The notes under the pieces: generated by a model
What the model was told of the DNA's origin: nothing
Databases searched by the model: none
What the model saw: the letters and a program-made list of their open reading frames with translations, nothing else
Assembly (NCBI GenBank): GCA_019233975.1
Contig: JAFALY010000035.1
Coordinates: 65,819-129,818 of the forward strand
DNA: 64,000 bases
Direction: 5' to 3'
DNA from: Alphaproteobacteria bacterium
GTDB lineage: Bacteria; Pseudomonadota; Alphaproteobacteria; UBA9219
Part shown: one piece after another, positions 1 through 64,000 of the stretch
How positions within the stretch are numbered: position 1 is the first letter of the stretch
Layout: every line of letters begins with the position of its first letter
Made by a program: the position numbers and the translations under genes

Positions 1-1386
1 AATCGCGCGCGCAGCAAGATTGAAACTTTTGAGGACCGGCTGATCATCGACCTGTATCCGACGCTGATCGTCCTTGGCGGCAGCATGGCTTTTCTGGCGG
101 CGCAGTTTCCGGAACTCGCGCTCATCATGACCGGTTATCTGGTGCTGCTGATTATCATCAGCGCCTATTTCATCTTCAAAATATCCGGTCCCGCGCAGGG
201 TGACTATGCCGATGCGCAGGATTCGTTCGTGGCCCATCTGGCTGACAGTATCAGCGGCATCGCGACGACCAAGGCCTATGCCCAGACGGAATACGAAGTG
301 TCGCGGTTTGTGGATATGACGCAGGAACTGCTGGGCATCAACCGCCGCGCTTATTACCTCGGCAATCTGGCGGGGTTTGTGCAGCGCCTGTTGCTCAGCG
401 GCATGTTGTCGCTGCTACTGGCGGGTGGTGTGTGGTATCTGTTCCACGGCCGCGCCACGGTTGAAAACATGGCGTATTTGGCGTTTGCCTACACCATTAT
501 GGAATCGCACATGAAGCGTCTGGGGTTCCATATCAAGGACATTTTAACGTCATCCTATGACCTGCACGCCATCATCCACCTGCTGCGTGAAGAGCCGGAG
601 GCGGACGAAGAACCGCCGCTGCCCGCCCTTGCCATTGACCGTGGCGAGATTGTTTTTGACAAAGTCAGCTTTACCTATCCCGGCAAGGACAGCCCGGTTT
701 TTGATAACCTGACTGTGACCATCAAGGCGGGTGAGCGTGTCGCGCTGGTCGGCCATTCGGGCAGCGGCAAGACAACCTTTATCCGCCTATTGCAATGCCT
801 ATATCCACTACAGGGTGGGCGTATCATGGTGGACGGCCAAAATATCGCGAACGGTTCGCATGAATCACTGCGCAGCGCAATCGCGCTGGTTCCGCAGGAT
901 CCCATCTTGTTTCACCGGTCGCTTGCGGACAATATCGCTTATGCCCGACCAGAGGCCACGCAGGCGGAAATTGTCGCGGCGGCAAGCCAGGCGCACATCC
1001 AGGGTTTTATCGAACAATTGCCGCAGGGATATGACACGCTGGTGGGTGAGCGCGGCATTAAACTGTCGGGCGGTGAGCGTCAGCGCATCGCGATTGCCCG
1101 TGCCATGCTGGCGGACAGGCCTATTCTTATTCTGGATGAGGCGACCAGTTCACTTGATTCCGTCAGCGAACGCGCGATACAGGACGGGCTGCATGCCCTG
1201 ACGCAGGGGCGTACGGCGATTATGATCGCGCACCGGCTATCCACCATTTTGGATGCCGACAGGATTTTGGTGTTCGATCAGGGGCGCATTGTCGAACAGG
1301 GCACGCATGATGAACTGGTGCGTCGCGAAGGCGGTCTGTATGCGCAACTGTTCACGTTGCAATCCGGCGGGTTTATCGCGTCGTAA
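1..1386 (+). CDS. ABC transporter ATP-binding/permease protein, MsbA-like exporter (5' end lies outside the window)
   Basis: Frame 1 is open from base 1 into the listed ORF. Walker A 'GHSGSGKTT', ABC signature 'LSGGERQRIAIARA' and Walker B 'ILILDEAT' are present, with a TM-helix region upstream of the NBD. Confidence 0.85.
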   Translation, partial: NRARSKIETFEDRLIIDLYPTLIVLGGSMAFLAAQFPELALIMTGYLVLLIIISAYFIFKISGPAQGDYADAQDSFVAHLADSISGIATTKAYAQTEYEVSRFVDMTQELLGINRRAYYLGNLAGFVQRLLLSGMLSLLLAGGVWYLFHGRATVENMAYLAFAYTIMESHMKRLGFHIKDILTSSYDLHAIIHLLREEPEADEEPPLPALAIDRGEIVFDKVSFTYPGKDSPVFDNLTVTIKAGERVALVGHSGSGKTTFIRLLQCLYPLQGGRIMVDGQNIANGSHESLRSAIALVPQDPILFHRSLADNIAYARPEATQAEIVAAASQAHIQGFIEQLPQGYDTLVGERGIKLSGGERQRIAIARAMLADRPILILDEATSSLDSVSERAIQDGLHALTQGRTAIMIAHRLSTILDADRILVFDQGRIVEQGTHDELVRREGGLYAQLFTLQSGGFIAS

Positions 1387-1398
1387 CCGCGGTGTGGC

Positions 1399-2271
1399 TT
1401 ATAGGCCCTGCGCGTACAAAAGGGCGCGCAGGTCGCCATGGTTTACCTGGTCGGTGATTTCTTCGCGCACGCGCTGTTTGGCATGATAGGCCACGCCCAG
1501 CCCGCCGCGGTCGGCGCAGGTGGACAGCATGGGAATGTCGTTGGCGCCGTCACCTACCGCCGCCGCGTCCGCCAGATCAATCCGCAATTCGGAACAACCG
1601 GCGAGCAGATAATTACGCTTGGCTTCTCGATCCAGAACCGGGTGGTGCAATGTGCCCGCGATCAAGCCGTTCTGGAACGCCAGCCGGTTTGCATAAAACC
1701 GGTCGAATCCCAGACGATGTGCGACAATATCCGCAAATATGGCAAAACCACCGGTCACCAGCCAGCATCGCGCGCCGCTTTTCTTCATGCCTTCTATTAA
1801 ATCGGCAGCACCCGGGGTGAGCGTTATGCGCTTGGCGGCTTCATCCAACAGGCTGGACGGCCTGCCCGCAAACAGGGCCACGCGCGCGCTGATAGCGTCG
1901 ATGAAATCCATCTCACCGTTTATTGACCTGTAGGTGATGCTGGCCACCTCGGCGCGTACGCCCATCAGGCCCGCAACCTCGTCCAGCATTTCTTCCTGTA
2001 TGACGGTCGACTCCATATCGGCAATCAGGAACTTTTTGCGACGCCGTTCGGCATGCTGCACAAACAGGTCGCAGGGCAGGTCGGACGTCATCATCTGCAA
2101 TTTGCGCCTGACGACCTGCGTCGCGTCGGCTTCATAGAAAAAGTCATAAGCCAGACCATTGGCCTGCCGTTCGTGTCGCGTGGCGTGGCTGGCCAACGCC
2201 AGACCATCAGGGGAAAAGGCCCGTGATGTATCACTATTAGGAAAAACAAGCGTGGCGACAATCATGCACAA
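1399..2271 (-). CDS. serB: phosphoserine phosphatase SerB (HAD family)
   Basis: HAD motifs are present ('LIADMESTVI', 'GDGANDIPML'); the size and an N-terminal regulatory region are typical of SerB. Confidence 0.75.
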   Translation of the reverse strand: MCMIVATLVFPNSDTSRAFSPDGLALASHATRHERQANGLAYDFFYEADATQVVRRKLQMMTSDLPCDLFVQHAERRRKKFLIADMESTVIQEEMLDEVAGLMGVRAEVASITYRSINGEMDFIDAISARVALFAGRPSSLLDEAAKRITLTPGAADLIEGMKKSGARCWLVTGGFAIFADIVAHRLGFDRFYANRLAFQNGLIAGTLHHPVLDREAKRNYLLAGCSELRIDLADAAAVGDGANDIPMLSTCADRGGLGVAYHAKQRVREEITDQVNHGDLRALLYAQGL

Positions 2272-2454
2272 ACTTTCATGCGGATAAAGCGCGGCAATCC
2301 AACACCCCCATTATAGGGGACGCCTGTATCATGGCGCAATGACAGGTTGCGGGCTCAATATTTGCATGTATTGCCCCGCTCTGCTTCAGGCTGTTCACAA
2401 TGATGTTTATGGTTTAACTTCTGACCCGGCACGCCCGAGGTTAGTCAGTATTCC

Positions 2455-3678
2455 ATGCACCTTGTTATTCAACTTAACGAAGCGTCACGCGATGTTATGC
2501 GCGAAATTGTCGCGTCACAGGTTACGAAGCCCCTGCATGCGTTGGATGTCGTGCCGGACGGCGACCTGGAACATCACGGGTTGGACCCGTGGGTGAATTG
2601 GCTGTCTTTCTCGCTGGGGCGCGGGCTGGTCGGCCACCAATGCTACGCGCATGGTTCTGGCGTCGGGTTTAACGGACAATTTATCTGGGACAATGCCCCG
2701 CCAACCACACGGTTTGGTCTGGTAGGGGTTATGAATGTTGGTGCGGATCTGCCACGTGCGCCGGTTGATTTTTTTCTGGGTGACCCATGGACGCCCGATG
2801 CACCCGTTCAACCATCATCACTTCGTTCTTATCGCGATGCCTGGGGCTATCTCGCCAAGCATTATGGCAGCCTGTCGTTGTTGCCAACGGCGCGTGCGCT
2901 TGGATCTATCTTGCAGGCACTTCTGACAACGCGCTGGGGCAGGCGCAGTATGGCGCACGGGGCTGCGATGCTTTGCGCCATCGGACGCGTGCCGATGTCA
3001 GCCCTTGTTTTTGCTTTCTATGACTGGACGCTGGTTGAGATATTCATGGCCCAATGCCGCCGGCATAAAATCGACAGGGGCGTGGTTTTCCTCAACGGCA
3101 TTGCGCATTTCCAGCATAGTTACTGGGATTCTGCGGCGGGTAATAACTTTATCACGCGCACCTACCGCGCGATGATGGTGCGCTTGCTTAAGGGGCTGGA
3201 TGTTCAACGGCTGGACATCCTGAATGGGCTGGAACAACAGCGGTCCGGTCAGGTCTTTGTCTGGCGACAGAAAGATCCGGCCGCCTTCTTCCGGCATTTC
3301 TTTCCCGGCCTGTCGCGGCGCGTTGAACAGGGAATGACAAACGACACGACCCTGATGTTTGATAGCGCCGATGACAAAGCGCGTTTTGACACGGAATTGC
3401 GCCGTTACACTGTGTTACAACAACCCCTGTTGCACATCGAAGACGCGCAGGATGCAAGTGTCAGTGTGCGCGTCCACATAACGCAGGCGGCGTCCAGCGC
3501 ATGGATCCTGCGCGACGGGCAGCCATGGGTTCCATTCGAGGACTGGTTCTATGTCTATCGCGTGCGGACGGGTGAGCATGTGAAGAAATGTTATTGGCTG
3601 TCCACTGAGGCGTACCAGATGACAAACCCCTCGATCGCGGAAGTTGGGCGTTTAATTTTGGGCGTGTCGTCAGTATAG
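2455..3678 (+). CDS. hypothetical protein, 407 aa, no recognisable motif
   Basis: Long ORF with GC3-rich codon usage, co-oriented with and 27 nt upstream of the flippase-like gene. The start is uncertain (alternative ATG at 2497). Confidence 0.45.
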   Translation: MHLVIQLNEASRDVMREIVASQVTKPLHALDVVPDGDLEHHGLDPWVNWLSFSLGRGLVGHQCYAHGSGVGFNGQFIWDNAPPTTRFGLVGVMNVGADLPRAPVDFFLGDPWTPDAPVQPSSLRSYRDAWGYLAKHYGSLSLLPTARALGSILQALLTTRWGRRSMAHGAAMLCAIGRVPMSALVFAFYDWTLVEIFMAQCRRHKIDRGVVFLNGIAHFQHSYWDSAAGNNFITRTYRAMMVRLLKGLDVQRLDILNGLEQQRSGQVFVWRQKDPAAFFRHFFPGLSRRVEQGMTNDTTLMFDSADDKARFDTELRRYTVLQQPLLHIEDAQDASVSVRVHITQAASSAWILRDGQPWVPFEDWFYVYRVRTGEHVKKCYWLSTEAYQMTNPSIAEVGRLILGVSSV

Positions 3679-3704
3679 ATTTCAGGCTTTCAGGAACCCG
3701 CGTT

Positions 3705-4673
3705 ATGACAGATGTCACCTCACCACCGCCTGCAAAGAAACGCCCTTTCGGCAAGTTTTTTCTGATTTTTAAAATCGGCCTGTCGCTGGGGTTGCTGGCT
3801 TATCTGCTGCGCACCATGCCGTTTGCAACCCTGCCATGGGAACGCATGGACCCTGTCTCCATGTTGGTGGCGATGGCGGTTTTGCTGCCGCAACCGTGGC
3901 TGGCGGGGCTACGCTGGGGCATGATTATGCGCGGCATGGGGTTGTCGATCACCTTGCCTGTGGCCATGAAAACTTATTTAGCGGGCATTTTCTTTAATGC
4001 CTTTCTTCCGGCATCTGTCGGCGGTGACGCCGTGCGCGCCTGGTATGCGACGCGACAAGGTTTGCCGGTTCAGCCAGTACTGCAAAGCGTGCTGGCTGAC
4101 AGGTTGATGGCCTTGGTCGCACTGCTGCTCATGATTATCGGCGGGTTGCCGTGGGCGTGGAATCTGGTGCAGGACAGGCATGTTGTGCTGACGCTGGCCT
4201 GTTTGGCTGTGGCGGGGATTGGCGGCCTGATATTCATTGCCTTTGCGGGTTATGGCGCGCGCCAATGGCCGGGGCAGGCATGGGCCAGAATGTTGGGATG
4301 GCTGGCCGGGGCGGTCAGCAGTTTTGCAGGCAAGCCTGCGGTTGCCCTGCGTGGGTTTCCCATCTGCTTTGCCATTCATGTGCAAAGCTGTGTCGCTGTT
4401 ATGTGGATTGCGCGCGCGTTTGGTGCTGATGTGCCGTGGCAGGACGCATTGATCCTTGTGCCGCCGGTTGTGCTGGCGCTTTCCTTGCCGGTGTCGCTCG
4501 GCGGCTGGGGGATGCGCGAAGCCGCCATGGTCGCGGCGTTGGCCAGCATTCATGTGCCGCAAGAGGTCGCGTTTGCAACGGCGCTTTGCTTTGGCATCGT
4601 CTCCGTCCTGACAACGCTGCCGGGGTTGTATTTCTGGCTGACGGCGCGTCATGCGCTGCGCGGCGGGGCTTAA
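3705..4673 (+). CDS. flippase-like integral membrane protein (UPF0104 / lysylphosphatidylglycerol-synthase TM-region family)
   Basis: About 8 predicted TM helices in 322 aa and a 'GGDAVRAWY' segment typical of this family. An AGGAA ribosome-binding site sits upstream of the ATG. The stop overlaps the convergent GT2 gene by 4 nt. Confidence 0.6.
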   Translation: MTDVTSPPPAKKRPFGKFFLIFKIGLSLGLLAYLLRTMPFATLPWERMDPVSMLVAMAVLLPQPWLAGLRWGMIMRGMGLSITLPVAMKTYLAGIFFNAFLPASVGGDAVRAWYATRQGLPVQPVLQSVLADRLMALVALLLMIIGGLPWAWNLVQDRHVVLTLACLAVAGIGGLIFIAFAGYGARQWPGQAWARMLGWLAGAVSSFAGKPAVALRGFPICFAIHVQSCVAVMWIARAFGADVPWQDALILVPPVVLALSLPVSLGGWGMREAAMVAALASIHVPQEVAFATALCFGIVSVLTTLPGLYFWLTARHALRGGA

Positions 4674-5434
4674 CGTTTCGTTGTCGTGTATTGCAGGCAA
4701 CGCAAAGCGGGCTTGAGGATACAGGCCAGCAACAGCGACCGCATCACAAAGCGAAAACCCTGCCATGTCGTCGACCGTATGGCGGATGTATGGTCTTCAT
4801 AAGATACGGTACAGGGAACCTCGCCCTTCTTCAGTCGCAAATAGGTCGACCAGAAAGAGAAATCGAGGTCGAACCCAAACCGGCTTTGGCACAACCAGAC
4901 GATTTTATAGCAGGGAAATACCTTGTAGCATTTGAACCCGGCCAACGGGTCCGTGATGGTTTCCCCCCACAAACGCGTCAGGTATTTCAAAAGAATATTG
5001 CCGTATTTACGGTTCAACGGCATGGTGCCGCGCATGCGTGACGGATCTTTGGAGCCTGCGACAACATCCAGATCCTTTTCCGTACAGAGGGTGATCAGGC
5101 GTGGCACATCGTCAAAACTACGCTGCAGATCGCCCGGGAAAATGCACAGATAGTCGTATTGTTGCAGGCGCGCCTGTTCAAACACATGTTTCACCAACCC
5201 GCCATAACCGCGATTGATGTCCGGTGTCTCGAGCGGGCATAGGCCCTGAAGCGTGTTACGCAATATGTTGGCGCTGTCATCCCGAGAGGCGTCATCGAAA
5301 ACGGTAACGCAAATCTCGTGCGCTGCATCCGCGTGCTGTGCCTCTAAAAAGGTACGTATGCCCGCGCACAGGCGGTCGATTTTCGAAGCGGTATTGTAAA
5401 CCAGAATGGCAACAAGAATGCGGGGTTTTGTCAT
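4670..5434 (-). CDS. family 2 glycosyltransferase, polyprenyl-phosphate sugar synthase-like (DPM1/GtrB/ArnC-type)
   Basis: GT2 N-terminus 'ILVAILVYNTASKIDRL', 'VFDDASRDDS' and a DxD-like 'FPGDLQ'. A soluble GT2 of 254 aa is typical of GtrB/DPM1-like enzymes. Confidence 0.7.
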   Translation of the reverse strand: MTKPRILVAILVYNTASKIDRLCAGIRTFLEAQHADAAHEICVTVFDDASRDDSANILRNTLQGLCPLETPDINRGYGGLVKHVFEQARLQQYDYLCIFPGDLQRSFDDVPRLITLCTEKDLDVVAGSKDPSRMRGTMPLNRKYGNILLKYLTRLWGETITDPLAGFKCYKVFPCYKIVWLCQSRFGFDLDFSFWSTYLRLKKGEVPCTVSYEDHTSAIRSTTWQGFRFVMRSLLLACILKPALRCLQYTTTKR

Positions 5435-5599
5435 GATACCGGCGCGGGTGATGGAGGCCCCACCATACCAAGCCCGTCGGGCTTAGGGAAGCAGCCCTGC
5501 GTCAGAAAAAGTTTGTTATTTGGGGCAAAGCCGCTATCGTGACGGCAGGCCTGCATCGCCGGTTTTGACAAGCGTCATATAGGAAGTGGGAAGCCGCCT

Positions 5600-6562
5600 A
5601 TGCAACAGGGCAACAAAATATTGCGGGACTGGGACAAGGTCGTTCGCTTTCCGGCGGGGCAGGTTGGTGCCGATGCGCGCTATCAGGCAGAGACGGAAGT
5701 GCGCGATTATCTGGCGCGCGTGCCATCCCTTGACTCGCTCGCGCGGCACAAACCGCATTTGCTGCTACCCTCCCTTTACCGCCTGTCCCAAAGCGAAGAG
5801 ATTTTAAAAGGCGTGCGCGACTTTCTGGGCACCGATGCGTTTTTCCTTTGGTATTCTGTGCTGTTCGTTAAACAAAAACAGACCGAAGGGTATATTCCCT
5901 GGCATTATGATGATTATTTCTGGGGCCTGCAGGCTGAAAACGGATGCACGGCCTGGGTTGCGCTGAACGATGTGACGATTGAAAACGGGGCGATGGAATT
6001 TGCGAACGAAGAACCTGACGCGGCTTCCATGTTCGTTCAGTATCAGCAGCAAAACATGCTGGTGCGCGGCAATAACTCGACCTTTGAACCTGCGCCGGAT
6101 GAGGAAATCAAGATCATCGCGTTAAAGGCAGGCGAATATTCCGTGCATTCCAACAAAGCATGGCATCGCAGTGGTCCCAACCGTTCAGCACAGGACAGGC
6201 TGGCGGTCGCTTTTCGTTTTGTGACGGCGGATGCGCAGCCGGAGACGTTTCGCTGGATCAAGCGTGGCGGTGTGCCGCGCGCGGGGCGCGCCCTGCCGCC
6301 TGCTTTTTATGCCGAGCAATGCCCACCACGCGCCCTTTTACCGGGCCAAAGCTGGCAGCAGAAAAAGAGCATGCTAATTGCGGCGTTTCTGACATGCTTT
6401 GGCGACACGCATCGCACTTTCTGGCAGAAACTGGGTGATTTTCTGGCTATGTCCAAGGCAACGCGGTCTTATAAACTTCTGGGCCGTTTGGTTGAAATTA
6501 TGGGGGGCAGGGGTGTCGCATCCGGCGCCAACCGCCCCGTCAAAGACGTCAACAGTGGTTAG
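5600..6562 (+). CDS. phytanoyl-CoA dioxygenase (PhyH) family Fe(II)/2-oxoglutarate-dependent oxygenase
   Basis: 'WHYDDYFW', 'TAWVALNDVTIENGAMEF' and 'HSNKAWHRSGPN' match the PhyH-fold His/Asp/His triad pattern. Confidence 0.6.
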   Translation: MQQGNKILRDWDKVVRFPAGQVGADARYQAETEVRDYLARVPSLDSLARHKPHLLLPSLYRLSQSEEILKGVRDFLGTDAFFLWYSVLFVKQKQTEGYIPWHYDDYFWGLQAENGCTAWVALNDVTIENGAMEFANEEPDAASMFVQYQQQNMLVRGNNSTFEPAPDEEIKIIALKAGEYSVHSNKAWHRSGPNRSAQDRLAVAFRFVTADAQPETFRWIKRGGVPRAGRALPPAFYAEQCPPRALLPGQSWQQKKSMLIAAFLTCFGDTHRTFWQKLGDFLAMSKATRSYKLLGRLVEIMGGRGVASGANRPVKDVNSG

Positions 6563-6565
6563 CAC

Positions 6566-7282
6566 ATGAAAATATTCGTCGTCGGTGGTGGTTCCGGTTT
6601 TGGTTGTACGCTGGTGCGGGCGGCACTGGCTGCCGGTCATCAGGTTGCTTACTCAACCTCGTCTGCCACAGATGCGTTTGACGGTCAGACAGACCTGGCC
6701 GTAACCGGTTGCGACTTGACGCAGTCCGGTCAGGTTGATGTGCTGTCAGACGCCATTCGTGGTTTTGCGCCAGACCGGCTGGTTTTGTGTATGATAAAGA
6801 CGCATTACCGTCCCATGGCAGAGCAGACCGCTACATCGATCGACGAAGAAGTCACCTTTAACGTTGCCGTGCCGATAACGCTTGCGAACGCCTATGCCGC
6901 GTGTCGTCCGGACGGCAGTATGACCTTTATGCTCAGCCATATCTGCTTTTTATACAATCCGGGATTTGCGCTGTATAAGGCGGGTAAGGACGCGCTCGAC
7001 AGTTTCGCCAAATCTCTGCAATTCGAATATCCGCGCTTGAAAGTGCTGCGTGTTTATCCTGGCGCTATGCGCACGGGATTTGTCACGAACACCGGCTATG
7101 CCGGCGCCAAGGTTTTTCCGGCGGCGGAGCCTGCGCTCTGGGCCGCGCGTGTGTTGTCGAGGGACAGCGGTGTAATGATGGCGGTGCGGGATATACCGTT
7201 TCTTATCATGACGCGTCTGTTGCCATTCCGGCTGCAGAAAATCCTGTTCCAAATCATCTTCGGCTTATTGCGGCGGAAATAA
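6566..7282 (+). CDS. short-chain dehydrogenase/reductase (SDR) family protein
   Basis: Rossmann 'VVGGGSGFG' and catalytic 'YKAGK' (YxxxK). The start lies 4 nt after the PhyH stop, so the two are probably co-transcribed. Confidence 0.6.
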   Translation: MKIFVVGGGSGFGCTLVRAALAAGHQVAYSTSSATDAFDGQTDLAVTGCDLTQSGQVDVLSDAIRGFAPDRLVLCMIKTHYRPMAEQTATSIDEEVTFNVAVPITLANAYAACRPDGSMTFMLSHICFLYNPGFALYKAGKDALDSFAKSLQFEYPRLKVLRVYPGAMRTGFVTNTGYAGAKVFPAAEPALWAARVLSRDSGVMMAVRDIPFLIMTRLLPFRLQKILFQIIFGLLRRK

Positions 7283-7284
7283 CA

Positions 7285-9369
7285 ATGAACCTGGCTTTGT
7301 GGCGGACGCAATTGGAACGCTGGCTGGTTCCCGGCTTGCTGGCCGTGTCGGTCGTTGTGTTGCTGGTGGGTGTGTTCGGCCCGTTTGCGCGCATGAACTT
7401 ATGGCTCATCTGGCAGGTGGGGCAGGTGGCCACCATCGGTTTTACCGCTGTGGCGCTTTGCGGATTGTATTACCTTGGTACAGGTAAATTATCACAACCG
7501 GTCCTGTGGGGCTTGGCTGGCGTAACCGGCTTTGGCCTGCTGGCGCTGCTGCTTGGCTGGTTGCCGGTTGTGGCGGCGCTGCTGGTGTTTTTGTGCTGCT
7601 TCAGTGTTGGGCAAATTACCTTTTACCTCACGCGCTGTACGCAGCCTGCGCTGCTGGATGGATTGTGCGTCGGTATCGGTGTGACGATCCTTATCCTGAC
7701 GGCGGGCAGCATTGCGCATATCAATATGCCCTTGTTGTACCGGGTTTTGCTGATCGTACCCGCCCTGTTGGTTCTGCTGGCCCCCGCATTGCAGACAGGA
7801 TGGATGGGCGCAGGACCGCTTGCGACCACACCACACAATACTGCCCCCTTTGTCTATGCCGATTTCATTCTGGGCGTCATGATTGTAGGCGGGTTTCTGT
7901 TTTACGCCGCCAGTAGTGCGTTGCCAGAAGTTTCGTGGGACGGGCAGGTAATGCACCTGCTGGTGCCGAACCAGATTTTGATGCGCGGCCATTGGTCGTT
8001 CGATCAGACACTCTATTCTTTTGCGCCGTGGCCGCTTGGCGCTGACTACCTGTTCGGTATGGCGATGCTGGTTGGTGGCGAGGCGGCCGCGAAATGTTTT
8101 AATCTACTGACTTTTTTTATATTGGTGGCGCAGCTGTACGGTTTTGTAAACCGCCGTTATGGTGCGCAGGCGGCGCTGATGGCGGCGGCATTGCTGGTCA
8201 GTATGCCGTTGGCGCTTGTCGTGACATTTTCCCTTTTCGTTGAAAACATGTTGGCACTGTTGACGCTGACAGCCATGCGTTTGCTGGCTGGCGCTGATGA
8301 ACAGGAACCGCGCACAGCCTTGGTTAGCCTCGCCATCCTGCTGGGTGCGCTGGCTGCCGTTAAAATGCACGGGGCGTTTCTGGATGCGTTTTTTCTTCCG
8401 GCACTGGCGCTGACGCCGTTCTGGAAAAAAGCATCGGCCAAGACATGGCGCATGGTCGCGGTTGTGGCTGTGGTCGCAGCCTTTTTGGGACTTCTGACGT
8501 ATTTTTATGCCTGGGTGAAAACGGGCAATCCGATTTTCATGTTCAAGAATTCGTTCTTTCGTTCGCCTTATTGGGCGCCAACGGACTGGCTCGATACACG
8601 CTGGATGGGCAAGCTTTCGTGGTCGCTGCTGTACGGCATGACGTTCAGAAGCCAGGATTATACCGAGGCCCTGCCCGGCACGATTGGCTTTGGTTTTATT
8701 GCGCTCTTGCTGCCGGGGTTGGCGGCACTGCTGATCCGGCCTGACCGTCGCGACCGCGGGATGTTGATCGTCACCGCGGGCTTTTTAACCTTCATGTTGT
8801 CGCAGACGCAATATATCCGTTACCTTTATGCCGCCGTGCCTGCCCTGATTTTCATCAGTGTTGCCGGTGTGTGTCGTGTGCAGGAAATACCGCGCCTGCG
8901 TTTGCCTGCGATATTGCTGGTGATCGCGCTGGCCGGTTTTGGTTGCTATAAATGGCCGGCAGGTAGCTGGATTGTGCGCAATAATAATTTTGCCGGTATC
9001 TGGAACGCGGAGATCCGTGCGCAGAATATGTTGTCCATATCGCCCGAACGCGTGGCCAATGATGTCATTAATGCGTCGGGTGTGCATGATCCCCGCGTGA
9101 TCTATGGCACGCAACCCTTTGGCGGCAGCCTGAACGGCGCGCCGCTTTATACCGACTGGTATAACTACACGCTGCATAAAGCGTTGGATGAGGCGGTCGA
9201 TGAAACGCAGATTGCCACCATTCTACGTGACGCGCATCCGGATTTTCTGATCACAAACGATAAGTCGAACGAAGCGATTTATCACAAACTGTCCGGCTAT
9301 GCGCGGGCGCATTTTTCCCCCTATGCCACCGTTGGTAATTTGTCAGTATATCGCTTTAGCGGACCCTAA
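7285..9369 (+). CDS. large polytopic membrane protein with a C-terminal soluble domain, GT-C-like (ArnT/PMT-type) glycosyltransferase candidate
   Basis: The 694-aa protein has about 14 hydrophobic helices in the first ~520 aa followed by a ~170-aa hydrophilic domain. The start is 3 nt after the SDR stop. GT-C is proposed from architecture only. Confidence 0.45.
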   Translation: MNLALWRTQLERWLVPGLLAVSVVVLLVGVFGPFARMNLWLIWQVGQVATIGFTAVALCGLYYLGTGKLSQPVLWGLAGVTGFGLLALLLGWLPVVAALLVFLCCFSVGQITFYLTRCTQPALLDGLCVGIGVTILILTAGSIAHINMPLLYRVLLIVPALLVLLAPALQTGWMGAGPLATTPHNTAPFVYADFILGVMIVGGFLFYAASSALPEVSWDGQVMHLLVPNQILMRGHWSFDQTLYSFAPWPLGADYLFGMAMLVGGEAAAKCFNLLTFFILVAQLYGFVNRRYGAQAALMAAALLVSMPLALVVTFSLFVENMLALLTLTAMRLLAGADEQEPRTALVSLAILLGALAAVKMHGAFLDAFFLPALALTPFWKKASAKTWRMVAVVAVVAAFLGLLTYFYAWVKTGNPIFMFKNSFFRSPYWAPTDWLDTRWMGKLSWSLLYGMTFRSQDYTEALPGTIGFGFIALLLPGLAALLIRPDRRDRGMLIVTAGFLTFMLSQTQYIRYLYAAVPALIFISVAGVCRVQEIPRLRLPAILLVIALAGFGCYKWPAGSWIVRNNNFAGIWNAEIRAQNMLSISPERVANDVINASGVHDPRVIYGTQPFGGSLNGAPLYTDWYNYTLHKALDEAVDETQIATILRDAHPDFLITNDKSNEAIYHKLSGYARAHFSPYATVGNLSVYRFSGP

Positions 9370-10205
9370 ACCGTTCGGCGATAAGGCGATACAGGGTAAA
9401 CGCCCAGGACGCGCACATGGTCGGCGTGATGCTTCATGTCGTCCAAGGCGCGGGCGAGCGCGGGCTGTGCGGGGTGTCCTTCAACTTCGCACAGGAACTG
9501 GGTCGCGACAAATTGCCCGCCCAGCATATAGCTTTCCAGTTTGGTCATGTTAATGCCGTTGGTCGCCAGACCGACCATGGCGGAAAACAGCGCGGCAGGC
9601 TTGTTTTTAACGCGGAAAAGGAAGCTGGTCATAATATCGGGCGCATCTGGCGCGGGCCATGCCGGTTCCCGGGCCGCGATATAAAAGCGTGTCGTGTTGT
9701 GCGCTTCGTCTTCGACATTCCGGCGCAAAACGGAAAGCCCGTAAATATCCGCCGCCAGTTCGGACGCGATGGCGGCGTGTGCCTTGTCGTTCATCTCTGC
9801 CACATGTTTGGCGGATAGGGCTGTGTCGCTTTCTGCAACTTCTTGCAGCTTTAATTCAGCAATGACGCGTCTGACCTGCCCCAGCGCGACATCCTGTGAA
9901 TGTGCAAAACGCAGGTCGGCAAGCGTGGCACCGCGCGGGGCCATCAGGCAATGCTCGACACGCTGAAAATGCTCGCCGATAATGTGCAAACCACTGTCCG
10001 GCAACAGTTGATGAATACCGCCAACGCGCCCGTACAGGCTGTTTTCACAGGGCAACAGGCCGTGGTCGACATCGCCGTTTTGCAGCGCGCCGATCAACGC
10101 GTCAAAATTCGGGGTAGGGATACGTTCGGCGTCGGGGAAGGCATGACGAACGGCAAGGTCGGAATAGGAGCCGGGATTACCCTGATAAGCAACGCGTAAG
10201 GACAT
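9366..10205 (-). CDS. pheA: prephenate dehydratase
   Basis: 'VAYQGNPGSYSD' and 'LPCENSLYGRV' PDT motifs with a C-terminal ACT domain. The start was moved to an internal ATG preceded by GGAGGAGAAACC. Confidence 0.85.
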   Translation of the reverse strand: MSLRVAYQGNPGSYSDLAVRHAFPDAERIPTPNFDALIGALQNGDVDHGLLPCENSLYGRVGGIHQLLPDSGLHIIGEHFQRVEHCLMAPRGATLADLRFAHSQDVALGQVRRVIAELKLQEVAESDTALSAKHVAEMNDKAHAAIASELAADIYGLSVLRRNVEDEAHNTTRFYIAAREPAWPAPDAPDIMTSFLFRVKNKPAALFSAMVGLATNGINMTKLESYMLGGQFVATQFLCEVEGHPAQPALARALDDMKHHADHVRVLGVYPVSPYRRTV

Positions 10206-10295
10206 GATGGTTTCTCCTCCATCACTCGTCGCATGAAACGGAAAACTTGGCAATCACTGCTTGGTGTCGCGGCGCGGCGATGATATACAAAACCC

Positions 10296-11033
10296 ATGCA
10301 AACACCGGATCCCCATAACACGCGCCCGCTTGCCGATTTACACAATGTTGACCTGATCCTTTGGGATCTGGACGGAACCAAATACACCTATCACCGCGAT
10401 ATCGAAGAACACGTCTATAAGGCGTTGATACCAGTCGTGAAGCAAAGGTTGGCGGAAAACGGATTGCCGCCGCTGACCGATGCGCAAATCCGCGACATTG
10501 GCGGCCGATCCTTCCGTACGCACAGCGTCAGCTGGATGGGATTTGCCGAAGAATATGGCTTTGACTGGCGCACTTTATTTGAAGATTACCAGAATGCGAT
10601 TTCGATTGATGTGGTTCTGGGCGAACCCTGTGACCGTTATCTGGCGTTGCTGGAAAAAACGCGCGCACTTGGCATCCGCCACGCCATCTTTACCCATTCG
10701 AACGCGCCGTGGGTCTGGCGTGTTCTGGAAAAGCTGGGACTGAAGGAATTTTTTGCGGATTGCCCCATTTTTGATCTGCATTTCACCGATGGCGCCATGA
10801 AACAGCATGGCCGGACGGGCTATGAGATTGTGCTGTCGAGCCTTGGCGTTGCAGCGGAACGGGTCCTGATGGTTGATGATTTTCCGCAAAACCTGTCGGG
10901 CGCCAAGGAACTCGGTATGCTGACTGCCCTCATGGACCGTGAACATGGCTACGCTGGCACACCCGCGCCGCAGGCTGACTACCGGTTTGCCCTGCCGCAG
11001 GATTTGCTGACCGCCCTGCTGGAAACCCGCTAA
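10296..11033 (+). CDS. HAD-superfamily hydrolase (pyrimidine 5'-nucleotidase-like)
   Basis: Motif I 'LWDLDGT' and motif IV 'MVDD' are present. Confidence 0.65.
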   Translation: MQTPDPHNTRPLADLHNVDLILWDLDGTKYTYHRDIEEHVYKALIPVVKQRLAENGLPPLTDAQIRDIGGRSFRTHSVSWMGFAEEYGFDWRTLFEDYQNAISIDVVLGEPCDRYLALLEKTRALGIRHAIFTHSNAPWVWRVLEKLGLKEFFADCPIFDLHFTDGAMKQHGRTGYEIVLSSLGVAAERVLMVDDFPQNLSGAKELGMLTALMDREHGYAGTPAPQADYRFALPQDLLTALLETR

Positions 11034-11130
11034 TCACCGCAGAACAAATTATGGTTGTATCCTGCCTATAAATGCATACTATAGCGTGCAGTCGATGGGG
11101 TCGCGCCCGGTGGCATAGTGGCAGTACAAA

Positions 11131-11613
11131 ATGTCTAACGAATTGATAGATAACGATAATGTGGCGATATTGATTGACGATCATGTCAGCAATCGCATTA
11201 AGCTACGCCGTAACATGCTGGGCATCACGCAGGGTCAGTTGGCCAAATTCTTGGGTCTGACCTTCCAACAGGTACAGAAATACGAAAACGCGTCCAATAG
11301 AATAGGCGCCGGCCGTTTGAAGATGGTGGCTGATTTTCTACAGGTGCCCGTCAGCTGGTTTTATGAAGGATTAGAAGGTGCTGCGCCTGCTTTTGTAGGG
11401 ATTGCCGAAGGCAAACAGGCAGCGTTGGAAGACGCACCTCCTGGGGGCGTGGCCCGTCCTGCGTCACAAAAAGCCTCAGCCTTGGACGTCGATGTGCTGG
11501 CCAAGCCCGAAACCATGGATCTGATCCGCGCTTATTACGCGGTCAAGGATCGCGACCAACGCCGGAAAATAGTCGACCTTATCAAGAGCATGGCGGACAG
11601 CGACGCCGTTTAA
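11131..11613 (+). CDS. XRE-family helix-turn-helix transcriptional regulator
   Basis: HTH_XRE core 'LRRNMLGITQGQLAKFLGLTFQQVQKYENASNRIGAGRL' with a C-terminal acidic region. Confidence 0.7.
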   Translation: MSNELIDNDNVAILIDDHVSNRIKLRRNMLGITQGQLAKFLGLTFQQVQKYENASNRIGAGRLKMVADFLQVPVSWFYEGLEGAAPAFVGIAEGKQAALEDAPPGGVARPASQKASALDVDVLAKPETMDLIRAYYAVKDRDQRRKIVDLIKSMADSDAV

Positions 11614-11733
11614 GAGACATGGCGTTTTCGTGACAAAACAGGCCTTTGGCTTGATCGCTTCGTTAATTCATGCTTTGTTGGCCGTCCCCGCGTGTGCAAC
11701 GCAACCTGCCCCTGCCAAAGACGGAAATAGATT

Positions 11734-12915
11734 ATGATCAGCAAAGTTAAGAAAAACTACCTTTTCACCTCTGAATCAGTTGGCGAAGGGCACCCGGACA
11801 AGGTCTGTGACCGTATTTCGGATTCGATTGTCGATTTGTTCCTGAGCCATGACCCGCAAAGCCGCGTGGCCGTTGAAACGCTGGCGACCACCAACCGTAT
11901 CGTTCTGGCCGGTGAAATTCGCGGGCCGCGCCTGATTACCCCCGCCGAAATGGAAAAGGCCGCGCGCGAAGCGGTACGTGAAATCGGCTATGCCCAAAAG
12001 GGCTTCCACTGGCAATGGGCGGATGTTGAAATTCACGTCCATGCGCAATCCGAAGATATCGCGATTGGTGTCGATGCGTCCGGTAACAAGGACGAAGGTG
12101 CTGGCGACCAGGGTATCATGTTCGGTTATGCCTGCCGCGAAACACCGACTTTTATGCCAGCGCCGATTTTCTATTCGCACAAGATTTTGCGCCTGATCTC
12201 CGAAGCCCGTCATGCTGGCAAGCTGCCGACGCTCGGCCCCGATGCGAAAAGCCAGGTCACGCTTGAATATGTAGACGGCGTGCCGGTCCGTGCGGCGCGC
12301 GTTGTCGTGTCGACCCAGCATGATGAAAAGATCGATCAGGCCGAAGTGCGCGAAATCGTGCGCCCGTTTGTTGTGCAGGCTTTGCCGGAAGGCTGGATGT
12401 GCGAAGACCAGTATTTCTATGTGAACCCGACGGGTCGCTTTGTCATCGGCGGTCCCGATGGCGACGCCGGTCTGACGGGCCGCAAGATTATCGTCGATAC
12501 TTACGGTGGCGCAGCCCCCCATGGCGGCGGTGCGTTTTCGGGCAAGGATCCCACCAAGGTTGACCGTTCGGCCGCTTATATGGCGCGTTATCTGGCCAAA
12601 AACATTGTGGCTGCGGGCATTGCCGACCGTTGCACCCTGCAATTGGCCTATGCCATCGGCGTGTCTGAACCGCTCGCGCTTTACGTTTCGACGCATGACA
12701 CGAACCATGTCGATGATGAAAAACTGCCGACTGTCTTGCGCGATATGGTGCGCCTGTCGCCGCGCGGCATTCGCGAACATCTGCAGCTGAACCGCCCGAT
12801 TTATAAAAAGACGTCTTCGTTCGGGCACTTTGGTCGCGAGCCGGAGGCGGATGGTCATTTCTCGTGGGAACGCCTTGACCTCGTCCCCGAACTGAAGCGC
12901 ACGTTCAATCTCTAA
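11734..12915 (+). CDS. metK: S-adenosylmethionine synthetase
   Basis: '[12 protein letters not shown]', 'GAGDQG' and 'GGGAFSGKD' signatures are present. Confidence 0.95.
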
Positions 12916-12923
12916 GGAAGGGA

Positions 12924-14270
12924 TTGCCGATGTCGCGTAAACTTTTTGGTACCGATGGCATTCGCGGCCTGGCGAACCAGGAGCCGATGACCGCCGAAAC
13001 AGCGTTGGCCGTTGCCATGGCGGCAGGCGGTCAGTTCCGCAGTGGCTCGCATCGTCACCGCGTGGTCATCGGGAAGGATACGCGTCTGTCGGGCTATTTG
13101 CTGGAGCCGGCACTGACAGCGGGCTTTATCGCACAGGGGATGGATGTCATCCTTCTGGGACCGTTGCCCACACCCGCCGTTGCCATGCTGACGCGCAGCC
13201 TGCGCGCGGATCTGGGCGTGATGATCTCTGCCTCGCACAATCCGTATCAGGATAACGGCATCAAACTGTTTGGCCCGAACGGCGGCAAACTTTCGGATGA
13301 TGTCGAAGCGCGTATCGAAGCCGATATGCAAAACGGCACAGGGCAAAACCGCGTGCCGTCCGATGCGTTGGGCCGCGCCAGCCGTCTGGATGACGCGATT
13401 GGCCGTTATGTTGAATATGTCAAAGCGACTTTCCCGGGCAATACGCTTGAAGGGTTGAAGATTGTCGTCGATTGCGCCAACGGTGCGGCATACAAGGTGG
13501 CGCCGACAGTTTTGTGGGAGCTGGGGGCCGAGGTTGTGCCGATTGCGGTCACGCCGGATGGCCGTAACATCAATGACCGTTGTGGCGCCACGCATACGCG
13601 TTTGATGCAGGAAGCGGTTTTGCTGCATCAGGCCGATATCGGTATTGCGCTGGATGGTGATGCCGACCGTTTGATTATCGCCGACGAAAAAGGACAGAAG
13701 GTTGATGGCGACCAGCTGATGGGCCTGATTGCAACGCATATGGCCAAGCGCGGCGCGTTAAAAGGCGGGGCCGTTGTCGCGACCGTTATGTCTAATCTGG
13801 GACTTGAACGCCATTTGCAGGCGCAGGGTTTGCGCCTGATCCGCACACCTGTGGGTGACCGTTATGTGGTCGAAGCGATGCAGGAAAAAGGGTGCAATCT
13901 GGGCGGTGAACAATCCGGCCATATTGTCCTGAGCGATTACAGCACGACAGGCGATGGCTTGATCGCCGCGCTGCAGGTGCTGGCCGTCTTGCGCGAAAGC
14001 GGCAGGAAGGCGAGCGAGCTTTGCGCCGTTTTCAAACCCCTGCCGCAGATCCTCAGCAATGTGCGCGCGCCGGGCGAGATTTTGCAGAAACCCGCCGTAC
14101 AGGCCGCCATTGCCACGGCTGAACAAAGTCTGGGCGACAAAGGGCGTGTGCTGATCCGCAAGTCGGGAACAGAACCGCTTATTCGTGTGATGGCTGAAGG
14201 CGAAGATGCCGACCTCGTTCAACGCGTGGTGGGCGACATCGTCGCCGTTATCACAAAGGAAGCGGCGTAA
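12924..14270 (+). CDS. glmM: phosphoglucosamine mutase
   Basis: 'LFGTDGIRG' and the active-site 'SASHNP' motif are present; the length is 448 aa. Confidence 0.95.
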
Positions 14271-14300
14271 CCCGACCCACCGGTCGCGGCGCAAGACGAA

Positions 14301-15479
14301 ATGGAACTGGGTATGTCCTTGGCTTTGATTATCGCGCTTATCAGTTTTATCGGCTGGGTTTATCTGGCGTTCTTTCATGACGCATTCTGGCAACCGCTGA
14401 CTTTCCCTTTGTCGCCGGAACCCACAACATGGCCCGAGGTTGCGATTATCGTCCCCGCGCGTAATGAGACCGATAGCCTGCCACAAACCCTGCCGTCATG
14501 GCTGGCGCAGGATTACAAAGGTGTCTGGCGCGTCATTCTGGTCGATGACCACAGCACAGACGGCACGGCGGCAACCGCACGCGCTATCGCCAAGCGTCTG
14601 GGTCGCGAAGACAGGTTGGAGGTTATCGCGGCTCCGGACCTGCCGCAGGGCTGGCTGGGTAAGGTGGCTGCGATGCAGGCGGGCGTTGCCGCCAGTCAGT
14701 CGGATTATATCTTGTTCACGGATGCCGATATTCGCCATGCGCCGCACAGCCTGTCGCGTCTGGTTGCGCGTGCTGTTGAAATGAAGCTCGACCTCACCTC
14801 GCAAATGGTGCGGTTGCGTTGCGTCGCGGTTGCTGAAAAATTACTGATCCCGGCTTTTGTTTTTTTCTTTGGCATGCTGTACCCGTTCCGCCGTGCCAAT
14901 GATGCGAACCATGATATGGCCGCCGCCGCAGGCGGGACCATGCTGGTGCGCCGCAAGGCGTTGCAGAATGCAGGCGGCATGGCGGCGTTGCGTAACGCGC
15001 TGATTGATGACTGTACATTGGCGCGGGCGATCAAGTTGGCGGGCGGCGGCGCGGATGAACAGGGTTTGCCGGTCAAGGGGCGTATTGAACTGACATTGGC
15101 CACGGATACGGAATCTCTGCGCCCCTATCCCGATATTGCCGATGTTTGGGACATGGTAGCCCGCACGGCATTTACACAATTGCGTTATTCAACCGCTATG
15201 CTGGCGGGTGCTTTGTGCGGGCTGTCGCTTTTGTTTCTGGTGCCGCCCTTGTTGCCCGTTTTGTCGGATTCTGCGGGTGCTGGGCTGTGGGCCATGGCGG
15301 CTTGGCTTCTGATGGCGCTGATTTATGTGCCTATGGTCATGTTTTATAAACAATCTCCGCTCTGGGCATTGACACTGCCACTGGCGGCGGCGATTTATAT
15401 GGCTGCAACTTTTGACTCGGCTTTGCGCTATTGGCGCGGGCAGGGCGGTTTGTGGAAAGGCCGCGCGCAAGCATCATGA
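14301..15479 (+). CDS. hpnB: hopanoid-associated family 2 glycosyltransferase (HpnB-like)
   Basis: GT2 motifs 'VAIIVPARNE', 'ILVDDHSTDGT' and 'FTDADI', with an N-terminal TM and C-terminal TM segments. Its stop overlaps the hpnC start (ATGA), the same position HpnB occupies in Zymomonas-type hpn clusters. Confidence 0.6.
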   Translation: MELGMSLALIIALISFIGWVYLAFFHDAFWQPLTFPLSPEPTTWPEVAIIVPARNETDSLPQTLPSWLAQDYKGVWRVILVDDHSTDGTAATARAIAKRLGREDRLEVIAAPDLPQGWLGKVAAMQAGVAASQSDYILFTDADIRHAPHSLSRLVARAVEMKLDLTSQMVRLRCVAVAEKLLIPAFVFFFGMLYPFRRANDANHDMAAAAGGTMLVRRKALQNAGGMAALRNALIDDCTLARAIKLAGGGADEQGLPVKGRIELTLATDTESLRPYPDIADVWDMVARTAFTQLRYSTAMLAGALCGLSLLFLVPPLLPVLSDSAGAGLWAMAAWLLMALIYVPMVMFYKQSPLWALTLPLAAAIYMAATFDSALRYWRGQGGLWKGRAQAS

Positions 15480-16342
15480 CCAACAAAGCCATCATTCCCG
15501 CCTCCGAACCCGCGACCGATCAGGCCTTTAACGCGTGGAAAAATCAAAATACAGAAAATTTTCCGGTAGGGTCGTTCCTTATCCGCGCCGCGTTGCGGCC
15601 GCATGTACATGCTTTTTATGCCTTTGCCCGTGCGGCGGATAATATTTCCGATGACCCGCTGATGGACGCGGCCGAGAAAATCCGCCGCCTGAACCAGTTT
15701 GCGCTGACGCTCGGTAACGCCGACTGCACCAAGGTGCCAGAGGCTGCCCTGATGCGCCAAAGTCTGACCGCAACACGGATATCGCCGCGGCATTGCCTTG
15801 ACCTGCTGACGGCCTTTAAGCGCGATGCGACGCAATTGCGCTATCAGAATTGGGATGAGCTGCTGGACTACTGCCGTTATTCGGCGGCGCCTGTCGGACG
15901 TTATGTTCTGGCGTTGCACGGTATTGGCGAGGCGGCTTGGCCTGCGAATGACGCGCTGTGCGCGGCGTTGCAGATCATCAATCATATTCAGGATTGCGCG
16001 GATGATTATCGCGAACTGGACCGCGCCTATATTCCGGAGGATATGCTGTTGATGCGTGGCGCCAATCTGGCCGACCTTTCTGCCGTTAAATGCACGGAAC
16101 CGTTGCGCCTGACATTGCAGGATATGCTCGACCGGCTTAAACCGCTCATGACATTGGCGCACAGCTTCCCGGGACAGATCCGCGATGTGCGTTTAAAACT
16201 GGAAGTTTCGGTGATTGTGGCGTTGGCCGATGACATGATCGCCTGCCTGCGCCGCCGCGATCCGTTGGCTGAGGAAACCAAACTGGGCAAGGGGGCTGTT
16301 ATCTGGGCCGCTTTGCGTGGTGCCGCAGGGGCATGGTTTTAA
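15476..16342 (+). CDS. hpnC: squalene/phytoene-synthase family protein, hydroxysqualene synthase HpnC
   Basis: Squalene/phytoene synthase fold with Asp-rich motifs 'ARAADNISDD' and 'DCADDY'. The HpnC/HpnD assignment is by gene order. The ATG at 15476 overlaps the hpnB stop; the listed ORF begins at 15431. Confidence 0.75.
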   Translation: MTNKAIIPASEPATDQAFNAWKNQNTENFPVGSFLIRAALRPHVHAFYAFARAADNISDDPLMDAAEKIRRLNQFALTLGNADCTKVPEAALMRQSLTATRISPRHCLDLLTAFKRDATQLRYQNWDELLDYCRYSAAPVGRYVLALHGIGEAAWPANDALCAALQIINHIQDCADDYRELDRAYIPEDMLLMRGANLADLSAVKCTEPLRLTLQDMLDRLKPLMTLAHSFPGQIRDVRLKLEVSVIVALADDMIACLRRRDPLAEETKLGKGAVIWAALRGAAGAWF

Positions 16343-17232
16343 TGCAGGACACGCTGACGACTTACGAAGCGGCGATGACGGACGTTAAAAACCGTGTGAA
16401 TGCGGCGCGTTCGTCTTTTCAGGCGGGTATGCAGCTTCTGCCCCGCGACCGTCGTGACGGTATGTATGCATTTTACGCCTTTTGCCGCGTAGTGGATGAT
16501 ATTGCCGATGACAGCCCCACGCCGGAGATTGCCGCCCAAGGTTTGGCCGAATGGCGACAGAAAATTCAGGCACTGTTTCACGGTCGCGCCTGCGACAGCA
16601 TCACAATCGCGCTGTTGCCTGCCGTGCGCCGCTATCATCTGGTTGAGGCTGATTTTCAAGCGATCATTGACGGCATGGAAATGGATTCGATTGCCATCGT
16701 GGCGCCGGATACGCAAACGCTCGACCTCTATTGCGACCGCGTGGCCAGCGCCGTGGGGCGTGTGTCTGTGCGGATGTTTGGCGATAATAGTGATAATGCG
16801 CAGCGCCTTGCCTATCATCTGGGGCGTGCGTTTCAGCTGACCAACATTTTGCGCGACCTTGCTGAAGACGCCGCGCGCGGCAGGTTGTATCTACCCTCCG
16901 AACTTTTGGCCAAACATGGCGTGCAGTCACGCGTGCCGCAGGATGTGTTGCGCGATTCGGCTTTGCAGAATGTTTGCCGTGATCTGGCCGCACTGGCCGC
17001 CACGCATTACAAAGAGGCGGATACCTGTATGCTGCGCAGTATGGCCTTGGGCCACCGGGCGGCCATGCGTCCGCCGCAGATGATGCGCGCCTATTATGGT
17101 GCGATCTTCGACAGGCTCCGCGCCGCCGACTGGAAAGATCCGTCCACGCGCATCTCGCTTTCCGGTATACAAAAGCTGGGGCTCGCGCTGCAGACCTGGG
17201 CGTCACAGCTTTTTATCTCAAAGGCGGCCTGA
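16342..17232 (+). CDS. hpnD: squalene/phytoene-synthase family protein, presqualene diphosphate synthase HpnD
   Basis: Asp-rich 'FCRVVDDIADD' and 'LRDLAEDAARGRLYLP' motifs are present. TAATG start overlap with hpnC; the alternative ATG is at 16333. Confidence 0.75.
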   Translation: MQDTLTTYEAAMTDVKNRVNAARSSFQAGMQLLPRDRRDGMYAFYAFCRVVDDIADDSPTPEIAAQGLAEWRQKIQALFHGRACDSITIALLPAVRRYHLVEADFQAIIDGMEMDSIAIVAPDTQTLDLYCDRVASAVGRVSVRMFGDNSDNAQRLAYHLGRAFQLTNILRDLAEDAARGRLYLPSELLAKHGVQSRVPQDVLRDSALQNVCRDLAALAATHYKEADTCMLRSMALGHRAAMRPPQMMRAYYGAIFDRLRAADWKDPSTRISLSGIQKLGLALQTWASQLFISKAA

Positions 17233-18503
17233 TGGCTCCGCGTCATACACATATTGTCGGTGCCGGTGTTGCGGGCTTGGCGGCGGCGCTGCAATTGGCG
17301 TTGTCGGATGAAAAAGTTACGCTATACGAAGCCGCCCCTTTCGCAGGTGGGCGTTGCCGTTCCTTTTATGACCGTGAATTGGGACACCGTATCGACAACG
17401 GTAATCATCTGGTGCTGTCGGGTAATGTCGCCATTCGCGATTATCTGCACCTCAGCCAGGCGACCGAGACGATGGGCGGCCCCGGCAAGCCACTGTTTCC
17501 TTTTATGGACATGAAAAGTGGCGAACGCTGGAACGTGCATATGAACAAAGGGCCTTTGCCCTTCTGGCTTCTGGATAAAAAACGCCGCGTGCCGGGCGCG
17601 ACATGGCGCGATTATCTGTCAGCCTTCAAGGTCATGACAGCACGGGGTGATGACCGTGTGGGGCAGCGACTGAATCTCGACTCGACCTTCTATAAAAGGT
17701 TTTGGGAACCATTGGTGATCGGCGCTTTGAACACCGAGGCGGAAATTGCTTCCGCCCCCATGCTCGCTACCATTATGGGACAGACTTTTCTGGCGGGCGG
17801 TGAGGCTTGCATTCCCCTGATCCCCAAGGTCGGGCTGTCTGAAACTTTTGTGCAGCCGACCCTGAATGTTTTGCGTCAGGCGGGTGTTGACGTGAAGTAC
17901 AATCAACGCCTGCGTGCCATGGCGGTGGACGGCAATGCTGTGCGTCAACTGGACTTTAACGGCACTGTGGTGGATATCGCACCTGATGATTGGGTTGTTT
18001 TCGCTCTGCCCGCCTGGGTCGTGCAGAACCTGTTGCCGGATGTGCAATTACCCAATGATTTTCGTTCCATCATCAACGCGCATTTCCGCGTGGATGGCGT
18101 GCAGGACCCCGTGGGGTTCGCAGGCGTCGTCAATGGGCTGGCCGAATGGGTTTTCGCGCGCGAAGGCGTGGCCTCTGTCACCATCAGTTGCGCCGAACGC
18201 TACGGCGAATATCCTGTGCGCGACATGGTGCCTTATATCTGGAAAGACGTGGCCCGGCTTTATGACCTGGATCCTGATCGCGTGCCGCCGCATCGCATCT
18301 TTAAGGAAAAATACGCGACCTTTGCCGCGACGCCGGAACAAAATCTGCGTCGTCCCGCCGCTTATGTCGGGTGGAAGAATCTGGCGCTGGCGGGAGAATG
18401 GACGGCGACCGGGCTGCCGACGACGATCGAAAGCGCGATCCGCTCCGGCTTTAAGGCGGCGCAGCTCGTGCTCCGCTGGACAGCAGGCCAGGCTGCCGCC
18501 TGA
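17232..18503 (+). CDS. hpnE: hydroxysqualene dehydroxylase HpnE (FAD-dependent amine-oxidase fold)
   Basis: FAD-binding 'IVGAGVAGLAAA...LYEAAPFAGGRCRS'. The start overlaps the hpnD stop by 1 nt. Confidence 0.8.
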   Translation: MAPRHTHIVGAGVAGLAAALQLALSDEKVTLYEAAPFAGGRCRSFYDRELGHRIDNGNHLVLSGNVAIRDYLHLSQATETMGGPGKPLFPFMDMKSGERWNVHMNKGPLPFWLLDKKRRVPGATWRDYLSAFKVMTARGDDRVGQRLNLDSTFYKRFWEPLVIGALNTEAEIASAPMLATIMGQTFLAGGEACIPLIPKVGLSETFVQPTLNVLRQAGVDVKYNQRLRAMAVDGNAVRQLDFNGTVVDIAPDDWVVFALPAWVVQNLLPDVQLPNDFRSIINAHFRVDGVQDPVGFAGVVNGLAEWVFAREGVASVTISCAERYGEYPVRDMVPYIWKDVARLYDLDPDRVPPHRIFKEKYATFAATPEQNLRRPAAYVGWKNLALAGEWTATGLPTTIESAIRSGFKAAQLVLRWTAGQAAA

Positions 18504-18517
18504 CGGCCTTCAATTAA

Positions 18518-19531
18518 TCAGATCAAGTCGCTCAGTTTCACCAGCGGGCGCGGACCATAATGGCTGATGACCTCTGCCGCCGCGATCGCGCCGATGCGCC
18601 CCGCCTCGGGCAGGCTCTTGCCATGTGTGATGCCGTAAAGGAATCCTGCGGCATACAAATCGCCGGCGCCCGTTGTGTCGATAACCTTGTCGACGGGGGC
18701 GGCGGGCACTTCATGCACGGCATCGCTGTTGGTAATGACTGCGCCCTTTTCGCCGCGCGTGACGACGGCAATGCCGGTATGTTTGCGTACTTCGGCGATG
18801 GCGCTGTTGAAGTCGTTCGTCTGGTAAAGCGCCAGAATCTCGGCCTCATTTGCGAACAGGATGTCGATATGGTTTTGCACCAGATCGTGAAACTCGGCGC
18901 GATGACGCTCGACACAGAACAGGTCGGAAAGCGTCAGGGCCATTGTTTTCTTGGCCTGCTTGACGATATCGGTCGCCTGATAAAAAGCGCGCTTGGCCGC
19001 AGGGCGGTCGAACAGATAGCCTTCGAGATAGGTAATTTGCGAACGCTGTAAAATATCGGCATTGATATCCTGTGGCTCAAATTCCACCGAAATGCCCAGA
19101 TACGTGTTCATGCTGCGCGCGGCGTCCGGCGTCACAAGGATGATGCAACGCCCGGTTGATATGCCGGCATAGGGGCCATGTTGATTATCGGGCACCGGGT
19201 GCGTGCTGAAATATACGCCCTGCGCGTGCATGTCGTGACGGAAGATGGTGCCCAACTGGTCTTCCTTGACCTTGCCCATAAAGGCGGCCTTGCCACCCAA
19301 TGAGGCAATACCGGTCATGGTGTTGGCGGCCGACCCGCCCGACGTTTCAACGGCGGGGCCGATCTTGTCATACAGGTCGCCAGAACGTCCGGCGCTGACC
19401 AGATTCATCGCATTCTTGGCGATATCCTGTTCGACCAGGAACGCATCATCGGCTTCGGCAATGATATCGACAAGCGCGTTTCCGATGGCGACAACGTCAA
19501 AAATCTGGTCATTCTGTATTTGGTCAGTCAT
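18518..19531 (-). CDS. PfkB-family carbohydrate/adenosine kinase
   Basis: Ribokinase-like 'AIGNALVDI' N-terminus and a C-terminal 'DTTGAGDLYAAGF' anion-hole motif. Confidence 0.75.
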   Translation of the reverse strand: MTDQIQNDQIFDVVAIGNALVDIIAEADDAFLVEQDIAKNAMNLVSAGRSGDLYDKIGPAVETSGGSAANTMTGIASLGGKAAFMGKVKEDQLGTIFRHDMHAQGVYFSTHPVPDNQHGPYAGISTGRCIILVTPDAARSMNTYLGISVEFEPQDINADILQRSQITYLEGYLFDRPAAKRAFYQATDIVKQAKKTMALTLSDLFCVERHRAEFHDLVQNHIDILFANEAEILALYQTNDFNSAIAEVRKHTGIAVVTRGEKGAVITNSDAVHEVPAAPVDKVIDTTGAGDLYAAGFLYGITHGKSLPEAGRIGAIAAAEVISHYGPRPLVKLSDLI

Positions 19532-19701
19532 GGGCGTTTCCGGTTGCGGGTCTATGGTGGGGTTTTGAGGCTGCGCATTCTGTCCTGATTGCCAATATAT
19601 ATCAAATAATTAATCATCGAATCATTGATTCGTTGCTTTTGCAGCTCGTGATGTGTTAACGAAACCTTACCCAGTCTTGCCAATATTCCGGAGGAGCAAC
19701 A

Positions 19702-20292
19702 ATGTTTGGACGTAAGGGCGCCGAAGGCGCTGAAAACGAAGTTCAGGAAACCGTTAACGAGTCGGGCAGCACACTCTCGCGTGCACCGGAACAGGCTCCC
19801 CGTACCGGCGTTGCGATGCCGAGCCCGGCCCGCCGCGTCGTCGAAATTCCCGGCGCCACCCGCCGCAACAGCAACGCCTCGGCTGAAGAACGTCGCCTGA
19901 CGGTCGGCAAGGGTTTGTCGCTGGCTGGTGAAATCACCTCGTGTGACATTTTGGTCGTCGAAGGTAAGGTGGAAGCCAAGCTGACGGACGGCAAATTGCT
20001 CGAAATCACCGAATCCGGTCAGTTCCGCGGCAGCGTCGAAATCGAAAACGCCGATATCGCCGGTCGTTATGACGGCAACCTGATCGTCCATGGCCGCCTG
20101 ACGGTGCGCACCACAGGCCGTATCAGCGGCATGGTCAAGTACGGCGAACTGGAAGTCAGTGCCGGCGGTCAGATCATCGGCGAAATGCAGGTGACGGGCG
20201 GCGGCGTTCAGGAACGCGGCAACGGCTTCAAGAATGCGGCGAAATCAACCGCCGGTTCCGACGAAGACGAAGATTCAAAGAAGTCGGCCTAA
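19702..20292 (+). CDS. bactofilin-family polymer-forming cytoskeletal protein
   Basis: Beta-helical bactofilin repeats ('ITSCDILVVEGKVEAKL', 'GRISGMVKYGELEVSAGGQIIGEM') with disordered acidic termini. Confidence 0.8.
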   Translation: MFGRKGAEGAENEVQETVNESGSTLSRAPEQAPRTGVAMPSPARRVVEIPGATRRNSNASAEERRLTVGKGLSLAGEITSCDILVVEGKVEAKLTDGKLLEITESGQFRGSVEIENADIAGRYDGNLIVHGRLTVRTTGRISGMVKYGELEVSAGGQIIGEMQVTGGGVQERGNGFKNAAKSTAGSDEDEDSKKSA

Positions 20293-20316
20293 TTAGTCGT
20301 AAGGCCTATTGATGAT

Positions 20317-20356
20317 AAGGATTCTGTCGCTTTTGTGGCAGAATCCTTATTTATTA
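20317..20356 (+). terminator. Rho-independent terminator after the bactofilin gene
   Basis: 10-bp perfect stem AAGGATTCTG/CAGAATCCTT with a 12-nt loop, followed by ATTTATTAT. Confidence 0.5.
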
Positions 20357-20447
20357 TCCGGGGTTTGTAATCCCTTTCCCCATGCCCCGTTTTCTGATAC
20401 CAGAAATCCGGTTTTCTTAAATTCACAATGGTCCCCGTACTGTCGCC

Positions 20448-22184
20448 ATGAACAACAACAATCTTTTGCCCGCCCTTATCCTGTCGATGCTGATCCTCTT
20501 TGGGTTCCAGTATCTGTATGTCAAACCGCATCAGGAAGCGTTGCGTACGCAAGCCATCGCGCAGCAATTGCAGGCCTCCAAGCAAGAGGCGGATAAACAA
20601 GCCGTGGCGGCTGGCAAGATTGTCAGCGACACGCCGCGTGCGCGTGCCGATATCGTCACCGCAACGCCGCGCGTTACCCTGACGACCTCGCAGTTTCAAG
20701 GGTCGGTCAATCTGCAGGGCGCGCGTCTGGATGACGTGCAACTGGTGAATTATCGTGAAAGCGTGGCATCTGACGCTGGGCGCGTGACATTGTTATCGCC
20801 CGCCGGTTCGGCGCAGCCTGTGTTCCCGACCTATGCGGATGTCAGCTGGCTTTCCGATCAGGCAGACCTTGTGTTGCCGACAACCAATACAATGTGGCAG
20901 GCGGAAAAAGGCGCTAAACTGACGCCCTCCATGCCACTGCGCCTCACATGGGACAATGGTCACGGCCTGCAATTCGAACGTGTGATTACGGTCGATGAAC
21001 GCAGCATGTTCACGCTGACGGACACCGTCCGCAACACGGGCAAAGACAGCGTGCATCTGTTCCCCTACGGCGCCATTGCGCGTCAGGGCAATCCAACCGC
21101 GCGTGCAGCGGGCGCGATCCACGAAGGTGGCATTGGCGTTCTGGGTGGCACACTCGAAGAAATGAAGTATAAAAAGCTGATCGATGACGGCAAGAAGCTG
21201 TATGAAAGTGACGGCGGTTGGCTCGGCATCACGGACAAATACTGGCTGACGGCGCTTATTCCCGCGCAGGATGAAAAGATCGACGCCGAATTTGCCTTTA
21301 GCGGCGAAGGCGTCACCGACCCGAACCAGGGCCATTTTCAGGCTGATTTCCGCGGTGCAGGCGTCACGCTGGAACCAGGTGCCAGCACACAGCACATGGT
21401 GCGCCTGTTCGTAGGACCGAAGAGCCTGCGTCAGCTTGATCTCTATGCCGAACAATACAACATCCCGCATTTCGACCGCGCGATCGACTTCGGCTGGTTC
21501 TACTTCCTGACCAAGCCGTTCCTGTATTTGCTGACGTGGCTTGGTAACGCTATCGGCCATGCGGGCATTGCAATCCTGATCTTCACCGTCGCGTTGAAGC
21601 TCATCACCCTGCCGCTCTCGTTGAAATCCAACCGGTCAATGGCGCGCATGAAGGAATTGCAGCCGGAGATCAAGCGCCTGCAGGAACGCTATGCGGATGA
21701 CAAGTTGCGCCAGAACCAGGAAATGATGGAACTGTTCAAGCGCGAAAAAGTCAGCCCCATGTCGGGTTGCGTGCCGATGCTGATCCAGATACCGATTTTC
21801 TTCGCGCTTTACAAAGTTCTTTATGTCAGCATTGAACTGCGTCAGGCGCCGTTCTTCGGCTGGATCCATGACATGTCCGTGCCGGATACGACCAACCTGT
21901 TCACGCTGTTCGGCCTTGTGCCGTGGCAGACACCCGCTTTCATGCATCTGGGCGCCTGGCCGTTGCTGATGGGTTGCAGCATGTTCCTGCAACAACGCCT
22001 GTCGCCGCAACCCATGGATAAATCGCAGGCGCAGATGTTCATGTTCATGCCGATCATGTTCACCTTTATGCTGTCGGGCATGCCGGCGGGTCTGGTCATT
22101 TACTGGACGTGGAGCAATCTGCTCTCGATCGCGCAGCAATGGTACATCATGCGCCACGCGGGCCACGCCAAAAAGGCAGGATGA
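20448..22184 (+). CDS. yidC: membrane protein insertase YidC
   Basis: N-terminal TM, large periplasmic domain, and a C-terminal 5-TM Oxa1 core ('KELQPEIKRLQERY', 'GCVPMLIQIPIFFALY'). Confidence 0.9.
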   Translation: MNNNNLLPALILSMLILFGFQYLYVKPHQEALRTQAIAQQLQASKQEADKQAVAAGKIVSDTPRARADIVTATPRVTLTTSQFQGSVNLQGARLDDVQLVNYRESVASDAGRVTLLSPAGSAQPVFPTYADVSWLSDQADLVLPTTNTMWQAEKGAKLTPSMPLRLTWDNGHGLQFERVITVDERSMFTLTDTVRNTGKDSVHLFPYGAIARQGNPTARAAGAIHEGGIGVLGGTLEEMKYKKLIDDGKKLYESDGGWLGITDKYWLTALIPAQDEKIDAEFAFSGEGVTDPNQGHFQADFRGAGVTLEPGASTQHMVRLFVGPKSLRQLDLYAEQYNIPHFDRAIDFGWFYFLTKPFLYLLTWLGNAIGHAGIAILIFTVALKLITLPLSLKSNRSMARMKELQPEIKRLQERYADDKLRQNQEMMELFKREKVSPMSGCVPMLIQIPIFFALYKVLYVSIELRQAPFFGWIHDMSVPDTTNLFTLFGLVPWQTPAFMHLGAWPLLMGCSMFLQQRLSPQPMDKSQAQMFMFMPIMFTFMLSGMPAGLVIYWTWSNLLSIAQQWYIMRHAGHAKKAG

Positions 22185-23791
22185 TGTCGGACGCGCGTGC
22201 CCAAGGGCCTTTGCAGGCCTATACGCGTTACTTTGTGCGTTACCTTCTCTCGCTGCGTGGCATGCGCCTGTGGGCCGCGTGCTTTCTGGCGGGGTCCGTC
22301 ACGGCGGCGGGTTTTGCACCTCTTGGGTTCTTCCCTGTCTTCTGGCTTGGTTATCCGGTGTTGGTACTGCTGCTTGCACATGCGCGTGGATATTGTGCCG
22401 CGTTTGCCATCGGCTGGCTTTTTTCTTTCGGGCAGATGGTTTTCGGCTTGTACTGGATCGCGGCAGCGATGTTTGTCGATATCCGTGCCTTCTGGTGGGG
22501 TGTGCCGCTGGCGGTTGCGGGATTGCCCGCGCTATTCGCTTTTTACTATGGCTTTGCGGCACTGATCGCCGTCTGGCTGTTGCGCCGGTTCTCGCTGGGT
22601 GCCTCGCAGGCAGGTTGTGTGATTGTGGCCCTCTGCTGGTTCGCGGCAGAGGTTGCGCGCGGCACTTGTTTCACTGGTTTCCCTTGGAATTTGTCGGGCC
22701 ATGTCTGGGCGCATGTTCTGCCTGTTCTGCAGGTGACCAGCGTGATCGGCATTTACGGCCTTAGCCTGCTGACGGTTCTGGCGGCCTGTCTGCCCGCCGC
22801 GCTTTATGTTGCCAAATCTGCTGGCCGTGGCGCCGGGATTATGATCGCGCTGTTTGCCTGTCTGGCGATCGGCGGTGTTGTGCGCCTGAACCAAGCGCCG
22901 CAGGCATCACCGGTTGTCGGTTCTGCCACGCCGACGCGTATTCGCATTCTTCAGCCTAATACGGATCAGGCGCATAAATGGGCGCAAAATTCGCGTGAAT
23001 CCAATTTTGCGCAAATGATCGATGACAGCACCAAACCGGGTGACAAGCCGGTTGATATCATCGTCTGGCCGGAAACGGCATCGACCTTTTACCTGATGGA
23101 GGACGTGGAGCACAGACGGGAAATCACGTTACACCTTATGCCGGGGTCGGTTTTGCTGACGGGCCTTATCCGCCGCGCCGAAGACGATGCCGGGTTTTTG
23201 CATTACTATAATTCGATGGTAGCCCTGCAACCGTCGGGCCGCGTGGCCGCTGTGTATGACAAGGCGCATCTGGTGCCGTTTGGTGAATATATACCGCTGC
23301 GTCATTACATCGCGTTGCGCACGCTTGCGGCCTTGGGTGTCGATTTTGGCGCAGGGCCGGGGCCGAGGAGCCTGCATATAGACGCGTTGCCGTCATTCAG
23401 CCCTCTGATTTGCTACGAAGCCATATTCCCGCATGAAGTGACAGATCCATCTGACCGCCCCGCCTTTTTAGTGAATATAACGAATGACGGATGGTATGGC
23501 CGCACAGCAGGACCGTATCAACATTTTGCGAATGTACGCCTGCGGGCTATCGAAGAAGGACTACCCCTAGTACGCTCTGCGAATACGGGCATATCGGGCG
23601 CTGTTGACGCCTATGGCCGCATACTGGGGCAGTTGGCTCTGGGCCAGTCTGGCATAATTGATATTGACCTGCCGCCCCCGCTGGTGCCAACCTTCTATGC
23701 ACAACATGGCGCTTTGGGCGTTGTCTTGATTTATATCATCAGTGTGTTGGGTGTGGTTGTGGCAATCTGGCGTCGGCGCATGCCGGGTTGA
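22181..23791 (+). CDS. lnt: apolipoprotein N-acyltransferase
   Basis: N-terminal polytopic region plus a C-terminal carbon-nitrogen hydrolase domain ('WPE', '[11 protein letters not shown]'). The ATGATG start overlaps the yidC stop; the listed ORF starts at 22109. Confidence 0.85.
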
Positions 23792-23843
23792 ACAGGTCAG
23801 CAAGGCCAATCGCGTCACCCATGACCCCCATGACGGAGATTGC

Positions 23844-25079
23844 ATGATGTGGACGACCGAAACCTATCAGAAACATTTTCAAGACAATCTCGATCAGATG
23901 AAAAAGGATGGCCGTTACCGCACCTTTGCGGTGCTGGAACGCATCTGCGGCTCGTTTCCCGAAGCGTGGTTGTATCAGGGCGACACATCCAAACGCGTGA
24001 CGGTCTGGTGTTCGAATGACTATCTCGGCATGGGGCAGAACCCGGTCGTGTTGCAGGCGATGGAGATGGCGCTGAAAGATTGGGGTGCCGGTTCAGGCGG
24101 CACACGCAATATCGGCGGCAATAATTTTATTCATGTGCAACTGGAGCATGCGCTGGCTGACTGGCATCGTAAAGAAGCGGGTTTGATCTTCAGCTCCGGC
24201 TATGTGTCGAACGAAGCGACGCTTAGCGCGCTCGTCAAATTGCTGCCCGGCTGTATCGTGTTTTCGGACGCCAAAAACCACGCGTCGATGATCGCGGGTA
24301 TCAGCCGGCACAGGCCGGAAAAACACGTCTACGCGCATAATGACCTGCATGATCTTGAAATGAAGCTGGCCGCAGCACCTGCCGATGCGCCAAAGATTGT
24401 CGCGTGCGAAAGCGTCTATTCCATGGACGGCACCATTGCTGATTTGCGTGCAACGGCGACGCTGGCCAAGAAATACGGGGCACTTACCTACCTTGATGAA
24501 GTGCATGCGGTCGGTCTGTATGGACCCAACGGCGCAGGCGTAGCCGAACGCGATGGCGTTATGGATATGTTCGATGTAATCGAAGGCACTTTCGGCAAGG
24601 CATTCGGGGTATCGGGTGGTTATATCACCGGCTCGGCGGCTTTGGTCGATGCGGTGCGCAGCCATGCCTCCGGTTTTATTTTTACCACATCATTGTCGCC
24701 CGTTCTGGCGGCAGGCGCGCTCGCCAGCCTTTCGGTTTTAAAGACGGCGCATGATTTGCGCGCCCGTCAGCAAAAACAGGCCAACCGGTTGCGTAAAAAA
24801 CTGACGCAGGCGGGGCTGCCGCTTATGCCGTCGCCCAGTCATATCGTGCCGTTGTTGATCGGTGGCGCGCATTGCTGCAAGGGCGTATCGGATTGGTTGC
24901 TGGCTGAGGCGGATATTTACGTTCAGCCTATCAACTACCCGACCGTACCGGTCGGGCAGGAAAGGCTGCGTCTGACCCCGTCGCCTTATCATACGGATGA
25001 GATGATTGATAAACTGGTTGATACGCTTGATTATTTGTGGCGCGACCAGCATTTGCCACGCAATTATCAGGCGGCCTGA
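23844..25079 (+). CDS. hemA: 5-aminolevulinate synthase
   Basis: '[14 protein letters not shown]', and 'SVYSMDG' for a PLP-lysine enzyme of about 411 aa. A GGAGA ribosome-binding site precedes the internal ATG. Confidence 0.9.
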
Positions 25080-25213
25080 TCAACCAATCATTTTTGCATT
25101 GCAGCAAATTGACCGCCTGTTTATTGATATCGTATTTTGCAAATATTGATGTTCTACAGAATATCCAGTAGAAGAGACAAAGATTACAGAAACAATATTT
25201 TTCGGGGGGTATT

Positions 25214-25504
25214 ATGAAGGCTCTCTTTGCTATTGCCGGTTTGGCAATTTTCGGTGCAGGCGTCGCATGTGGGGTGGCGGCTTGGGCTCTGGGGGGCGCA
25301 CTTGGTGGGCCGATGCTTTCGGCGTTGCTATGTGCAGGCTCGATCTTTGGGTTGCTAGCTGTAAACGATCCTGGTGCTAGCGAAACTGGGCCAATCAAGG
25401 GTTTAGTGAATTGTTTCCTCGCTGGATTACTGATTGGCAGCATTCCTGGCACGTTGATGTGCTTGGCGGGCCCACCGGCAGGCGCTATACCCGGGCATGG
25501 ATAA
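25214..25504 (+). CDS. small Gly/Ala-rich membrane protein (hypothetical)
   Basis: 96-aa ORF with three hydrophobic Gly-rich segments, following a 130-nt AT-rich intergenic region. No homology is recognisable by eye. Confidence 0.3.
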   Translation: MKALFAIAGLAIFGAGVACGVAAWALGGALGGPMLSALLCAGSIFGLLAVNDPGASETGPIKGLVNCFLAGLLIGSIPGTLMCLAGPPAGAIPGHG

Positions 25505-25507
25505 TAA

Positions 25508-26239
25508 CTATCCAGCCTTTGCCAGTTTCAATGCTTCTTCCGCTTTCAATATGCCGTCATACAACGCGCGGCCAAGGATAAGCCCCGCAATGCCCGCGCG
25601 GGCGTTTTCTTTCAATTCTTCCAGATCGTGCATTGAATGCACGCCGCCTGACGCGACAACCGGCATAGTCAATGCAAACGCCAGGTCGATGATCGCTTCC
25701 AGATTAATCTCACTCAACGCGCCGCCATTGTTGATGTCGGCGTATATTAACGTGCTGACGCCTGCCTCTTCGACTTGCAAGGCGAGGTCCAGCGCCTTCA
25801 TGCGCGTTGTGTTGGACCATCCGGTGCGTGTCACATAGCCGGCGGTTGAATCAATCTTGACCGCTATGCGACCCGGGAAGGCACGGCACGCTTCGCGCAC
25901 CAGGTCTGGGTTCTGCAACGCGGCGGATGTCAACACAATGCGCGCGACACCTTTTTCAATCCATTCTTCGATATGCTTCATGGATCGCATGCCGCCCGAT
26001 AATTGCATCGGCATTTTGACGTTGTGCAGAATGTCGGTGATCGACTGCGCATTGACTGGTTGCCCGACAAAGGCGCCGTCCAGATCAACCACATGCAGCC
26101 ATTCAAAACCTTGGGCAGCAAACGCGGCGGCGCGGGCCGCAGGGTCGTCGTGCAAAATATCGGCGGCCTGCAAATCGCCGGCGCGGGTCAGGCGGGCGAC
26201 TTTATTATCTTTCAGATGGATAGACGGATACAGAATCAT
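25508..26239 (-). CDS. hisA: 1-(5-phosphoribosyl)-5-[(5-phosphoribosylamino)methylideneamino]imidazole-4-carboxamide isomerase
   Basis: 'MILYPSIHLKDNKV', 'VVDLDGA' and 'VVASGGV' HisA motifs. The start was moved to the internal Met. Confidence 0.85.
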   Translation of the reverse strand: MILYPSIHLKDNKVARLTRAGDLQAADILHDDPAARAAAFAAQGFEWLHVVDLDGAFVGQPVNAQSITDILHNVKMPMQLSGGMRSMKHIEEWIEKGVARIVLTSAALQNPDLVREACRAFPGRIAVKIDSTAGYVTRTGWSNTTRMKALDLALQVEEAGVSTLIYADINNGGALSEINLEAIIDLAFALTMPVVASGGVHSMHDLEELKENARAGIAGLILGRALYDGILKAEEALKLAKAG

Positions 26240-26330
26240 GCGCGCTTTATGCCACTTGCCAACCAGTTGCTCAATCCCCATCTATTAGGTTCTGGCCCGT
26301 ATGGGGCGTTGATTTCAAAGGATTTTCTCA

Positions 26331-26909
26331 ATGCATTCTTCTTCATCGGATGCGCATGGCCTGCAACAATGGCACGGGACCACTATTTTGTGCGTACGCA
26401 AGGGCGCGCAGGTTGTCATCGCGGGCGATGGCCAGGTGTCGCTTGGCTCCACAATCCTTAAGGGTAATGCCCGCAAAGTGCGACGGTTGAAGTCCGGTAC
26501 TTCGGCGGATGTGATCGCCGGGTTCGCGGGTGCCACGGCTGATGCCTTTGCGTTGTTCGAACGGCTGGAAGGCAAGTTGGAAAAACATCCGGGGCAGTTG
26601 ATGCGCGCCTGTGTCGAAATGGCCAAGGATTGGCGAACCGACCGCTATCTGCGCCGACTGGAGGCGATGATGGCGGTTGCTGATAAAAACACCAGCCTGA
26701 TTTTATCCGGCAATGGTGATGTTCTGGAACCCGAAGATGGGATTATCGGCATCGGCTCGGGTGGGGCCTATGCGTTGGCCGCCGCGCGCGCGCTGTATGA
26801 CCGTGATGATATGACGGCGGAGGCTATCGCACGCAAAGGGCTGGCGGTCGCCGCGGATATTTGTGTTTACACCAACACGCACGTGACGCTGGAAGGGATT
26901 GATTTATAA
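26331..26909 (+). CDS. hslV: ATP-dependent protease subunit HslV
   Basis: N-terminal '[10 protein letters not shown]' with Thr nucleophile, '[10 protein letters not shown]' and '[11 protein letters not shown]'. Confidence 0.9.
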
Positions 26910-28229
26910 ATGTCGCATTTATCGCCAAAGCAGATTGTCGCAGAGCTTGATCGTCACATTGTGGGTCAGGCAGAGGCCAAGCGTGCCGTTGCCATTGCGC
27001 TCAGGAACCGTTGGCGGCGTCAGCAATTGCCCGATGGTCTGCGCGAAGAAGTCGTGCCAAAAAATATTTTGATGATCGGCCCCACGGGTGTCGGCAAGAC
27101 CGAGATTGCACGCCGTCTGGCGCGGCTGGCGGATGCGCCTTTCTTTAAGGTAGAGGCGACCAAGTTTACCGAGGTAGGCTATGTCGGGCGCGATGTAGAG
27201 CAGATTGTTCGCGACCTGATCGAGATTGCCGTCAAGAACAGCCGCGAGAAAATGCGCAAGGATGTCTATGCCCGTGCGACAGAAGCGGCAGAGGCTCGCG
27301 TTCTGAACGCGCTGGTGGGGGAAAGTGCGTCGCCGGAAACGCGCACGAAATTCCGCCACATGTTGCAGAATGGTGAGCTGAAAGACCGCGAAATTGATAT
27401 CGAGGTGCAGGACAACAGCCAGTCCGGCATGCCGATGTTCGATGTGCCCGGTATGCCCGGCGCACAAATGGGCATGATCAATCTGGGCGATATGATGGGC
27501 AAGGTCATGGGCGGCCGATCAACCCGTACGCGCCATTGTACGGTTGAGGAAGCGCAGAAAATCCTGATGAACGAAGAGGCTGATAAATTGCTGGATCAGG
27601 ATAAGGTGATTGCCGACGCCATCAACAATGTCGAACAAAACGGTATCGTCTTTCTGGATGAAATCGACAAAATTGCCGCGCGTTCGGACCATGCCCGCGG
27701 TGGTGGCGATGTCAGCCGCGAGGGTGTACAACGCGACTTGCTGCCGTTGATCGAGGGCACAATCGTCAACACCAAATACGGCGCGGTCAAAACGGATCAT
27801 ATTCTGTTTATCGCGTCAGGGGCCTTCCACCTGGCCAAACCATCCGACCTGTTGCCTGAACTGCAGGGGCGTTTGCCGATACGCGTGGAATTAAAGCCGC
27901 TGACGCAGGATGATTTCCGCCGCATTCTGACGGAACCCGAAGCCAGCCTGGTGACCCAATATTGTGCGCTGTTGAATACGGAACAGGTTACGTTGGACTT
28001 CAAACCGGACGCGGTTAATGAGATCGCGCGCATCGCGGTCGAGGTCAACGGCAATGTTGAAAATATCGGCGCGCGCCGGTTGCACACGCTGCTGGAGCGG
28101 TTATTGGAAGATGTCAGTTTTGACGCCAGTGACAAACCAGGTATGGTTGTCACCGTAAACGCGGACTTTGTGCGCGAAAAACTGGCTGATTTTGCCAAAA
28201 ACGTTGATTTATCAAGCTTTGTGCTTTGA
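26910..28229 (+). CDS. hslU: ATP-dependent protease ATPase subunit HslU
   Basis: '[22 protein letters not shown]' and '[11 protein letters not shown]' are present. The start abuts hslV. Confidence 0.95.
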
Positions 28230-28306
28230 CGCGTTGCAGCTTAACAATACTTTAAAGACTTAGGGATAACCCTAAGGGGATATCCTTCCCAAGCTTGTGG
28301 TTCGTT

Positions 28307-29428
28307 ATGGCCGACAATTACCTTAAACCGATGCTGGACCCCGGTTCGGCGCGTGTTTTCAATATCAATGTGATGACCCGTCGCCTGATGTCGAAAGACC
28401 CGGCGGCGAAGCCTTTCTTCAACAATCCGAAATTCAACGTGATTGTGCTGATTAAGGACACCGTTCCCGAAGCCGAACGCAAAGGTAACGTACCGCCTAT
28501 CGGCACCAAGCTTTATATACCGTTCAATGAACATGATATTTACGAAGGTGGCCGCACCATCTTTTTGCATAACCAGCATTTGCAGCAGGCGCTGACGGAT
28601 CAGTTCGGCGTTGTGACGGGCGTCACGCCTGAAATGCTGCTGGATGATATGAACAAGCTGAAGGTTCTGGACAGCATGCCGTCGCTGGACCCGTTCCTCC
28701 TCAAGGACCTGTTCATGCGGTCGAACATGACCGTGAATGAACTGTATTTTGAAATCAGCCAGGAACAATGGCATGAAATCGAATTGTACATTCTGCAGCG
28801 CTTTGAGCCATTGGTGAAGGCGGCCTATCCGGATGCCATGCAATTTGACGAAAAGGCCCGGCAATTGATCGGTAAAATCTGGGAAGCCAACGATATGACC
28901 GCCCTGCAGCCATTGATTGAAGCATTCCGCTTCCCAACCGACCGCGCTTTGGAAATTTTTGGTGCATGGAAGGGCATCAATTATTACTCCTTCCAGCATA
29001 CAAAATTGAAGAAGCAGCTTCTGGATATGGCGACATGGCTTAAGACCGTGGCAGTGCCCCCCGGCGTTATGTCGCGCACGGAAAGCATGGAACTGATGGC
29101 GACGCTGAATGCCGGCAAGGAAGCGATGCTGAAGGAGTGGCAAAAGGTCGAAGGCATCCTGCGCAGCTATAACGAAGGTTATGACAAGATGTTCAAGGAA
29201 CAGGCCGGGTCCACGCAGTTCCTCGACTTCTTGCGCAACTCGGCCCGCCATTATTGGGATTTGGGCAACAGCATGGGCCGTATCAGTCACGTAACCTATT
29301 GCTGGCACGTCTATACCGGCCGGTATAAGGACAGAAAGCTGCCCTGGCCTGAAACGTTGCAGACAATCAAGCTGTTTACCGACATTATGACGCCGGACCG
29401 CAAGGCCAACACGGCTATGGCCTGGTAA
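28307..29428 (+). CDS. hypothetical protein of about 374 aa, no recognisable domain
   Basis: GC3-rich, diverse amino-acid composition. The antisense 413-aa ORF is Arg/His/Gln-rich and looks spurious. The start is uncertain (TTG at 28295 or ATG at 28307). Confidence 0.5.
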   Translation: MADNYLKPMLDPGSARVFNINVMTRRLMSKDPAAKPFFNNPKFNVIVLIKDTVPEAERKGNVPPIGTKLYIPFNEHDIYEGGRTIFLHNQHLQQALTDQFGVVTGVTPEMLLDDMNKLKVLDSMPSLDPFLLKDLFMRSNMTVNELYFEISQEQWHEIELYILQRFEPLVKAAYPDAMQFDEKARQLIGKIWEANDMTALQPLIEAFRFPTDRALEIFGAWKGINYYSFQHTKLKKQLLDMATWLKTVAVPPGVMSRTESMELMATLNAGKEAMLKEWQKVEGILRSYNEGYDKMFKEQAGSTQFLDFLRNSARHYWDLGNSMGRISHVTYCWHVYTGRYKDRKLPWPETLQTIKLFTDIMTPDRKANTAMAW

Positions 29429-29430
29429 GG

Positions 29431-30216
29431 CTACTTTAAATCCACCACAACGGGGACGTGGTCGCTTGGCTTCGGTTCCCATCCGCGCGCTTCACGGATA
29501 ATGTGCGCCGCTTTCAGGCGTGGTGCCAAATCAGCCGTGACCCAGATATGGTCCAGACGTCGCCCGCGGTTGGATGCAACCCAATCCTGCGCGCGGTAAC
29601 TCCACCACGAATACAGCTTCTCACTATCCGGAACAAAGTGGCGCAGGGCATCGGTGCCGCCGAACGCCTTTTGCCAGGCCGTGAATTTTTCCACTTCAAC
29701 GGGCGTGTGCGACACGACGTCCAGCATCTGTTTATGCGACCACACGTCATGCTCCAGCGGTGCGACGTTCAGGTCACCCACCAGAATGCTGGAATGATTT
29801 TTGCGCTTCTTCCACCAGCGGGTCTGGTCATCCATAAAACCCAGCTTGTGCGCGAATTTCGGATTAGCCACAGGGTCGGGAATATCGCCGCCTGCCGGAA
29901 CGTAACAGCAATGCAGTTCGGTGCCGTTTGGCAATGTTGCCGCTATGTGGCGGCGGTCTTCTTTATCCTGCCAGTGATGTTCCCTGGGCGCCGTCAGCGG
30001 CAGGCGCGATATAATCGCGACACCGTTATAGCTTTTCATGCCATGGATATGCTGGTGGATATAACCGCGTGTTGTGAAGGCGGCGCGCGGGAAATCCGCG
30101 TCGATCACCTTGGTTTCCTGCAGGCATAAAACGTCCGGTTTGACGGAGTCCAGCAGGTGCTCGACCAAACCGATGCGTAGCCGTACAGAGTTGATATTCC
30201 AAGTAATAATGCGCAT
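29431..30216 (-). CDS. xthA: exodeoxyribonuclease III
   Basis: 'MRIITWNINSVR' and 'DVLCLQETK' EEP-fold motifs. The start is set at the Met preceding RIITWN. Confidence 0.85.
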   Translation of the reverse strand: MRIITWNINSVRLRIGLVEHLLDSVKPDVLCLQETKVIDADFPRAAFTTRGYIHQHIHGMKSYNGVAIISRLPLTAPREHHWQDKEDRRHIAATLPNGTELHCCYVPAGGDIPDPVANPKFAHKLGFMDDQTRWWKKRKNHSSILVGDLNVAPLEHDVWSHKQMLDVVSHTPVEVEKFTAWQKAFGGTDALRHFVPDSEKLYSWWSYRAQDWVASNRGRRLDHIWVTADLAPRLKAAHIIREARGWEPKPSDHVPVVVDLK

Positions 30217-30338
30217 GCGTGCCTGTTTAACCATCCCGTGCGGTTTTGCCAACCTACTTCATGCAGGTGGGTTATTACCCTATTGCTTTCGCCATAAAAT
30301 TGGTAGCCTTGCGCATATTTAATTTATTCAATTGATGT

Positions 30339-31271
30339 GTGATGACAATGAATAGACTGAACGCCACACGTGACCTGATAGATTTAGCTGATCAGAACGC
30401 CGCCCCTGAGAGGATACGTGCAGCCTTCCTTCATTGTTATGATGAAATTGAATCCGGCAACGTCCGGCTGGCCGATATTGTCAATATAGCGTTTGAAGGG
30501 CTGCAGGGCGATGAAAAGCTAATCACCCTTTACAGAACGGCGGCGCTGACAATCGCCCAGCATGTCGATAACGGACGGGACGGATCTGTCGATAATCCCT
30601 ATCACAACCCCGTGCATTTTGCGAAAATGGTCGTGAATTTCCGGGTTCTGGCGGCCCTGCATGCGCAACAGGAAAGGGGGTCGCCAATGACGCATACTGC
30701 AATCGCAGAGGGATTGCTGGCGGCGGCGGCGCACGACATATATCATGACGGGCGCGGTAATAAGATTGGAGCGCAACACACCCAATTCAGATTGGAGCAG
30801 CAGTCGATTGAGAAAGCCGAAGGCCTTTGTGCTGATTATGATGCGCAGGATAAGCGTAAAATCGCCCACGCCCTTTCGCTGATCAAGGTGACGGATACAT
30901 CCTCAGATGGTACGAATATATCGCCATCGCTCTACACGCGAAGTCTATATAACCGTCAGCGGGTCGAGCAGGCCCCGCCCTATGCGCAGGCATTAAAGAA
31001 GATCCTCAATAATCGTCAACGCTTGACAATCGCCACTTTGCTGCTGGATGCGGATATTTTCGCCAGCGTGCTGGATGAATCATGTTTTCAGCGTGAGGAC
31101 GCGCGTGTGAGCAAGGAAATAGAAATAGCCACAGGGCATGTACCCGATGCCGCTGGTTCGGCCCGCTATTTTCTTGGCACCGTCTTACAGGGGCAGGCCA
31201 CGACCTGGACAGCACGACAATTTGTCGATCCCTTTATCCAGCGCAGGTTGGTGCAGTTAATACCGCGTTGA
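30339..31271 (+). CDS. HD-domain protein with a class-I 3',5'-cyclic-nucleotide phosphodiesterase-like signature
   Basis: 'AAHDIYHDGRGNKIG' fits H-D-[LIVMFY]-x-H-x-[AG]-x(2)-[NQ]-x-[LIVMFY] exactly. Upstream 'YHNPVHFAKMV' resembles the PDE 'YHNxxHAxDV' motif. Confidence 0.45.
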   Translation: MMTMNRLNATRDLIDLADQNAAPERIRAAFLHCYDEIESGNVRLADIVNIAFEGLQGDEKLITLYRTAALTIAQHVDNGRDGSVDNPYHNPVHFAKMVVNFRVLAALHAQQERGSPMTHTAIAEGLLAAAAHDIYHDGRGNKIGAQHTQFRLEQQSIEKAEGLCADYDAQDKRKIAHALSLIKVTDTSSDGTNISPSLYTRSLYNRQRVEQAPPYAQALKKILNNRQRLTIATLLLDADIFASVLDESCFQREDARVSKEIEIATGHVPDAAGSARYFLGTVLQGQATTWTARQFVDPFIQRRLVQLIPR

Positions 31272-31274
31272 CAC

Positions 31275-31736
31275 TCATTCCGCCCAATCAACCTCGATTT
31301 TCATGCCAGCCTGATAATGCCCCGCCACCAGACAGGCAAGCTCGATCGGGCTATCGGGCGTTTTGTTAAAACGCCATGTCAGCGACTTTGTTTCGCCGGG
31401 GCGCACCATGACAGAGGTTGCGCTGTCACCGTGCTGTGCGCCTGACATTTGCAGCATCATTTTTTGATGCTGGCGCAGGGCGGGTTTATCGCCGATGTCC
31501 AGTTCATGCAGGACTTTGTCTTTGTTGGTGACGACAAAGGTAATCACCTCGCCATGCTTGATGGTCAGGCTGTCCGGGTCAAAACGCATGTCGGGCAGGG
31601 CCAGAATGGTCACGGTGCGTGTTGCCTCGGCTGCCTTGGCAGGTTCGCCAAAGCTGTAGGTCGTTTGATCATCAGCACGGACGCTGACAGGTACCATGCC
31701 AAGGAAAAGCAGTAGACAAATAACGGCGCGTAACAT
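31275..31736 (-). CDS. cupredoxin-family (type-1 copper) periplasmic protein
   Basis: Signal peptide 'MLRAVICLLLFLGMVPVSVRA'. Candidate ligands are His in 'VLHELDIGD' and a Cys-x4-His-x4-Met arrangement in 'LACLVAGHYQAGM'. Confidence 0.55.
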   Translation of the reverse strand: MLRAVICLLLFLGMVPVSVRADDQTTYSFGEPAKAAEATRTVTILALPDMRFDPDSLTIKHGEVITFVVTNKDKVLHELDIGDKPALRQHQKMMLQMSGAQHGDSATSVMVRPGETKSLTWRFNKTPDSPIELACLVAGHYQAGMKIEVDWAE

Positions 31737-31817
31737 GACACTCACCTGTTGTGAAATGCGATGCCACACCATAAAGCGCGTTTCCCTGCGGATCAATGAT
31801 GCAAGTCAACCTTGCCC

Positions 31818-32354
31818 CTATGATTTTTGCTTTTCCGCCCCCTCCAGACCGTACCAGTCAACCAGCTTTTCCAAGCCTTCCTGCAACAAAGCGATGCCAG
31901 ACAGGCTGGGCATTTTGTCAAAACAGGCGGCATCGACAACGGTTGTGCCTGCACGACCCCCGATTTCTTCAACCGCATGGCGCCAACGGCGATAGGCGGC
32001 CTCGGCCGCATCGCTGCGGTCCGGGCGACCCCGGTTATGGTTGGGCTGGTCGTCAAGGCGCGGGGCATAACGGCCAATGGTGCGTATGGCCAGACCGGCC
32101 ATTTGGAAATCTGCTTTCAACCGCATGGCCGCTTCGCTTTGCGTCTCCGTGAGGAGGCCTTTCGTAACCATTATGTCTACGACATGCTCTTCGGCGGCCT
32201 TGGCTATGGCACCGGCATCAGGGGTTGGGCGGACCAGAAGGCGTCCGGTGTGCTGCCAGCGTTCAATCGGCCCCATATCTATGTAACCATATCTTTTCTT
32301 GAATCTTTTGTCTGATGATACGGGACGGCGGTGAGATCTACGGCAAAGCGGCAT
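31818..32354 (-). CDS. hypothetical protein, divergent from the S24 repressor gene
   Basis: No recognisable motif. The start is uncertain (ATG at 32354, or 32276 'MGPIERW'). Confidence 0.35.
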   Translation of the reverse strand: MPLCRRSHRRPVSSDKRFKKRYGYIDMGPIERWQHTGRLLVRPTPDAGAIAKAAEEHVVDIMVTKGLLTETQSEAAMRLKADFQMAGLAIRTIGRYAPRLDDQPNHNRGRPDRSDAAEAAYRRWRHAVEEIGGRAGTTVVDAACFDKMPSLSGIALLQEGLEKLVDWYGLEGAEKQKS

Positions 32355-32388
32355 CGGAATCTCCTGTATATGGATGGTTGCCCATAAA

Positions 32389-32440
32389 CGTATCCAAAAT
32401 GGATACGATAATCAAGAAAAATCGTACCCATTTTGTACTA
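32389..32440. promoter_or_regulatory. two operator-like palindromic sites sharing a CAAAATGG core
   Basis: Site 1 is CGTATCCAAAATGGATACG (32389-32407, perfect 7-bp inverted arms). Site 2 is CGTACCCATTTTGTACTA (32423-32440), which read on the other strand is TAGTACAAAATGGGTACG. Confidence 0.4.
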
Positions 32441-32488
32441 TGACCCTGATGCGGGTTATGATATCTTGCGGCTAGAAAGACTTAACGC

Positions 32489-33121
32489 ATGAATCATATT
32501 CGCACACACCGCACCGCGCGTGGCTGGAGCCTGCAGCAGCTGGCCGATGCCGCGGGCACATCCAAAAGCCAGATCGACAAACTGGAAAAGGGTGAACGTC
32601 GCCTGACGGTCGACTGGATGGTACGGCTGGCGCGTGCGCTTTCTTGTGACCCGCGTGACCTGATGCCCGAGGCTGGCCTTGGCGGCGCTTTGGAACGTTC
32701 GGCCGCCAATGAAGATCGCCCATTTGCCGATTCCCAACATCTGATACCGGTGCGTGGCGCCGCGCGCGGTGGCGACCGGCAGGAAATGTTTTTGGCTGAT
32801 GGTCCCATTGACCATGTGCCGCGTCCTTATTATCTGGCGCATGTGCGCGACGCCTATGCCATTTATGTGGTTGGTACATCCATGGTGCCGATGTACAGGC
32901 CACGCCAGCTTTTATTCGTCAACCCGTATAAGCCGCCCGCGCCCGGTAACGGCGTTGTTATCATCGACCATCGCGGCGCCGTGTTGATTAAGGAATTTGT
33001 GCGCCAGAAACCAACCGGTGTTGTGGTGCGCGAATATCAACCGGCCCTGCGCGACTTTACCGTGGCACAGGATGATGTTGCGACCATGCACGCGGTTGTA
33101 GGTGCGGCAGAGCCGCAATAA
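32489..33121 (+). CDS. LexA/CI-like repressor: N-terminal XRE HTH plus C-terminal S24 peptidase domain
   Basis: HTH 'RGWSLQQLADAAGTSKSQIDKLEKGER', S24 Ser motif 'VVGTSMVP' and a downstream Lys in 'VLIKEF'. Confidence 0.75.
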   Translation: MNHIRTHRTARGWSLQQLADAAGTSKSQIDKLEKGERRLTVDWMVRLARALSCDPRDLMPEAGLGGALERSAANEDRPFADSQHLIPVRGAARGGDRQEMFLADGPIDHVPRPYYLAHVRDAYAIYVVGTSMVPMYRPRQLLFVNPYKPPAPGNGVVIIDHRGAVLIKEFVRQKPTGVVVREYQPALRDFTVAQDDVATMHAVVGAAEPQ

Positions 33122-33137
33122 ACAGACTGAATGGCGG

Positions 33138-34367
33138 TCAGCGTCGCGGCAGCAAACGCGCATCTTGCGGCGTGGGGTCGGCATAAATCGGCCATGCGGC
33201 ATGGTGCATCAGGGCTTCCTGTACCAGATGTTCCAGCAATTCGCTGAATAACATCGGGTTCTCACGCGACGCTTCCCACAGGAAATAACCGAATGAACCC
33301 GGTATGGTGTTCGCTTCATTGAACCAGACCTGACCCGTGGCGCCATTGCACAGGAAATCGAGGCGCGGCGCGCCTGCGCATGCCACGCTGTCAAACACCA
33401 TGGTGGCCCAACGGCGTATATTGGCTTCGGTTTCCGCAGGCAGTTCGGGGTTGATGGTACGCGTCAACGACAACATGCCTTCGCTCGCGCAGCCCGGGGT
33501 TTTGCTGCCGTCGGTTTTTGTGCCGGCTTTGGTGCCGTTGCCGCCGACATATTTGGTTTTGAAGTCCAGTAATGCGTTGGTGCGCTTGGGGCATTCAATG
33601 GCGGATGTGATAACGCGCCCGCCCCGGCGGCACACCGCCACGTTATATTCAACCAGATTATCGACAAAAGGTTCCAGCAAGGCCGTGTCGTCATAACGGA
33701 AAATACTGGCCGTCAGCACGTCCGATACTTCTTCGTATGATTTGACCATCGACACACCGATACTGCTGCCCATATGTGCGGGTTTGATGCAGCAGGGGAA
33801 GCTGACATCCGGCAACAGTTTCCGTAATTCGTCGGGCGTGATGAGCGTTCCCTCTGTCGGGCGGCGAATTTCCCAGAAAGGCAGGACGGGCACGTCCAAT
33901 CCCGCCAGAACGCGCTTGGTCGCCGCCTTGTCCATAAAGGCGGATGACGCCAGCACACGCGCGCCTGTATAGGGGACATGCGCCGTTTCAAACAAACCCT
34001 GCACCGCGCCGTCTTCGCCGATTGCGCCATGGAAGGCCAGAAACGCGACATCGAACGGAATGGTTTTTGTCCTGCCAAAAAAAGAGGTGCGACGCGTGAT
34101 CAGTTGCGGCTGACGCGGGCAGGACAGGTCCAATACAACCTCGGTCAAGGCGCCGCGTGTTACGTTGTCCAGCATATAACTGTTGCGGTGACGCAGCGCT
34201 TCGCCGGTCAACCACGCGCCGTCTGGCGCCACATAAAGCGGGATGGCCTCGAACAGGGTTGGGTCAAAGGCGGACAGGGCCTGCAAACCGGTGATGATGC
34301 TGACATCATGTTCGGGCGAACGCCCGCCAAACATCACCAGAATCTTCTTACGTTGTGTTGCGGACAT
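33138..34367 (-). CDS. D-alanine--D-alanine ligase family ATP-grasp enzyme (atypical, 410 aa)
   Basis: Ddl N-terminal signature 'KILVMFGGRSPEHDVS', 'DKAATKRVLAGLDVPVLPF', 'PCCIKPAHMGSSIGVS' and C-terminal 'RLDFLCNGATGQVWFNEANTIPG'. A ~45-aa Gly/Thr/Lys-rich insertion and a ~60-aa C-terminal extension are not found in canonical Ddl. Confidence 0.7.
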   Translation of the reverse strand: MSATQRKKILVMFGGRSPEHDVSIITGLQALSAFDPTLFEAIPLYVAPDGAWLTGEALRHRNSYMLDNVTRGALTEVVLDLSCPRQPQLITRRTSFFGRTKTIPFDVAFLAFHGAIGEDGAVQGLFETAHVPYTGARVLASSAFMDKAATKRVLAGLDVPVLPFWEIRRPTEGTLITPDELRKLLPDVSFPCCIKPAHMGSSIGVSMVKSYEEVSDVLTASIFRYDDTALLEPFVDNLVEYNVAVCRRGGRVITSAIECPKRTNALLDFKTKYVGGNGTKAGTKTDGSKTPGCASEGMLSLTRTINPELPAETEANIRRWATMVFDSVACAGAPRLDFLCNGATGQVWFNEANTIPGSFGYFLWEASRENPMLFSELLEHLVQEALMHHAAWPIYADPTPQDARLLPRR

Positions 34368-34481
34368 GGGGCAGATTTTCGCTTTCCAGACTATCGCTTT
34401 TCGGCTTGCTTCGATGAATAAAGTTTGGTGATCATAGGCCATGCCAACTGCGCAGCGCAAGTTGCGCGGCAATCTTTACCG

Positions 34482-35261
34482 ATGCAGGGTTTTGTGAACG
34501 ACGCCCCCCTTTCTTCCATCCATTACCGCCTGTCCGGCGTGGCGTTGGAACAGGCGTCACGCGTGTTTGTCTGGGGCCATGGCTGGGGGCAGAGCGGGCA
34601 GGTTTTCGCCCCTATGGCCGAATCATTGCCACAGGCGGCGCATATACTGCTCGACTTCCCCGGTTTTGGCGCGTCACCCCTGCCGCCCGCCCATTGGGGC
34701 GTTGCCGATTACGCCGATGCCTGTGCCGCACTGCTGGACACCCTGCCGTTGCCGGGCAAAGAGGTCATCTGGGTCGGGCATTCTTTTGGCGGTCGCGTGG
34801 GCGTCAGTTTGGTCGCGCGGTATCCGGGCAAAATTACCAAATTGTGCCTGGTCGCGGCGGCCGGGCTGAAGCGCCGCCGTCCCTGGTACCAGAAACTGCG
34901 GTCCGGGATACAGGTCGCTTTTTTCAAAACCTTGCGTCGTTTGCCATGGCATCTGGCGTGGGTTGAACGCATGAAGTCGCGCATGGGCAGTGCCGATTAC
35001 AGGAATGCGGGCGCCATGCGTCCGGTGTTCGTGCGTGTTGTGAATGAAGATCTGGCCGCCACCGCGCTGCAGATACGCTGCCCGACTTTACTGATTTACG
35101 GCGGGCGGGACACTGAAACGCCGCCCAGTATGGGCGAAGATTATGCCCATCTGATACCGCAGGTGCGCTTTCTGCTGGCCCCGGACGCTGATCATTACTC
35201 CCTTTTGGGCGCGCATCGCGCGATTGTCATGAAATGGATCAAGGAATTTACGGGATGCTGA
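34482..35261 (+). CDS. alpha/beta-fold hydrolase
   Basis: Nucleophile elbow 'GHSFGG' plus 'HGWGQS' and a C-terminal 'DADHYS' (Asp-His). The alternative start is 34425. The stop overlaps the next gene's ATG (ATGCTGA). Confidence 0.7.
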   Translation: MQGFVNDAPLSSIHYRLSGVALEQASRVFVWGHGWGQSGQVFAPMAESLPQAAHILLDFPGFGASPLPPAHWGVADYADACAALLDTLPLPGKEVIWVGHSFGGRVGVSLVARYPGKITKLCLVAAAGLKRRRPWYQKLRSGIQVAFFKTLRRLPWHLAWVERMKSRMGSADYRNAGAMRPVFVRVVNEDLAATALQIRCPTLLIYGGRDTETPPSMGEDYAHLIPQVRFLLAPDADHYSLLGAHRAIVMKWIKEFTGC

Positions 35262-36853
35262 ATTTTGACAACGGCGCTATGGCCATCGTCCTATTATCGG
35301 CGTGCGGGTTTTGCTATCGCCGCCTGCTGCGCTACTTGCATATGTTCCAGCAGGATGATTATAACGAAGTGCGTCTGCTACAATGGTTGTGGCATACGGG
35401 CTCATTCGATCGTCGCATTTCTATAGCCTTGGTATTGATCGCCTTGCTGGCGGTTTGGGTTTTGTCTCCGTCCTATGCCGCCTTGGCCGTTGCGTTACTG
35501 TTCGCTGTTGCCGCGTGGCGCGAACCTGACCCCCGTGTGGCGGGTAAAAAGAAACTGGTCATCACGCAACGTGCGCGCCGCATTCTGGTGATGGCGTGCC
35601 TGTTGCAGTTCCTGCTTATACTCGCAGTCGGCATTAAAATGCAGCCTGTCGCATGGGTCTTGGCTGTGCAGTTTGTGCCCTTGGCCGTTGTGATCGGCAA
35701 TATCCTGCTGCGCCCCGTGGAAGCGCGTATTCAGGCCAAGATTATGCGCGAAGCCGTGCAGCGGTTGCAGCAGGTCGCGCCAAAGATTATCGGCATCACC
35801 GGGTCATTCGGCAAAACATCCGTCAAACACATTCTGGGCCATGTGCTGGAAGTGAACGCGTCCACGCTCTATACGCCGGGCAGCGTCAATACGCTCATGG
35901 GCATTTCGCGCATTATCCGCGAGAAATTGCCGGACCAATGCCGCTTTTTCATTGTGGAGATGGGAGCCTATGGCGTGGGGTCTATTACACGCCTGTGCCG
36001 TTTCACGCCGCCTGATCTGGGCATTATCACGGCGATCGGCGAGGCACATTATGAACGTTTCAAAAGCCTGGATGGCGTGGCGCACGCCAAGTTCGAATTG
36101 GCCGACAGCGTATGGCGTAAGCCAGATGGGCAGATGGTCCTGCATCAGCAAACACTGTCACAACCCTATGCCGCCGGTCAGGTGGCCGCGCATCGTGGGC
36201 AGGCCTGGGTGTGCGGAGCGGGTCCCGATGCGGATGCTGCTGTGCAAGATGTGCAAACAACGCCACAGGGGTTGACGCTGTCCCTTACGTGGTGCGGCAT
36301 GACCTATGCGCTGCAAGTGCCATTGTTCGGCAAACATCACGCGGACAACGTGGCACTGGCATTTGTGGCGGCGGCCACGCTTGGTATCGCGCCTGAGAAA
36401 ATTGTCTATGCGTTGCGTACCGTGCCACAGATCAAGCACCGGCTGGAGGTTAAAAAGCAAGGTGATATGACCCTGATCGACGACGCGTTCAATTCCAACC
36501 CGCGCGGTTTTGCCGAAGCGGTTGATGTGATGGCGTTGCTGGCATCGGCGGGGCAGGGCCGCGCCATTTTGGTGACGCCGGGTTTGGTGGAGTTGGGCGA
36601 GCGGCACGATCAGGTGCATCATGATCTGGGGGTCCATGCAGCGCAGAAAAGTGATGTCGTATTGGCGATTGCTCCCGATCGTATCCCCGATTTCATTACC
36701 GCCATCCAGCAAACCGCGCCGGGTAAAACGCTTTTACTGATGCCGACCATGGCGGCGGCATTGGCATGGGTGCGCGATAATGCGCGTGCAAGCGACGTTG
36801 TGCTGCTTGAAAACGATTTGCCGGATTTGTACGAAGCGCGCCTCAGCCTCTAA
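35255..36853 (+). CDS. Mur-ligase family protein (MurF-like) with an N-terminal polytopic membrane domain
   Basis: Residues ~1-170 hold 4-5 hydrophobic helices. These are followed by 'IIGITGSFGKTSVK' (Mur-ligase P-loop), 'DDAFNSNP' (MurF DDSYNANP-like) and 'IKHRLE'. Confidence 0.7.
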   Translation: MLNFDNGAMAIVLLSACGFCYRRLLRYLHMFQQDDYNEVRLLQWLWHTGSFDRRISIALVLIALLAVWVLSPSYAALAVALLFAVAAWREPDPRVAGKKKLVITQRARRILVMACLLQFLLILAVGIKMQPVAWVLAVQFVPLAVVIGNILLRPVEARIQAKIMREAVQRLQQVAPKIIGITGSFGKTSVKHILGHVLEVNASTLYTPGSVNTLMGISRIIREKLPDQCRFFIVEMGAYGVGSITRLCRFTPPDLGIITAIGEAHYERFKSLDGVAHAKFELADSVWRKPDGQMVLHQQTLSQPYAAGQVAAHRGQAWVCGAGPDADAAVQDVQTTPQGLTLSLTWCGMTYALQVPLFGKHHADNVALAFVAAATLGIAPEKIVYALRTVPQIKHRLEVKKQGDMTLIDDAFNSNPRGFAEAVDVMALLASAGQGRAILVTPGLVELGERHDQVHHDLGVHAAQKSDVVLAIAPDRIPDFITAIQQTAPGKTLLLMPTMAAALAWVRDNARASDVVLLENDLPDLYEARLSL

Positions 36854-36864
36854 GGCAAACGGCC

Positions 36865-37974
36865 TTAAGCGTGCGCGTTGATCAGGTCGCCCAGTTTGTC
36901 GACCAGAAACGCCATGTCGTCCTGACCCATATCCTGATACTGCGTCAAAATACGTTCAATGACGCGCGCGCGGTAAATGTCGCGGCCATTGGCTTCATCG
37001 ACCATCAGCGTTTCGCTGATCACGTCAACGGCAGTGCGGAAGGCAGGCAGCAGGCGTGGCGGCAGGCTGGTTTTGGCGTAAAGCGACTTCAGGCCCAAAC
37101 GCCCTGCATCATGGATCAGGATGCGTGCGTTGACGATCGGCACATTGGCCAAAACCGCCATGGATACTTCGAAAAACAGCAGGTCGCCCATGCAAACCGA
37201 ACGCAGCACCAATGACGGCGTCAGGCGCTTGTTCTGATGCATCTGGGTCAGCATGCGTTCCAGGTCTTTTTCATTCGAATTGCCGGACAATGTCATCACG
37301 GCGCGTTCGCGCGATTGCAGCACAAGATTGGCCGCGATATTCGGCGACATTTCATGGTGCACCATCAGATAATCCTGCAGATTATCCGATACCAAAGTAA
37401 CCAGACGTTCGGCCACGACAGCGGGCAGGGTATCGCGCTTCACCATCTTTTCCTTGACCAGATTGCTTTCGGAAAAGCGGTCAACCGCCTTGTTCATGCT
37501 GGGCGTGTTGATGACGGCGCCGTTGTTTTCCATCAAACGGGCAACCGTCTTTTCGCTGCCTTTATCGATCAGCGCCTCGGAAACTTTTTCAGACACAATC
37601 GCGCGCGATGCAATCGCTGCGTGTTTGGCCTCGTCGCCTTTGTGGACAATGGCGGTCAGGTCTTCGTCGGTTAAAATGCTGGAATAAGTCAAAATGGGTG
37701 AGGCAACGCTTTCGACGTCGTTCGCCAGCTTGACGGCAACGTCGTGCGGCATGCGTGCGGCGCTGCGCAGGCTTTCGGCCAGGGCCTGACGCACGGAAAC
37801 TTCGACGTCACGCGCCATGATGCGCACGATATCCTCGGCCAATCCAAGCTCGGTTGACGTCATGCGCGGGTTGTCGATTTCAAGGGCCAGCTTACTGGCA
37901 AGCTCAGCACGCACTTTCGGCAATGGCTCAGCGAGCAGTTTGGCGACGTCGGATTGTGACAGGCTTGATGCCAT
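36865..37974 (-). CDS. DUF2336-like alphaproteobacterial conserved protein
   Basis: 369-aa all-helical repeat-like protein. The family assignment is from memory of size and composition only. Confidence 0.4.
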   Translation of the reverse strand: MASSLSQSDVAKLLAEPLPKVRAELASKLALEIDNPRMTSTELGLAEDIVRIMARDVEVSVRQALAESLRSAARMPHDVAVKLANDVESVASPILTYSSILTDEDLTAIVHKGDEAKHAAIASRAIVSEKVSEALIDKGSEKTVARLMENNGAVINTPSMNKAVDRFSESNLVKEKMVKRDTLPAVVAERLVTLVSDNLQDYLMVHHEMSPNIAANLVLQSRERAVMTLSGNSNEKDLERMLTQMHQNKRLTPSLVLRSVCMGDLLFFEVSMAVLANVPIVNARILIHDAGRLGLKSLYAKTSLPPRLLPAFRTAVDVISETLMVDEANGRDIYRARVIERILTQYQDMGQDDMAFLVDKLGDLINAHA

Positions 37975-38262
37975 AGAGGTTCGACCCGAAAGTATATTGT
38001 GCTGTAATTGGACCAGAAAGGCAGGTCCTACTAACCATAGCTTATCTTAAAACTAAGTTTACACAAAATATTTGCCCATTCGTAAACGCCCTGACCATTT
38101 TCGTATGTTATGGTGCAACAATGACGCATTTGGCCATATATAGACGTTTTATTTCCTATCATTTTAATAAAACTGCATCCGGTTGATGCGAACGGTTATT
38201 GCCAAGGCGGCTACCCTGCCTGTATAGGGTCGGTCGATGTTTTTCCAACCGACGGGCCAAAC

Positions 38263-38787
38263 ATGACCATGATCGACTTCAAAAAGCATATTCGCGGCGT
38301 TCCGGATTTCCCGAAACCGGGGATCCTTTTTTACGATATCGGCACCCTATTGGCGAACGGACCCGTCTGGCGTCAGGCGGTTGACCAGATGGTTGAAAGG
38401 GTCCGCCCCCTGCAACCCGAGGTTTTAATCGGCATCGAATCGCGCGGCTTTTTGGTGGCGGCGCCCTTGGCCGCGGCACTGAATATCGGTTTCGTCATGG
38501 CGCGCAAAAAAGGCAAGCTGCCGGGCAAAACCATCCCGCACACTTACGACCTTGAATATGGTTCCGACACCATCGAAATTCAGGAAGGCATGCTGGCCCC
38601 GGGGCAACGCGCGGTTATCTGTGATGACCTGCTGGCGACCGGCGGCACTTGCGCTGCGGCCATTCATTTGGCACGCAAAATCGGTGCCGATGTCATTCAT
38701 GCCGCTTTTGTCATAGAGCTCGCGTTCCTGAACGGGCGCAGCAAGCTGGGCGTGCCTTGCACCAGCCTTATCAGCTACGACGAATAA
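38263..38787 (+). CDS. apt: adenine phosphoribosyltransferase
   Basis: '[14 protein letters not shown]' and PRPP-binding '[12 protein letters not shown]'. Confidence 0.9.
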
Positions 38788-38790
38788 CGA

Positions 38791-40230
38791 TCAATAACTG
38801 CCCGGGCTCAATACTAAACAGGCCTGACCCTTGCTGGTCAGGTCGGTGCAGACCGTTTGCGCGGTCTGCGCATCAAGGTCCAGAATACGCGCGCGGTAAA
38901 TGGTGGCCTTGCCGTTACTCATTTTCTGCAATTCCGGACGGGCTGTTCCCAACAATTGAGGCATACCGTTGATGGTGTTGGCCAGAGATTGCCGTCCGAC
39001 ATCGACATCACTATAGGCGCCAATCTGTATCGCATAACGCGTGCTGTCCGCCGGGGGAGCCGCACTTACGGCCATGCTGCCGCCATGCGTGGCGGGGGCC
39101 GTAGCGCCGACAATTACCGGAGTGGGTGCAGCAGTATTATCATTGGCGGCCTGTACGGTTGCCACTGCGGGCGTCGGGGTTGGTTTGACGGGCGGTCTTG
39201 CTGTCACAAAAACGGCATCCGCGCGCGGCGGCAGGCGGATCGCGCTGCCGACTTTAATGGTCGATTCTTCCTCTTCGCTGTCATTGTTATCGCCCTGTGC
39301 TTCATCCTGACGCACGGCCATAACGCGACCTGTGCGTTGTTCTTCATGCGCGCGCTCAAAGGCGTCATCCAGCAACTGCGCCATGTGGTTATCACGCGCG
39401 ATGGCGGACTTGCCGCCGAACACAACGCCGATCAGGCGGAGATTGCCGCGCTTGGCGGACGCAACCAGATTGAACCCCGAGGCGCGGATATAACCGGTCT
39501 TGATGCCATCCATGCCGTCATAACGTTCTTTCAAATGGTTGTGGTTGTGATGCGCAATACCGGCATAGGTAAAACTGTCGTGATCGAAATAGGGGTAGTA
39601 GTGCGGGAAATGATAAACCAACGCATGTCCTAACAATGCCATATCGTGTGCCGTCGTTACCTGACCCGGGTCCGGCAGGCCTGACGGATTATTGAAATGT
39701 GTGTGCATCATGCCCAGCGCGTGCGCTTGTCGCGTCATCATCGCGCCAAAACCTTCTTCACTGCCCCCCATCCATTCGGCCAGAACAACGGCGGCATCAT
39801 TCGCGGATTCCGTGACCAGACCTAAAATGGCGTCTTCGACGCGGATGCGCTGCCCGGGGCGCAGGCCCAATTTAGAGGGGGCCTGTTCGGCAGCGTTTTC
39901 CGATACGGGCAAATATTGGTTCAACCCCAGCCGCCCGGCATCCAGCGCCTGAAAGGTGATGTACAGCGTCATCATTTTTGTCAGCGAAGCCGGATGGCGG
40001 ATGCTGTCGGCGGCTGTGGCGTGCAGGACCTCACCCGTTTCCGCATTAATCACCAAGTCGGCATAGCTGGCGCCATGGTCGACCAGAGCATGCGCGTGCT
40101 TGACCTTTTTGTGCCCTTTGTGATGCTTTTTGGGGGCCGCCCAAGCATGGCCTGAAGACAAGCATAGGGCTAACATTATGATAAATAAAAGGGATTTTTT
40201 TATAAGAGAACTGTTTCGCATAGCATCCAT
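38791..40230 (-). CDS. D-alanyl-D-alanine carboxypeptidase (S11, PBP5/6-like) with a C-terminal SPOR domain
   Basis: SxxK 'SLTKMM', 'SGFN' (SxN) and 'KTGY' (KTG). The C-terminal 'YAIQIGAYSDVDVGRQSL...ATIYRARI' is SPOR-like. Signal peptide present; the exact start (40221/40230/40284) is uncertain. Confidence 0.8.
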   Translation of the reverse strand: MDAMRNSSLIKKSLLFIIMLALCLSSGHAWAAPKKHHKGHKKVKHAHALVDHGASYADLVINAETGEVLHATAADSIRHPASLTKMMTLYITFQALDAGRLGLNQYLPVSENAAEQAPSKLGLRPGQRIRVEDAILGLVTESANDAAVVLAEWMGGSEEGFGAMMTRQAHALGMMHTHFNNPSGLPDPGQVTTAHDMALLGHALVYHFPHYYPYFDHDSFTYAGIAHHNHNHLKERYDGMDGIKTGYIRASGFNLVASAKRGNLRLIGVVFGGKSAIARDNHMAQLLDDAFERAHEEQRTGRVMAVRQDEAQGDNNDSEEEESTIKVGSAIRLPPRADAVFVTARPPVKPTPTPAVATVQAANDNTAAPTPVIVGATAPATHGGSMAVSAAPPADSTRYAIQIGAYSDVDVGRQSLANTINGMPQLLGTARPELQKMSNGKATIYRARILDLDAQTAQTVCTDLTSKGQACLVLSPGSY

Positions 40231-40409
40231 AGCGGGTTTGATTCGCCGTTCGTCCAGATTCGGCTTAATGAATCCAGAAATCAAGGACGCGGTTACGCAC
40301 TTGACAGTATATTCTCAATATCGTTAAAATTGTGCAATGCAATATGATCGTGGAAGCGATGTTGCAAGGGCCGAAAAAAGCCCGACCCTCGAACCAGTAC
40401 AGGTTATCG

Positions 40410-40991
40410 ATGACGCGTAAAAGCACGCCCAGAACGAAAGCCAAGACTGCACCCAAGGCTAAGGCTGCCGCTGCGCCGTCCAAGCCTGCGTCAAAGTCCG
40501 TGAAGGTCAAATTGGTGAAAGCCGAGCTTGTTGAATCAGTGCCTGCGACCCTCATGCCTTTAAACCCCCTCAACACCACCGAATGGAGGAATAGTCCAAT
40601 GTCAGAACAAGTCGAAAAGGCCACTCAGGCGATGATCACGGCCTATGAAGAATTGAACAAGTACACCCGCGAAGCGGTTGATGCTTCTGTCCGTGCGGCC
40701 AATGCGTTCAGCAAGGGTTGGGAAGAAACCGCCCGTAGCACCAGCACCCTGTTGCAAGACAGCGTGTCGCGCGCCATGGCGGCAGGCAAGACCATTGCCT
40801 CGGCCAAGAACATCCGCGACGTTGTCGATACGCACAATGAATTCGTCAAGGATTACGTCGATGCGGTCATCGCCAACACCGGCAAGATTACCGAAATCTC
40901 GGCCCGCGTGACCAAGGAAGTTGTGGAACCCATCGCGCAACACGCGACGGAAACCGTTTCCCGCATTATGCAAAAAGCGCGCGCTGCCTAA
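40410..40991 (+). CDS. phasin-family (PHA granule-associated) protein with a Lys/Ala/Pro-rich N-terminal tail
   Basis: C-terminal 130 aa are phasin-like ('QAMITAYEELNKYTREAVDASVRAAN'). The N-terminus 'TKAKTAPKAKAAAAPSKPASKSVKVK' is histone-H1-like. The start is ambiguous (40332/40410/40599). Confidence 0.55.
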   Translation: MTRKSTPRTKAKTAPKAKAAAAPSKPASKSVKVKLVKAELVESVPATLMPLNPLNTTEWRNSPMSEQVEKATQAMITAYEELNKYTREAVDASVRAANAFSKGWEETARSTSTLLQDSVSRAMAAGKTIASAKNIRDVVDTHNEFVKDYVDAVIANTGKITEISARVTKEVVEPIAQHATETVSRIMQKARAA

Positions 40992-41164
40992 GCGGTCACG
41001 CAACGCAGTTCATAAACCTCGCCAGCAATGGCGGGGTTTTTTGTTGCTATGCAAAAACGCGGCGGTTCATCAACAGGCTCCGTGCATCGTTTAGCCATTG
41101 TTTTCAGCCTGACCAGCCGTTACTAAAGACACATACTGTCAAAGCTATTTTTGCGGGTCATAGA

Positions 41165-42487
41165 GTGGTCAAGATTGTTTGTATCCATACCGCCAACGTC
41201 ACGGACAGGCTTATTAACACCGGGATCGTGGACTATACTGCGTTGATGGCGGCCTTGCAGGGCAAGGGGGATCAGATCGCCGGCTTGTTCATGTCCGATG
41301 CGGCGTCCGCTGATTTGCGGATACCGGATGCCTGGCCCGGTTATGACGATCATCTATCTGCCGAAGAATCCATGCGCCAGTTCCCGCAAGAAGAGTTTCA
41401 GACAATGGTCGGTGCGGCGGCAATGTGCGAAAAAGCTTTGCCTGTATTGGTCGTCAATATGGGCGAGCGTACCGGTTTCCGTCTTTCGCCTGAGACATTG
41501 CACAACTATCCGGTTGTTGCCGTTTCTCACGAATTCATGCGATTGGATGGGGAGCGAAGGATCTTGCGGTTGCGGCAATTTTGTGCGGCCGACCAAATTC
41601 TGTTTACAAACGAAGAAGAACGCGATGCGGCCCTGACCGCTATGCGCGATGTTTTTGGCGACGCGCGCGCCGCCAGTATGGCACAAAAAATTTCAGTCTA
41701 CCCCGTGCCATCAAACATTGTGCCGCCGGCCCGATTGGCAGAGCCGACTGATCGTGCCCCGAACGTCGTGGTTTTCGGCGTCATCAAGGCGCGCAAGGGG
41801 TTGGAAAAAGTGCCGCTCATGGCGCAACAGATCAAAGACGACCCCACGCTGACGGGCCGCAAAATAATTCTGATGGGTTCCGTTCCGACCCATGGCGGCG
41901 AAGATGGACAGGATGGCGGTTCCATCTTGCGTGATTTGCTGCCCCAGGTCTTCGGCCCGCAGGAGGGGCTTGCTGGCAAAAGTGACGCGGATCTGGTCGT
42001 CCTCGCCCTGCAGCTGGAGCGGTCAGTACGTCTTGAGGATCGCCTGCTGCCCATCGAATTACGGTTGAATGAGCCGATGGAGGAAGTCAGTCACGTCCTC
42101 AGTCAAAACCGTTATTGCTTCCTGCCGTTGCCGCGTGGTGCGACGGGGCATAGCGGGACGCTGGCGGCGGCGCTCGAACACCATATGATCACCTTCATTG
42201 CGCGCAATCCGGACGGGTTGACGCCGGACATATTGCAAAACGGGTGCGTTTATTTGCCCGACAGGCCGGAAGATTTCGTGGTCACCATGAAGCGGCATGA
42301 AAAGGAACAAGCCCGCAACCCCCGTATGGAGACGGCGATGGTTGCCGCGGGCGACCCCTATCGCGACGCGATAGGCTGGCCGGGTCTTATACGTCTGGTG
42401 AATGGCATGGCACGCAAAGCGGTTGCATTGCATTACGGTAATCAGGCCATAGCGGATGCCACTTGTGCGGCAGATTGCGCGTTATAA
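41165..42487 (+). CDS. hypothetical protein, possibly a divergent GT-B (GT4-like) glycosyltransferase
   Basis: C-terminal 'NVVVFGVIKARKGLEKV...KIILMGSVP' and 'RGATGHSGTLAAALEHH' loosely resemble GT4 retaining-GT motifs. This is weak. Confidence 0.3.
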   Translation: MVKIVCIHTANVTDRLINTGIVDYTALMAALQGKGDQIAGLFMSDAASADLRIPDAWPGYDDHLSAEESMRQFPQEEFQTMVGAAAMCEKALPVLVVNMGERTGFRLSPETLHNYPVVAVSHEFMRLDGERRILRLRQFCAADQILFTNEEERDAALTAMRDVFGDARAASMAQKISVYPVPSNIVPPARLAEPTDRAPNVVVFGVIKARKGLEKVPLMAQQIKDDPTLTGRKIILMGSVPTHGGEDGQDGGSILRDLLPQVFGPQEGLAGKSDADLVVLALQLERSVRLEDRLLPIELRLNEPMEEVSHVLSQNRYCFLPLPRGATGHSGTLAAALEHHMITFIARNPDGLTPDILQNGCVYLPDRPEDFVVTMKRHEKEQARNPRMETAMVAAGDPYRDAIGWPGLIRLVNGMARKAVALHYGNQAIADATCAADCAL

Positions 42488-43345
42488 GTTCTGTTGCCGT
42501 AAATCGCACACAGAACGACTGGTATCCAGTGACGCAACCGCATCCGCCTTGACGCCGCCCGCCAGCATGTGGCGCGTCAGATGTTCGTAATAGGCAATGA
42601 ATTGGCAGATGGCGTCACGGCGTTCTGGGGGCAGGGCGGCAGGCGGCAGTTGCATCAACCCCGCTTCCTGTTCCGACCGCCAGTCAACCACGACATCAAA
42701 TGACGGTGCGGCCAGATACAGTGTTTTATCAAAGCGGTCGAACCATGGGCGATAGATGTCCGTTAACGCTTTGTTCCACGCCGTGCGCCACCTTGCCTCG
42801 GCATCCTGTTCGCGTTCCAATGCGTTGACAGGCGTTGTGAGGGTATCGGGTGTTATGGGCGTCGCGCCAACGCACCAGCCGTCGATAATAATGGCCGTCG
42901 GACGCCCTTTGAAAACCGGCCATGTATGTTGTGGAGCGCGGTCATCCTGCAACTTGTCAAACGCGGGAATCGGCGTTTCTGTATCCGGCTTTGCGCTTGA
43001 CAGTTGGTCGATGACGGATTGACCCAGCGTAATGTCATGTGTGCCCGGCACGCCGCGCACGGCAAACAGAGGGTGGATGGCGGCGGCCATCTTCTGCCGC
43101 TCTGCCTTGGTCAGGTAAATATCGTCGATGGAGAAATGTGCAGCACCGAATTGCTGTGCCGCCTGTCGCGCATAGGTCGTTTTACCGCTGCCCTGACAGC
43201 CGCCGATGCCGATAATAGGCGGCGCGCCATCCGCGCGCGGATGATTGATCCAATCCCCCAGCAGCGACAGCAGGCGCGGGTCAAGGCTCACTGCTTTGCG
43301 AACTCCAGCCCGAACATGCGATAAAATTCGGGCCTGTCCTGCCAT
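42482..43345 (-). CDS. P-loop kinase of the glycerate 3-kinase (GLYK, plant/fungal-type) family
   Basis: Remembered GLYK family motifs line up: 'GIGGCQGSGKTT', 'SIDDIYLT', 'RGVPGTHD', 'WPVFKG', 'IIDGWCVG'. The ATG start overlaps the era 3' end by 58 nt, so the true start may be a downstream non-ATG codon. Confidence 0.55.
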   Translation of the reverse strand: MAGQARILSHVRAGVRKAVSLDPRLLSLLGDWINHPRADGAPPIIGIGGCQGSGKTTYARQAAQQFGAAHFSIDDIYLTKAERQKMAAAIHPLFAVRGVPGTHDITLGQSVIDQLSSAKPDTETPIPAFDKLQDDRAPQHTWPVFKGRPTAIIIDGWCVGATPITPDTLTTPVNALEREQDAEARWRTAWNKALTDIYRPWFDRFDKTLYLAAPSFDVVVDWRSEQEAGLMQLPPAALPPERRDAICQFIAYYEHLTRHMLAGGVKADAVASLDTSRSVCDLRQQNL

Positions 43346-44343
43346 TTCTCATCGCATTTCACGTCCAGGAACAAATGCACGCGGTGACCCAGAAAGCGTT
43401 CCAGATCGCGCCGCGCCGCTTCGCCTATTTGCTTGATGCGCGCGCCGCCTTTGCCCAAAACCATCGGCCTGTGCGTGGCGCGTTCGATGACGATGGATTG
43501 ATGCAGCGTGGCCGATCCGTCCGCGCGGTTTTCCCATTTCTCAGGTACAACGGTCGCGCCATAGGGCAGTTCCTGCTGCAATTGGCGGAACAATTGTTCC
43601 CGCGTGATCTCTGCCGCCAGCAATTGCGTGGGCAGGTCGCTCAGTTGGTCTTCGCCAAAAAACCACGGCCCCTTGGGCATGCGTGCGCCCAGATAATGCT
43701 TCAGGTCATTGACGCCGTCGCCATCCATCGCCGATATCATAAAGACAGCATCGAAAATGCCGGCTTCGTGCAACCGCGCCGCGAGTGGTAACAACGCGGA
43801 TTTCTGTACTGTGTCTACTTTGTTGAGAACCAAAGCTACCTGCCTTTTCTGGCGCTGCAGTTCGGCGATGATGGCGTCGGTTTTCGTGTCGTGACGCAGG
43901 CTGGCATCGACCAGCAGGATAATCGCGTCCGCACTATCCAACGCACCCCACGCGGCCTGTACCATGGCGTGGTCCAGACGGCGCTTGGGCGCAAAAATAC
44001 CGGGTGTATCCACGAAACCGATCTGCACCGCGCCTTCGGTCATCACACCCGTGATACGCATGCGCGTTGTCTGCGGCTTGGGGCTGGTGATCGAGATTTT
44101 CTGGCCGACCAGACGATTTAAGAGGGTGGATTTACCCGCGTTCGGCGCACCAACGATGGCGACAAACCCTGCGCGGGTTTCGGGCACTGCCTTCGGTTTG
44201 GGTGGCAGTTTGGTCGCGGCAGGTTTCGGGGTGGCCGATTGAGCTTTGGCAGGCTTTGCCTTGCCTGCTGGTTTGGCTTTTGCAGTTGCTGTTCTTGGTT
44301 TGGCTTTGGTTTTGTTTGCGGGTTTTGGCGGGGTTTTGGTCAT
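43288..44343 (-). CDS. era: GTPase Era with a ~55-aa Lys/Pro/Ala-rich N-terminal extension
   Basis: G1 'GAPNAGKST', G3 'DTPG', 'NKVD' and a C-terminal KH domain. The N-terminal extension is 'KPANKTKAKPRTATAKAKPAGKAKPAKAQSATPKPAATKLPPKPK'. Confidence 0.9.
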   Translation of the reverse strand: MTKTPPKPANKTKAKPRTATAKAKPAGKAKPAKAQSATPKPAATKLPPKPKAVPETRAGFVAIVGAPNAGKSTLLNRLVGQKISITSPKPQTTRMRITGVMTEGAVQIGFVDTPGIFAPKRRLDHAMVQAAWGALDSADAIILLVDASLRHDTKTDAIIAELQRQKRQVALVLNKVDTVQKSALLPLAARLHEAGIFDAVFMISAMDGDGVNDLKHYLGARMPKGPWFFGEDQLSDLPTQLLAAEITREQLFRQLQQELPYGATVVPEKWENRADGSATLHQSIVIERATHRPMVLGKGGARIKQIGEAARRDLERFLGHRVHLFLDVKCDEKWQDRPEFYRMFGLEFAKQ

Positions 44344-45140
44344 GCTTTGCCTCCGGCACCTGTGTGCGTGTTGCTTAATACGTGATTCAATAATGATGCC
44401 GCCGCTGCTTTCTGCGCGGCGCGCTTGGAATCGCCGCTGGCCGTCATCGGCGGGTGCCCTTTCAGGCTGACTTCAATGACAAAACGCGGCGCATGCGCGG
44501 GGCCCGTGTGCTCCAGCACCTTGTATTGCGGTAGAGGCAGGGCTTGCGCTTGTGCCCATTCCTGTAGTGCTGTTTTGGGGTCGGCGGGCGCCTCGGCAAT
44601 CGCGATATCTTTTTGCCAGTAACGATGGATAAAGGCGCTGGCCACCAAAAGGCCGCCATCCAGATACAGGGCGCCAATCAAGGCTTCGAGCGCATCGGAC
44701 AACGTGGCGAGGTTCTTGCGCGCCGCTGTCACGTTTTCACCGCGCGCGACGCGGATGAAACTGCCCAGGCCGATTTCGATCGCAACCTGACGCAGCGCAT
44801 CGCGGTTGACGAGTGCGGCATGACGTTTGGCCAGATCGCCTTCGTTGGCATCCGGGTATTGTTGATACAGCCATTCTGCGATAATCAGGCCCAGGACGCG
44901 GTCGCCCAGAAATTCCAGACGTTCATAGGGCGCGCCGCCTTTGCGCTTCTGCCTGTTCGCACCAGACAGGGATGGATGCGTCAGCGCCGCCTGCAACAAA
45001 CGCGGGTCGTTGAAGGTATGGCCGACGCGCGTCATCAGCTCAGCAATATCATCCTGCCTGCTCGCGGCTGTGGTTTTTGAAGTGTTTGTCATTACCTGAT
45101 CTTCGTGAATAAGCGATCCCAACGGACGGATGTCGGCCAT
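44340..45140 (-). CDS. rnc: ribonuclease III
   Basis: RNase III signature 'ERLEFLGDRVLGL' and a C-terminal dsRBD. The start overlaps the lepB 3' end. Confidence 0.9.
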   Translation of the reverse strand: MADIRPLGSLIHEDQVMTNTSKTTAASRQDDIAELMTRVGHTFNDPRLLQAALTHPSLSGANRQKRKGGAPYERLEFLGDRVLGLIIAEWLYQQYPDANEGDLAKRHAALVNRDALRQVAIEIGLGSFIRVARGENVTAARKNLATLSDALEALIGALYLDGGLLVASAFIHRYWQKDIAIAEAPADPKTALQEWAQAQALPLPQYKVLEHTGPAHAPRFVIEVSLKGHPPMTASGDSKRAAQKAAAASLLNHVLSNTHTGAGGKA

Positions 45141-45877
45141 TTCCAGAACTGCCAGAACGGCGCGCCGTCGCTCAGCGACAGGAACAAAAACTCCGCATGC
45201 CCCACCAGATTTTCTTCGGGCACAAAACCGACCATTTTGGTGCGACTGTCCTGCGAATTATCGCGGTTATCTCCCATGAAGAAGTAATGATGCGCCGGAA
45301 CGACAAACACATCCGTGTTGTCCAGCGGCATATTGTCGCCTTCCTTGCGGATGATATGCGTGACGCCACCCGGCAGCGTTTCCTGATAATCGGTGGTGGC
45401 TGTGCGGACAGGCGGCAATTGCTCGCCGGTCAGGGGGTGTTGCAGACGGTCGCGGTCAACAGGAACGCCGTTGATATACAGAATGCCCTGGCGCATTTGC
45501 ACGGTGTCGCCGGGCAGGCCGATCAGACGCTTGATGTAATCCGTCGTGTTATCGCGTGGCGTTTTGAAGACGACCACATCACCGCGTTTGGGTTCGTTCC
45601 CTAACAGACGACCCTTGAAAGGAATCAGACCCCAGAATGTCCCCATGTTGCCATAGCCGTAACTGTATTTGCTGACGAACAGATAGTCACCAATCAGCAG
45701 TGTCGGCACCATGGAGCTGGAGGGTATGTTGAACGGTTCGAAAGCCAGAGTGCGGATGCTAAGCGCAATCAGCATAGCCAGTAAAAGCGTACGAAAAGTC
45801 TCTTTTATGCCGCCATCTGTTGGCGGGGTTTCACTGGTTGGTTTGTCGGTCATAAAAACTCTGTGGTTACAGGGCAA
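45092..45877 (-). CDS. lepB: signal peptidase I
   Basis: 'SSMVPTLLIGDY' (Ser box), 'KRLIGLPGD' (Lys box) and 'GDNRDNSQDSR'. Confidence 0.9.
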   Translation of the reverse strand: MPCNHRVFMTDKPTSETPPTDGGIKETFRTLLLAMLIALSIRTLAFEPFNIPSSSMVPTLLIGDYLFVSKYSYGYGNMGTFWGLIPFKGRLLGNEPKRGDVVVFKTPRDNTTDYIKRLIGLPGDTVQMRQGILYINGVPVDRDRLQHPLTGEQLPPVRTATTDYQETLPGGVTHIIRKEGDNMPLDNTDVFVVPAHHYFFMGDNRDNSQDSRTKMVGFVPEENLVGHAEFLFLSLSDGAPFWQFWKWPTSVRWDRLFTKIR

Positions 45878-46162
45878 CGGGACTCAGGGTCTGCGGTTCT
45901 AAAGGATATGTAAAATCGTGTGAAGGGGCACGTGATTTTGGGCGTGAATTGGAAATATAAGCCTCTAATAGTTTCATGAAATTATATTCAACGGACAGCA
46001 CAGCGTCGATTATTGGTAACATATTGATAATAATAATAAAATTGTTTTTCTCGAAATGAGAAAATTCAGTTGAATGCGCGACTTCGCCTGTGCCAGTATG
46101 CCTTCAAGACAACTTAAAGCGAATGTTTTCTTAACGTTGTGGTTTAGTAGGGAGTGTAAAAA

Positions 46163-46588
46163 GTGGGTGATTCATTGACCAGCCGAGATCAGATGATTGG
46201 CCTAGCGGCCCAGATCGTTGCGTCTTATGTCGGCAATCATACGGTATCGACGCAGGAAATTCCGCAGTTGATGACCGTTGTTTATCAAGGCCTGATGCGT
46301 CTTGGCCAGGAAGGCAGCGCAGAACGTCCGGAACCCGCCGTTTCGCCGAAAAAGTCCATTTTCCCTGACTACATCGTTTGTCTCGAAGATGGAAAGAAAT
46401 TGAAGATGCTGCGTCGCCATCTGAAGACCGCGTACAATATGACGCCAGAGCAGTATCGCGAACGTTGGAGCCTGCCGTTGGATTATCCGATGGTTGCGCC
46501 GAACTATGCCCGTCAGCGCAGCAAGCTGGCGAAGCAGATCGGTCTTGGCACCGTGCGCCGCGAAACCAGCAGCCGCAAGGCCGCCTAA
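46163..46588 (+). CDS. mucR: MucR/Ros-family zinc-finger transcriptional regulator
   Basis: 141-aa protein with 'DYIVCLEDGKKLKMLRRHLKTAYNMTPEQYRERWSLP' (Ros/MucR C2H2-like finger). Confidence 0.85.
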   Translation: MGDSLTSRDQMIGLAAQIVASYVGNHTVSTQEIPQLMTVVYQGLMRLGQEGSAERPEPAVSPKKSIFPDYIVCLEDGKKLKMLRRHLKTAYNMTPEQYRERWSLPLDYPMVAPNYARQRSKLAKQIGLGTVRRETSSRKAA

Positions 46589-46610
46589 GCGTCAGGCATA
46601 CACAATAGTA

Positions 46611-46642
46611 AAGGGGTGGAACCAGGTTCCACCCCTTTTTTG
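46611..46642 (+). terminator. Rho-independent terminator after mucR
   Basis: AAGGGGTGGAACC-A-GGTTCCACCCC hairpin followed by TTTTTTG. Confidence 0.75.
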
Positions 46643-46712
46643 TTGGGCGGTGTGACTTCTACATGCTTTTATTATGGCGCTTAAGGTTGTATGACCAAGC
46701 GCTGGCGAAACT

Positions 46713-47579
46713 ATGGTATGGCCCCATTCAATGACAACAGACACGATGACTCATCCCGCTTATCCGGTCTTGCGCTTTGGCAATCTTGAAGTGCGTCTGG
46801 CCACCACGCTTGCGGAAGTCGATGCTGCGCAAGCGTTGCGTTACAAAGTGTTTTACGAAGAAATGGGCGCCCAGCCGACGGATGAAATGCTGGCGCGCAA
46901 ACGCGACTTTGACCGCTACGATGAGCATTGCCAGCATTTGCTGATTATCGACCATAAACTTGAAAACAGCCCGATCGTCGGTACGTACCGCATGATCCGC
47001 CGCTGTGCGGCTGAAAAATGCGGTGGGTTCTATTCATCAACCGAATATGACATCTCCGCGATCGTGGAATATCCGGGCGAGCTTCTGGAACTGGGCCGCT
47101 CCTGCATCGCTGCTGATTACCGTACCGGCGCTGTCATGCAGATCCTCTGGCGCGGTATCGCGGCCTTCATCGTTGCTTATGATGTGAAGTTGCTGTTCGG
47201 TTGCGCCAGCTTCCAGGGCACGGATGTTGAAAAACTGACGCTGCCTTTGTCTTATCTCTATCATCATCATCTGGCGCCGCCTGCGCTGCGTGCCAGGGCG
47301 TTGCCCGGACGTTATGTCGATATGTGCCGGTTGCCGCGTGAGGCGTTCGATCCGAACACGGCGTTCGATAAATTGAAATTCGACCCGCGCGGGGGCAGCC
47401 AATCACTGCCGCCGCTGATCAAGGGGTACATCCGCGTTGGCTGCGCCGTCGGTGATGGCGCCGTGATCGACGAACAATTTAATACCACCGATATTTTTAT
47501 CGTTGTTAAAACCGACCTGATCGCCGACCGCTATACCAAGCATTACGATCTGGAACGCAAAACCCCGACGGCTGAATAA
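46713..47579 (+). CDS. olsB: ornithine-acyl-ACP N-acyltransferase (OlsB, GNAT-like)
   Basis: OlsB-family (DUF-GNAT acyltransferase) blocks 'LRFGNLEVRLA', 'YKVFYEEMGA', 'RYDEHCQHLLI' and 'YRMIR...GFYSSTEYD'. It is immediately followed by an acyltransferase gene. Confidence 0.75.
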   Translation: MVWPHSMTTDTMTHPAYPVLRFGNLEVRLATTLAEVDAAQALRYKVFYEEMGAQPTDEMLARKRDFDRYDEHCQHLLIIDHKLENSPIVGTYRMIRRCAAEKCGGFYSSTEYDISAIVEYPGELLELGRSCIAADYRTGAVMQILWRGIAAFIVAYDVKLLFGCASFQGTDVEKLTLPLSYLYHHHLAPPALRARALPGRYVDMCRLPREAFDPNTAFDKLKFDPRGGSQSLPPLIKGYIRVGCAVGDGAVIDEQFNTTDIFIVVKTDLIADRYTKHYDLERKTPTAE

Positions 47580-47609
47580 AGCGAAGCGGGGCAGGGAAGA
47601 AGGATTGCC

Positions 47610-48476
47610 ATGAGTGTAGAAGCCACAGAAACAACCGCGCCGGTGTATGACCTGCCCGATGCGTGGAAAGGGTCTGCCTTTTTGGGCGGACTGCGGCTTG
47701 CTTGCTTTGTCGTTATGGTGATGGGGCTTTTCGCTTTCTATCATGGCATATTGTTGCCATTCAAACTCAACCGCTACACCATGTGCCGTCGTTTTCACGC
47801 GCTGTTTCTGAAATTGCTGAACGTCAAACTGCGTGTGCATGGTGCGCCCACAGACGGGCAGATCATGTTTGTCTCCAACCACACATGCCCGTTTGATATT
47901 CCGGTCATCGGCTCCATCTGCACGGCGTCCTTTGTCGCTAAATCGGAAATGAATGGCTGGCCGGTCATCAACCATATGTGCGACATGCAGGAGACCATCT
48001 TTATCGTGCGCCGCGCCGGACACTTGCGTGAACAGCAGAATGATTTGCAGAATGCCATCGATGCCGGACGCAGCCTGATCATGTTCCCGGAAGGCACAAC
48101 CGGGCTGGGGACCGATGCACTGCCCTTTAACAGCAGCTTGTTCAGCATCCCCATGACCCCTGATAACGCCAAGCGCCTGAAGGTGCAGCCGATGGTTGTG
48201 ACGATCACCGAAATTGCCGGTATTCCCGTCACACCGGAACGCCGCGAATTCTGCGCCTGGTACAGGCCGGAAGACGATCTGGCTAACTATGCCTGGAAAG
48301 TCATGAAAGTGCCGTCTCTGACCATCGATGTCACATTCTTCCCGGCGGTTGATCCGCGCGATTATGCAGACCGCAAAGCCCTGTCTCGTGCAATGTACGA
48401 CCAGATAGCGGGCTGCATTCGCCAATTGAACGCGGAAGCGGTGCAAAAAGATTCAGAAAGAAAGCGAATTGCCTGA
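47610..48476 (+). CDS. olsA: lyso-ornithine lipid O-acyltransferase (OlsA, PlsC-family acyltransferase)
   Basis: 'NHTCPFD' (HX4D) and 'FPEGTT' acyltransferase motifs. An 8-nt overlap with miaB. Confidence 0.7.
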
Positions 48477-49812
48477 CATGCAGAAAAAAGTGCACATCAA
48501 AACCTGGGGCTGCCAGATGAATGTATACGACTCGGCGCGCATGGCCGATGTCGTGGCGCCGCTGGGTTTTGCGCCGACCGACGAAGCGGCTGACGCCGAT
48601 CTGGTTATTTTTAACACCTGCCATATTCGTGAGAAAGCGACTGAAAAGCTGTTTTCCGAACTGGGGCGGTTGCGGCCACACCAGCAGGCCAAGCAGGATG
48701 CCGGTGGGCGCATGATGGTTGCCGTCGCCGGATGCGTGGCGCAGGCCGAAGGGGCTGAGATCCAGCGTCGTGCCCCGTTCGTCGATATGGTGTTCGGGCC
48801 GCAGACTTACCACCAACTGCCTGAGATGATCGCGCGCGTGACCCGTGGTGCCGGTGCGGTTTTGAATACGGAGTTTCCACCGGAACCAAAATTCGACGCG
48901 TTGCCCGAAGACAGAACTGCGCCGGGCATCAGCGCGTTTTTATCGGTACAGGAAGGGTGCGATAAATTCTGCACCTTCTGCGTCGTTCCCTATACGCGCG
49001 GCGCCGAATATTCACGCAGCGTGCAGGCGATTGTTGATGAGGCGCAGCGTCTGGTCGCAGCCGGTGCGCGTGAAATCACGGTTCTGGGGCAAAATGTCAA
49101 CGCGTTCCATGGCGAAGGGCCGGATGGCACCGTCTGGGGGCTGGGCCGCCTGTTCCACCGTCTGGCGGAAATAGACGGGTTGCAACGCCTGCGCTACACC
49201 ACATCGCATCCGCGCGATATGGGCGATGATCTGATTGCCGCGCATCGCGACCTGCCGCAATTGATGCCGTTTTTGCATCTGCCGGTACAAAGCGGGTCGG
49301 ATGCCATTCTGGAAGCGATGAACCGCAAACATACAGCGGATGATTATCGCCGCATTGTCGATAAACTGCGTACCGCGCGGCCTAACCTTGCGCTGTCATC
49401 CGACTTTATCGTCGGTTTCCCGGGTGAAACGGACAAGGATTTCGAAGCCAGTTTGCAACTGATCCGCGATGTCGGCTTTGCGCAGGCCTATTCGTTTAAA
49501 TACAGCCGTCGCCCGGGCACGCCCGCCGCCGCCATGACAAACCAGATCGCCGAAGCCGTTAAGGATGAAAGGCTGCAGGCCTTGCAGCAGCTGTTGCGTG
49601 ATCAGCAGGATGCCTTTAACCGTTCGATGATCGGTCAAACCCTGCCTGTCCTGTTTGACGGCCCAAGCCGTCGCGAAGGGCATATGTACGGCCGTACCGC
49701 CTTTATGCAGGCCGTGTATGTCGAAGGCCCTGCGCGTATGCAAGGGCATGAATTGCCGGTTACCATCACGGCGGCGGGCACGAACAGCCTGACCGGTCAT
49801 ATCGCGGTCTGA
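48469..49812 (+). CDS. miaB: tRNA-2-methylthio-N6-dimethylallyladenosine synthase
   Basis: '[12 protein letters not shown]', radical-SAM 'CDKFCTFC' and a C-terminal TRAM domain. Confidence 0.9.
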
Positions 49813-49854
49813 CATCCGTCATTAACACTTTAACCATTACATTTGTATTGATTG

Positions 49855-49893
49855 CGTGCGCGGGAATTTGTACAAATCGCGCAGTTATTTTTA
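49855..49893 (+). terminator. hairpin plus U-tract after miaB, containing a 12-bp perfect palindrome ATTTGTACAAAT
   Basis: TGCGCG...CGCGCA 6-bp GC stem followed by GTTATTTTTATC. The loop holds a perfect palindrome that could equally be a protein-binding site. Confidence 0.35.
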
Positions 49894-50131
49894 TCAATGT
49901 TTTTTGTGGGTGGTTGTTATGTTTGGTTTGGGTGGTGGTGATTACAAAGGTCCGCCGACAGATGCAAAGACAAAAGATCAACGTAAGGCGGAAAAGGCAG
50001 CAAGGCCGACACCTACAAATAATGGTAGTTCTTCTGACCGGGGCGGTCGGCTGCCTAATGGTCCCAGATAAACAGATTCCGGCCGCGCATCCTGTGTTAT
50101 AACACCTCATCCGAATCAATGGGAGGATGCC

Positions 50132-50749
50132 ATGGCCAAACGCCCCGCCGCCGCACGTGCCGTTCCTTCAGCCTACAGCGACCTTGAAATTGCCATAGAA
50201 CATAAGGGCTGGGACAGCATTCGCGGCCTGCGCCCGTTGTTGGGTCGTGCCGCCGAAATGACCTTGGCGCATCTGCCCGAAAAATACCGGTTTCCGGTTG
50301 CCTTTACCGTCCTGCTGACAGGCGATAAACAGGTTGAAACCCTGAACCACGACTATCGCGGGCAGAAGAAACCAACCAATGTTTTGTCCTTTCCGCAGGT
50401 GGAACCCGAAGACCTGACGCGCCTTGGCAAGACGGTCAAAGGGCAGAAAAATGCCGCTTTGTGCATCGGCGATATCGCCATGGCCTATCAATATATGGTA
50501 GTTGAGGCGAAAAATGATAACAAGATATTGAAAAATCATGCCGCTCACCTATTAATTCATGGTATTTTGCATCTTTTCGGCTATGATCATCTAACTGACC
50601 CGGAGGCGGGTCGTATGGAACGGTTGGAAACAAAGATCATGGCTGCGCTTGGTCTTCCCGATCCTTACGTGGCCCCTCCCAGAACGGAGCCAAAAAAGGC
50701 GAAAACCGTGGGCAAACAACGTAGCACCCGCGCCAAGCCGAAGCGATGA
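50132..50749 (+). CDS. ybeY: rRNA maturation endoribonuclease YbeY with a Lys-rich C-terminal tail
   Basis: Zn motif 'HGILHLFGYDH'. The C-terminal ~30 aa are 'PPRTEPKKAKTVGKQRSTRAKPKR'. Confidence 0.85.
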   Translation: MAKRPAAARAVPSAYSDLEIAIEHKGWDSIRGLRPLLGRAAEMTLAHLPEKYRFPVAFTVLLTGDKQVETLNHDYRGQKKPTNVLSFPQVEPEDLTRLGKTVKGQKNAALCIGDIAMAYQYMVVEAKNDNKILKNHAAHLLIHGILHLFGYDHLTDPEAGRMERLETKIMAALGLPDPYVAPPRTEPKKAKTVGKQRSTRAKPKR

Positions 50750-51744
50750 ACGACCCTTCCCCATCCCCTCAGGGCAAGATTGCCGAGAAAACCAAACTTG
50801 CCGGTACGGGCGCAGAAGAGCCGCGAACGTGGACCGAGCGCCTATGGCGCGCCCTGCATAACCTCTTGCGCCCGCCCGCCGATGTCGAGGATTTGCGCGA
50901 GGTTGTCGAAGAACTGATCGAAGAACCCCTGTCCGAATCCGGACTGTCGCAGGAAGAACATGTCCTGCTGACGCACCTGATGACACTGCGCGAACGCAAG
51001 GTCAGCGATTGCATGATCCAGCGCACCGATATCATATCGGCGGCAGATGACGCTTCGCTCAGCGATCTTGTCGATCTGATGGCCGCGCACGGCCACAGCC
51101 GCATCCCCATCTATCGTGAAACGCTGGATGACGTTGTTGGCATGGTGCATATCAAGGACATCATGCCCTGTATTGCCTATCAGCAAACACGCAGCGTCGC
51201 GGATTTACTGCGTCCTGTTTTGTTTGTGGCCCCTTCCATGGCGGCGGCAAAGCTGTTGTTGCAAATGCGCCAGACGCGCCACCATGTGGCAATGGTGGTC
51301 GATGAATTCGGCGGTATCGACGGCATGGTGACCATCGGTGATCTGGTGGAACAGGTGGTGGGTGAGATTGAAGACGAACACGACGCGCCGCCTGCGCCCA
51401 TGCTGGTGCGCCGCGCGGATAACACCTTGTTGATCGACGCGCGCATGACCATCGACGATTTCGAAAGCCAGACGGGCCAGCTTTTGCCGCTGCATGCCGA
51501 TGACGATATCGACACGCTGGGCGGTTATGTCGCGCATCTGGCAGGCCGCATGCCGCAGATTGGCGAAAAGATTGTCAGCCAGAACGCCGTGTTCGAGGTT
51601 CTGGAAATGGATCAGGGTCGCATTCGTCGCCTGCGTATGCGTCCGATGCCTGCGCCATCGACGGAATCAAAAGACGGGGCCGCCGCATCATCGGCATCCG
51701 CAGATGCCGCAACCCCGACCGCACAGCGTGTCCGCGTTGGTTGA
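50746..51744 (+). CDS. CBS-pair / CorC_HlyC transporter-associated domain protein (CorC/YbeX-like)
   Basis: Tandem CBS domains followed by a CorC_HlyC C-terminus. A 4-nt overlap with ybeY. Confidence 0.85.
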   Translation: MNDPSPSPQGKIAEKTKLAGTGAEEPRTWTERLWRALHNLLRPPADVEDLREVVEELIEEPLSESGLSQEEHVLLTHLMTLRERKVSDCMIQRTDIISAADDASLSDLVDLMAAHGHSRIPIYRETLDDVVGMVHIKDIMPCIAYQQTRSVADLLRPVLFVAPSMAAAKLLLQMRQTRHHVAMVVDEFGGIDGMVTIGDLVEQVVGEIEDEHDAPPAPMLVRRADNTLLIDARMTIDDFESQTGQLLPLHADDDIDTLGGYVAHLAGRMPQIGEKIVSQNAVFEVLEMDQGRIRRLRMRPMPAPSTESKDGAAASSASADAATPTAQRVRVG

Positions 51745-51745
51745 T

Positions 51746-52381
51746 ATGCAGGACAAACCCACGCAGGCTGATGCAACAAAACTGTTTGCCGGACAGGCGA
51801 CATGCCTTCTGGCCGCCGCCGATGCTGTGCAGTTTCCTGCGACACGTTTACCGGAAATTGCGCTGATCGGTCGGTCGAATGTCGGTAAATCATCGCTCGT
51901 CAACGCTCTGACGGGCCGCAAGGCTTTGGCCCGCGCTTCCAAAACACCGGGCCGCACGCAACAGATCGTGTTTTTTGATGTCGGCCAGAAATTGATGTTG
52001 GCCGACCTGCCGGGCTATGGTCACGCCAAGGCGCCACGTGACGTGCAGGATCAATGGAATAATCTGGTGCATACCTATTTGCGCACACGCCCGCCACTAC
52101 GCTGCGTCTGCCTGTTGATCGATGGACGGCATGGCATTCTGGCGAATGATCTGGGCATGATGCAGTTTCTGGATCGCGCGGCGGTCAGTTACCAGATCGT
52201 GCTGACGAAACTCGACCTCGTAAAACCCCTTGAACGCGACGCGCGCGTGCAACAAACCACGGCACTGATTCAGCGCCATGCCGCAGCGCGCCCGGGCGTG
52301 ATGGCGGTCAGTTCAGAGAAAAATCTGGGCATGGATGAATTGCGCTTGTTCCTCGCCACCATCGCGGCGGGGAAACTCTAA
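51746..52381 (+). CDS. engB: ribosome biogenesis GTP-binding protein YsxC/EngB
   Basis: 'IALIGRSNVGKSSL', 'DLPGYG' and 'TKLD'. The ATG is 1 nt after the corC stop; the listed ORF extends upstream without support. Confidence 0.85.
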   Translation: MQDKPTQADATKLFAGQATCLLAAADAVQFPATRLPEIALIGRSNVGKSSLVNALTGRKALARASKTPGRTQQIVFFDVGQKLMLADLPGYGHAKAPRDVQDQWNNLVHTYLRTRPPLRCVCLLIDGRHGILANDLGMMQFLDRAAVSYQIVLTKLDLVKPLERDARVQQTTALIQRHAAARPGVMAVSSEKNLGMDELRLFLATIAAGKL

Positions 52382-52382
52382 A

Positions 52383-52787
52383 TCACTTCCCCATCGCTTC
52401 AATGACTTTCCATTCTGCCGCGGTGACGGGGGAAACGGACAGGCGGCTCTGGCGAATAAAGACCATGTCTTGCAGGGCTTTTGCGGCCTTGATGGCGGCC
52501 AGTGTGACGGGCGTTTTAACGGCGCGTACGGGGGCGACCGTGACCATGCCAAAACGCTTGCCTTCATCGCTTGGGTCCAGTTCCCACGCGCCGATAATTT
52601 TCATGATGCCGACAACCGCGCGTTCTTCGTTCGAGTGGTAGAAGAACGCCTGATCCCCCACCTTCATCGCCTTCATATTATTGTTGGCCTGATGATTGCG
52701 CACGCCCGTCCATCCGGTCTTGCCGTCTTTGACAAAGGTCTGCCACGCATAGGCAGACGGCTCGGACTTCATCAACCAATAGGCCAT
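52383..52787 (-). CDS. EVE (PUA-like) domain protein
   Basis: 'YWLMKSEP', 'MKVGDQAFFYHSN' and the 134-aa size are typical of the EVE domain. Confidence 0.75.
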   Translation of the reverse strand: MAYWLMKSEPSAYAWQTFVKDGKTGWTGVRNHQANNNMKAMKVGDQAFFYHSNEERAVVGIMKIIGAWELDPSDEGKRFGMVTVAPVRAVKTPVTLAAIKAAKALQDMVFIRQSRLSVSPVTAAEWKVIEAMGK

Positions 52788-52796
52788 GGGAACCCC

Positions 52797-53801
52797 TTAT
52801 GCCTGTTCCGATTTCAAAGGCCGTGCCAACAGGCCGTTGATCGCTTCATCAATCGCCAGCGTGCCCTGTAAGATGCCGCAAACGGCTTCGACCACCGGCA
52901 TATCGACGCCGGATTTGCGGGCCAGCGTTTGCGCGGCCTCTGCCGTGTGTACGCCCTCCGTCACGCTGTTCCGCGCGGCCAGAATATCGGCCAGTTCCTG
53001 CCCTTCGCCAAGCGCGATGCCCAGCGACATATTGCGCGATTGCGGACTGGAGCAGGTCAGGACAAGGTCCCCCATGCCCGAAAGCCCCATCAGCGTATCC
53101 GCCCGCGCGCCGATTTTTTGGCCAAGGCGGATCATTTCGCTCAGGCCCCGTGTGATAAGCGCCGCGCGCGCATTGTCGCCAAGCTTGCGCCCCGCCACGA
53201 TGCCGCAGGCAATCGCGATCACGTTCTTAAGGGCACCGCCCAGCGCCGCACCTGTTACGTCATCGGTGACATAGGGGCGGAAAGTGCGGGTTGCCAGCGC
53301 CGGCGCCAGATCTTGAGCCACTGCCTGATTGGCGGCCAATGTAATGGCGGTCGGCAGGCCGCGCGCCATTTCAGCGGCAAAACTGGGGCCGGATAAAATG
53401 GCGATGGCGCTTTGCGGCCAGACTTCCTGCAAGGTCTGGTGTGGCAGCAGGCCCGTGCCGCGCTCAATTCCCTTAGAGGCAATAATAACCGGTGCCGTTA
53501 CATCACCCGCCGGGGCCAGTTGCCGCGCCAGCTCGCGCATATGCTGTGCCGGGCAGGCAAACAGATAACAATCCGCCCCGTACAAATCGCCGATTATGCC
53601 GGTGGCCTGAATACCGGCATCAAGCGCAATGCCGGGCAGGTGGCGTGTGTTTTCATGGCGCGTGTTGATGATATCGACCAACGGCGTGTGATGCGCCCAG
53701 ACGGTAACGCGGTGTCCGTTGCGGCGCAGATTGGCGGCCAGCGCCGTACCAAACGCACCCGCGCCGATAATGCCAAAATGGCGTGGCGTTGGATTGTTCA
53801 T
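52797..53801 (-). CDS. gpsA: NAD(P)H-dependent glycerol-3-phosphate dehydrogenase
   Basis: 'FGIIGAGAFGTALA' Rossmann fold and GpsA C-terminal domain motifs. Confidence 0.9.
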   Translation of the reverse strand: MNNPTPRHFGIIGAGAFGTALAANLRRNGHRVTVWAHHTPLVDIINTRHENTRHLPGIALDAGIQATGIIGDLYGADCYLFACPAQHMRELARQLAPAGDVTAPVIIASKGIERGTGLLPHQTLQEVWPQSAIAILSGPSFAAEMARGLPTAITLAANQAVAQDLAPALATRTFRPYVTDDVTGAALGGALKNVIAIACGIVAGRKLGDNARAALITRGLSEMIRLGQKIGARADTLMGLSGMGDLVLTCSSPQSRNMSLGIALGEGQELADILAARNSVTEGVHTAEAAQTLARKSGVDMPVVEAVCGILQGTLAIDEAINGLLARPLKSEQA

Positions 53802-54307
53802 TACTGATCGTCCCGGAAGTCGAGCGTGTAATCGCGGATGTTCACGCCAACATCGACTTGCTGGAACCCTTTGGCCTTATACCCGCGCGCATCGCAATTG
53901 CCGTCACCCTGAACGCGGAAGGCTTTGGTGTCAGTGCAGAATTCATACTTGCCGCCCCACAGGAATGGCCGGTGTTCCGGCGTCGGGGTTGAAAGGCCTG
54001 CGGCGTAATAGAAATAGAAACGTTGTTTGAGTGGGTCGCTGTATACGCGCGAACACTGGCCGGGCTCAATCCGCCACCACCCCTCGGAAAACCAGTCCTC
54101 GTGGTTGTCGTCATCGACCGTGTCACGATAACCGATGGCGGCCTCAATCGGTTCCTTGGTTTTGTTGCAAAAAACCATGGCGGCCTGTGCCTGATGCGGA
54201 CAAACAGTCCCCATGAGGCCGAGAATCACGGCCATGGATGCAGCGCGTGCGGGGGGGCTGACCCCCAAAATGCGGAAAAGTGGCGTGAACAAGCGTTTTT
54301 TCAACAT
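53801..54307 (-). CDS. DUF1036-like secreted protein (alphaproteobacterial conserved)
   Basis: Signal peptide followed by 'MVFCNKTKEPIEAAIGYR' and conserved Cys/Trp positions reminiscent of DUF1036. Assigned from memory. Confidence 0.4.
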   Translation of the reverse strand: MLKKRLFTPLFRILGVSPPARAASMAVILGLMGTVCPHQAQAAMVFCNKTKEPIEAAIGYRDTVDDDNHEDWFSEGWWRIEPGQCSRVYSDPLKQRFYFYYAAGLSTPTPEHRPFLWGGKYEFCTDTKAFRVQGDGNCDARGYKAKGFQQVDVGVNIRDYTLDFRDDQ

Positions 54308-54469
54308 GTCTGGTCGGCGGAACGAAAAGCGGTTAACCTTACGGCAATAAAATTGACGTAGCACATCCTAGAGATTAACGACAAGGTGCGGTAGAGGGAA
54401 ACTGTTGCCAGACCCTTGCAACCAAACCCATCCTTACGACCAGCGCCTCATGCCTCAGGGAGCCATAGA

Positions 54470-57166
54470 ATGACAGTCCAAACCGGCCAAGACAGCCTTC
54501 AAACCCGCACCACGCTGACTGTCGGCAATAAAAGCTATGATTATTACAGCCTGAAAACGGTGGAAAAGACGCTGGGTGATTTGTCGCGCCTGCCTTTCAG
54601 CCTCAAAGTCCTCTTGGAAAATCTGCTGCGATTCGAAGATGGGCGCTCGGTAACCGTCGATGATATTAAGGCCATCGGCACCTGGTTGCAGGATCGCAAG
54701 AGCGATACCGAGGTCGCCTATCGCCCCGCACGCGTGTTAATGCAGGACTTCACCGGCGTTCCGGCGGTTGTTGATCTGGCCGCCATGCGCGAAGCCACCA
54801 TTAAACTGGGCGGCGACCCGAAGCGCATTAACCCGCTGTGTCCGGTTGATCTGGTCATCGACCATTCCGTGATGGTTGATTATTTCGGCACCGGCGATGC
54901 CTTCGATAAAAACGTTGATCGTGAGTTTGAACGTAACGGCGAGCGTTATGCCTTCCTGCGTTGGGGCCAAAGCGCGTTTAACAATTTCCGCGTCGTGCCG
55001 CCTGGCACGGGCATTTGCCATCAGGTTAATCTTGAATATCTGGCGCAGACCGTTTGGACGGATCAGGATCAGGGCGGCAAGACGGTCGCCTATCCCGACA
55101 CATGCGTCGGCACCGACAGCCACACAACCATGATCAACGGCCTGTCCGTCTTGGGTTGGGGCGTGGGCGGCATCGAAGCCGAAGCCGCCATGCTGGGTCA
55201 GCCCGTCTCCATGCTGATCCCCGAAGTGGTCGGTTTCAAACTGACCGGCAAACTGAAGGAAGGCACGACCGCAACCGATCTGGTGCTGATGGTCACGCAG
55301 ATGCTGCGTAAAAAGGGCGTCGTCAACAAATTCGTCGAATTTTTCGGCCCGGGCCTGTCGGCCATGTCGCTCGCCGATCGTGCGACCATCGCCAATATGG
55401 CTCCTGAATATGGCGCGACCTGCGGCCTGTTCCCGATTGATGCGGAAACTATCGCCTTCCTGCAATTCTCGGGCCGCGATCCGGACCGTGTGGCACTGGT
55501 CGAAGCCTATGCGAAGGCGCAGGGTATGTGGCGCGATGCGTCTTCGCCCGATCCCGTCTTTACCGATACGCTCGAACTTGATCTGGGTAATGTCGAGCCG
55601 TCATTGGCAGGCCCGCGCCGTCCGCAGGACCGTGTGGCGTTGAAAGATGTCGCGGCCGCGTTTGAAAAAGAACTGCCAAGCTTCAAGGTCGACGTTGCCG
55701 CGCGTGGCAAGAAGGCAGCCGTTGCTGGCGCCGATTACAGCCTGTCGCATGGTGATGTCGTCATTGCGGCGATCACCTCCTGCACGAATACATCCAATCC
55801 GGGCGTATTGATCGCGGCGGGGCTGGTGGCACGCAAGGCGCGGCAGCTCGGTTTGCAGAAAAAGCCGTGGGTCAAAACATCGCTCGCGCCGGGCAGTCAG
55901 GTCGTAACGGATTATCTGGCGAAGGCCGGATTACAGGCGGATCTGGACGCGCTGGGCTTTAATCTGGTGGGTTATGGCTGCACGACCTGTATCGGTAATT
56001 CAGGTCCGTTGCCGGAACCCATCGCCGCCGCGGTGGAGCAGGGTGACCTGGTTGCCGCTGCCGTTCTATCAGGCAACCGCAATTTCGAAGGGCGCGTGAA
56101 CCCGCATTGTAAGGCGAACTATCTGGCCTCGCCGCCGCTGGTTGTCGCTTATGCGCTCGCCGGCAATATTGCGCTTGATCTTGCCACGCAACCACTGGGC
56201 ACCAGCAAGGATGGCAAGCCTGTTTTCCTCAAGGATATCTGGCCCACACAAGCGGAAATCAGCGCCATGCTGAACGCCGCCCTGACGCCCGATATGTTCC
56301 GTTCGCGCTACAGCAACGTGTTCGCCGGACCGCAAAAGTGGCAGCAGATCAACGTGGCAACAGGTCAGACTTATGGCTGGCAGGCGGAATCCACCTATGT
56401 GAAATCGCCGCCGCTCTTTGACAATCTGCCGCGTGAACCGCAGGGCGTGACCGATATTCAGGGTGCGCGTTTGCTGGCGCTTTTGGGTGACTCGATCACT
56501 ACGGACCATATCTCTCCGGCGGGTGATATTAAAAAGAGCAGCCCGGCGGGCTTGTACCTGACGCAGCATGGCGTACCGGTGTCCGAATTTAATTCGTATG
56601 GCGCGCGTCGCGGTAATCACGAAGTCATGATGCGCGGCACATTCGCCAATATCCGTATCAAGAACGAGCTGATGGGCGGCGCCGAAGGCGGCAATACCAA
56701 GCATGTGCCGTCGGGCGAAACGCTGTCGATCTATGACGCCTCCATGCGTTATCAGGCTGACGGCGTGCCGCTGGTCGTCATTGCGGGCAAGGAATACGGC
56801 ACGGGTTCATCGCGCGACTGGGCGGCCAAGGGGACAAAACTTCTGGGTGTTCGCGCCGTCGTTGCCGAAAGCTTTGAACGTATCCACCGTTCGAACCTCG
56901 TCGGCATGGGTGTCTTGCCGCTGGAATTCAAGGACGGCATGACACGCGCCGACCTGAAGCTAACCGGTAACGAAAGCTTCGCCATTTCTGGCGTTGCCGT
57001 CGGGCTGAAACCACGCATGGATGTGACGCTGACGGTAACGCGTGCCGACGGTACGACAACGACCGCGACGCTGCGTTGCCGCATCGATACGTTGGATGAA
57101 GTCGATTATTTCAAGCATGGCGGCATTCTGCCCTATGTCTTGCGCAGCCTGATCAAACAGTCTTAA
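54470..57166 (+). CDS. acnA: aconitate hydratase A
   Basis: 898-aa aconitase/IRP-type protein with [4Fe-4S] Cys ligands ('[10 protein letters not shown]', '[12 protein letters not shown]'). A GGGAG ribosome-binding site precedes the ATG. Confidence 0.95.
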
Positions 57167-57183
57167 TAGGAAAGGGAAATATC

Positions 57184-57897
57184 ATGAGGATCCGTACGCA
57201 ATTACTGATGACCGCCGCGCTGATCGCCTCGTTCGCCACCGCCGCGCAGGCCGAAGAACAGCCCGGTTACCCGCGCCAATTTTCCACCGAAGCGCGTCAC
57301 ATTGTCGCCACGCACTGCCTGAATTGCGGTTCGTCGGAAGGTCAGGCAGTGGGTCAGCAAATGGCCGCGCCTGCGTTGCCGGAAGTCGTTCACTTCGCCA
57401 GCGGTTCGGATAAGCTGGATGCGGGTGGCAAGGCCATTGTCAAGAAAGTTGCTGCTGATCTTAAGTCTCCTGCCTTTGCGCAATCGCATGTGATCGTACG
57501 CGGCTTTGCCGACAGCCAGGGCAAGAATGCCGAGAACCAGCGTTTGTCGTTCCATCGTGCGCTGACGGTCGTCAAGGCGCTGGAAGCCGAAGGCGTGCCA
57601 GCGGCCAAGCTGACGGCGCAGGGTTTTGGTGCCGATGATCCTGTTGGTGACAACAAGACGGGTGCCGGTCGCGCGCTCAACCGCCGCGTGACATTTGAAG
57701 TCGTGTGTTCCATGGGCAACCCGGAATATCCGCGCCCCGTGATACATCACAGCGCCAAACACCACCACATGGGGATGAAGCCGCAAGGTGATGCGCCACA
57801 GGGTACGGCAACGGAGCATAAGCACAAACACCACCATCACCACCACCATGATGATGCGCAGCAGCAGGGCACAACCCCGCCGCAAGGGCAACAGTAA
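57184..57897 (+). CDS. OmpA-family periplasmic protein with a poly-histidine C-terminal tail
   Basis: Signal peptide and OmpA_C domain ('IVRGFADSQG...NQRLSFHRA...NRRV'). C-terminus is 'HHSAKHHHMGM...EHKHKHHHHHHHDD'. Confidence 0.7.
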   Translation: MRIRTQLLMTAALIASFATAAQAEEQPGYPRQFSTEARHIVATHCLNCGSSEGQAVGQQMAAPALPEVVHFASGSDKLDAGGKAIVKKVAADLKSPAFAQSHVIVRGFADSQGKNAENQRLSFHRALTVVKALEAEGVPAAKLTAQGFGADDPVGDNKTGAGRALNRRVTFEVVCSMGNPEYPRPVIHHSAKHHHMGMKPQGDAPQGTATEHKHKHHHHHHHDDAQQQGTTPPQGQQ

Positions 57898-57914
57898 CGG
57901 TCAGGAGCAGGCGC

Positions 57915-58799
57915 GTGGCAAAAACTCAATCATCCTTTGTTATCAGTGACGAGGAATTAGAGGGTTTGCTCACGCGCTATACGCGCGATATCACGGCCAT
58001 GGACCGCGCGGGCAGGTTCGACCCGATATCGGGTCGCGATGATGAAATCAACCAGATGGTCCTCATCCTCCTGCAACGGTTGCGCAAGAATGTCCTGATT
58101 ATGGGGCCAGCCGGTACGGGTAAAACCGCCCTGTTCACAGGTGTTGCGCAGGCCATCAATCAGAACAAGGTGCCGCCCATGCTGGCGGGTGCCCGCCTCA
58201 TTGAACTTGAAATGTCCATGATCGGTGCGGGTTCCGCCTCGCGCGCGGATCTGGAAGGGCGATTGATTCCTATCATCAAAGGCGTGGCTGAACGCAACGC
58301 TGCACGTCAAGGGCCGCCCATTATCTTCTGCATCGACGAAGTGCATCAATTGATGCTGGCCTTTAAGGCGTCCAGTTACGCCGGTGTTGCCGATTTGATG
58401 AAGCCCTACCTGACAGCGGGCGATCTGTATGTGCTGGCAGCGACCACGCGCGAAGAATACGAAGATTACGTGCGCGTTGAACCGGCCATCGATCGCCGTT
58501 TCCAGAAAATCGCCTTGCGCACGCCCGACCTTGCCATGACAGAGACCATTCTTTTAAACATGAAGCCGGGGTTCGAAGAACATTTTGGCCTGACCATTAC
58601 ACCCGAGGCCGTGGCGCGTATTGTCAAACTGACGGACCGCTATATCCGCAACCGCAATAACCCGGATAAATCCATTCTGGCGATGGACTTCGCCTGCGCC
58701 GTCGCCGTTAAACGCGGCGGGCAAAAAACGCTGGATGATAAATCCATTGAAATCGCCGTCGGCGCCGAGGCCGGCATTCACGCCTCTGCGGTGAAGTAG
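57915..58799 (+). CDS. standalone AAA+ ATPase resembling the D1 domain of ClpA/ClpB
   Basis: 'DPISGRDDEINQMVLILLQRLRKNVLIMGPAGTGKTAL' parallels the Clp 'DPVIGRDEEI...NPVLIGEPGVGKTA' block. Walker B 'IIFCIDEVH' and 'NPDKSILAMDFACA' are present. There is no N-domain, D2 domain or ClpP loop. Confidence 0.55.
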   Translation: MAKTQSSFVISDEELEGLLTRYTRDITAMDRAGRFDPISGRDDEINQMVLILLQRLRKNVLIMGPAGTGKTALFTGVAQAINQNKVPPMLAGARLIELEMSMIGAGSASRADLEGRLIPIIKGVAERNAARQGPPIIFCIDEVHQLMLAFKASSYAGVADLMKPYLTAGDLYVLAATTREEYEDYVRVEPAIDRRFQKIALRTPDLAMTETILLNMKPGFEEHFGLTITPEAVARIVKLTDRYIRNRNNPDKSILAMDFACAVAVKRGGQKTLDDKSIEIAVGAEAGIHASAVK

Positions 58800-58805
58800 C
58801 TAAGA

Positions 58806-59864
58806 TCAAAAAACCTTGCGGCGGGCCTTGATGGCGGCGGCTTCGGCGTCGGGCAGGGTTTCACAGATAACCTGATTGCGGCCTGCGCCTTTGGCCTTGT
58901 AAAGGCCGGAGTCGGCGCGACCGATAAAGGATTCCATGTCTTCGCCCGGGCAGTATTCTGCGGCGCCGATGGACACCGTGATGACACCCAGCGTTTCGTT
59001 CGTGCTGCGTTTCTTGATCTGCTTGGTCGACAGGGCGCTGCGCAGCAGGTTGGCCACGCGTTCGGCGTCTTGCAAACGGGTTTGGGCCAGCAGGATAACA
59101 AATTCTTCGCCGCCGTAGCGAGCGATCACGTCGCGGCCTTTCAGGTTTTCAACCAGCGTGCGCGCAACAAGACGCAGCACCTGGTCGCCGATCTGGTGGC
59201 CATAGCTGTCGTTGAACTTCTTGAAGTGATCGATATCGACCATCAGCAGGGAAAGCGGCGCGGCATTGTCGCGCGCTTCGGCGGTCGTGTGGATCAGTTC
59301 CTTGTCGAAGAATTTGCGGTTACCGACTTCGGTCAGCGGGTCAATTTGCGATTCGCGGTGGATCTGGTCAAAGCTGGTGCGCATCTCGCTGAGCTGCTGT
59401 GTTGCTTCGGCCAATTGCGCAGCTAAACGTTCGTTCTGCGCCGACATGTTCAGGGTTTCTGCGGCGACCTTGGTCACGGCTTCACGGATCTGCTCCATGG
59501 ATTTGCCGCTCGTCAACGTGCCGGAGAAATCATCCAGCGTTTCTGAATATTGATTGGCGTCGTTCGAGGCGCGGTCAATCATGTCCAGCATGCGATTGAC
59601 TTCGCTTTCGATCGAAGCGTTCGCCTCTTGCAGCATCTTATGCTCGGCATCAATGCCCAGATGGGTCTGATATAATTCGTTGCAGTTGTCCTGCGTCAAG
59701 CTTGGTTGCTTGCTGAGAAAGATGTCGACTGCGGTGCGCAGACGCGGATTGCTGCCTGCGAAGTAGTAGTAGTAGATCGCGTAATTATTCGGGGTCGGCA
59801 CTAGTCCGTCGCGCTTCAGTCTTTCAAAAGCCTGTAGCGCCCATTGGTCTGGGGTATACGCCAT
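58806..59864 (-). CDS. diguanylate cyclase (GGDEF domain) with an N-terminal coiled-coil region
   Basis: 'RYGGEEF' active site; 'DPLTEVGNRKFF'. Confidence 0.8.
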   Translation of the reverse strand: MAYTPDQWALQAFERLKRDGLVPTPNNYAIYYYYFAGSNPRLRTAVDIFLSKQPSLTQDNCNELYQTHLGIDAEHKMLQEANASIESEVNRMLDMIDRASNDANQYSETLDDFSGTLTSGKSMEQIREAVTKVAAETLNMSAQNERLAAQLAEATQQLSEMRTSFDQIHRESQIDPLTEVGNRKFFDKELIHTTAEARDNAAPLSLLMVDIDHFKKFNDSYGHQIGDQVLRLVARTLVENLKGRDVIARYGGEEFVILLAQTRLQDAERVANLLRSALSTKQIKKRSTNETLGVITVSIGAAEYCPGEDMESFIGRADSGLYKAKGAGRNQVICETLPDAEAAAIKARRKVF

Positions 59865-59936
59865 AGTAAACGGGCCTGTTCTGCGTTGGTATAGTTAAAG
59901 AATACCCGAGTAATAAACCGAATCCCAGTATGAATA

Positions 59937-59960
59937 AAGAGTTTTCATGAAAAAACTCTT
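59937..59960 (-). terminator. hairpin (AAGAGTTTT / AAAACTCTT) between the bamE stop and the GGDEF gene start
   Basis: 9-bp A/T-rich stem with a 6-nt loop and flanking A/T runs on both sides. Confidence 0.35.
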
Positions 59961-59971
59961 GTGCGGGGCCG

Positions 59972-60454
59972 TCATTGCCCTTCGCGTTTGGCGCCCAGAG
60001 GCGTGGGGTGGGAAAGGTTGCCCAGCAGCTGGCGGATGAAGGTATCATTGCGGCCATAGGTGGGCGTTTCGCCGTCGGCGGGTGTGATATCTTGCGCGGT
60101 AGTCAGGTCCAGCGGTTCAATTGTTGCGACGATCCCCTGATCATTAAAATGAATCGCAACAGCCTTCTGTTCAACCACTTCCGGGTCGAAAAACGAATAT
60201 TGCTCGGTCCTGCGGCCGACATAGTACCAGGTTTTATCGTCAAAGGTGCTGATCTGGGTCGGTGTGCCCAGTTTGGTTGCAACTTCTTCACGCGTGCTGG
60301 TGCCTGCCTTAACCTCGGCCAAGCGGTCGGGGTCCAGAATATTGCCGCGCGTGGCGACTGTGGGCTCGCACGCGGTTATGGCCAGCGACAAAGCCACAAG
60401 AGCGGGCCCGCGCAGGCGGCGGCACAAATCAGACAGCGAAAAAACAACAGACAT
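59972..60454 (-). CDS. bamE: outer-membrane protein assembly factor BamE (SmpA/OmlA lipoprotein)
   Basis: Lipobox 'LAITAC' and SmpA_OmlA fold motifs ('TREEVATKLGTPT', 'WYYVG'). The start was moved to the Met of 'MSVVFSL'. Confidence 0.7.
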   Translation of the reverse strand: MSVVFSLSDLCRRLRGPALVALSLAITACEPTVATRGNILDPDRLAEVKAGTSTREEVATKLGTPTQISTFDDKTWYYVGRRTEQYSFFDPEVVEQKAVAIHFNDQGIVATIEPLDLTTAQDITPADGETPTYGRNDTFIRQLLGNLSHPTPLGAKREGQ

Positions 60455-60494
60455 CGACAAAGCTTGCCCCTGCGGCGCAGAACGTGCTTGATTA

Positions 60495-61112
60495 TTGAAG
60501 TTATCACAAAGCAACATAAATACAGTTTGGTCAAGTGCCATGATATCTGCCGCCACCACGTTTTTACAAAGATTGATGCGCCGCCTCGCGCCGCCTGTGG
60601 CCGAAGCGGAAATGGACGCGCTTTACCGGCTTTGCATCGTGGCCGCACGCCGCGACTCGTTTTACAAAGCGGGCGGCGTTCCCGACACGCTGGAAGGCCG
60701 GTTCGACCTGTTGCTGCTCCATGTCTGGCTCGCGATGCGACATTTGCCGGAAGACGCCGCACCGCGCGGGCAGCGTCAGCAATTGTTTGACATCATGTTT
60801 GCCGATATGGACCGCAATCTGCGTGAAATGGGCATCGGCGATATGGGCATTCCAAAGCGGATGAAGGCACTTCTGAACGGCTTTTATGGCCGGACGCAAG
60901 TGTATGAAAAAGCGTTGGGTGAGGCAGATGGCGATGCCGCGCTGGCGACCGCGCTCGCACGCAATGTATATTTTGTGCCAGAGGCAACGGCGCAGGCCCA
61001 CGCGCTGGCGGCCTATGTCAGGCAAGCCGACCAGATCCTGCGGGCGCAGGCATCGGCATTGGCGCAGGGACGCGCCGCGTTCCCGGATGCCGTTTTTCCC
61101 GATCTGGCTTGA
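60495..61112 (+). CDS. ubiquinol-cytochrome c chaperone family protein
   Basis: 'YKAGGVPDTLEGRFDLLLLHVWL' and 'MGIGDMG' Ubiq_cyt_C_chap motifs. Confidence 0.7.
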   Translation: MKLSQSNINTVWSSAMISAATTFLQRLMRRLAPPVAEAEMDALYRLCIVAARRDSFYKAGGVPDTLEGRFDLLLLHVWLAMRHLPEDAAPRGQRQQLFDIMFADMDRNLREMGIGDMGIPKRMKALLNGFYGRTQVYEKALGEADGDAALATALARNVYFVPEATAQAHALAAYVRQADQILRAQASALAQGRAAFPDAVFPDLA

Positions 61113-61136
61113 TCGCATAGAAGGCGGATAGAAATC

Positions 61137-61718
61137 ATGAAGCGTCAGCACACTCCCGACTATGAATTATCGCGCCCCTTGGTGGTTGATAAAATCTCCT
61201 CCAACGGCGTTGAGGATGATATCAAGGCAACCCCCAAGGAACGTGCTGCATTGGCGGCGCGGTTTGGCTTGATTGATTTGCCGATGTTACGGGCGCGTCT
61301 GCAATCGCACGCTTCGCATGCAGGTGCGGTGGTCAGCGTTGTGGGCAGGTTGGAAGCGGATGTGGTGCAGCCTTGCGTCGTGACGCTGGAGCCCGTCGCC
61401 GCGCATATCGAACAGGATATCGACGTTAAATTTTCTGCGATCGATACGACACCGGAAGCCAGCGCCATTCAGCATGATGCCGACGAAGACGATGTTGAGC
61501 CGATCGAAGGCGGCGTCATCGATTTGGGTGAGCTGGTGGCGCAACATCTTGGAATCGCGCTCAACCCCTATCCGCGCAAGGAAGGCGTTGCGTTTGACGA
61601 AGCCGAAATGGGCGCCCCACCCTCCCAACAGGCTGCTAATGATGCCGGTAAAGATACGAATAACCCCTTTGCGCGACTGGTTGAATTGCAAAAAAATCGT
61701 GATAAATCAGATAAATAG
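61137..61718 (+). CDS. yceD: YceD/DUF177 family protein (large-subunit biogenesis-associated)
   Basis: Conserved position immediately upstream of rpmF-plsX-fabH; conserved 'C...C' and an acidic C-terminus. Confidence 0.8.
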   Translation: MKRQHTPDYELSRPLVVDKISSNGVEDDIKATPKERAALAARFGLIDLPMLRARLQSHASHAGAVVSVVGRLEADVVQPCVVTLEPVAAHIEQDIDVKFSAIDTTPEASAIQHDADEDDVEPIEGGVIDLGELVAQHLGIALNPYPRKEGVAFDEAEMGAPPSQQAANDAGKDTNNPFARLVELQKNRDKSDK

Positions 61719-61850
61719 CATGTTGCCGCGCGTTTTTGCTTGCAATTCCCGCATATTTCCCTAGAACAGGCGGACTTGCGCGGTTGTACGGCGCCCTGGG
61801 GGGCGTTGTCCGCGCCTTAATTTTTGCCAAGATATTCGTGAGTAGAAGCC

Positions 61851-62036
61851 ATGGCCGTTCCTAAAAGAAAAACATCGAAATCCGTCCGCAATATGCGTCG
61901 TTCGCACCACGCGCTGGAAGCGACCAACTCGATCGAATGCCAAAACTGCGGCGAACCCAAGTTGCCGCATCATGTTTGTGGCGCTTGCGGCCACTATGAT
62001 GGCCGTTCGGTTGTGAAGTCGAAGAAATCTGCCTAA
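61851..62036 (+). CDS. rpmF: 50S ribosomal protein L32
   Basis: '[22 protein letters not shown]' plus a CxxC...CxxC zinc ribbon. Confidence 0.95.
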
Positions 62037-62072
62037 TCCTTCATAACGCCCGCTTTCGGGAGTCATCTGATC

Positions 62073-63191
62073 GTGTCCGACAGCCCCCAGAATGCTCAGG
62101 CCGCTTCTGCATCTGCTGCTTCGCAGGTCATCGCGCTGGATGCCATGGGGGGCGACCATGCACCCGCGATTGTTATCAAGGGTGCAGCACTCGCGCTGTC
62201 GCGTAACGCATCCCTGCGTTTTCTGGTTTTCGGCGATACAGCGCAAACCCAGCCATTGCTGCAACAGCATCCCGATCTGGCGAAAGCCTGCACGCTGCGC
62301 CACTGCACCGACGTTATTACACCGCATATGAAACCGTCGCTGGCCCTGCGTCAGGGGCGGCAATCCAGCATGCGTCTGGCCATCAATGCCGTGGCGGAAG
62401 GCGAAGCTTCCAGCATCGTTTCTGCTGGCAATACGGGCGCGCTTATGGCGTTGGCCAAATTCGTGCTGCGCGCCCTGCCGGGCATCGACCGCCCCGCGAT
62501 TGCCTCCATCATGCCGACCAAGAAGGGCGAGGTCGTCTTGCTCGACCTCGGCGCCAATCTGGAATGCGACGCTGAAAATCTGGTGCAGTTTGCGCTGATG
62601 GGCTCGCTGTTCTGTCGCGCGGTGTTGGGCACCGAACGTCCAACCATTGGCCTGCTGAATATCGGCACCGAAGAAATGAAGGGCCATGACGAAATCCGCA
62701 CGGCCGCCAACATTCTGCAGGAACGCCCTGTGCCGGGCATTTTCCGCGGGTTTGTCGAAGGGAATGATATTCTGGCGGGCACAGTCGATGTGGTCGTAAC
62801 CGACGGGTTCACGGGCAATGTCGCGCTGAAAACCATCGAAGGTACGGCGCAGTTGCTGGCGCATTTCCTGCGCGAAACATTCGGCTCCGGCCTGTTTGCG
62901 AAAATCGGCTATCTGCTGGCGCGCAAGGCGTTGGCCCGTTTCAAGCTGCGCGTCGATCCGCGCCGTTATAACGGCGCGCTGTTTCTGGGGTTGCAGGGCG
63001 TGTGCGTTAAAAGCCATGGCGGCACGGACGAAGAAGGTTTTGCCAACGCCATTCGCGTGGCGAATAACCTTGTTAAATATGGCCTGAACCAACGCATTGC
63101 CGAAGAGCTTGCGCTGCACTATGGTGCTGTGCCGCAGGCAGGGGATGCCCCGCCTGCCTTGGCGCTTCCTTCTGCAAACGGTTCGGTATGA
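62073..63191 (+). CDS. plsX: phosphate acyltransferase PlsX
   Basis: '[12 protein letters not shown]', 'GNTGALMA' and 'GGTDEEGF'. The GTG start is as listed. Confidence 0.9.
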
Positions 63192-64000
63192 CAACACACA
63201 AAATGCTGCGTTCGGTCGTGATGGGGTGCGGGGGCTATCTGCCCGCGCAAATCGTGACCAATGACGAACTGGCCAAACGTGTGGACACATCCGACGAATG
63301 GATCACGCGCCGCACCGGCATCAAACAACGCCATATTGCCGGACCGGATGAAAAAACATCGGACCTGGCGCTGGCCGCCGCGCGTGAGGCGCTTGCCAAT
63401 GCTGGTATCGACGGCGCCACGCTGGACCTGATTATTGTCGCCACGACCACGCCCGATAATACGTTTCCCGCCACGGCAGTGCGTTTGCAGGCCGCGCTCG
63501 GCATGACGCATGGCTTCGCGTTCGATGTACAGGCCGTCTGTTCGGGCTTTGTCTATGCGCTGTCGGTTGCCGATAATTTTTTGCGTCTGGGTCAGGCGCG
63601 TCGCGCGCTGGTCATCGGCGCTGAAACATTTTCACGCCTGCTGGACTGGAATGACCGCACGACCTGCGTCCTGTTCGGTGATGGCGCTGGTGCGCTGGTG
63701 CTGGAAGCGGTCGAAGGCAAGGGTGATAAAACCGATCGCGGCGTCCTGTCCACGCATTTGCACAGCGATGGCCGCCATTACAACGCCCTGTACGCCGATG
63801 GCGGTCCGGGGTCGGATGGCCGCGTCGGCCATGTCCAGATGCATGGCCAGGAAGTATTCCGTCACGCGGTCACCAACCTGTCCAGTGTGGTTGACGAAGC
63901 ATTGGCCGCCAATCATCTGGCGCCCGAAGAAATCGACTGGCTGGTGCCGCATCAGGCGAACGAACGTATTATCGACGGCACGGCCAAGAAACTGAATATG
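63188..64000 (+). CDS. fabH: 3-oxoacyl-ACP synthase III (3' end lies outside the window)
   Basis: '[16 protein letters not shown]' and active-site Cys in '[15 protein letters not shown]'. ATGA overlap with the plsX stop. The frame is open to the window end. Confidence 0.9.

Follow-up and report, generated by a model that had tools for sequence, protein, structure and literature searches.

The window, i.e., the whole 64,000-nucleotide stretch of alphaproteobacterial DNA analyzed here, carries a conserved cassette of a short GT2 glycosyltransferase, a PhyH oxygenase and an SDR. We consider it somewhat probable that these genes, together with a UPF0104 membrane protein and a GT-C protein, form a three-component extracytoplasmic glycosylation system with built-in tailoring of the donor sugar, in which PhyH and the SDR would act on the lipid-linked sugar. 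The initial annotation had read the locus as lipid-linked sugar synthesis, flipping and transfer. This logic was supported by the GT-C fold of the largest protein, by the GT2 profile, which matched Dol-P-Man synthase and ArnC best, and by relatives of the GT-C protein that are natural GT2 + GtrA + GT-C fusions.

Organization of the module

The features discussed below are the following.

1399-2271, minus strand: serB
2455..3678, plus strand: orf407, 407 aa; predicted NPP/phosphonoacetate-hydrolase-like protein, alkaline-phosphatase superfamily
3705-4673, plus strand: UPF0104/LPG_synthase_TM membrane protein, 322 aa; PF03706
4670-5434, minus strand: short GT2, 254 aa; PF00535
5513..5540, plus strand: promoter-like element, TTGTTA-16 nt-TATCGT, from the intergenic alignment with locus L001
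5600-6562, plus strand: PhyH Fe(II)/2-oxoglutarate oxygenase, 320 aa; PF05721
6566-7282, plus strand: classical SDR, 238 aa; PF00106
7285-9369, plus strand: GT-C glycosyltransferase (predicted fold, Foldseek), 694 aa

All ORFs of the module were present, with coordinates exactly as first annotated. The intergenic gaps between PhyH, SDR and GT-C were 3 and 2 nt instead of the 4 and 3 nt claimed, and position 2455 proved to be the start of a 407-aa ORF that had been left undescribed. The UPF0104 gene begins 26 nt downstream of this ORF on the same strand, and its convergent overlap with the GT2 gene was checked in the sequence and spans 4 nt (cTTAA, 4670-4673). The adjoining gene was confirmed as serB by a match to TIGR00338 above the cutoff. 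The flanking gene, which extends past the window start, does encode an ABC exporter; it is MsbA-like, as had been proposed, in a broad sense only (the full-length orthologue falls far under the MsbA and MsbA_rel cutoffs). The divergent intergenic region between GT2 and PhyH measures 165 nt, and an element within it, kept in the intergenic alignment with L001 as TTGTCA-16-TATCGT, may be a promoter. A generic promoter scan did not list this element, and no enrichment was seen.

Proposed lipid-linked donor synthesis, flipping and transfer

The Pfam search of 4670-5434 recovered Glycos_transf_2 (PF00535; E 3.6e-6, 27.4 bits, cutoff 23.3), as expected from the annotation. The GT2 sequence is very divergent. 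Because a single-sequence PDB search gave no match and the only NCBIfam matches (PpgS, ArnC and Dol-P-hexose transferase) were all weak and far under the equivalog cutoffs, we only infer that its acceptor is a lipid. A profile, A5, was built from seven orthologues; its best PDB match was the P. furiosus Dol-P-Man synthase 5MLZ (5e-10), followed by ArnC (6e-6) and GtrB 5EKP (7e-4), and in the alignment FPGDLQR corresponds to DADLQHP and DPLAGFK to DPVSGF. The GT2 is probably of the polyprenyl-phosphate glycosyltransferase type (DPMS/ArnC/GtrB-like) and would make the lipid-linked donor. It had been described as soluble, which probably does not hold fully: its hydrophobicity maximum lies in a conserved C-terminal segment (residues 227-247), and in orthologues this segment receives a TM-helix score.

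The UPF0104 assignment was borne out by a full-length match of 3705-4673 to LPG_synthase_TM (PF03706; E 2.8e-42); the protein also matched TIGR00374, 'flippase-like domain' (6.6e-17), and contains about eight hydrophobic/TM segments. L001 (42% identity) and L007 (40%) have orthologues at the corresponding place. Across the cassette loci, UPF0104 was found in only three and was absent from the marine ones. We regard it as a candidate flippase for the lipid-linked sugar.

Comparison of the 694-aa protein with GT-C folds had been set beforehand as a test of the reading. Its AF2 model (pLDDT 87.6, pTM 0.92) has a GT-C fold: the top Foldseek matches were ArnT (5EZM/5F15), which was the best PDB match (E 1e-6, target-normalised TM 0.60), ALG12, STT3, AftA, PglB and Pmt4, each with a probability of 1.00. 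By sequence, its PMT_2 match (E 1.8e-4, 22.2 bits) was under the 26.1 cutoff, and the NCBIfam ArnT equivalog gave no match. The ArnT/PMT_2-like core spans approximately 190-596; an extra N-terminus of approximately 175 residues contains six or seven predicted helices, and the C-terminal domain (~597-694) is small and alpha/beta. Conserved residues are D219 (SWDG), H224, K360 and R512-Y513. A search of 5.8 billion clusters yielded only 19 homologues, and three of these homologues are the GT2 + GtrA + GT-C fusions. The nearest outgroup GT-Cs (L005, L006) adjoin a PpgS-like GT2 and GtrA, and here too an oxidase is paired with a reductase, namely a GMC FAD oxidoreductase with an extended SDR.

PhyH oxygenase and SDR

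Both family assignments held (PF05721, E 1.7e-16; adh_short, PF00106, E 1.4e-13). The facial triad of PhyH is intact (H102-x-D104 and H189, invariant like R200), and its clade, which has a specific C-terminal extension of approximately 70 aa, is very rare: of 1.84 billion representatives, about 10 clusters belong to it. Among solved structures, those nearest in sequence are 6ZYK (2e-14, or 9e-20 when the profile is used), MysH, EvdO2 and SnoN/SnoK, from enzymes acting on soluble natural products or small molecules; at E<=0.01, the PhyH profile did not retrieve KanJ from the PDB sequences. On inspection, PhyH showed no signal peptide and the SDR N-terminus was not signal-peptide-like, and both enzymes need cytoplasmic cosubstrates. 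Since PhyH has no hydrophobic tail or segment, its sequence does not indicate action at the membrane. GGGSGxG, N99, S124 and Y137-xxx-K141 are invariant in five SDR orthologues, which also conserve a hydrophobic/amphipathic tail with the motif LPFxxQKxxF; SDR hydrophobicity peaks at residues 218-235.

Conservation of the cassette

Gene order in relatives showed that the genes are co-conserved and not scattered, and GT2-PhyH-SDR recurs across phyla. In a relative with 55% identity, the genes likewise run ABC, UPF0104, GT2 (minus strand), PhyH, SDR, GT-C and pheA (minus strand), and the whole module is kept in L001. Neighboring PhyH and GT2 genes were found in 17 loci, which come from Alphaproteobacteria, Verrucomicrobia and SAR11 as well as from marine and lake metagenomes. 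All three cassette genes adjoin one another in L007, L008/L009, L010/L014, L019, L021, L022, L024, L025 and L026, and GT2 and PhyH are adjacent as far as the contig end in L016, L020, L023 and L027. In the SAR11 locus L015, GT2 and PhyH occur with neither an adjacent SDR of the window's SDR family nor a GT-C. The identities of GT2, PhyH and SDR drop in parallel (78/71/64, 64/60/53, 40/48/29 and 39/44/27%). In addition, P0046 is a natural PhyH-SDR fusion, with an orthologous GT2 directly after it and a polytopic protein alongside. The window, L001 and L007 may be fairly close relatives (window and L001 share 81% identity in the ABC exporter and 83% in pheA), and part of their synteny may reflect shared ancestry.

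The polytopic proteins next to the cassette come from families unrelated to one another (PMT_2-like, DUF2142, Wzy_C-like and several without a Pfam match); at most a minority of these putative transferases were shown to be GT-C. A conserved donor-making set combined with a variable transferase suggests that PhyH and the SDR tailor the donor. The two targets first suggested for the pair, the sugar or the acceptor, can be reduced to the donor sugar as the favored one. Tailoring would probably take place once the sugar is linked to polyprenyl phosphate.

orf407 matched nothing in Pfam or NCBIfam and has only eight homologues in 5.8 billion clusters. The top Foldseek matches of its AF2 model (pLDDT 83.8) were phosphonoacetate hydrolase 3SZY/1EI6, ENPP6 and Xac NPP (probability 1.0, TM about 0.40-0.45); it is a predicted cytoplasmic protein of the alkaline-phosphatase superfamily and an accessory that only some cassette loci carry. 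Homologues lie in three of these: within the L007 module (54% identity), adjoining PhyH in L015 (21%, E 2e-15), and in the integrase-bearing L012 (29%), by GT2, EamA-like and polytopic proteins. L012 is a gtr-like locus. orf407 is absent from L001.

Proposed pathway and known systems

We propose that, on the cytoplasmic side of the inner membrane, the GT2 would load polyprenyl phosphate with a sugar taken from a nucleotide sugar, and that PhyH would oxidize one position of the lipid-linked sugar while it is still cytoplasmic. The likeliest chemistry would be C-H hydroxylation, at a carbinol or aminated carbon, collapsing to a keto sugar; the membrane-tailed SDR would then reduce the ketone with NAD(P)H, giving an epimerized or deaminated sugar without the need for a nucleotide-activated route. 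The modified lipid-linked sugar would be flipped, possibly by the UPF0104 protein, and the ArnT-like GT-C would move it to an acceptor in the periplasm, for which a surface glycan or LPS is the likeliest candidate. orf407 would be an optional accessory.

In O-antigen modification by Gtr systems, GtrA is the flippase, GtrB the Und-P-glucose synthase and GtrC the serotype-specific transferase. The window likewise combines a GT2 that is probably a polyprenyl-P-sugar synthase, a (candidate) flippase and a polytopic periplasmic transferase, and as in the cassette, the Gtr donor genes are conserved whereas GtrC is highly variable between loci. However, no GtrA (PF04138) was found in the window, its GT2 is shorter and lacks the two C-terminal TM helices of GtrB, and it adds the Fe/2OG oxygenase and SDR missing from gtr clusters. 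In the Arn (ArnC, ArnD, ArnE/F, ArnT) and Francisella FlmF2/NaxD/FlmK systems, the lipid-linked sugar is deformylated or deacetylated prior to flipping. The window resembles them in its ArnC-like GT2 and its ArnT-like GT-C, of which ArnT is the best structural match, and both systems alter the sugar chemically while it is lipid-linked, as proposed here. Tailoring in the window would be redox rather than hydrolysis; the window has no ArnD/NaxD-type deacetylase and no ArnE/F, its GT-C lies outside the PMT_2 cutoff and the ArnT equivalog, and its acceptor need not be lipid A.

The proposed working resembles two further systems, to neither of which the window PhyH and SDR are homologous. DprE1/DprE2 (decaprenyl-P-ribose 2'-epimerase) and ORF13 have polyprenyl-P-pentoses as substrates (Kelly et al. 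2024, PMC11127046); as in the proposed pathway, a polyprenyl-P-sugar is turned into a GT-C donor by an oxidase together with an SDR reductase, and the epimerase genes of these pentofuranose three-component systems are embedded in the donor cassette (PMC11127046). DprE1 is an FAD enzyme, whereas in the window oxidation would fall to an Fe(II)/2OG oxygenase; those systems use a PRPP-dependent UbiA-type synthase, whereas the window has a GT2 using a nucleotide sugar, and its candidate flippase is neither MATE nor SMR. KanJ, a 2OG dioxygenase with non-haem iron, and KanK, an NADPH reductase, convert a sugar amine to a ketone and then a hydroxyl (PMC5533434). This is the same two-enzyme logic of oxidation to a ketone and reduction, but on a soluble aminoglycoside, with no lipid carrier and no GT-C.

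Alternative explanations

It is possible, if rather unlikely, that PhyH and the SDR act in the cytoplasm on the nucleotide sugar, which the GT2 would load onto the lipid carrier only afterwards, and that an ordinary Gtr/Arn-type pathway follows. The apparently cytoplasmic location of both enzymes, the lack of a hydrophobic segment in PhyH and the soluble small-molecule substrates of SnoN/SnoK, EvdO2 and MysH agree with this, and the co-conservation with GT2 fits equally well. However, redox enzymes acting on NDP-sugars are typically extended SDRs, whereas the window SDR is short and classical with a conserved hydrophobic C-terminal tail; the GT2 too has a membrane tail. Moreover, in the known cases of tailoring genes within GT-C donor cassettes (DprE1/E2, ORF13), the enzymes work once the lipid is loaded (PMC11127046).

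We consider it unlikely that the pair modifies the acceptor or another membrane lipid (e.g., lipid A acyl chains, ornithine lipid or a hopanoid side chain), with the glycosylation genes as a separate function of the same envelope-remodeling locus. Isoprenoid-derived lipids are classic substrates of PhyH hydroxylation, some UPF0104 members carry a hopanoid-associated annotation (HpnL), and hpnB, hpnC, hpnD and hpnE lie 5 kb downstream of the module. However, the window UPF0104 did not match the HpnL model, five unrelated genes (pheA, HAD hydrolase, HTH regulator, metK and glmM) intervene, and a functional tie to hpnBCDE is only speculative. O-antigen-like loci in SAR11, in Verrucomicrobia and in marine metagenomes also carry the cassette, always by GT2 and with a varying transferase, indicating that it tracks the donor and not one particular acceptor.

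Modification of the polyprenyl carrier (e.g., alpha-isoprene oxidation/reduction) to give a dedicated carrier pool is improbable: the archetypal PhyH substrate is an isoprenoid chain and SDRs work on polyprenol in eukaryotic dolichol synthesis, but none of our analyses supported it, the locus has no polyprenol reductase homologue, and such a model does not need tight linkage to a specific GT2. Adjacency by chance or shared ancestry alone is strongly disfavored and very improbable; promoter and terminator scans gave no pattern either way and the window and L001 genomes are related, but the adjacency recurs in distant phyla and different genomic contexts, a PhyH-SDR fusion exists, and the 3 and 2 nt gaps indicate translational coupling.

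Under the preferred reading, tailoring of the lipid-linked donor, the oxygenase-reductase step would be a rare variant that we did not find described in known pathway types, and the cassette would represent a new variant of three-component periplasmic glycosylation systems.

Organization of the module

We compared the module and its flanking genes with Pfam and NCBIfam, and the features to which the analysis refers were as follows.

Genes of the module and its flanks (window positions)
1-1386: ABC exporter, cut by the window start, frame open from base 1
1399-2271, minus strand: serB, flank of the module
2455-3678, plus strand: 407-aa open reading frame (orf407)
3705-4673, plus strand: UPF0104, 322 aa; LPG_synthase_TM (PF03706), E = 2.8e-42, 145.7 bits against a cutoff of 33.4, residues 21-307 on profile positions 2-302
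4670-5434, minus strand: GT2, 254 aa; Glycos_transf_2 (PF00535), 27.4 bits, above the cutoff of 23.3
5600-6562, plus strand: PhyH, 320 aa; PhyH (PF05721), E = 1.7e-16, 61.6 bits against a cutoff of 22
6566-7282, plus strand: SDR, 238 aa; adh_short (PF00106), E = 1.4e-13, 51.2 bits
7285-9369, plus strand: GT-C, 694 aa; PMT_2 (PF13231), E = 1.8e-4, 22.2 bits, below the cutoff of 26.1
9366-10253, minus strand: prephenate dehydratase (pheA), flank of the module

The coordinates that the initial annotation assigned to the module genes were all exact, and Pfam bore out the families it had proposed for UPF0104 and GT2. Its overall range of 2455-9369 also agreed with the reading frames; position 2455 is the start of orf407, which had been left undescribed. 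The UPF0104 and GT2 genes are convergent and overlap by 4 nt, gaps of 3 and 2 nt lie between PhyH and SDR and between SDR and GT-C, and a divergent spacer of 165 nt lies between GT2 and PhyH. Two operons are predicted, orf407-UPF0104 and PhyH-SDR-GT-C. GC content is even throughout the region.

A promoter-like element, TTGTTA-16-TATCGT, is present at 5513-5540 in the divergent spacer, and L001, the locus of a relative, keeps TTGTCA-16-TATCGT. Within the spacer, conservation is highest in the block around this element, CAGAAAAAGTTTGT.ATTTGG...GCGCTATCGTG. A promoter and terminator scan gave no enrichment when compared with shuffled sequences, and the window gave no matches in Rfam or tRNA scans.

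Conservation of the cassette across loci

Genes GT2, PhyH and SDR (the cassette) were conserved together well beyond the window. The closest arrangement was found in L001, whose contig encodes a GT-C protein (P0002) 55% identical to that of the window and has the order ABC exporter, UPF0104, GT2 (minus strand), PhyH, SDR, GT-C and pheA (minus strand); the gene order is retained in a relative, a check that the initial annotation had called for. Identities to the window were 81% for the ABC exporter, 42% for UPF0104, 78% for GT2, 71% for PhyH, 64% for SDR, 55% for GT-C and 83% for pheA, indicating that the housekeeping flanks are less diverged than the module genes. The exporter lies 28 nt from UPF0104 in L001 (3355-3383), whereas in the window the two are separated by serB (minus strand) and orf407 (plus strand), which together occupy 1399-3678 and are both absent from L001. 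Adjacency of the exporter is limited to the two closest genomes and is broken in the window. The exporter had been called MsbA-like, which holds only in a broad sense; its full-length orthologue in L001 falls far short of the equivalog cutoffs for MsbA and MsbA_rel, and we rejected its identification as MsbA itself.

Other loci carrying members of the PhyH clade
L007: UPF0104, GT2 (minus strand), orf407 homologue, 620-aa polytopic protein, PhyH, SDR
L008 and L009: PhyH, SDR, GT2 and DUF2142, within an O-antigen-like locus
L010 and L014: Verrucomicrobia single-cell genome
L016: alphaproteobacterial single-cell genome
L019-L027: nine metagenome contigs, order GT2, PhyH, SDR within the limits of each contig

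Wherever a PhyH-clade locus has long enough flanks, the orthologous GT2 adjoins PhyH, except in the SAR11 locus L015 (Pelagibacteraceae SAG AG-439-O04, 5785-13865), in which it is two genes away. This locus encodes GT2, a methyltransferase, an orf407-like protein of 449 aa that adjoins PhyH, PhyH itself, an asparagine-synthase-like gene and a 400-aa gene of unknown function, with neither an adjacent cassette-type SDR nor a GT-C gene, which makes it an exception to the cassette pattern. The identities of GT2, PhyH and SDR fall in parallel between loci. In addition, a natural PhyH-SDR fusion of 573 aa (P0046) is encoded in L028 (2593-5133, GCA_041736775.1); it is directly followed by the orthologous GT2 (272 aa) and preceded by a 548-aa polytopic protein with weak similarity to DUF2142.

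The polytopic partner of the cassette varies between loci. The window and L001 have a PMT_2-like protein at this place; in other loci the partner is a DUF2142 protein, Wzy_C-like or a member of one of several families without a Pfam match. Most of these partners show no detectable homology to one another. We considered that the partners in other loci might be homologues of the window GT-C; however, no such relationship was detectable by BLAST or phmmer. Gtr systems are built likewise: their donor genes are conserved, and the transferase, which is specific to the acceptor, varies. Because the donor genes are conserved while the transferase varies, this pattern argues that PhyH and SDR would act on the donor made by GT2 and not on one particular acceptor.

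The GT-C protein shares a fold with ArnT

Only 19 homologues of the GT-C protein were found among 5.8 billion clusters, and their alignment was used for an AF2 model (pLDDT 87.6, pTM 0.92). In a Foldseek search of the PDB, ArnT (5EZM/5F15) was the best match, with E of approximately 1e-6 and a target-normalised TM score of 0.60, followed by ALG12, STT3/OST, AftA, PglB, ALG9 and Pmt4; all of the top 22 matches were GT-C enzymes with probability 1.00. Since these matches are ArnT and other GT-C enzymes, the earlier proposal that the 694-aa protein is GT-C-like stands. The protein shares the fold of GT-C_A enzymes, yet it is no member of a curated family: besides its PMT_2 score below the cutoff, NCBIfam, including the ArnT equivalog, gave no match.

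The sequence contains approximately 14 hydrophobic segments, and the model is helical to residue 596, after which a small alpha/beta domain occupies approximately residues 597-694. This agrees with the GT-C layout, in which a soluble extracytoplasmic domain comes behind a polytopic membrane domain. The ArnT-like core begins at approximately residue 190 and is preceded by approximately 175 residues predicted to form six or seven extra helices. D219 (SWDG), which lies directly after the helix of residues 191-211, and Y513 are each kept by at least 90% of sequences, and H224-L225, K360 and R512 are invariant. D219 may correspond to the catalytic Asp of ArnT/PMT, and D219, K360 and R512 are predicted to serve in catalysis and phosphate binding. 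Most relatives of 780-850 aa carry an extra C-terminal domain of approximately 130 aa (YDD...FTRAxNRG...IDG...DLY), which the window protein lacks and which may be a carbohydrate-binding module.

Three relatives (P0010, P0011 and P0016) fuse GT2, GtrA and GT-C in single polypeptides of 1168-1208 aa. By the Rosetta-stone argument, these fusions suggest that the GT-C family uses polyprenyl-phosphate-sugar donors. The nearest outgroup GT-C proteins, with 29-32% identity, are encoded in L005 (1-4817) and L006 (3241-6711), beside a GMC-type FAD oxidoreductase of approximately 531 aa, an extended SDR of approximately 435 aa (weakly HpnA-like), GtrA and a PpgS-like GT2. Judged from these families, the two loci hold a second, different putative oxidase and reductase pair beside the same GT-C family.

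GT2 resembles polyprenyl-phosphate-sugar synthases

The only NCBIfam matches of GT2 were to PpgS, ArnC and Dol-P-hexose transferase, all of which were weak (21.8-25.8 bits against cutoffs of 370-529); that is, GT2 passes none of these curated equivalog models. A single-sequence search of the PDB gave no useful match, as the sequence is too divergent, and a profile of seven orthologues (A5) was needed. With this profile, the Dol-P-Man synthase of P. furiosus (5MLZ) was the best match at 5e-10, followed by chondroitin synthase, a generic GT2, at 9e-8; ArnC (6e-6) and GtrB (7e-4) ranked later. The alignment paired FPGDLQR with DADLQHP and DPLAGFK with DPVSGF, at the D-x-D-LQ and DP-x-GF motifs, and the first Asp of the DxD motif is replaced in GT2 (FPGDLQR).

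GT2 had been described as soluble, which is probably not quite right, because its hydrophobicity peaks in a conserved segment at the C-terminus (residues 227-247), and this segment reaches transmembrane level in orthologues. The segment has a KD value of 1.48 in the window protein, just under the threshold of 1.6 that we used for transmembrane level, and exceeds this threshold in the orthologues of L008, L010 and L028.

PhyH and SDR retain their catalytic residues

The iron triad of PhyH (H102-x-D104 and H189) and the Arg that binds 2-oxoglutarate (R200) are invariant, and its motif is HxD, compared with HxA/G in halogenases. From these intact residues, PhyH looks like an active oxygenase rather than a halogenase. 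Among solved structures, those closest to it in sequence were 6ZYK (an unnamed monooxygenase), MysH, EvdO2 and SnoN/SnoK; the last three entries tailor sugars. A literature search on 6ZYK/6ZYL found no paper. A word-indexed search returned 13 PhyH homologues, and in an exhaustive profile search of 1.84 billion clusters the clade comprised approximately 10 clusters at E <= 1e-38, beyond which the matches fell off steeply to generic PhyH proteins.

The SDR has invariant GGGSGxG and N-S-Y-K (N99, S124, Y137 and K141) motifs and ends in a conserved hydrophobic/amphipathic tail. The N-termini of PhyH and SDR do not resemble signal peptides, and the cosubstrates that the two enzymes need are cytoplasmic.

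UPF0104 and orf407

UPF0104 belongs to the MprF flippase-domain family by its Pfam match. It had no sequence match in the PDB, and a literature search on LPG_synthase_TM with glycosyltransferase found no paper. Its family name and genomic position make it a candidate flippase. Gtr systems use the small flippase GtrA (PF04138), whereas no GtrA was found among the module proteins, where UPF0104 is present in its place.

No match to orf407 was found in Pfam or NCBIfam, including Phosphodiest/Metalloenzyme, and only 8 homologues were found in 5.8 billion clusters. The AF2 model (pLDDT 83.8) has its first beta strand at residue 2, and the N-terminus is not signal-peptide-like. Foldseek matched the model with probability 1.0 to 3SZY, 1EI6, 5EGE, 7N1S and 2GSN, which include phosphonoacetate hydrolase, ENPP6 and Xac NPP, with E values down to 1e-7 and TM scores of 0.39-0.45. 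The predicted structure thus places orf407 in the alkaline-phosphatase superfamily, as an NPP/phosphonoacetate hydrolase-like protein. The motifs LNE, FLNxIAHFQH, NGL and RTGEH are invariant and suggest that Asn takes some of the positions usually held by Asp and that the metal ligands may be altered.

We treated orf407 as a facultative accessory of the cassette. A homologue with 54% identity lies inside the L007 module, and a distant one, of 427 aa, lies in L012 (Logan SRR23095627, 1959-8584) between an EamA-like membrane protein of 117 aa and a GT2 of 350 aa, alongside a 622-aa polytopic protein and with a phage-type integrase fragment at the contig end. The arrangement in L012 resembles that of a mobile cassette for gtr-like serotype conversion.

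A hopanoid link is speculative

Downstream of the module, the window contains glmM and a hopanoid cluster.

Genes downstream of the module (window positions)
12924-14270: glmM
14301-15479: hpnB, above the NCBIfam cutoff
15431-16342: hpnC, above the NCBIfam cutoff
16333-17232: hpnD, above the NCBIfam cutoff
17232-18503: hpnE, above the NCBIfam cutoff

These genes lie 3.5-9 kb downstream of the module, and the cluster starts approximately 5 kb from the GT-C gene. Five unrelated genes (pheA, HAD hydrolase, HTH regulator, metK and glmM) stand between the module and the hpn genes, and any hopanoid link of the module is speculative. We found no support for the possibility that UPF0104 is HpnL and that the module belongs to the hopanoid pathway, as the HpnL model was unmatched, these five genes intervene and the cassette is found in O-antigen-like loci of other phyla. 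Because the cassette elsewhere sits in O-antigen or surface-glycan loci, its distribution favours a glycan or LPS as the acceptor.

A proposed route for tailoring a lipid-linked sugar

Three-component periplasmic glycosylation systems generate diversity in surface antigens, and the initial annotation had placed the module among them as an ArnC/ArnT- or Gtr-like system with an oxygenase and an SDR. We propose a four-step scheme. The folds, families, motifs, synteny and PhyH-SDR fusion behind it were observed, and the lipid-linked substrate, reaction type, flippase and acceptor are what we infer. GT2 would load a sugar onto polyprenyl phosphate; PhyH, as an Fe/2OG oxygenase, would then turn one sugar carbon into a ketone, which the SDR would reduce, so that the net effect would be epimerisation or the replacement of an amine by a hydroxyl. 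The product would be flipped, for which UPF0104 is the candidate in three alphaproteobacterial-type loci, and GT-C would pass the flipped sugar to a periplasmic acceptor. We consider the glycosylation core of GT2 and GT-C likely and the scheme as a whole slightly favoured, and we regard redox tailoring at the lipid stage specifically as evenly balanced.

To our knowledge, very few enzymes alter a sugar once it is on its lipid carrier. ArnD and NaxD do so, and DprE1/DprE2 and ORF13 also alter a lipid-loaded sugar, acting on polyprenyl-phosphate-pentoses in GT-C pathways (PMC11127046). KanJ/KanK are a 2OG dioxygenase and NADPH reductase pair that acts on a sugar (PMC5533434). These precedents support the logic of tailoring by an oxygenase and an SDR. 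However, the FAD-dependent DprE1-type oxidase is absent from the module, in which PhyH would be the oxidant; the likeness to DprE1/DprE2 is functional only. The authors of a 2024 study of related systems were not aware of further epimerases in O-antigen side-chain glycosylation (PMC11127046). Our literature searches turned up no description of a PhyH-type oxygenase as part of a glycosylation system of this kind; when phytanoyl-CoA dioxygenase was combined with O-antigen, GT and SDR, no paper that mentions the dioxygenase was retrieved. The three-component architecture is familiar, whereas this pair of tailoring enzymes and several of the families involved seem to be undescribed and very rare.

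A more far-reaching version, which we offer tentatively and think rather unlikely to hold in full, is that PhyH and the membrane-tailed SDR are a non-homologous functional analogue of DprE1/DprE2 that epimerises or oxidatively deaminates a polyprenyl-phosphate-hexose at the cytoplasmic face. The result would be an O2-dependent donor with no nucleotide-activated counterpart, which interchangeable GT-C-type enzymes would attach to the surface glycans of Alphaproteobacteria, SAR11, Verrucomicrobia and other marine bacteria.

The analysis gives a working context to orphan families, namely the rare PhyH clade, the GT-C family with its few homologues, the alkaline-phosphatase-like orf407 family and UPF0104, and the compact three-gene cassette is open to testing by heterologous expression. 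If the proposed scheme is true, an Fe/2OG oxygenase and an SDR wired to a polyprenyl-phosphate-sugar synthase would provide a new chemistry for making unusual surface sugars, and the composition of surface glycans would come to depend on O2 and 2-oxoglutarate.

Follow-up and report, generated by a model that had tools for sequence, protein, structure and literature searches.

Three adjacent genes at positions 33138-36853 of the 64-kb stretch of DNA analyzed here (the window) encode a D-Ala-D-Ala-ligase-family ATP-grasp enzyme (Ddl'), an alpha/beta-fold serine hydrolase, and a membrane-embedded MurF-type Mur ligase, and they constitute an uncharacterized module that is spread over many bacterial phyla rather than a local oddity. 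We give roughly even chances to the proposal that this module carries out, at the membrane, the cytoplasmic step that completes the peptidoglycan stem peptide. As a preliminary description of this DNA had supposed, no account of such a trio was found in the searchable literature, and its genes are atypical, the two ligases each falling below the curated NCBI cut-offs for MurF or Ddl.

The locus and its three products

All three open reading frames (ORFs) were found, with their Pfam domains, in the divergent arrangement given by the preliminary description (Table 1). The ORF of Ddl' spans 33138..34472 on the minus strand, and an extension to 34472 is possible; translation probably begins at the ATG at 34367, the start that the gene-caller product of the source contig also has. 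A consensus scan of the divergent intergenic region (34368..34481) revealed no sigma-70-like promoter. For the hydrolase, the gene caller places the start at the GTG at 34494, giving a protein of 255 aa, and its boundaries agree with the previously noted ATGCTGA overlap, a stop/start overlap through which the hydrolase and the Mur ligase are predicted to be translationally coupled. A tblastn search of the 64-kb window yielded neither a gene of the dcw cluster nor a further ddl, a further murF, or an M15 dipeptidase. The absence of the dcw cluster, from which the genes had been taken for paralogues, is thus confirmed, but it says nothing on whether they are.

Table 1. Coordinates of the module and its features within the window
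Feature	Position	Strand	Description
Ddl'	33138..34367	-	D-Ala-D-Ala-ligase-family ATP-grasp enzyme, 409 aa; Pfam Dala_Dala_lig_N (4.9e-26) and Dala_Dala_lig_C (3.9e-28)
Ddl'/hydrolase divergent intergenic region	34368..34481	.	114 bp, read from the sequence
Alpha/beta-fold serine hydrolase	34482..35261	+	259 aa; Abhydrolase_1 (8.2e-23)
ATGCTGA overlap	35255..35261	+	Ligase start codon over hydrolase stop codon, read from the sequence
Membrane-embedded MurF-type Mur ligase	35255..36853	+	532 aa; identical to gene-caller product
N-terminal five-helix membrane domain of ligase	35255..35779	+	aa 1-175; in place of Mur UDP-binding domain 1
Mur ligase central (ATP-binding) domain	35795..36373	+	PF08245 (Mur_ligase_M), 8.1e-30
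Mur ligase C-terminal domain	36437..36808	+	PF02875 (Mur_ligase_C), 1.3e-10; would bind incoming amino acid or dipeptide

The Mur ligase has over 2,000 full-length homologues, each about 530 aa long, and annotation pipelines call it and its ATP-grasp neighbor MurF and Ddl, respectively. Its best NCBIfam match is TIGR01143 (murF), with 200.9 bits against a cut-off of 288.6 and MurD as the next class at 62.9, and the match covers aa 174-525 of the 539-aa ORF and only model positions 65-403. The P-loop (G183-S-F-G-K187-T-S here, with the pattern G183-x-x-G-K187-T/S), E235 and H265, the Mg-binding Glu and His, and K279, at the position of the carbamylated lysine in MurD/E/F, are invariant in 108 sequences, as are N365, H395, R396, D410, N413, N415, and T441-P-G...E446; the C-terminal domain carries the MurF-like motif DDAFNSNP (DDxxNxNP). 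The top Foldseek matches are all MurF structures (E 6e-22), and sequence comparison with solved structures again gives MurF as the closest class. In our tree, for which the MurF sample is taxonomically narrow, the membrane ligases form a clade in 100/100 bootstraps and join MurF in 99/100, which places the ligase domain as the sister clade of the sampled MurFs and not of MurC, MurD, or MurE. The protein therefore has the ATP-binding and C-terminal motifs and the grouping of a MurF, but not the three-domain architecture or the score: the Pfam scan showed no Mur N-terminal domain (PF01225 or other), while the canonical MurF of locus L003, scanned alongside, does show PF01225. To our knowledge, this UDP-binding domain is found in every characterized MurC-F/Mpl enzyme.

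In its place are five hydrophobic helices (aa ~4-21, 53-68, 72-89, 105-128, and 131-152), with K/R-rich cytoplasmic loops between them in the predicted topology. The polytopic nature previously claimed for the ligase is borne out by both the topology scan and the AlphaFold2 model (pLDDT 94.4, pTM 0.91; pLDDT ~95 in the membrane domain), in which all five segments are helical and the TM5 helix (aa 141-174) leads directly into the P-loop strand (aa 177-182). The domain carries conserved polar residues and is conserved as strongly as the catalytic domains. A search with this domain alone retrieves about 2,300 cluster representatives; the domain matches no Pfam family, and no relative of it was found among solved structures.

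Judged from its sequence, the ATP-grasp protein is a true member of the Ddl family and has the full catalytic set. In E. coli DdlB numbering, E15, S150, K215, Y216, R255, D257, E270, N272, and L282 are conserved in 69/69 aligned family rows, with one gap at E15. The position of S281, the D-Ala2 carboxylate site, is occupied by Tyr or Phe in all 69 sequences, that of Y210 by Leu in 68 of them, and that of E148 by Leu, Ser, or Met, and an omega-loop insertion of 8-30 residues with a conserved GM motif follows K215-Y216. The scores against NF002528, the top NCBIfam match (217.9 bits, cut-off 262), and TIGR01205 (208.9 bits, cut-off 245.65) are both below threshold, so that Ddl' has the domains and catalytic residues of a D-Ala-D-Ala ligase but neither its Ser281 nor its score. 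Every characterized Ddl and Van ligase known to us has Ser281, and the aromatic residue there, along with the loop insertion, suggests that the dipeptide may not be D-Ala-D-Ala.

The hydrolase has the GxSxG elbow, the HG oxyanion motif, and the acid and His of an alpha/beta serine hydrolase, and is predicted to be an active Ser-Asp-His enzyme: in an alignment of 67 family members, at least 95% have HGW, Ser101 in GHSxG (GHS101FG), Asp210, His238, and, in the cap, the motif S170-x-D172-Y173, each taken singly. The protein does not qualify for any curated subfamily: its matches to the closest NCBIfam families, EstV lipase (the best, with 92 bits where 300 are required), PcaD, and BioH, all fall far short of threshold. 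The nearest families are esterases and lipases, not peptidases.

Conservation and genomic context

Synteny was compared over 82 loci encoding a relative of the Mur ligase in at least 8 phyla, with carriers in Alphaproteobacteria, Acidobacteria, Bacteroidales, Firmicutes, Chlamydiae, Melainabacteria, Poribacteria, and others. The three genes are adjacent in 66/82 loci, and contig ends truncate most of the other 16; Ddl' adjoins in 68/82. The hydrolase gene lies immediately upstream of the ligase gene and is coupled to it in about 75/82 loci across phyla, with an estimated gap of -25 to +203 nt in 71/72 loci; only a few ligases are without an adjacent hydrolase (L028, L036, L065, and L075). Because the adjacency recurs at this frequency in many phyla, the arrangement is far above chance, in line with the earlier expectation that the trio would prove to be conserved as a unit. 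The ligase family is common in Bacillales and Paenibacillus, and Bacillales carrying the module also have an essential ddl-murF pair; L003 has a canonical MurF in addition to the module. Plasmids in PLSDB yielded no copy of the module.

The module sits outside dcw in most phyla, but 17 of the 82 loci, representing several phyla, have it inside or beside dcw/mur clusters. Three poribacterial loci (L057, L058, and L073) have the order ftsI-murE-[hydrolase-membrane ligase-Ddl']-mraY-murD-ftsW, which is the murF position. Six Micavibrio-like metagenome-assembled genomes (L004, L010, L012, L013, L015, and L025) carry the module in dcw; there Ddl' fills the ddl slot, ahead of ftsQAZ, and, by gene order, murE and mraY have no canonical murF between them. 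In both groups, the dcw clusters have no ddl other than Ddl'. Elsewhere, the module adjoins murC-murB (L030 and L043) or murE (L081).

A homologue of the M15 (VanX/DdpX-type) D-Ala-D-Ala dipeptidase adjoins the module in ten loci (L001, L003, L007, L008, L030, L064, L080, L084, L085, and L086), and in the closest relative of the window (L085/L086) its gene lies between those of Ddl' and the hydrolase. M15 is a recurrent fourth gene, although most loci, and the window itself, are without it. In Dichotomicrobium, a histidine kinase and a response regulator flank the module, and in Pseudalkalibacillus a gene for a penicillin-binding protein (PBP) follows it. Across the loci, the recycling genes mpl, ldcA, and ampG, lipid- or polymer-synthesis genes, and VanH- or VanT-like genes are not recurrent neighbors.

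Possible functions of the module

The proposed role in stem-peptide assembly builds on the observed gene content, domain architecture, catalytic-residue conservation, synteny, and MurF sisterhood, from which we infer the substrates, the membrane-level acceptor, and the role of the hydrolase. Ddl' would join two D-amino acids into D-Ala-D-Ala or a closely related dipeptide, and the ligase would attach this dipeptide to a muramyl-tripeptide precursor whose free carboxylate it had first phosphorylated. Because the P-loop strand directly follows the fifth membrane helix, the ligase is probably held at the inner membrane face. The five-helix domain, whose basic cytoplasmic loops are conserved, may stand in for the UDP-binding domain, and by this replacement the acceptor is probably bound at the membrane surface, either as a lipid-linked (lipid I/II-type) precursor or as UDP-MurNAc-tripeptide handed over beside MraY. 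The hydrolase would most likely prepare or edit the acceptor, perhaps freeing the carboxylate by cleaving off a terminal residue or an ester; homology does not support such an editing role, since the nearest families of the hydrolase are esterases and lipases. In relatives, the M15 dipeptidase may control the dipeptide pool. A more specific version, which we consider unlikely, is that D-Ala-D-Ala is added after MraY to lipid-linked muramyl-tripeptide on the cytoplasmic side of the membrane, the membrane domain binding the polyprenyl-diphosphate carrier, as the main route in Poribacteria and Micavibrio-like bacteria and as repair elsewhere. If true, the former would represent a previously unknown ordering of the peptidoglycan pathway, and in the latter the module, with its hydrolase, would mend lipid-linked precursors without a proper terminus.

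Several features sit less easily with a peptidoglycan role, namely the missing UDP domain, the sub-cut-off MurF score, the mostly non-dcw location, the coexisting MurF in L003, the altered Ddl' site, the esterase-like hydrolase, the lack of recycling genes nearby, and the few loci without a hydrolase. A rival reading is a remodeling of the Van type, in which Ddl' makes D-Ala-D-X, the ligase adds it, M15 destroys D-Ala-D-Ala, and the hydrolase cleaves off either canonical termini or an ester; the altered stem end would then confer tolerance to D-Ala-D-Ala-targeting agents or serve a dedicated transpeptidase. The recurrence of M15, including in the closest relative of the window, the flanking two-component system in Dichotomicrobium, the PBP gene in Pseudalkalibacillus, the altered second-substrate subsite of Ddl' (S281 to Tyr/Phe, Y210 to Leu, and the loop insertion), and the accessory status of the module in L003 are all consistent with this reading. 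We nevertheless hold it to be unlikely. D-Ala-D-Lac ligases are not known to have the omega-loop Tyr, whereas K215-Y216 is invariant in Ddl'; the Van models score far below cut-off (VanG, the best, 138 bits against 495; D-Ala-D-Lac 109 against 550); VanH and VanT do not recur and M15 is missing from most loci; Ddl' is the sole ddl in Micavibrio-like and poribacterial dcw clusters; and the module was not found on PLSDB plasmids. The housekeeping Ddl of Helicobacter pylori has similar substitutions and yet makes D-Ala-D-Ala.

Equally unlikely, in our estimation, is that the ligase attaches a dipeptide or amino acid to a membrane-embedded carboxylate outside peptidoglycan (a fatty acid, amino-lipid, or polymer) that the lipase-like hydrolase supplies or releases. 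The known Mur-family enzymes without domain 1 (MurT, PgsB/CapB, FPGS, and the CphA M domain) all use non-UDP substrates, and the present ligase is without it too; its membrane domain, with conserved polar residues, resembles nothing solved, and the hydrolase is nearest to EstV lipase and BioH-type esterases. Against this stand the specifically MurF-like character of the ligase, including the C-terminal domain and DDxxNxNP, the negligible scores of CphA (18 bits) and MurT (19 bits) and the absence of PgsB from the NCBIfam matches, the repeated dcw/mur placement including the murF slot, and the lack of recurrent lipid- or polymer-synthesis genes nearby. Decidedly doubtful is the simplest view, that Ddl' and the ligase are the ddl and murF of their lineage, with the membrane domain a mere tether and the hydrolase an unrelated neighbor. 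The pipeline names, the intact catalytic residues, and the occupation of the ddl and murF slots in some lineages favor it, but both ligases fall below the curated cut-offs, the hydrolase stays coupled with its triad kept, conservation of the membrane domain matches that of the catalytic ones, a canonical MurF stands beside the module in L003, Bacillales and Paenibacillus are carriers of canonical ddl-murF, and the genes in the window are far from any dcw gene.

Comparison with known systems

The logic of cyanophycin synthetase (TIGR02068), invoked in the preliminary description, does not hold: the CphA model gives 18 bits against a cut-off of 850, the two proteins are separate, and the ATP-grasp enzyme is of the Ddl type with its catalytic residues. 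What the module shares with CphA is the pairing of ATP-grasp and Mur-type chemistry, and with PgsB/CapB a membrane-anchored Mur-family ligase, but its context is dcw/mur and not polymer synthesis. Likewise, MurT/GatD was rejected (MurT 19.3 bits against a cut-off of 800). The resemblance is of logic only, that of a Mur-family ligase without a UDP domain, a hydrolase-type partner, and a membrane-bound precursor; MurT has no membrane domain and its partner is a glutaminase, whereas here the partner is an alpha/beta hydrolase.

Van clusters (VanA/VanX, with murF2 in some actinomycetes) are similar in combining a Ddl-family and a MurF-type ligase, in the M15 of many relatives, and in the two-component system that sometimes adjoins the module. 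They differ in that the module is chromosomal rather than plasmid-borne, keeps the omega-loop Tyr, and falls far short of the Van models; VanH, VanT, and M15 are all absent from the 64-kb window, which excludes membership. With DdlA/DdlB, Ddl' has in common both Pfam domains, the catalytic set, and the ddl slot in Micavibrio-like dcw clusters, and it departs from them in the three substitutions, the insertion, and the sub-cut-off scores. MurF is the closest relative of the ligase by HMM, fold, and tree, sharing the central and C-terminal domains, the Mur invariants, DDxxNxNP, adjacency to ddl as in ddl-murF operons, and the murF slot in poribacterial dcw clusters; unlike MurF, the ligase has a conserved five-helix membrane domain in place of UDP-binding domain 1, does not reach the curated score threshold, belongs to a monophyletic clade of its own, and has a serine hydrolase as its partner in nearly all cases. 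The preliminary description had set the module apart from peptidoglycan synthesis, but the MurF sisterhood, the dcw/mur placement, the murF slot, and the VanX/DdpX-type partner tie it instead to cell-wall precursor synthesis rather than to a cyanophycin-like pathway.

Gene content of the window and spread of the trio

The three ORFs for an ATP-grasp ligase of the Ddl family (Ddl'), an alpha/beta hydrolase and a membrane-embedded MurF-type Mur ligase lie exactly where the preliminary description, made from sequence alone, had placed them, and the Pfam assignments hold for all three, confirming that observation. The Ddl' ORF can be extended to 34472, and the ATG at 34367 matches both the N-terminus of homologues and the start chosen by the gene caller. 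Other claims of that description also stood: the hydrolase stop codon overlaps the Mur ligase start within the string ATGCTGA, the hydropathy of the Mur ligase reveals a polytopic membrane anchor (five hydrophobic helices with K/R-rich loops between them), and genes of the cell-division/cell-wall cluster (dcw) are missing from the whole 64 kb by tblastn. The same method found no second ddl, second murF or VanX/DdpX-type dipeptidase (M15) within the 64-kb window, and positions 1-64000 contain no tRNA or tmRNA genes and no Rfam families at the gathering threshold. Within its source contig of 129,952 bp, the window corresponds to approximately bases 135-64134.

Coordinates of the features in the window and in related loci (L numbers)
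Feature	Locus	Position	Strand	Remarks
Ddl'	window	33138-34367	-	Dala_Dala_lig_N 5e-26, Dala_Dala_lig_C 4e-28 (Pfam)
Ddl'/hydrolase spacer	window	34368-34481		114 bp
alpha/beta hydrolase	window	34482-35261	opposite to Ddl'	Abhydrolase_1 8e-23 (Pfam)
Mur ligase	window	35255-36853		532 aa; Mur_ligase_M 8e-30, Mur_ligase_C 1e-10 (Pfam)
HTH_3 + Peptidase_S24 repressor	window	32489-33121	+	LexA/CI-like
S11 D-Ala-D-Ala carboxypeptidase	window	38791-40284	-
ORF without Pfam family	window	28295-29428	+	377 aa
antisense ORF	window	28241-29482		413 aa
ORF without Pfam family	window	41165-42487	+	440 aa
ORF between hydrolase and ligase	L058	7451-8770		439 aa
M15 gene	L085	8406-9230
M15 gene	L086	6880-7704
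murE/mraY ORF	L004	18369-18827
murE/mraY ORF	L010	18809-19381
murE/mraY ORF	L013	9474-9932
murE/mraY ORF	L015	18406-18876
tandem double Ddl + canonical MurF	L003	3437-7308
tandem double Ddl + canonical MurF	L087	7573-11437

Several neighbours deserve a brief record. The repressor gene is convergent with Ddl' and kept in sister loci only; several further loci (L002, L003, L004) have unrelated HTH regulators flanking the module. The S11 protein is encoded approximately 2 kb from the module and also in a sister locus, beyond which it is no conserved companion of the module; it has a long Pro/Ala-rich linker and a SPOR-like C-terminal tail (PF05036, E = 0.04, 14.7 bits, below cut-off). For the HTH-S24, DUF2336, S11 and APRT genes of the window, conservation with the module was not seen beyond the closest relatives. 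Both ORFs without a Pfam family recur in the source contig as gene calls of equal size and position, again without Pfam hits, and the 377-aa one has a matching call, also Pfam-less, in the closest relatives, L085 and L086; the antisense ORF covering it entirely is probably spurious.

A scan using one genome per species yielded 80 loci, to which two were added. The trio is conserved as a unit: 66 of the 82 loci have the three genes side by side, and most of the others are interrupted by a contig edge. Among the carriers are many Alphaproteobacteria (Hyphomicrobiales, Kordiimonas, Sphingomonadales and Micavibrio-like MAGs), gut Bacteroidales and Lachnospiraceae, other Clostridia, Bacilli and Erysipelotrichaceae, together with Acidobacteria, Chlamydiae, Melainabacteria, Poribacteria, Omnitrophota and others. 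Members of the family are frequent among cultured haloalkaliphilic Bacillales and in Paenibacillus, annotated there either as MurF or as 'Mur ligase family protein', and a search of PLSDB plasmids returned canonical MurF only and no module. The estimated gap from hydrolase to ligase is -25 to +203 nt in 71 of 72 loci; the poribacterial locus L058, in which an ORF intervenes, is the only one with the pair more than about 200 nt apart. In a few loci, no hydrolase adjoins the ligase. The placement of Ddl' is more variable: in 46 loci it lies downstream and in 3 upstream on the same strand, and in another 19 it is upstream and divergent.

Sequence features of the three proteins

Judged by sequence, none of the three proteins is a typical member of its family. 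Ddl' scores 218 bits with its best NCBIfam match, whose cut-off is 262, and all Van ligase models fall far under threshold. In an alignment of 68 neighbourhood-defined sequences and the window copy with E. coli DdlB (whose residues at the numbered positions match literature numbering), all 69 Ddl' rows retain E15, S150, K215, Y216, R255, D257, E270, N272 and L282, save one gap at E15. The position of Ser281 is Tyr or Phe in every one of these rows, Tyr210 is replaced by Leu in 68 of the 69, Glu148 gives way to Leu, Ser or Met, and an insertion of 8-30 residues bearing a conserved GM motif follows K215-Y216.

The hydrolase is predicted to be an active enzyme because at least 95% of 67 sequences retain HGW, the GHSxG serine, Asp210 and His238. 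An S-x-D-Y motif specific to the family, located in the basic cap, is likewise kept. Its closest named NCBIfam families are esterases/lipases (EstV, BioH, PcaD), none near cut-off.

No Mur-ligase N-terminal domain was found in the Mur ligase, and its residues 1-175 match no Pfam family, even with E ≤ 1 allowed. Its hydropathy is consistent with an outside N-terminus and cytoplasmic catalytic domains. Over 2,000 homologues of approximately 530 aa align with it end to end. Across 108 sequences (28-70% identity), the invariant positions are Q32, Y36, K98, T104, R106, P154 and E156; almost invariant are H29, R40, W44, K99 and N149, of which R40 and N149 do not vary at all in a 30-sequence alignment of the membrane domain. 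The conserved residues fall in an amphipathic Q-Q-x-x-Y segment after helix 1, in the KKKLVxTxRAxR loop connecting helices 3 and 4, and in helix 5. The AlphaFold2 model of the full-length protein has a pLDDT of 94.4 and a pTM of 0.91 (membrane domain alone, pLDDT 94.7). In this model, helix 5 (aa 141-174) leads directly into the P-loop strand (aa 177-189), so that, on the predicted structure, the ATP site must lie close to the membrane surface. Run against 1.84 billion cluster representatives, a profile of the membrane domain matched 2,323 of them, 1,207 with E ≤ 1e-10, giving a family of about 1,200-2,300 representatives at 50% identity. In the best 150 of the 2,323 matches, the domain is N-terminal save in one garbled fragment and the longest protein has at most 566 aa; the short matches that were inspected represent this ligase in truncated or frameshifted form.

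The ligase part is closest to MurF. Its top NCBIfam match is murF TIGR01143 (200.9 bits against a cut-off of 288.6), covering only the central and C-terminal parts, and MurD comes next with 62.9 bits. The top ten Foldseek matches in the PDB are all MurF (E 6e-22 to 2e-17, 20-27% identity), among them P. aeruginosa MurF with bound UDP-MurNAc-tripeptide. Neighbour joining, with MurC, MurD and MurE as outgroups, puts the membrane ligases in one clade (100/100) that is sister (99/100) to the sampled MurFs, themselves monophyletic (100/100); the MurF sample is taxonomically narrow, and the membrane ligases may be nested within wider MurF diversity. HMM scores also exclude the MurT/GatD reading (MurT, 19 bits) and PgsB.

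Peptidoglycan-gene surroundings

Among all neighbours clustered all against all, no widely shared partners emerged beyond dcw genes and the M15 peptidase. In three poribacterial loci, the trio occupies the murF position, in the order rsmH-ftsL-ftsI-murE-hydrolase-Mur ligase-Ddl'-mraY-murD-ftsW-murG-murC. In six Micavibrio-like loci, the module lies within dcw and Ddl' takes the canonical ddl slot: mraY-murD-ftsW-murG-murC-murB, then hydrolase and ligase on the other strand, then Ddl'-ftsQ-ftsA-ftsZ-lpxC. These dcw loci have no murF between murE and mraY; a small ORF alone, conserved, of 150-190 aa and without a Pfam family, stands in that usual murF place. Elsewhere, the module adjoins murC-murB (one melainabacterial locus and one other) or murE (one Erysipelotrichaceae locus).

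An M15 D-Ala-D-Ala dipeptidase homologue (PF01427) is adjacent to the module in at least 10 loci, and these proteins match the PRK10178 and VanX models below cut-off. In L085 and L086, whose ligase is 71% identical to that of the window and whose gene order is the same, it sits between Ddl' and the hydrolase; it was either lost in the window lineage or gained in these relatives. In the Micavibrio-like locus L003, a canonical three-domain MurF is directly upstream of M15-hydrolase-Mur ligase. A tandem double Ddl (806-810 aa, two Dala_Dala_lig_N/C sets) lies directly upstream of canonical MurF, outside dcw, apparently a distinct and unusual ddl-murF pairing of a small clade. Given that the L003-type MurF clade sits with the double Ddl outside dcw, the dcw-embedded Micavibrio-like carriers might keep a canonical murF elsewhere.

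Proposed role and relation to MurF

The best-supported reading is that of a peptidoglycan-precursor module, in which Ddl' would supply a D-Ala-D-Ala-type dipeptide and the membrane-embedded ligase would join it, on the cytoplasmic side of the membrane, to a stem-peptide carboxylate. In Mur ligases, UDP is bound by domain 1, and family members without this domain (MurT, PgsB, FPGS, the CphA M domain) act on other acceptors; for this reason, a membrane-associated, possibly lipid-linked acceptor is plausible by analogy. The hydrolase clearly belongs to this machinery, and the best guess, though homology does not back it, is that it may trim or de-esterify the acceptor.

Three other readings need to be weighed against a precursor module. 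A Van-like pathway would make an altered stem-peptide terminus, consistent with the M15 dipeptidase beside the module in relatives and the altered subsite of Ddl', whereas the retained omega-loop Tyr and the placement in dcw speak against it. The preliminary description favoured a non-peptidoglycan acceptor and saw in the two ligases the split domain logic of cyanophycin synthetase; the latter falls on HMM score, the CphA model giving only 18 bits on the Mur ligase. The genes could also be plain housekeeping ones, a reading to be set beside the sub-cut-off matches of both ligases and the canonical MurF of L003.

MurF and Ddl are known from textbooks as cytoplasmic enzymes, and they are established targets of antibiotics (D-cycloserine; vancomycin indirectly). 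If the ligase uses a membrane-bound precursor, the accepted order of cell-wall steps would change, or a repair or remodelling branch would be revealed. The plain MurF labels of annotation pipelines mask how the family differs. No published description of the module was found in the openly accessible literature searched: a paper on Lipocone/VanZ membrane domains describes neither the five-helix domain nor the operon, and one on MurE-MurF architectures does not mention a membrane-anchored MurF. The chemistry and both ligase families are already known; what appears undescribed is the five-helix membrane domain replacing the UDP domain, the near-constant hydrolase and the placement in murF and ddl slots. 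Compared with MurF, the Mur ligase has a conserved membrane domain in place of the nucleotide-binding domain, and it is nearly always accompanied by a hydrolase.

Follow-up and report, generated by a model that had tools for sequence, protein, structure and literature searches.

A five-helix membrane domain fused to a MurF-type ligase core in Alphaproteobacteria: a putative membrane-integral isozyme of peptidoglycan precursor synthesis

Analysing a 64,000-nt stretch (hereafter the window) of contig JAFALY010000035.1 (GCA_019233975.1), from an Alphaproteobacteria bacterium of the UBA9219 lineage, we characterized a gene (35255..36853, + strand; 532 aa from the ATG at 35255) whose product joins a polytopic membrane domain to a Mur-ligase core. 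We consider it probable, with roughly three chances in four, that this protein, named here TM-MurF, is a membrane-integral MurF isozyme acting in peptidoglycan precursor synthesis. Its architecture, topology, conservation, gene linkage and replacement pattern across genomes are established below. MurF is generally regarded as universal, soluble and essential, and it is considered an antibiotic target. Peptidoglycan precursor synthesis would thus have a second, undescribed form of its last cytoplasmic step, and this form is apparently the sole MurF in most of its carriers.

Gene boundaries and membrane domain

The longest open reading frame of TM-MurF spans 35234..36853 (+ strand, 539 aa), and the ATG at 35255 is M8 in its numbering. 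An earlier note, made from the sequence of the window, had chosen this start and the choice proved to be the best one: an AAGGA box is found 9-13 nt ahead of it, the stop codon of the preceding hydrolase gene overlaps it (ATGCTGA), and about 17-22 residues precede the RR motif in homologues, which fits a start at M8. The gene call of the protein database begins at M16, and 117 of the 120 best database relatives are 519-554 aa long with a query coverage of 94-99%. A promoter and terminator scan of the locus returned no signal exceeding that of shuffled sequences.

The membrane domain covers residues 14-159 (35273..35710, + strand) and was delineated from hydropathy, the positive-inside pattern and AlphaFold2 (AF2) helices. 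Hydropathy and the AF2 model define five membrane segments (TM1 14-28, TM2 62-77, TM3 81-95, TM4 117-134 and TM5 139-159). Kyte-Doolittle windows of 19 residues peak at 2.40 (residues 58-95), 2.51 (113-146) and 2.19 (136-162), residues 14-28 forming a shorter first segment; counted from M8, 46 windows reach at least 1.6 in the first 168 residues versus a single one in the remainder of the protein, and the genome's canonical MurF reaches this value in four windows (maximum 1.84). The AF2 model, built with 118 sequences (mean pLDDT 94.8, pTM 0.91), places helices at residues 3-40, 45-55, 60-75, 79-96, 112-135, 140-158 and 160-181. The last of them (35711..35776, + strand) links TM5 to the ligase core and is the counterpart of the helix that precedes the P-loop strand in MurF. 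In an alignment of 62 N-terminal domains, mean hydropathy of the five segments is 1.9-2.2, and lysine plus arginine average 6.7 in the first long loop and 8.1 in the second (loop 3, below) versus about 0.1 in the short turns. Such a clear positive-inside charge pattern orients the N-terminus outside and the ligase in the cytoplasm.

Both long loops are therefore cytoplasmic, and both are strongly conserved. Loop 1 (residues 29-61; 35318..35416, + strand) carries the motif RRLLRYLHxFQQ(D/E)(D/E)Y ... FDxR, in which R30, Q40, Y43 and D59 never vary across 118 sequences and Y34, L35, H36, Q39, R47, F48 and W51 are conserved in at least 90% of them. Loop 3 (residues 96-116; 35519..35581, + strand) carries ExDPRKxAKKKLVxTxRAxRI, with K105, K106, T111 and R113 invariant and E97, D99, P100, L108 and A114 conserved at 90% or more in the same alignment; R116 and I117 reach that level in the 21- and 62-sequence alignments and fall below it in the 118-sequence one. 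Mean identity upstream of Met171 is 41%, with R30, H36, Q40, Y43, D59, K105, K106, T111 and R113 as invariant positions, and TM5 contains the conserved W141, Q146, P149 and N156. The invariant polar residues of the loops, together with these TM5 residues, indicate that the membrane domain does more than anchor the protein.

Hydropathy, the AF2 model and conservation in relatives thus bear out the view of the earlier note that a polytopic membrane domain of about 170 aa and a Mur-ligase core form a single protein: the fusion is genuine and conserved, and the strings quoted in support of it were located in the protein, including DDAFNSNP at residues 416-423. The opposite reading, an annotation artefact in which the hydrophobic N-terminus is untranslated and the true product is a soluble, truncated Mur ligase starting at about residue 171, can point to an in-frame ATG at that residue, and an internal start near residue 170 had been named as a possible refutation. 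Met171 is, however, unconserved and replaced by Phe in many relatives, the 170 residues before it are conserved as protein in 62-118 relatives, invariant residues included, and this region is predicted to fold with a pLDDT of 95.5. Added to the AAGGA box and the stop-codon overlap of the ATG at 35255, these observations make such an artefact barely credible.

A profile of the membrane domain recovered 1225 cluster representatives at E<=1e-3. Among the best 150 of these 1225, 91 proteins are 492-634 aa long, 85 of which have the P-loop motif, and the remaining 59 look like fragments; within these best 150, the domain was seen solely ahead of a Mur-ligase core. Pfam matched no family in residues 1-187, and a protein atlas queried with residues 1-175 gave scores of at most 0.88 and no lead. 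Searched alone against solved folds, the membrane domain had a best VIA Z-score of 5.6 and no Foldseek match at E<=1e-3; its fold is unrecognised in VIA and Foldseek, although this lack of a match does not make it new. Weak matches to PF01040 (UbiA) were found in 10 of 61 membrane domains (13-21 bits versus a cut-off of 34.2). At the level of sequence profiles, kinship with UbiA prenyltransferases was nevertheless rejected, hhalign against 22 UbiA-family sequences giving a probability of 0.6% (E 0.099). UbiA-family structures were absent from the 50 best VIA rows.

A MurF-type core lacking the UDP-binding domain

The ligase core comprises a Mur_ligase_M domain (PF08245, residues 188-380; 35795..36373, + strand; Pfam E 8e-30) and a Mur_ligase_C domain (PF02875, residues 402-525; 36437..36808, + strand; Pfam E 1e-10). 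The P-loop GITGSFGKTS (residues 187-196; 35792-35821, + strand) has T189, G190, S191, G193 and K194 invariant in 118 sequences. In the same set, the C-terminal DDAFNSNP (residues 416-423; 36479-36502, + strand), which we take to be the MurF-type DDxYNxNP motif, has D417, N420 and N422 invariant, with D416 and P423 conserved in at least 90%.

NCBIfam searches matched 21 families at E<=0.01, headed by murF TIGR01143 (E 3e-59, residues 174-525 against profile positions 65-403), with the other Mur families scoring far below. Likewise, the top solved structures were all MurF (Foldseek 4qf5, E 8e-22, followed by 4qdi, 4ziy, 4cvm, 3zl8 and 1gg4), and identity to the genome's own MurF is 29% over residues 178-469. 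The earlier note had set the core apart from the CapB/PgsB type and assigned it to the MurF type, an assignment upheld by the leading rank of TIGR01143 and by the fact that no PgsB family occurs among the 21 matches. TM-MurF is under the TIGR01143 cut-off (200.9 bits versus 288.6), and the membrane forms of 25 carrier genomes score 190-238 bits against this family. As the match begins at profile position 65, the UDP-binding domain 1 (positions 1-64) is missing; in the alignment of the family profile to E. coli MurF 1GG4 (E 6e-42), the latter is covered only from its residue 95 onward, and the genome's own MurF covers TIGR01143 positions 1-418. Since domain 1 is absent, the acceptor cannot be held as it is in MurF. 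Six Mur-ligase matches were found in the genome, with no Mpl-type recycling ligase among them.

A conserved serine hydrolase and a long-form Ddl

What the earlier note had missed is that two neighbours of the gene, encoding a serine hydrolase and a D-Ala-D-Ala ligase (Ddl), are fixed partners of TM-MurF. The alpha/beta-fold hydrolase (34482..35261, + strand; Pfam Abhydrolase_1/6; likely start M20 at 34482 of an open reading frame from 34425) immediately precedes TM-MurF, in the same orientation, in 79 of 80 loci, with a 4-nt overlap at the junction in 35 of these 79, and the gene arrangement indicates that it is translationally coupled to TM-MurF. Its catalytic triad is intact: Ser120 (GHSFGG), Asp229 and His257, along with an HGWG motif, are invariant in 53 homologues. 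Among solved structures it is closest to esterases, depolymerases and BioH-type enzymes, not to known muropeptide peptidases. Although nothing in the canonical MurF reaction calls for a hydrolase, this one is a near-invariable partner, so a MurF model is incomplete.

Divergently transcribed, the long-form Ddl (33138..34367, - strand; likely start M36 at 34367, open reading frame reaching 34472) was found near TM-MurF in 68 of the 80 loci. It has both Ddl N and C Pfam domains and a Ddl-family match at E 1e-64, scores below both Ddl cut-offs (217.9 versus 262, and 208.9 versus 245.65 for TIGR01205), and contains a conserved insertion, roughly 25 residues long, with GMLSLTR at its end. It is the sole Ddl of the window's genome, which is 100% complete and also encodes a canonical MurF, so the long Ddl must supply the canonical enzyme too and most likely makes D-Ala-D-Ala.

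In 27 of the 80 loci, the hydrolase/TM-MurF pair is embedded in the dcw cluster, with murB on one side and ddl-ftsQ on the other, and the neighbours in one locus (L009) are MurG, MurC, MurB, FtsQ, FtsA and FtsZ. Across the 80 loci, the conserved neighbours are the hydrolase, the Ddl and dcw genes only, with no CapC/CapA-like or lipid-synthesis genes. Candidate hydrolase-ligase fusions were examined and rejected: an 816-aa candidate (G183) was an out-of-frame overlap, a 639-aa protein (G020) carries insertions only, P0246, P0146 and P0218 contain solely Mur-ligase M and C domains, and no Pfam family was found in P0133 and P0167.

Distribution and replacement of canonical MurF

In a class-wide sample, 25 of 401 genomes carry the membrane domain. 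Nineteen of these 25 have no further MurF-like match at E<=1e-20 while retaining MurC, MurD and MurE, absence being called here by HMM thresholds on draft genomes, some of which are only 64-87% complete. Some canonical MurF sequence persists in the other six: two have a MurF above the TIGR01143 cut-off, one a full-length match below it, and three have MurE-fused N-terminal halves. No carrier has a Ddl above the TIGR01205 cut-off, and the best Ddl match lies in a frame of 399-459 aa in 23 of the 25.

A mosaic was also observed among 31 relatives: seven carry the domain, with a canonical MurF above the cut-off in three, a match below it in one and none in three, and the long Ddl type occurs in 7/7 carriers versus 0/24 non-carriers. 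In all these counts, related genomes are non-independent samples. Canonical MurF accompanies the module in G000, G151, G791 and G411. The window's own genome has an intact canonical MurF (573 bits versus a cut-off of 544) and a dcw cluster reading murC-murB-ftsQ-ftsA, without ddl. Having kept canonical murF with the Ddl of the trio as its only Ddl, it is, judged by gene content, an intermediate. With an intact MurF at hand, the membrane form would be dispensable for the MurF step in this genome, where it could have a specialised role. A single-protein search of genome contigs for TM-MurF relatives gave no match; a query with the alignment did find relatives, including those of the culturable Labrys and Blastochloris sulfoviridis.

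Proposed function and alternative readings

In the favoured model, TM-MurF would add D-Ala-D-Ala to the MurNAc-L-Ala-D-Glu-mDAP stem peptide, using a cytoplasmic ATP-binding central domain and a dipeptide-binding C-terminal domain that would be those of MurF. The five-helix membrane domain would replace the N-terminal domain by which MurF holds the UDP handle, and its two conserved basic cytoplasmic loops, placed where domain 1 would be, may recognise the diphosphate-linked carrier of the acceptor. The long-form Ddl, divergently transcribed, would supply the dipeptide, and TM-MurF would work together with its translationally coupled serine hydrolase. The window's genome would represent an intermediate of a replacement that appears complete in most other carriers. 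As to the acceptor, we slightly prefer UDP-MurNAc-tripeptide, used beside MraY at the membrane face, to a lipid-linked one. The earlier note had deduced from the hydrophobic N-terminus a substrate or product embedded in the membrane; such a substrate is possible, but the pairing with a sole Ddl, the dcw location in 27 of 80 loci and the lack of any other detected MurF in 19 of 25 carriers point to ordinary peptidoglycan precursor synthesis instead.

A lipid-linked acceptor (undecaprenyl-PP-MurNAc-tripeptide) would mean that MraY acts first, moving phospho-MurNAc-tripeptide onto undecaprenyl phosphate, and that TM-MurF then adds D-Ala-D-Ala to lipid I/II at the inner leaflet, which would refine the favoured model without excluding it. 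An integral membrane domain standing in place of the UDP holder, where mere tethering needs one helix only, speaks for this order, as do Pro, Asn, Gln and Trp residues conserved within the membrane and a KKK/R-rich loop, a possible binding site for a diphosphate; the whole-protein pTM of 0.91 also suggests a ligase packed in a fixed way on the membrane domain. To our knowledge, none of the other Mur-family enzymes that lack domain 1 (FolC, CapB/PgsB, MurT and the M domain of cyanophycin synthetase) takes an acceptor linked to UDP, and the substrate of MurT is lipid II. Conversely, MurG, MurT/GatD and FemX act on lipid I/II at the cytoplasmic face and are not integral membrane proteins, so a lipid I/II substrate requires no membrane domain. 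With standard MurE and MraY in the host, replacement of MurF is simpler if the acceptor is UDP-MurNAc-tripeptide, and the mosaic of both-form and one-form genomes among close relatives fits a simple equivalence. The weak lead to UbiA, a polyprenyl-diphosphate enzyme, was not confirmed by hhalign, and the hydrolase gets no role here either. Taken overall, we hold a lipid-linked acceptor to be a tentative possibility, on the doubtful side.

Further from the favoured model, the module could serve repair, recycling or editing beside the main pathway, the hydrolase trimming abnormal or shortened stem-peptide ends of a precursor at the membrane and TM-MurF rebuilding D-Ala-D-Ala. This would give the obligate hydrolase, with its invariant triad and its coupling by a 4-nt overlap in 35 of 79 loci, a role, and it agrees with the co-existence of canonical MurF in the four genomes listed above. 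Most carriers lack any other MurF, however, so the module must bear the main flux there; the esterase, depolymerase and BioH-type relatives of the hydrolase and the lack of an Mpl-type ligase among the six Mur-ligase matches also render this function unlikely. It would apply at least to genomes that retain canonical MurF, such as that of the window. TM-MurF could also, as the earlier note implied by analogy with CapB/PgsB, ligate a membrane-embedded carboxylate unrelated to peptidoglycan, for example on a surface polymer or the head group of a lipid. Its polytopic membrane domain, the absence of MurF domain 1, its score under the MurF family cut-off and the separate intact MurF of its genome are compatible with such a role, which we nonetheless judge quite unlikely: the partner Ddl is the only Ddl in every carrier examined, 19 of 25 carriers keep MurC, MurD and MurE with no other MurF, the pair sits in the dcw cluster in 27 of 80 loci, and neither the conserved neighbours (no CapC/CapA-like or lipid-synthesis genes) nor the 21 NCBIfam matches (no PgsB) suggest a polymer or lipid pathway.

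Relation to known systems

One of the closest known systems is MurF itself (EC 6.3.2.10; TIGR01143; 1GG4, 4QF5, 4CVK, 3ZL8). Both share the P-loop central domain and the DDxxNxNP C-terminal domain, MurF is the best match of TM-MurF in sequence and structure, and TM-MurF is linked to Ddl and dcw genes and appears to stand in where MurF is missing. They differ in that TM-MurF has a five-helix domain of no known family instead of the UDP-binding domain, an obligate serine-hydrolase partner and a distinct long Ddl with a conserved insert. MurT, a Mur-family ligase that has no UDP-binding domain, works alongside a hydrolytic enzyme on a peptidoglycan precursor linked to the membrane, and MurT/GatD (lipid II isoglutaminyl synthase) may by analogy be the nearest precedent for the lipid-linked version. 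TM-MurF nevertheless scores 19.3 bits on NF052464 versus a cut-off of 800, and MurT is not membrane-integral, has a glutaminase rather than an alpha/beta hydrolase as its partner, and catalyses amidation, not dipeptide addition. CapB/PgsB is likewise a Mur-ligase-family enzyme working at the membrane, with an N-terminal hydrophobic anchor; CapB has this single anchor and CapC/CapA as partners, whereas TM-MurF has five helices, the hydrolase and the Ddl, carries the MurF-type C-domain motif and matched no PgsB family. Membership in cyanophycin synthetase, in its split form of ATP-grasp plus Mur ligase, is unsupported: TM-MurF reaches 18 bits on TIGR02068 versus a cut-off of 850, and its ATP-grasp partner matches Ddl families.

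Another normally cytoplasmic enzyme of the D-Ala-D-Ala branch bearing a polytopic N-terminal membrane domain is the membrane-bound serine racemase VanT, in which this domain is described, in the available part of PMC13726279, as serving L-serine uptake; VanT is, unlike TM-MurF, a PLP-dependent racemase, unrelated to it. A 2023 survey of Mur enzyme arrangements treats MurF as cytoplasmic in the sections available (PMC10214165), and the accessible portions of PMC2922099, PMC13726279 and PMC10214165 contain no membrane-bound MurF. Nor was one described in our literature search, in which one query covered a ranked part of 404 matches, mostly to muscle MuRF.

If the lipid-linked reading were true, completion of the stem peptide, by TM-MurF with the help of its hydrolase, would take place on the lipid carrier, and in the many bacteria with TM-MurF alone the textbook order of MurF, then MraY, would be reversed. 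TM-MurF makes stem-peptide completion on a lipid carrier testable, together with the contribution of the hydrolase to the ligase step, and the genomes with both forms and the culturable carriers (Labrys, Blastochloris sulfoviridis) offer a way in. Finally, in a phylum-level sample, the membrane domain was detected in 3 of 401 genomes, one of them outside the class, and an atlas lead points to a Bacteroidota cluster.

A MurF-type core anchored by a five-helix membrane domain

In the protein studied here, a MurF-type core that binds ATP and a dipeptide is held at the inner membrane face by a conserved five-helix domain. Its open reading frame (window 35234..36853, +; 539 aa), hereafter TM-MurF, contains the Mur-ligase middle (residues 188-380) and C (402-525) domains of Pfam, and no Pfam domain before residue 188. 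Five hydrophobic segments occupy its first 160 residues (14-28, 62-77, 81-95, 117-134 and 139-159), with 19-residue hydropathy peaks of 2.2-2.5 against a maximum of 1.84 in the genome's canonical MurF, and an AlphaFold2 model built with 118 relatives (pLDDT 94.8, pTM 0.91) placed long helices exactly over these stretches. In an alignment of 62 N-terminal domains, Lys+Arg counts average 6.7 and 8.1 in the two long loops and ~0.1 in the short turns, which predicts an external N-terminus with the ligase and both long loops in the cytoplasm. Segments, helices and positive loops thus bear out the polytopic membrane N-terminus of ~170 residues that the earlier note had read from the sequence. The internal start near residue 170 that it had named as the opposing case is disfavoured: Met171 varies among relatives, so that no internal start is conserved, and translation likely begins at the ATG chosen in that note, at 35255. 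This codon has an AAGGA box at 9-13 nt before it, shares nucleotides with the stop codon of the preceding gene (ATGCTGA) and leaves 17-22 residues ahead of the RR motif, as in relatives.

The full-length architecture is conserved: of the 120 best-matching database relatives, 117 measure 519-554 aa, with 94-99% query coverage and 48-72% identity. The cytoplasmic loops each carry a motif with invariant residues (RRLLRYLHxFQQEEY...FDxR and ExDPRKxAKKKLVxTxRAxRI), and Trp, Gln, Pro and Asn are conserved in TM5. Folded on its own, the membrane domain reached a pLDDT of 95.5; it matched no Pfam family, and no solved relative was found for it alone (best VIA, Z 5.6; no Foldseek match at E<=1e-3). A weak similarity to UbiA prenyltransferases, over their C-terminal half, recurred in 10 of 61 membrane domains (13-21 bits) and did not hold up in profile-profile comparison (probability 0.6%). 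The only segment placed by profile comparison on the second Asp-rich region of UbiA-family enzymes was ExDPRKxAKKKLVxTxRA (window 35519-35581), at a non-significant E of 0.099. Searched against 1.84 billion proteins, the membrane-domain profile retrieved 1225 cluster representatives (E<=1e-3); among the best 150, 91 measured 492-634 aa, 85 of these with a P-loop motif, and the remaining 59 resembled fragments. Among the matches inspected, no architecture other than membrane domain plus Mur-ligase core was seen.

The catalytic part is of MurF type. The top NCBIfam match is murF (TIGR01143, E 3e-59), limited to profile positions 65-403 and scoring 200.9 bits for a cut-off of 288.6, and MurF structures head the Foldseek ranking (4qf5, E 8e-22, then 4qdi, 4ziy, 4cvm, 3zl8 and 1gg4). 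E. coli MurF aligns with the TM-MurF family profile only from residue 95, and identity with the MurF of the same genome is 29% across the two shared domains. Since the matches begin past the MurF N-terminus, TM-MurF lacks domain 1, with which MurF binds the UDP moiety of its substrate, and has the membrane domain instead. Although TM-MurF would work like MurF, it has no domain 1 and falls short of the curated score, both of which define the family, and is therefore classed as a variant rather than an ordinary member. NCBIfam comparison rejected CapB/PgsB, MurT and cyanophycin synthetase on sequence. No description of a membrane-bound MurF was found in the portions of the searched literature that were available, and the accessible text of a survey from 2023 on how Mur genes are arranged takes MurF as cytoplasmic (PMC10214165). 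A 639-aa variant (locus L116, G020:C4, 1521-3440, -) is enlarged at two points: its membrane domain contains one added stretch, and its C-terminal domain a charged insert of ~60 residues.

A conserved three-gene module

We surveyed 80 related loci in genomes that serve as species representatives; most of these are alphaproteobacterial MAGs, and Labrys and Blastochloris are also included. An alpha/beta-fold serine hydrolase (34482..35261, + in the window) lies directly upstream of TM-MurF on the same strand in 79 loci, the remaining one being cut by a contig end, and the two genes overlap by 4 nt in 35 of these 79. A 400-450 aa Ddl (33138..34367, - in the window) is found nearby in 68 of the 80 loci, usually divergent. 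The hydrolase residues Ser120 (GHSFGG), Asp229 and His257 and the HGWG oxyanion motif are kept in all 53 sequences compared. Gene neighbourhoods thus show a fixed partnership of TM-MurF with a long Ddl and a hydrolase that conserved residues indicate to be catalytically intact. The closest solved structures to the latter (esterases, a PHB depolymerase and BioH) say little of its substrate, and no hydrolase-ligase fusion, a sign of physical coupling, was found among the proteins checked. The dcw cluster hosts the hydrolase-ligase pair in 27 of the 80 loci, in opposite orientation between murB and ddl-ftsQ; at L009, its neighbours are MurG, MurC, MurB, FtsQ, FtsA and FtsZ.

Both Ddl domains were found by Pfam in the module Ddl, with scores under the family cut-offs. 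Around residues 300-345, an insert of ~25 residues follows the conserved LDFxxKY and ends in a nearly invariant GMLSLTR; it is conserved in 67 sequences.

Replacement of canonical MurF and Ddl

The membrane domain was detected in 25 of 401 genomes of a class-wide sample, carriers being mostly of 1.2-2.7 Mb, and in 3 of 401 genomes phylum-wide; in these and the following counts, genomes are related rather than independent, several are incomplete, and absences are set by HMM thresholds. Among the 25 carriers, a MurF passes the TIGR01143 cut-off only in the window's own genome (G000) and in G151; G294 has a full-length match of 225 bits, and TM-MurF is the sole MurF-like match at E<=1e-20 in 19. 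In no carrier does a Ddl exceed the TIGR01205 cut-off, and the long type is the best Ddl match in 23. Among 31 relatives of G000, the membrane domain occurs in seven, accompanied by canonical MurF in three, by a sub-cut-off MurF in one and by neither in three; the long Ddl is present in all seven, whereas none of the 24 non-carriers has it, 15 of them encoding a canonical Ddl over the cut-off. Gene content shows the module as the apparent genomic equivalent of MurF and Ddl.

On a different contig, G000 itself (1.88 Mb, 100% complete) retains a dcw cluster with MurE, MurF, MurD and MurC, its MurF being canonical (573 bits, cut-off 544). The order there is murC-murB-ftsQ-ftsA, ddl being absent between murB and ftsQ (L091, G000:C9:36000-55000, 11082-15694). 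As the only Ddl in this genome, the module enzyme must also supply the canonical MurF, which argues for D-Ala-D-Ala as its probable product. G000 would represent an intermediate state, with Ddl replaced and two MurF forms retained.

A MurF-like N-terminal half persists in carriers G038, G343 and G055, fused to MurE in the two checked, G038 (L122, C9, 1019-3950) and G055 (L123, C246, 5654-8065), where it matches positions 1-227 or 3-261 of the MurF profile. In G038 the C-terminal part gives a weak match in a different frame, and in G055 it is missing and mraY comes directly next; these halves are a murF in decay or else a piece of domains 1 and 2 that has been kept. In seven relatives devoid of the module (G784, G788, G795, G405, G796, G407 and G790), the Ddl match lies within open frames of ~800-935 aa, suggesting read-through frames or a Ddl fused with the dcw gene beside it.

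Proposed reaction and carrier of the acceptor

We propose that TM-MurF would add D-Ala-D-Ala to a MurNAc-tripeptide precursor, its conserved basic loops standing in for domain 1 by gripping a diphosphate-linked carrier. This carrier is somewhat more likely to be UDP, as close relatives simply swap TM-MurF and canonical MurF. A lipid-linked acceptor on undecaprenyl diphosphate, which we hold to be less likely, would fit the loss of the UDP domain and the presence, instead of a simple anchor, of a polytopic domain whose polar residues within the membrane are conserved. It also has a precedent in MurT, a Mur ligase devoid of domain 1 whose substrate is lipid II and whose partner is hydrolytic.

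Genes flanking the module

An SpbR-family/DUF2336 gene (window 36865-37974, -; 437.7 bits, cut-off 400) converges with the TM-MurF gene, 11 nt separating the two stop codons, and a repressor with HTH and S24-peptidase domains, of LexA or phage type (32489-33121, +), converges with the Ddl gene. Located 2 kb downstream of the module, an S11 D-alanyl-D-alanine carboxypeptidase (38791-40284, -; PF00768, E 2e-57), not a conserved neighbour in other loci, bears a long Ala/Pro-rich C-terminal extension.
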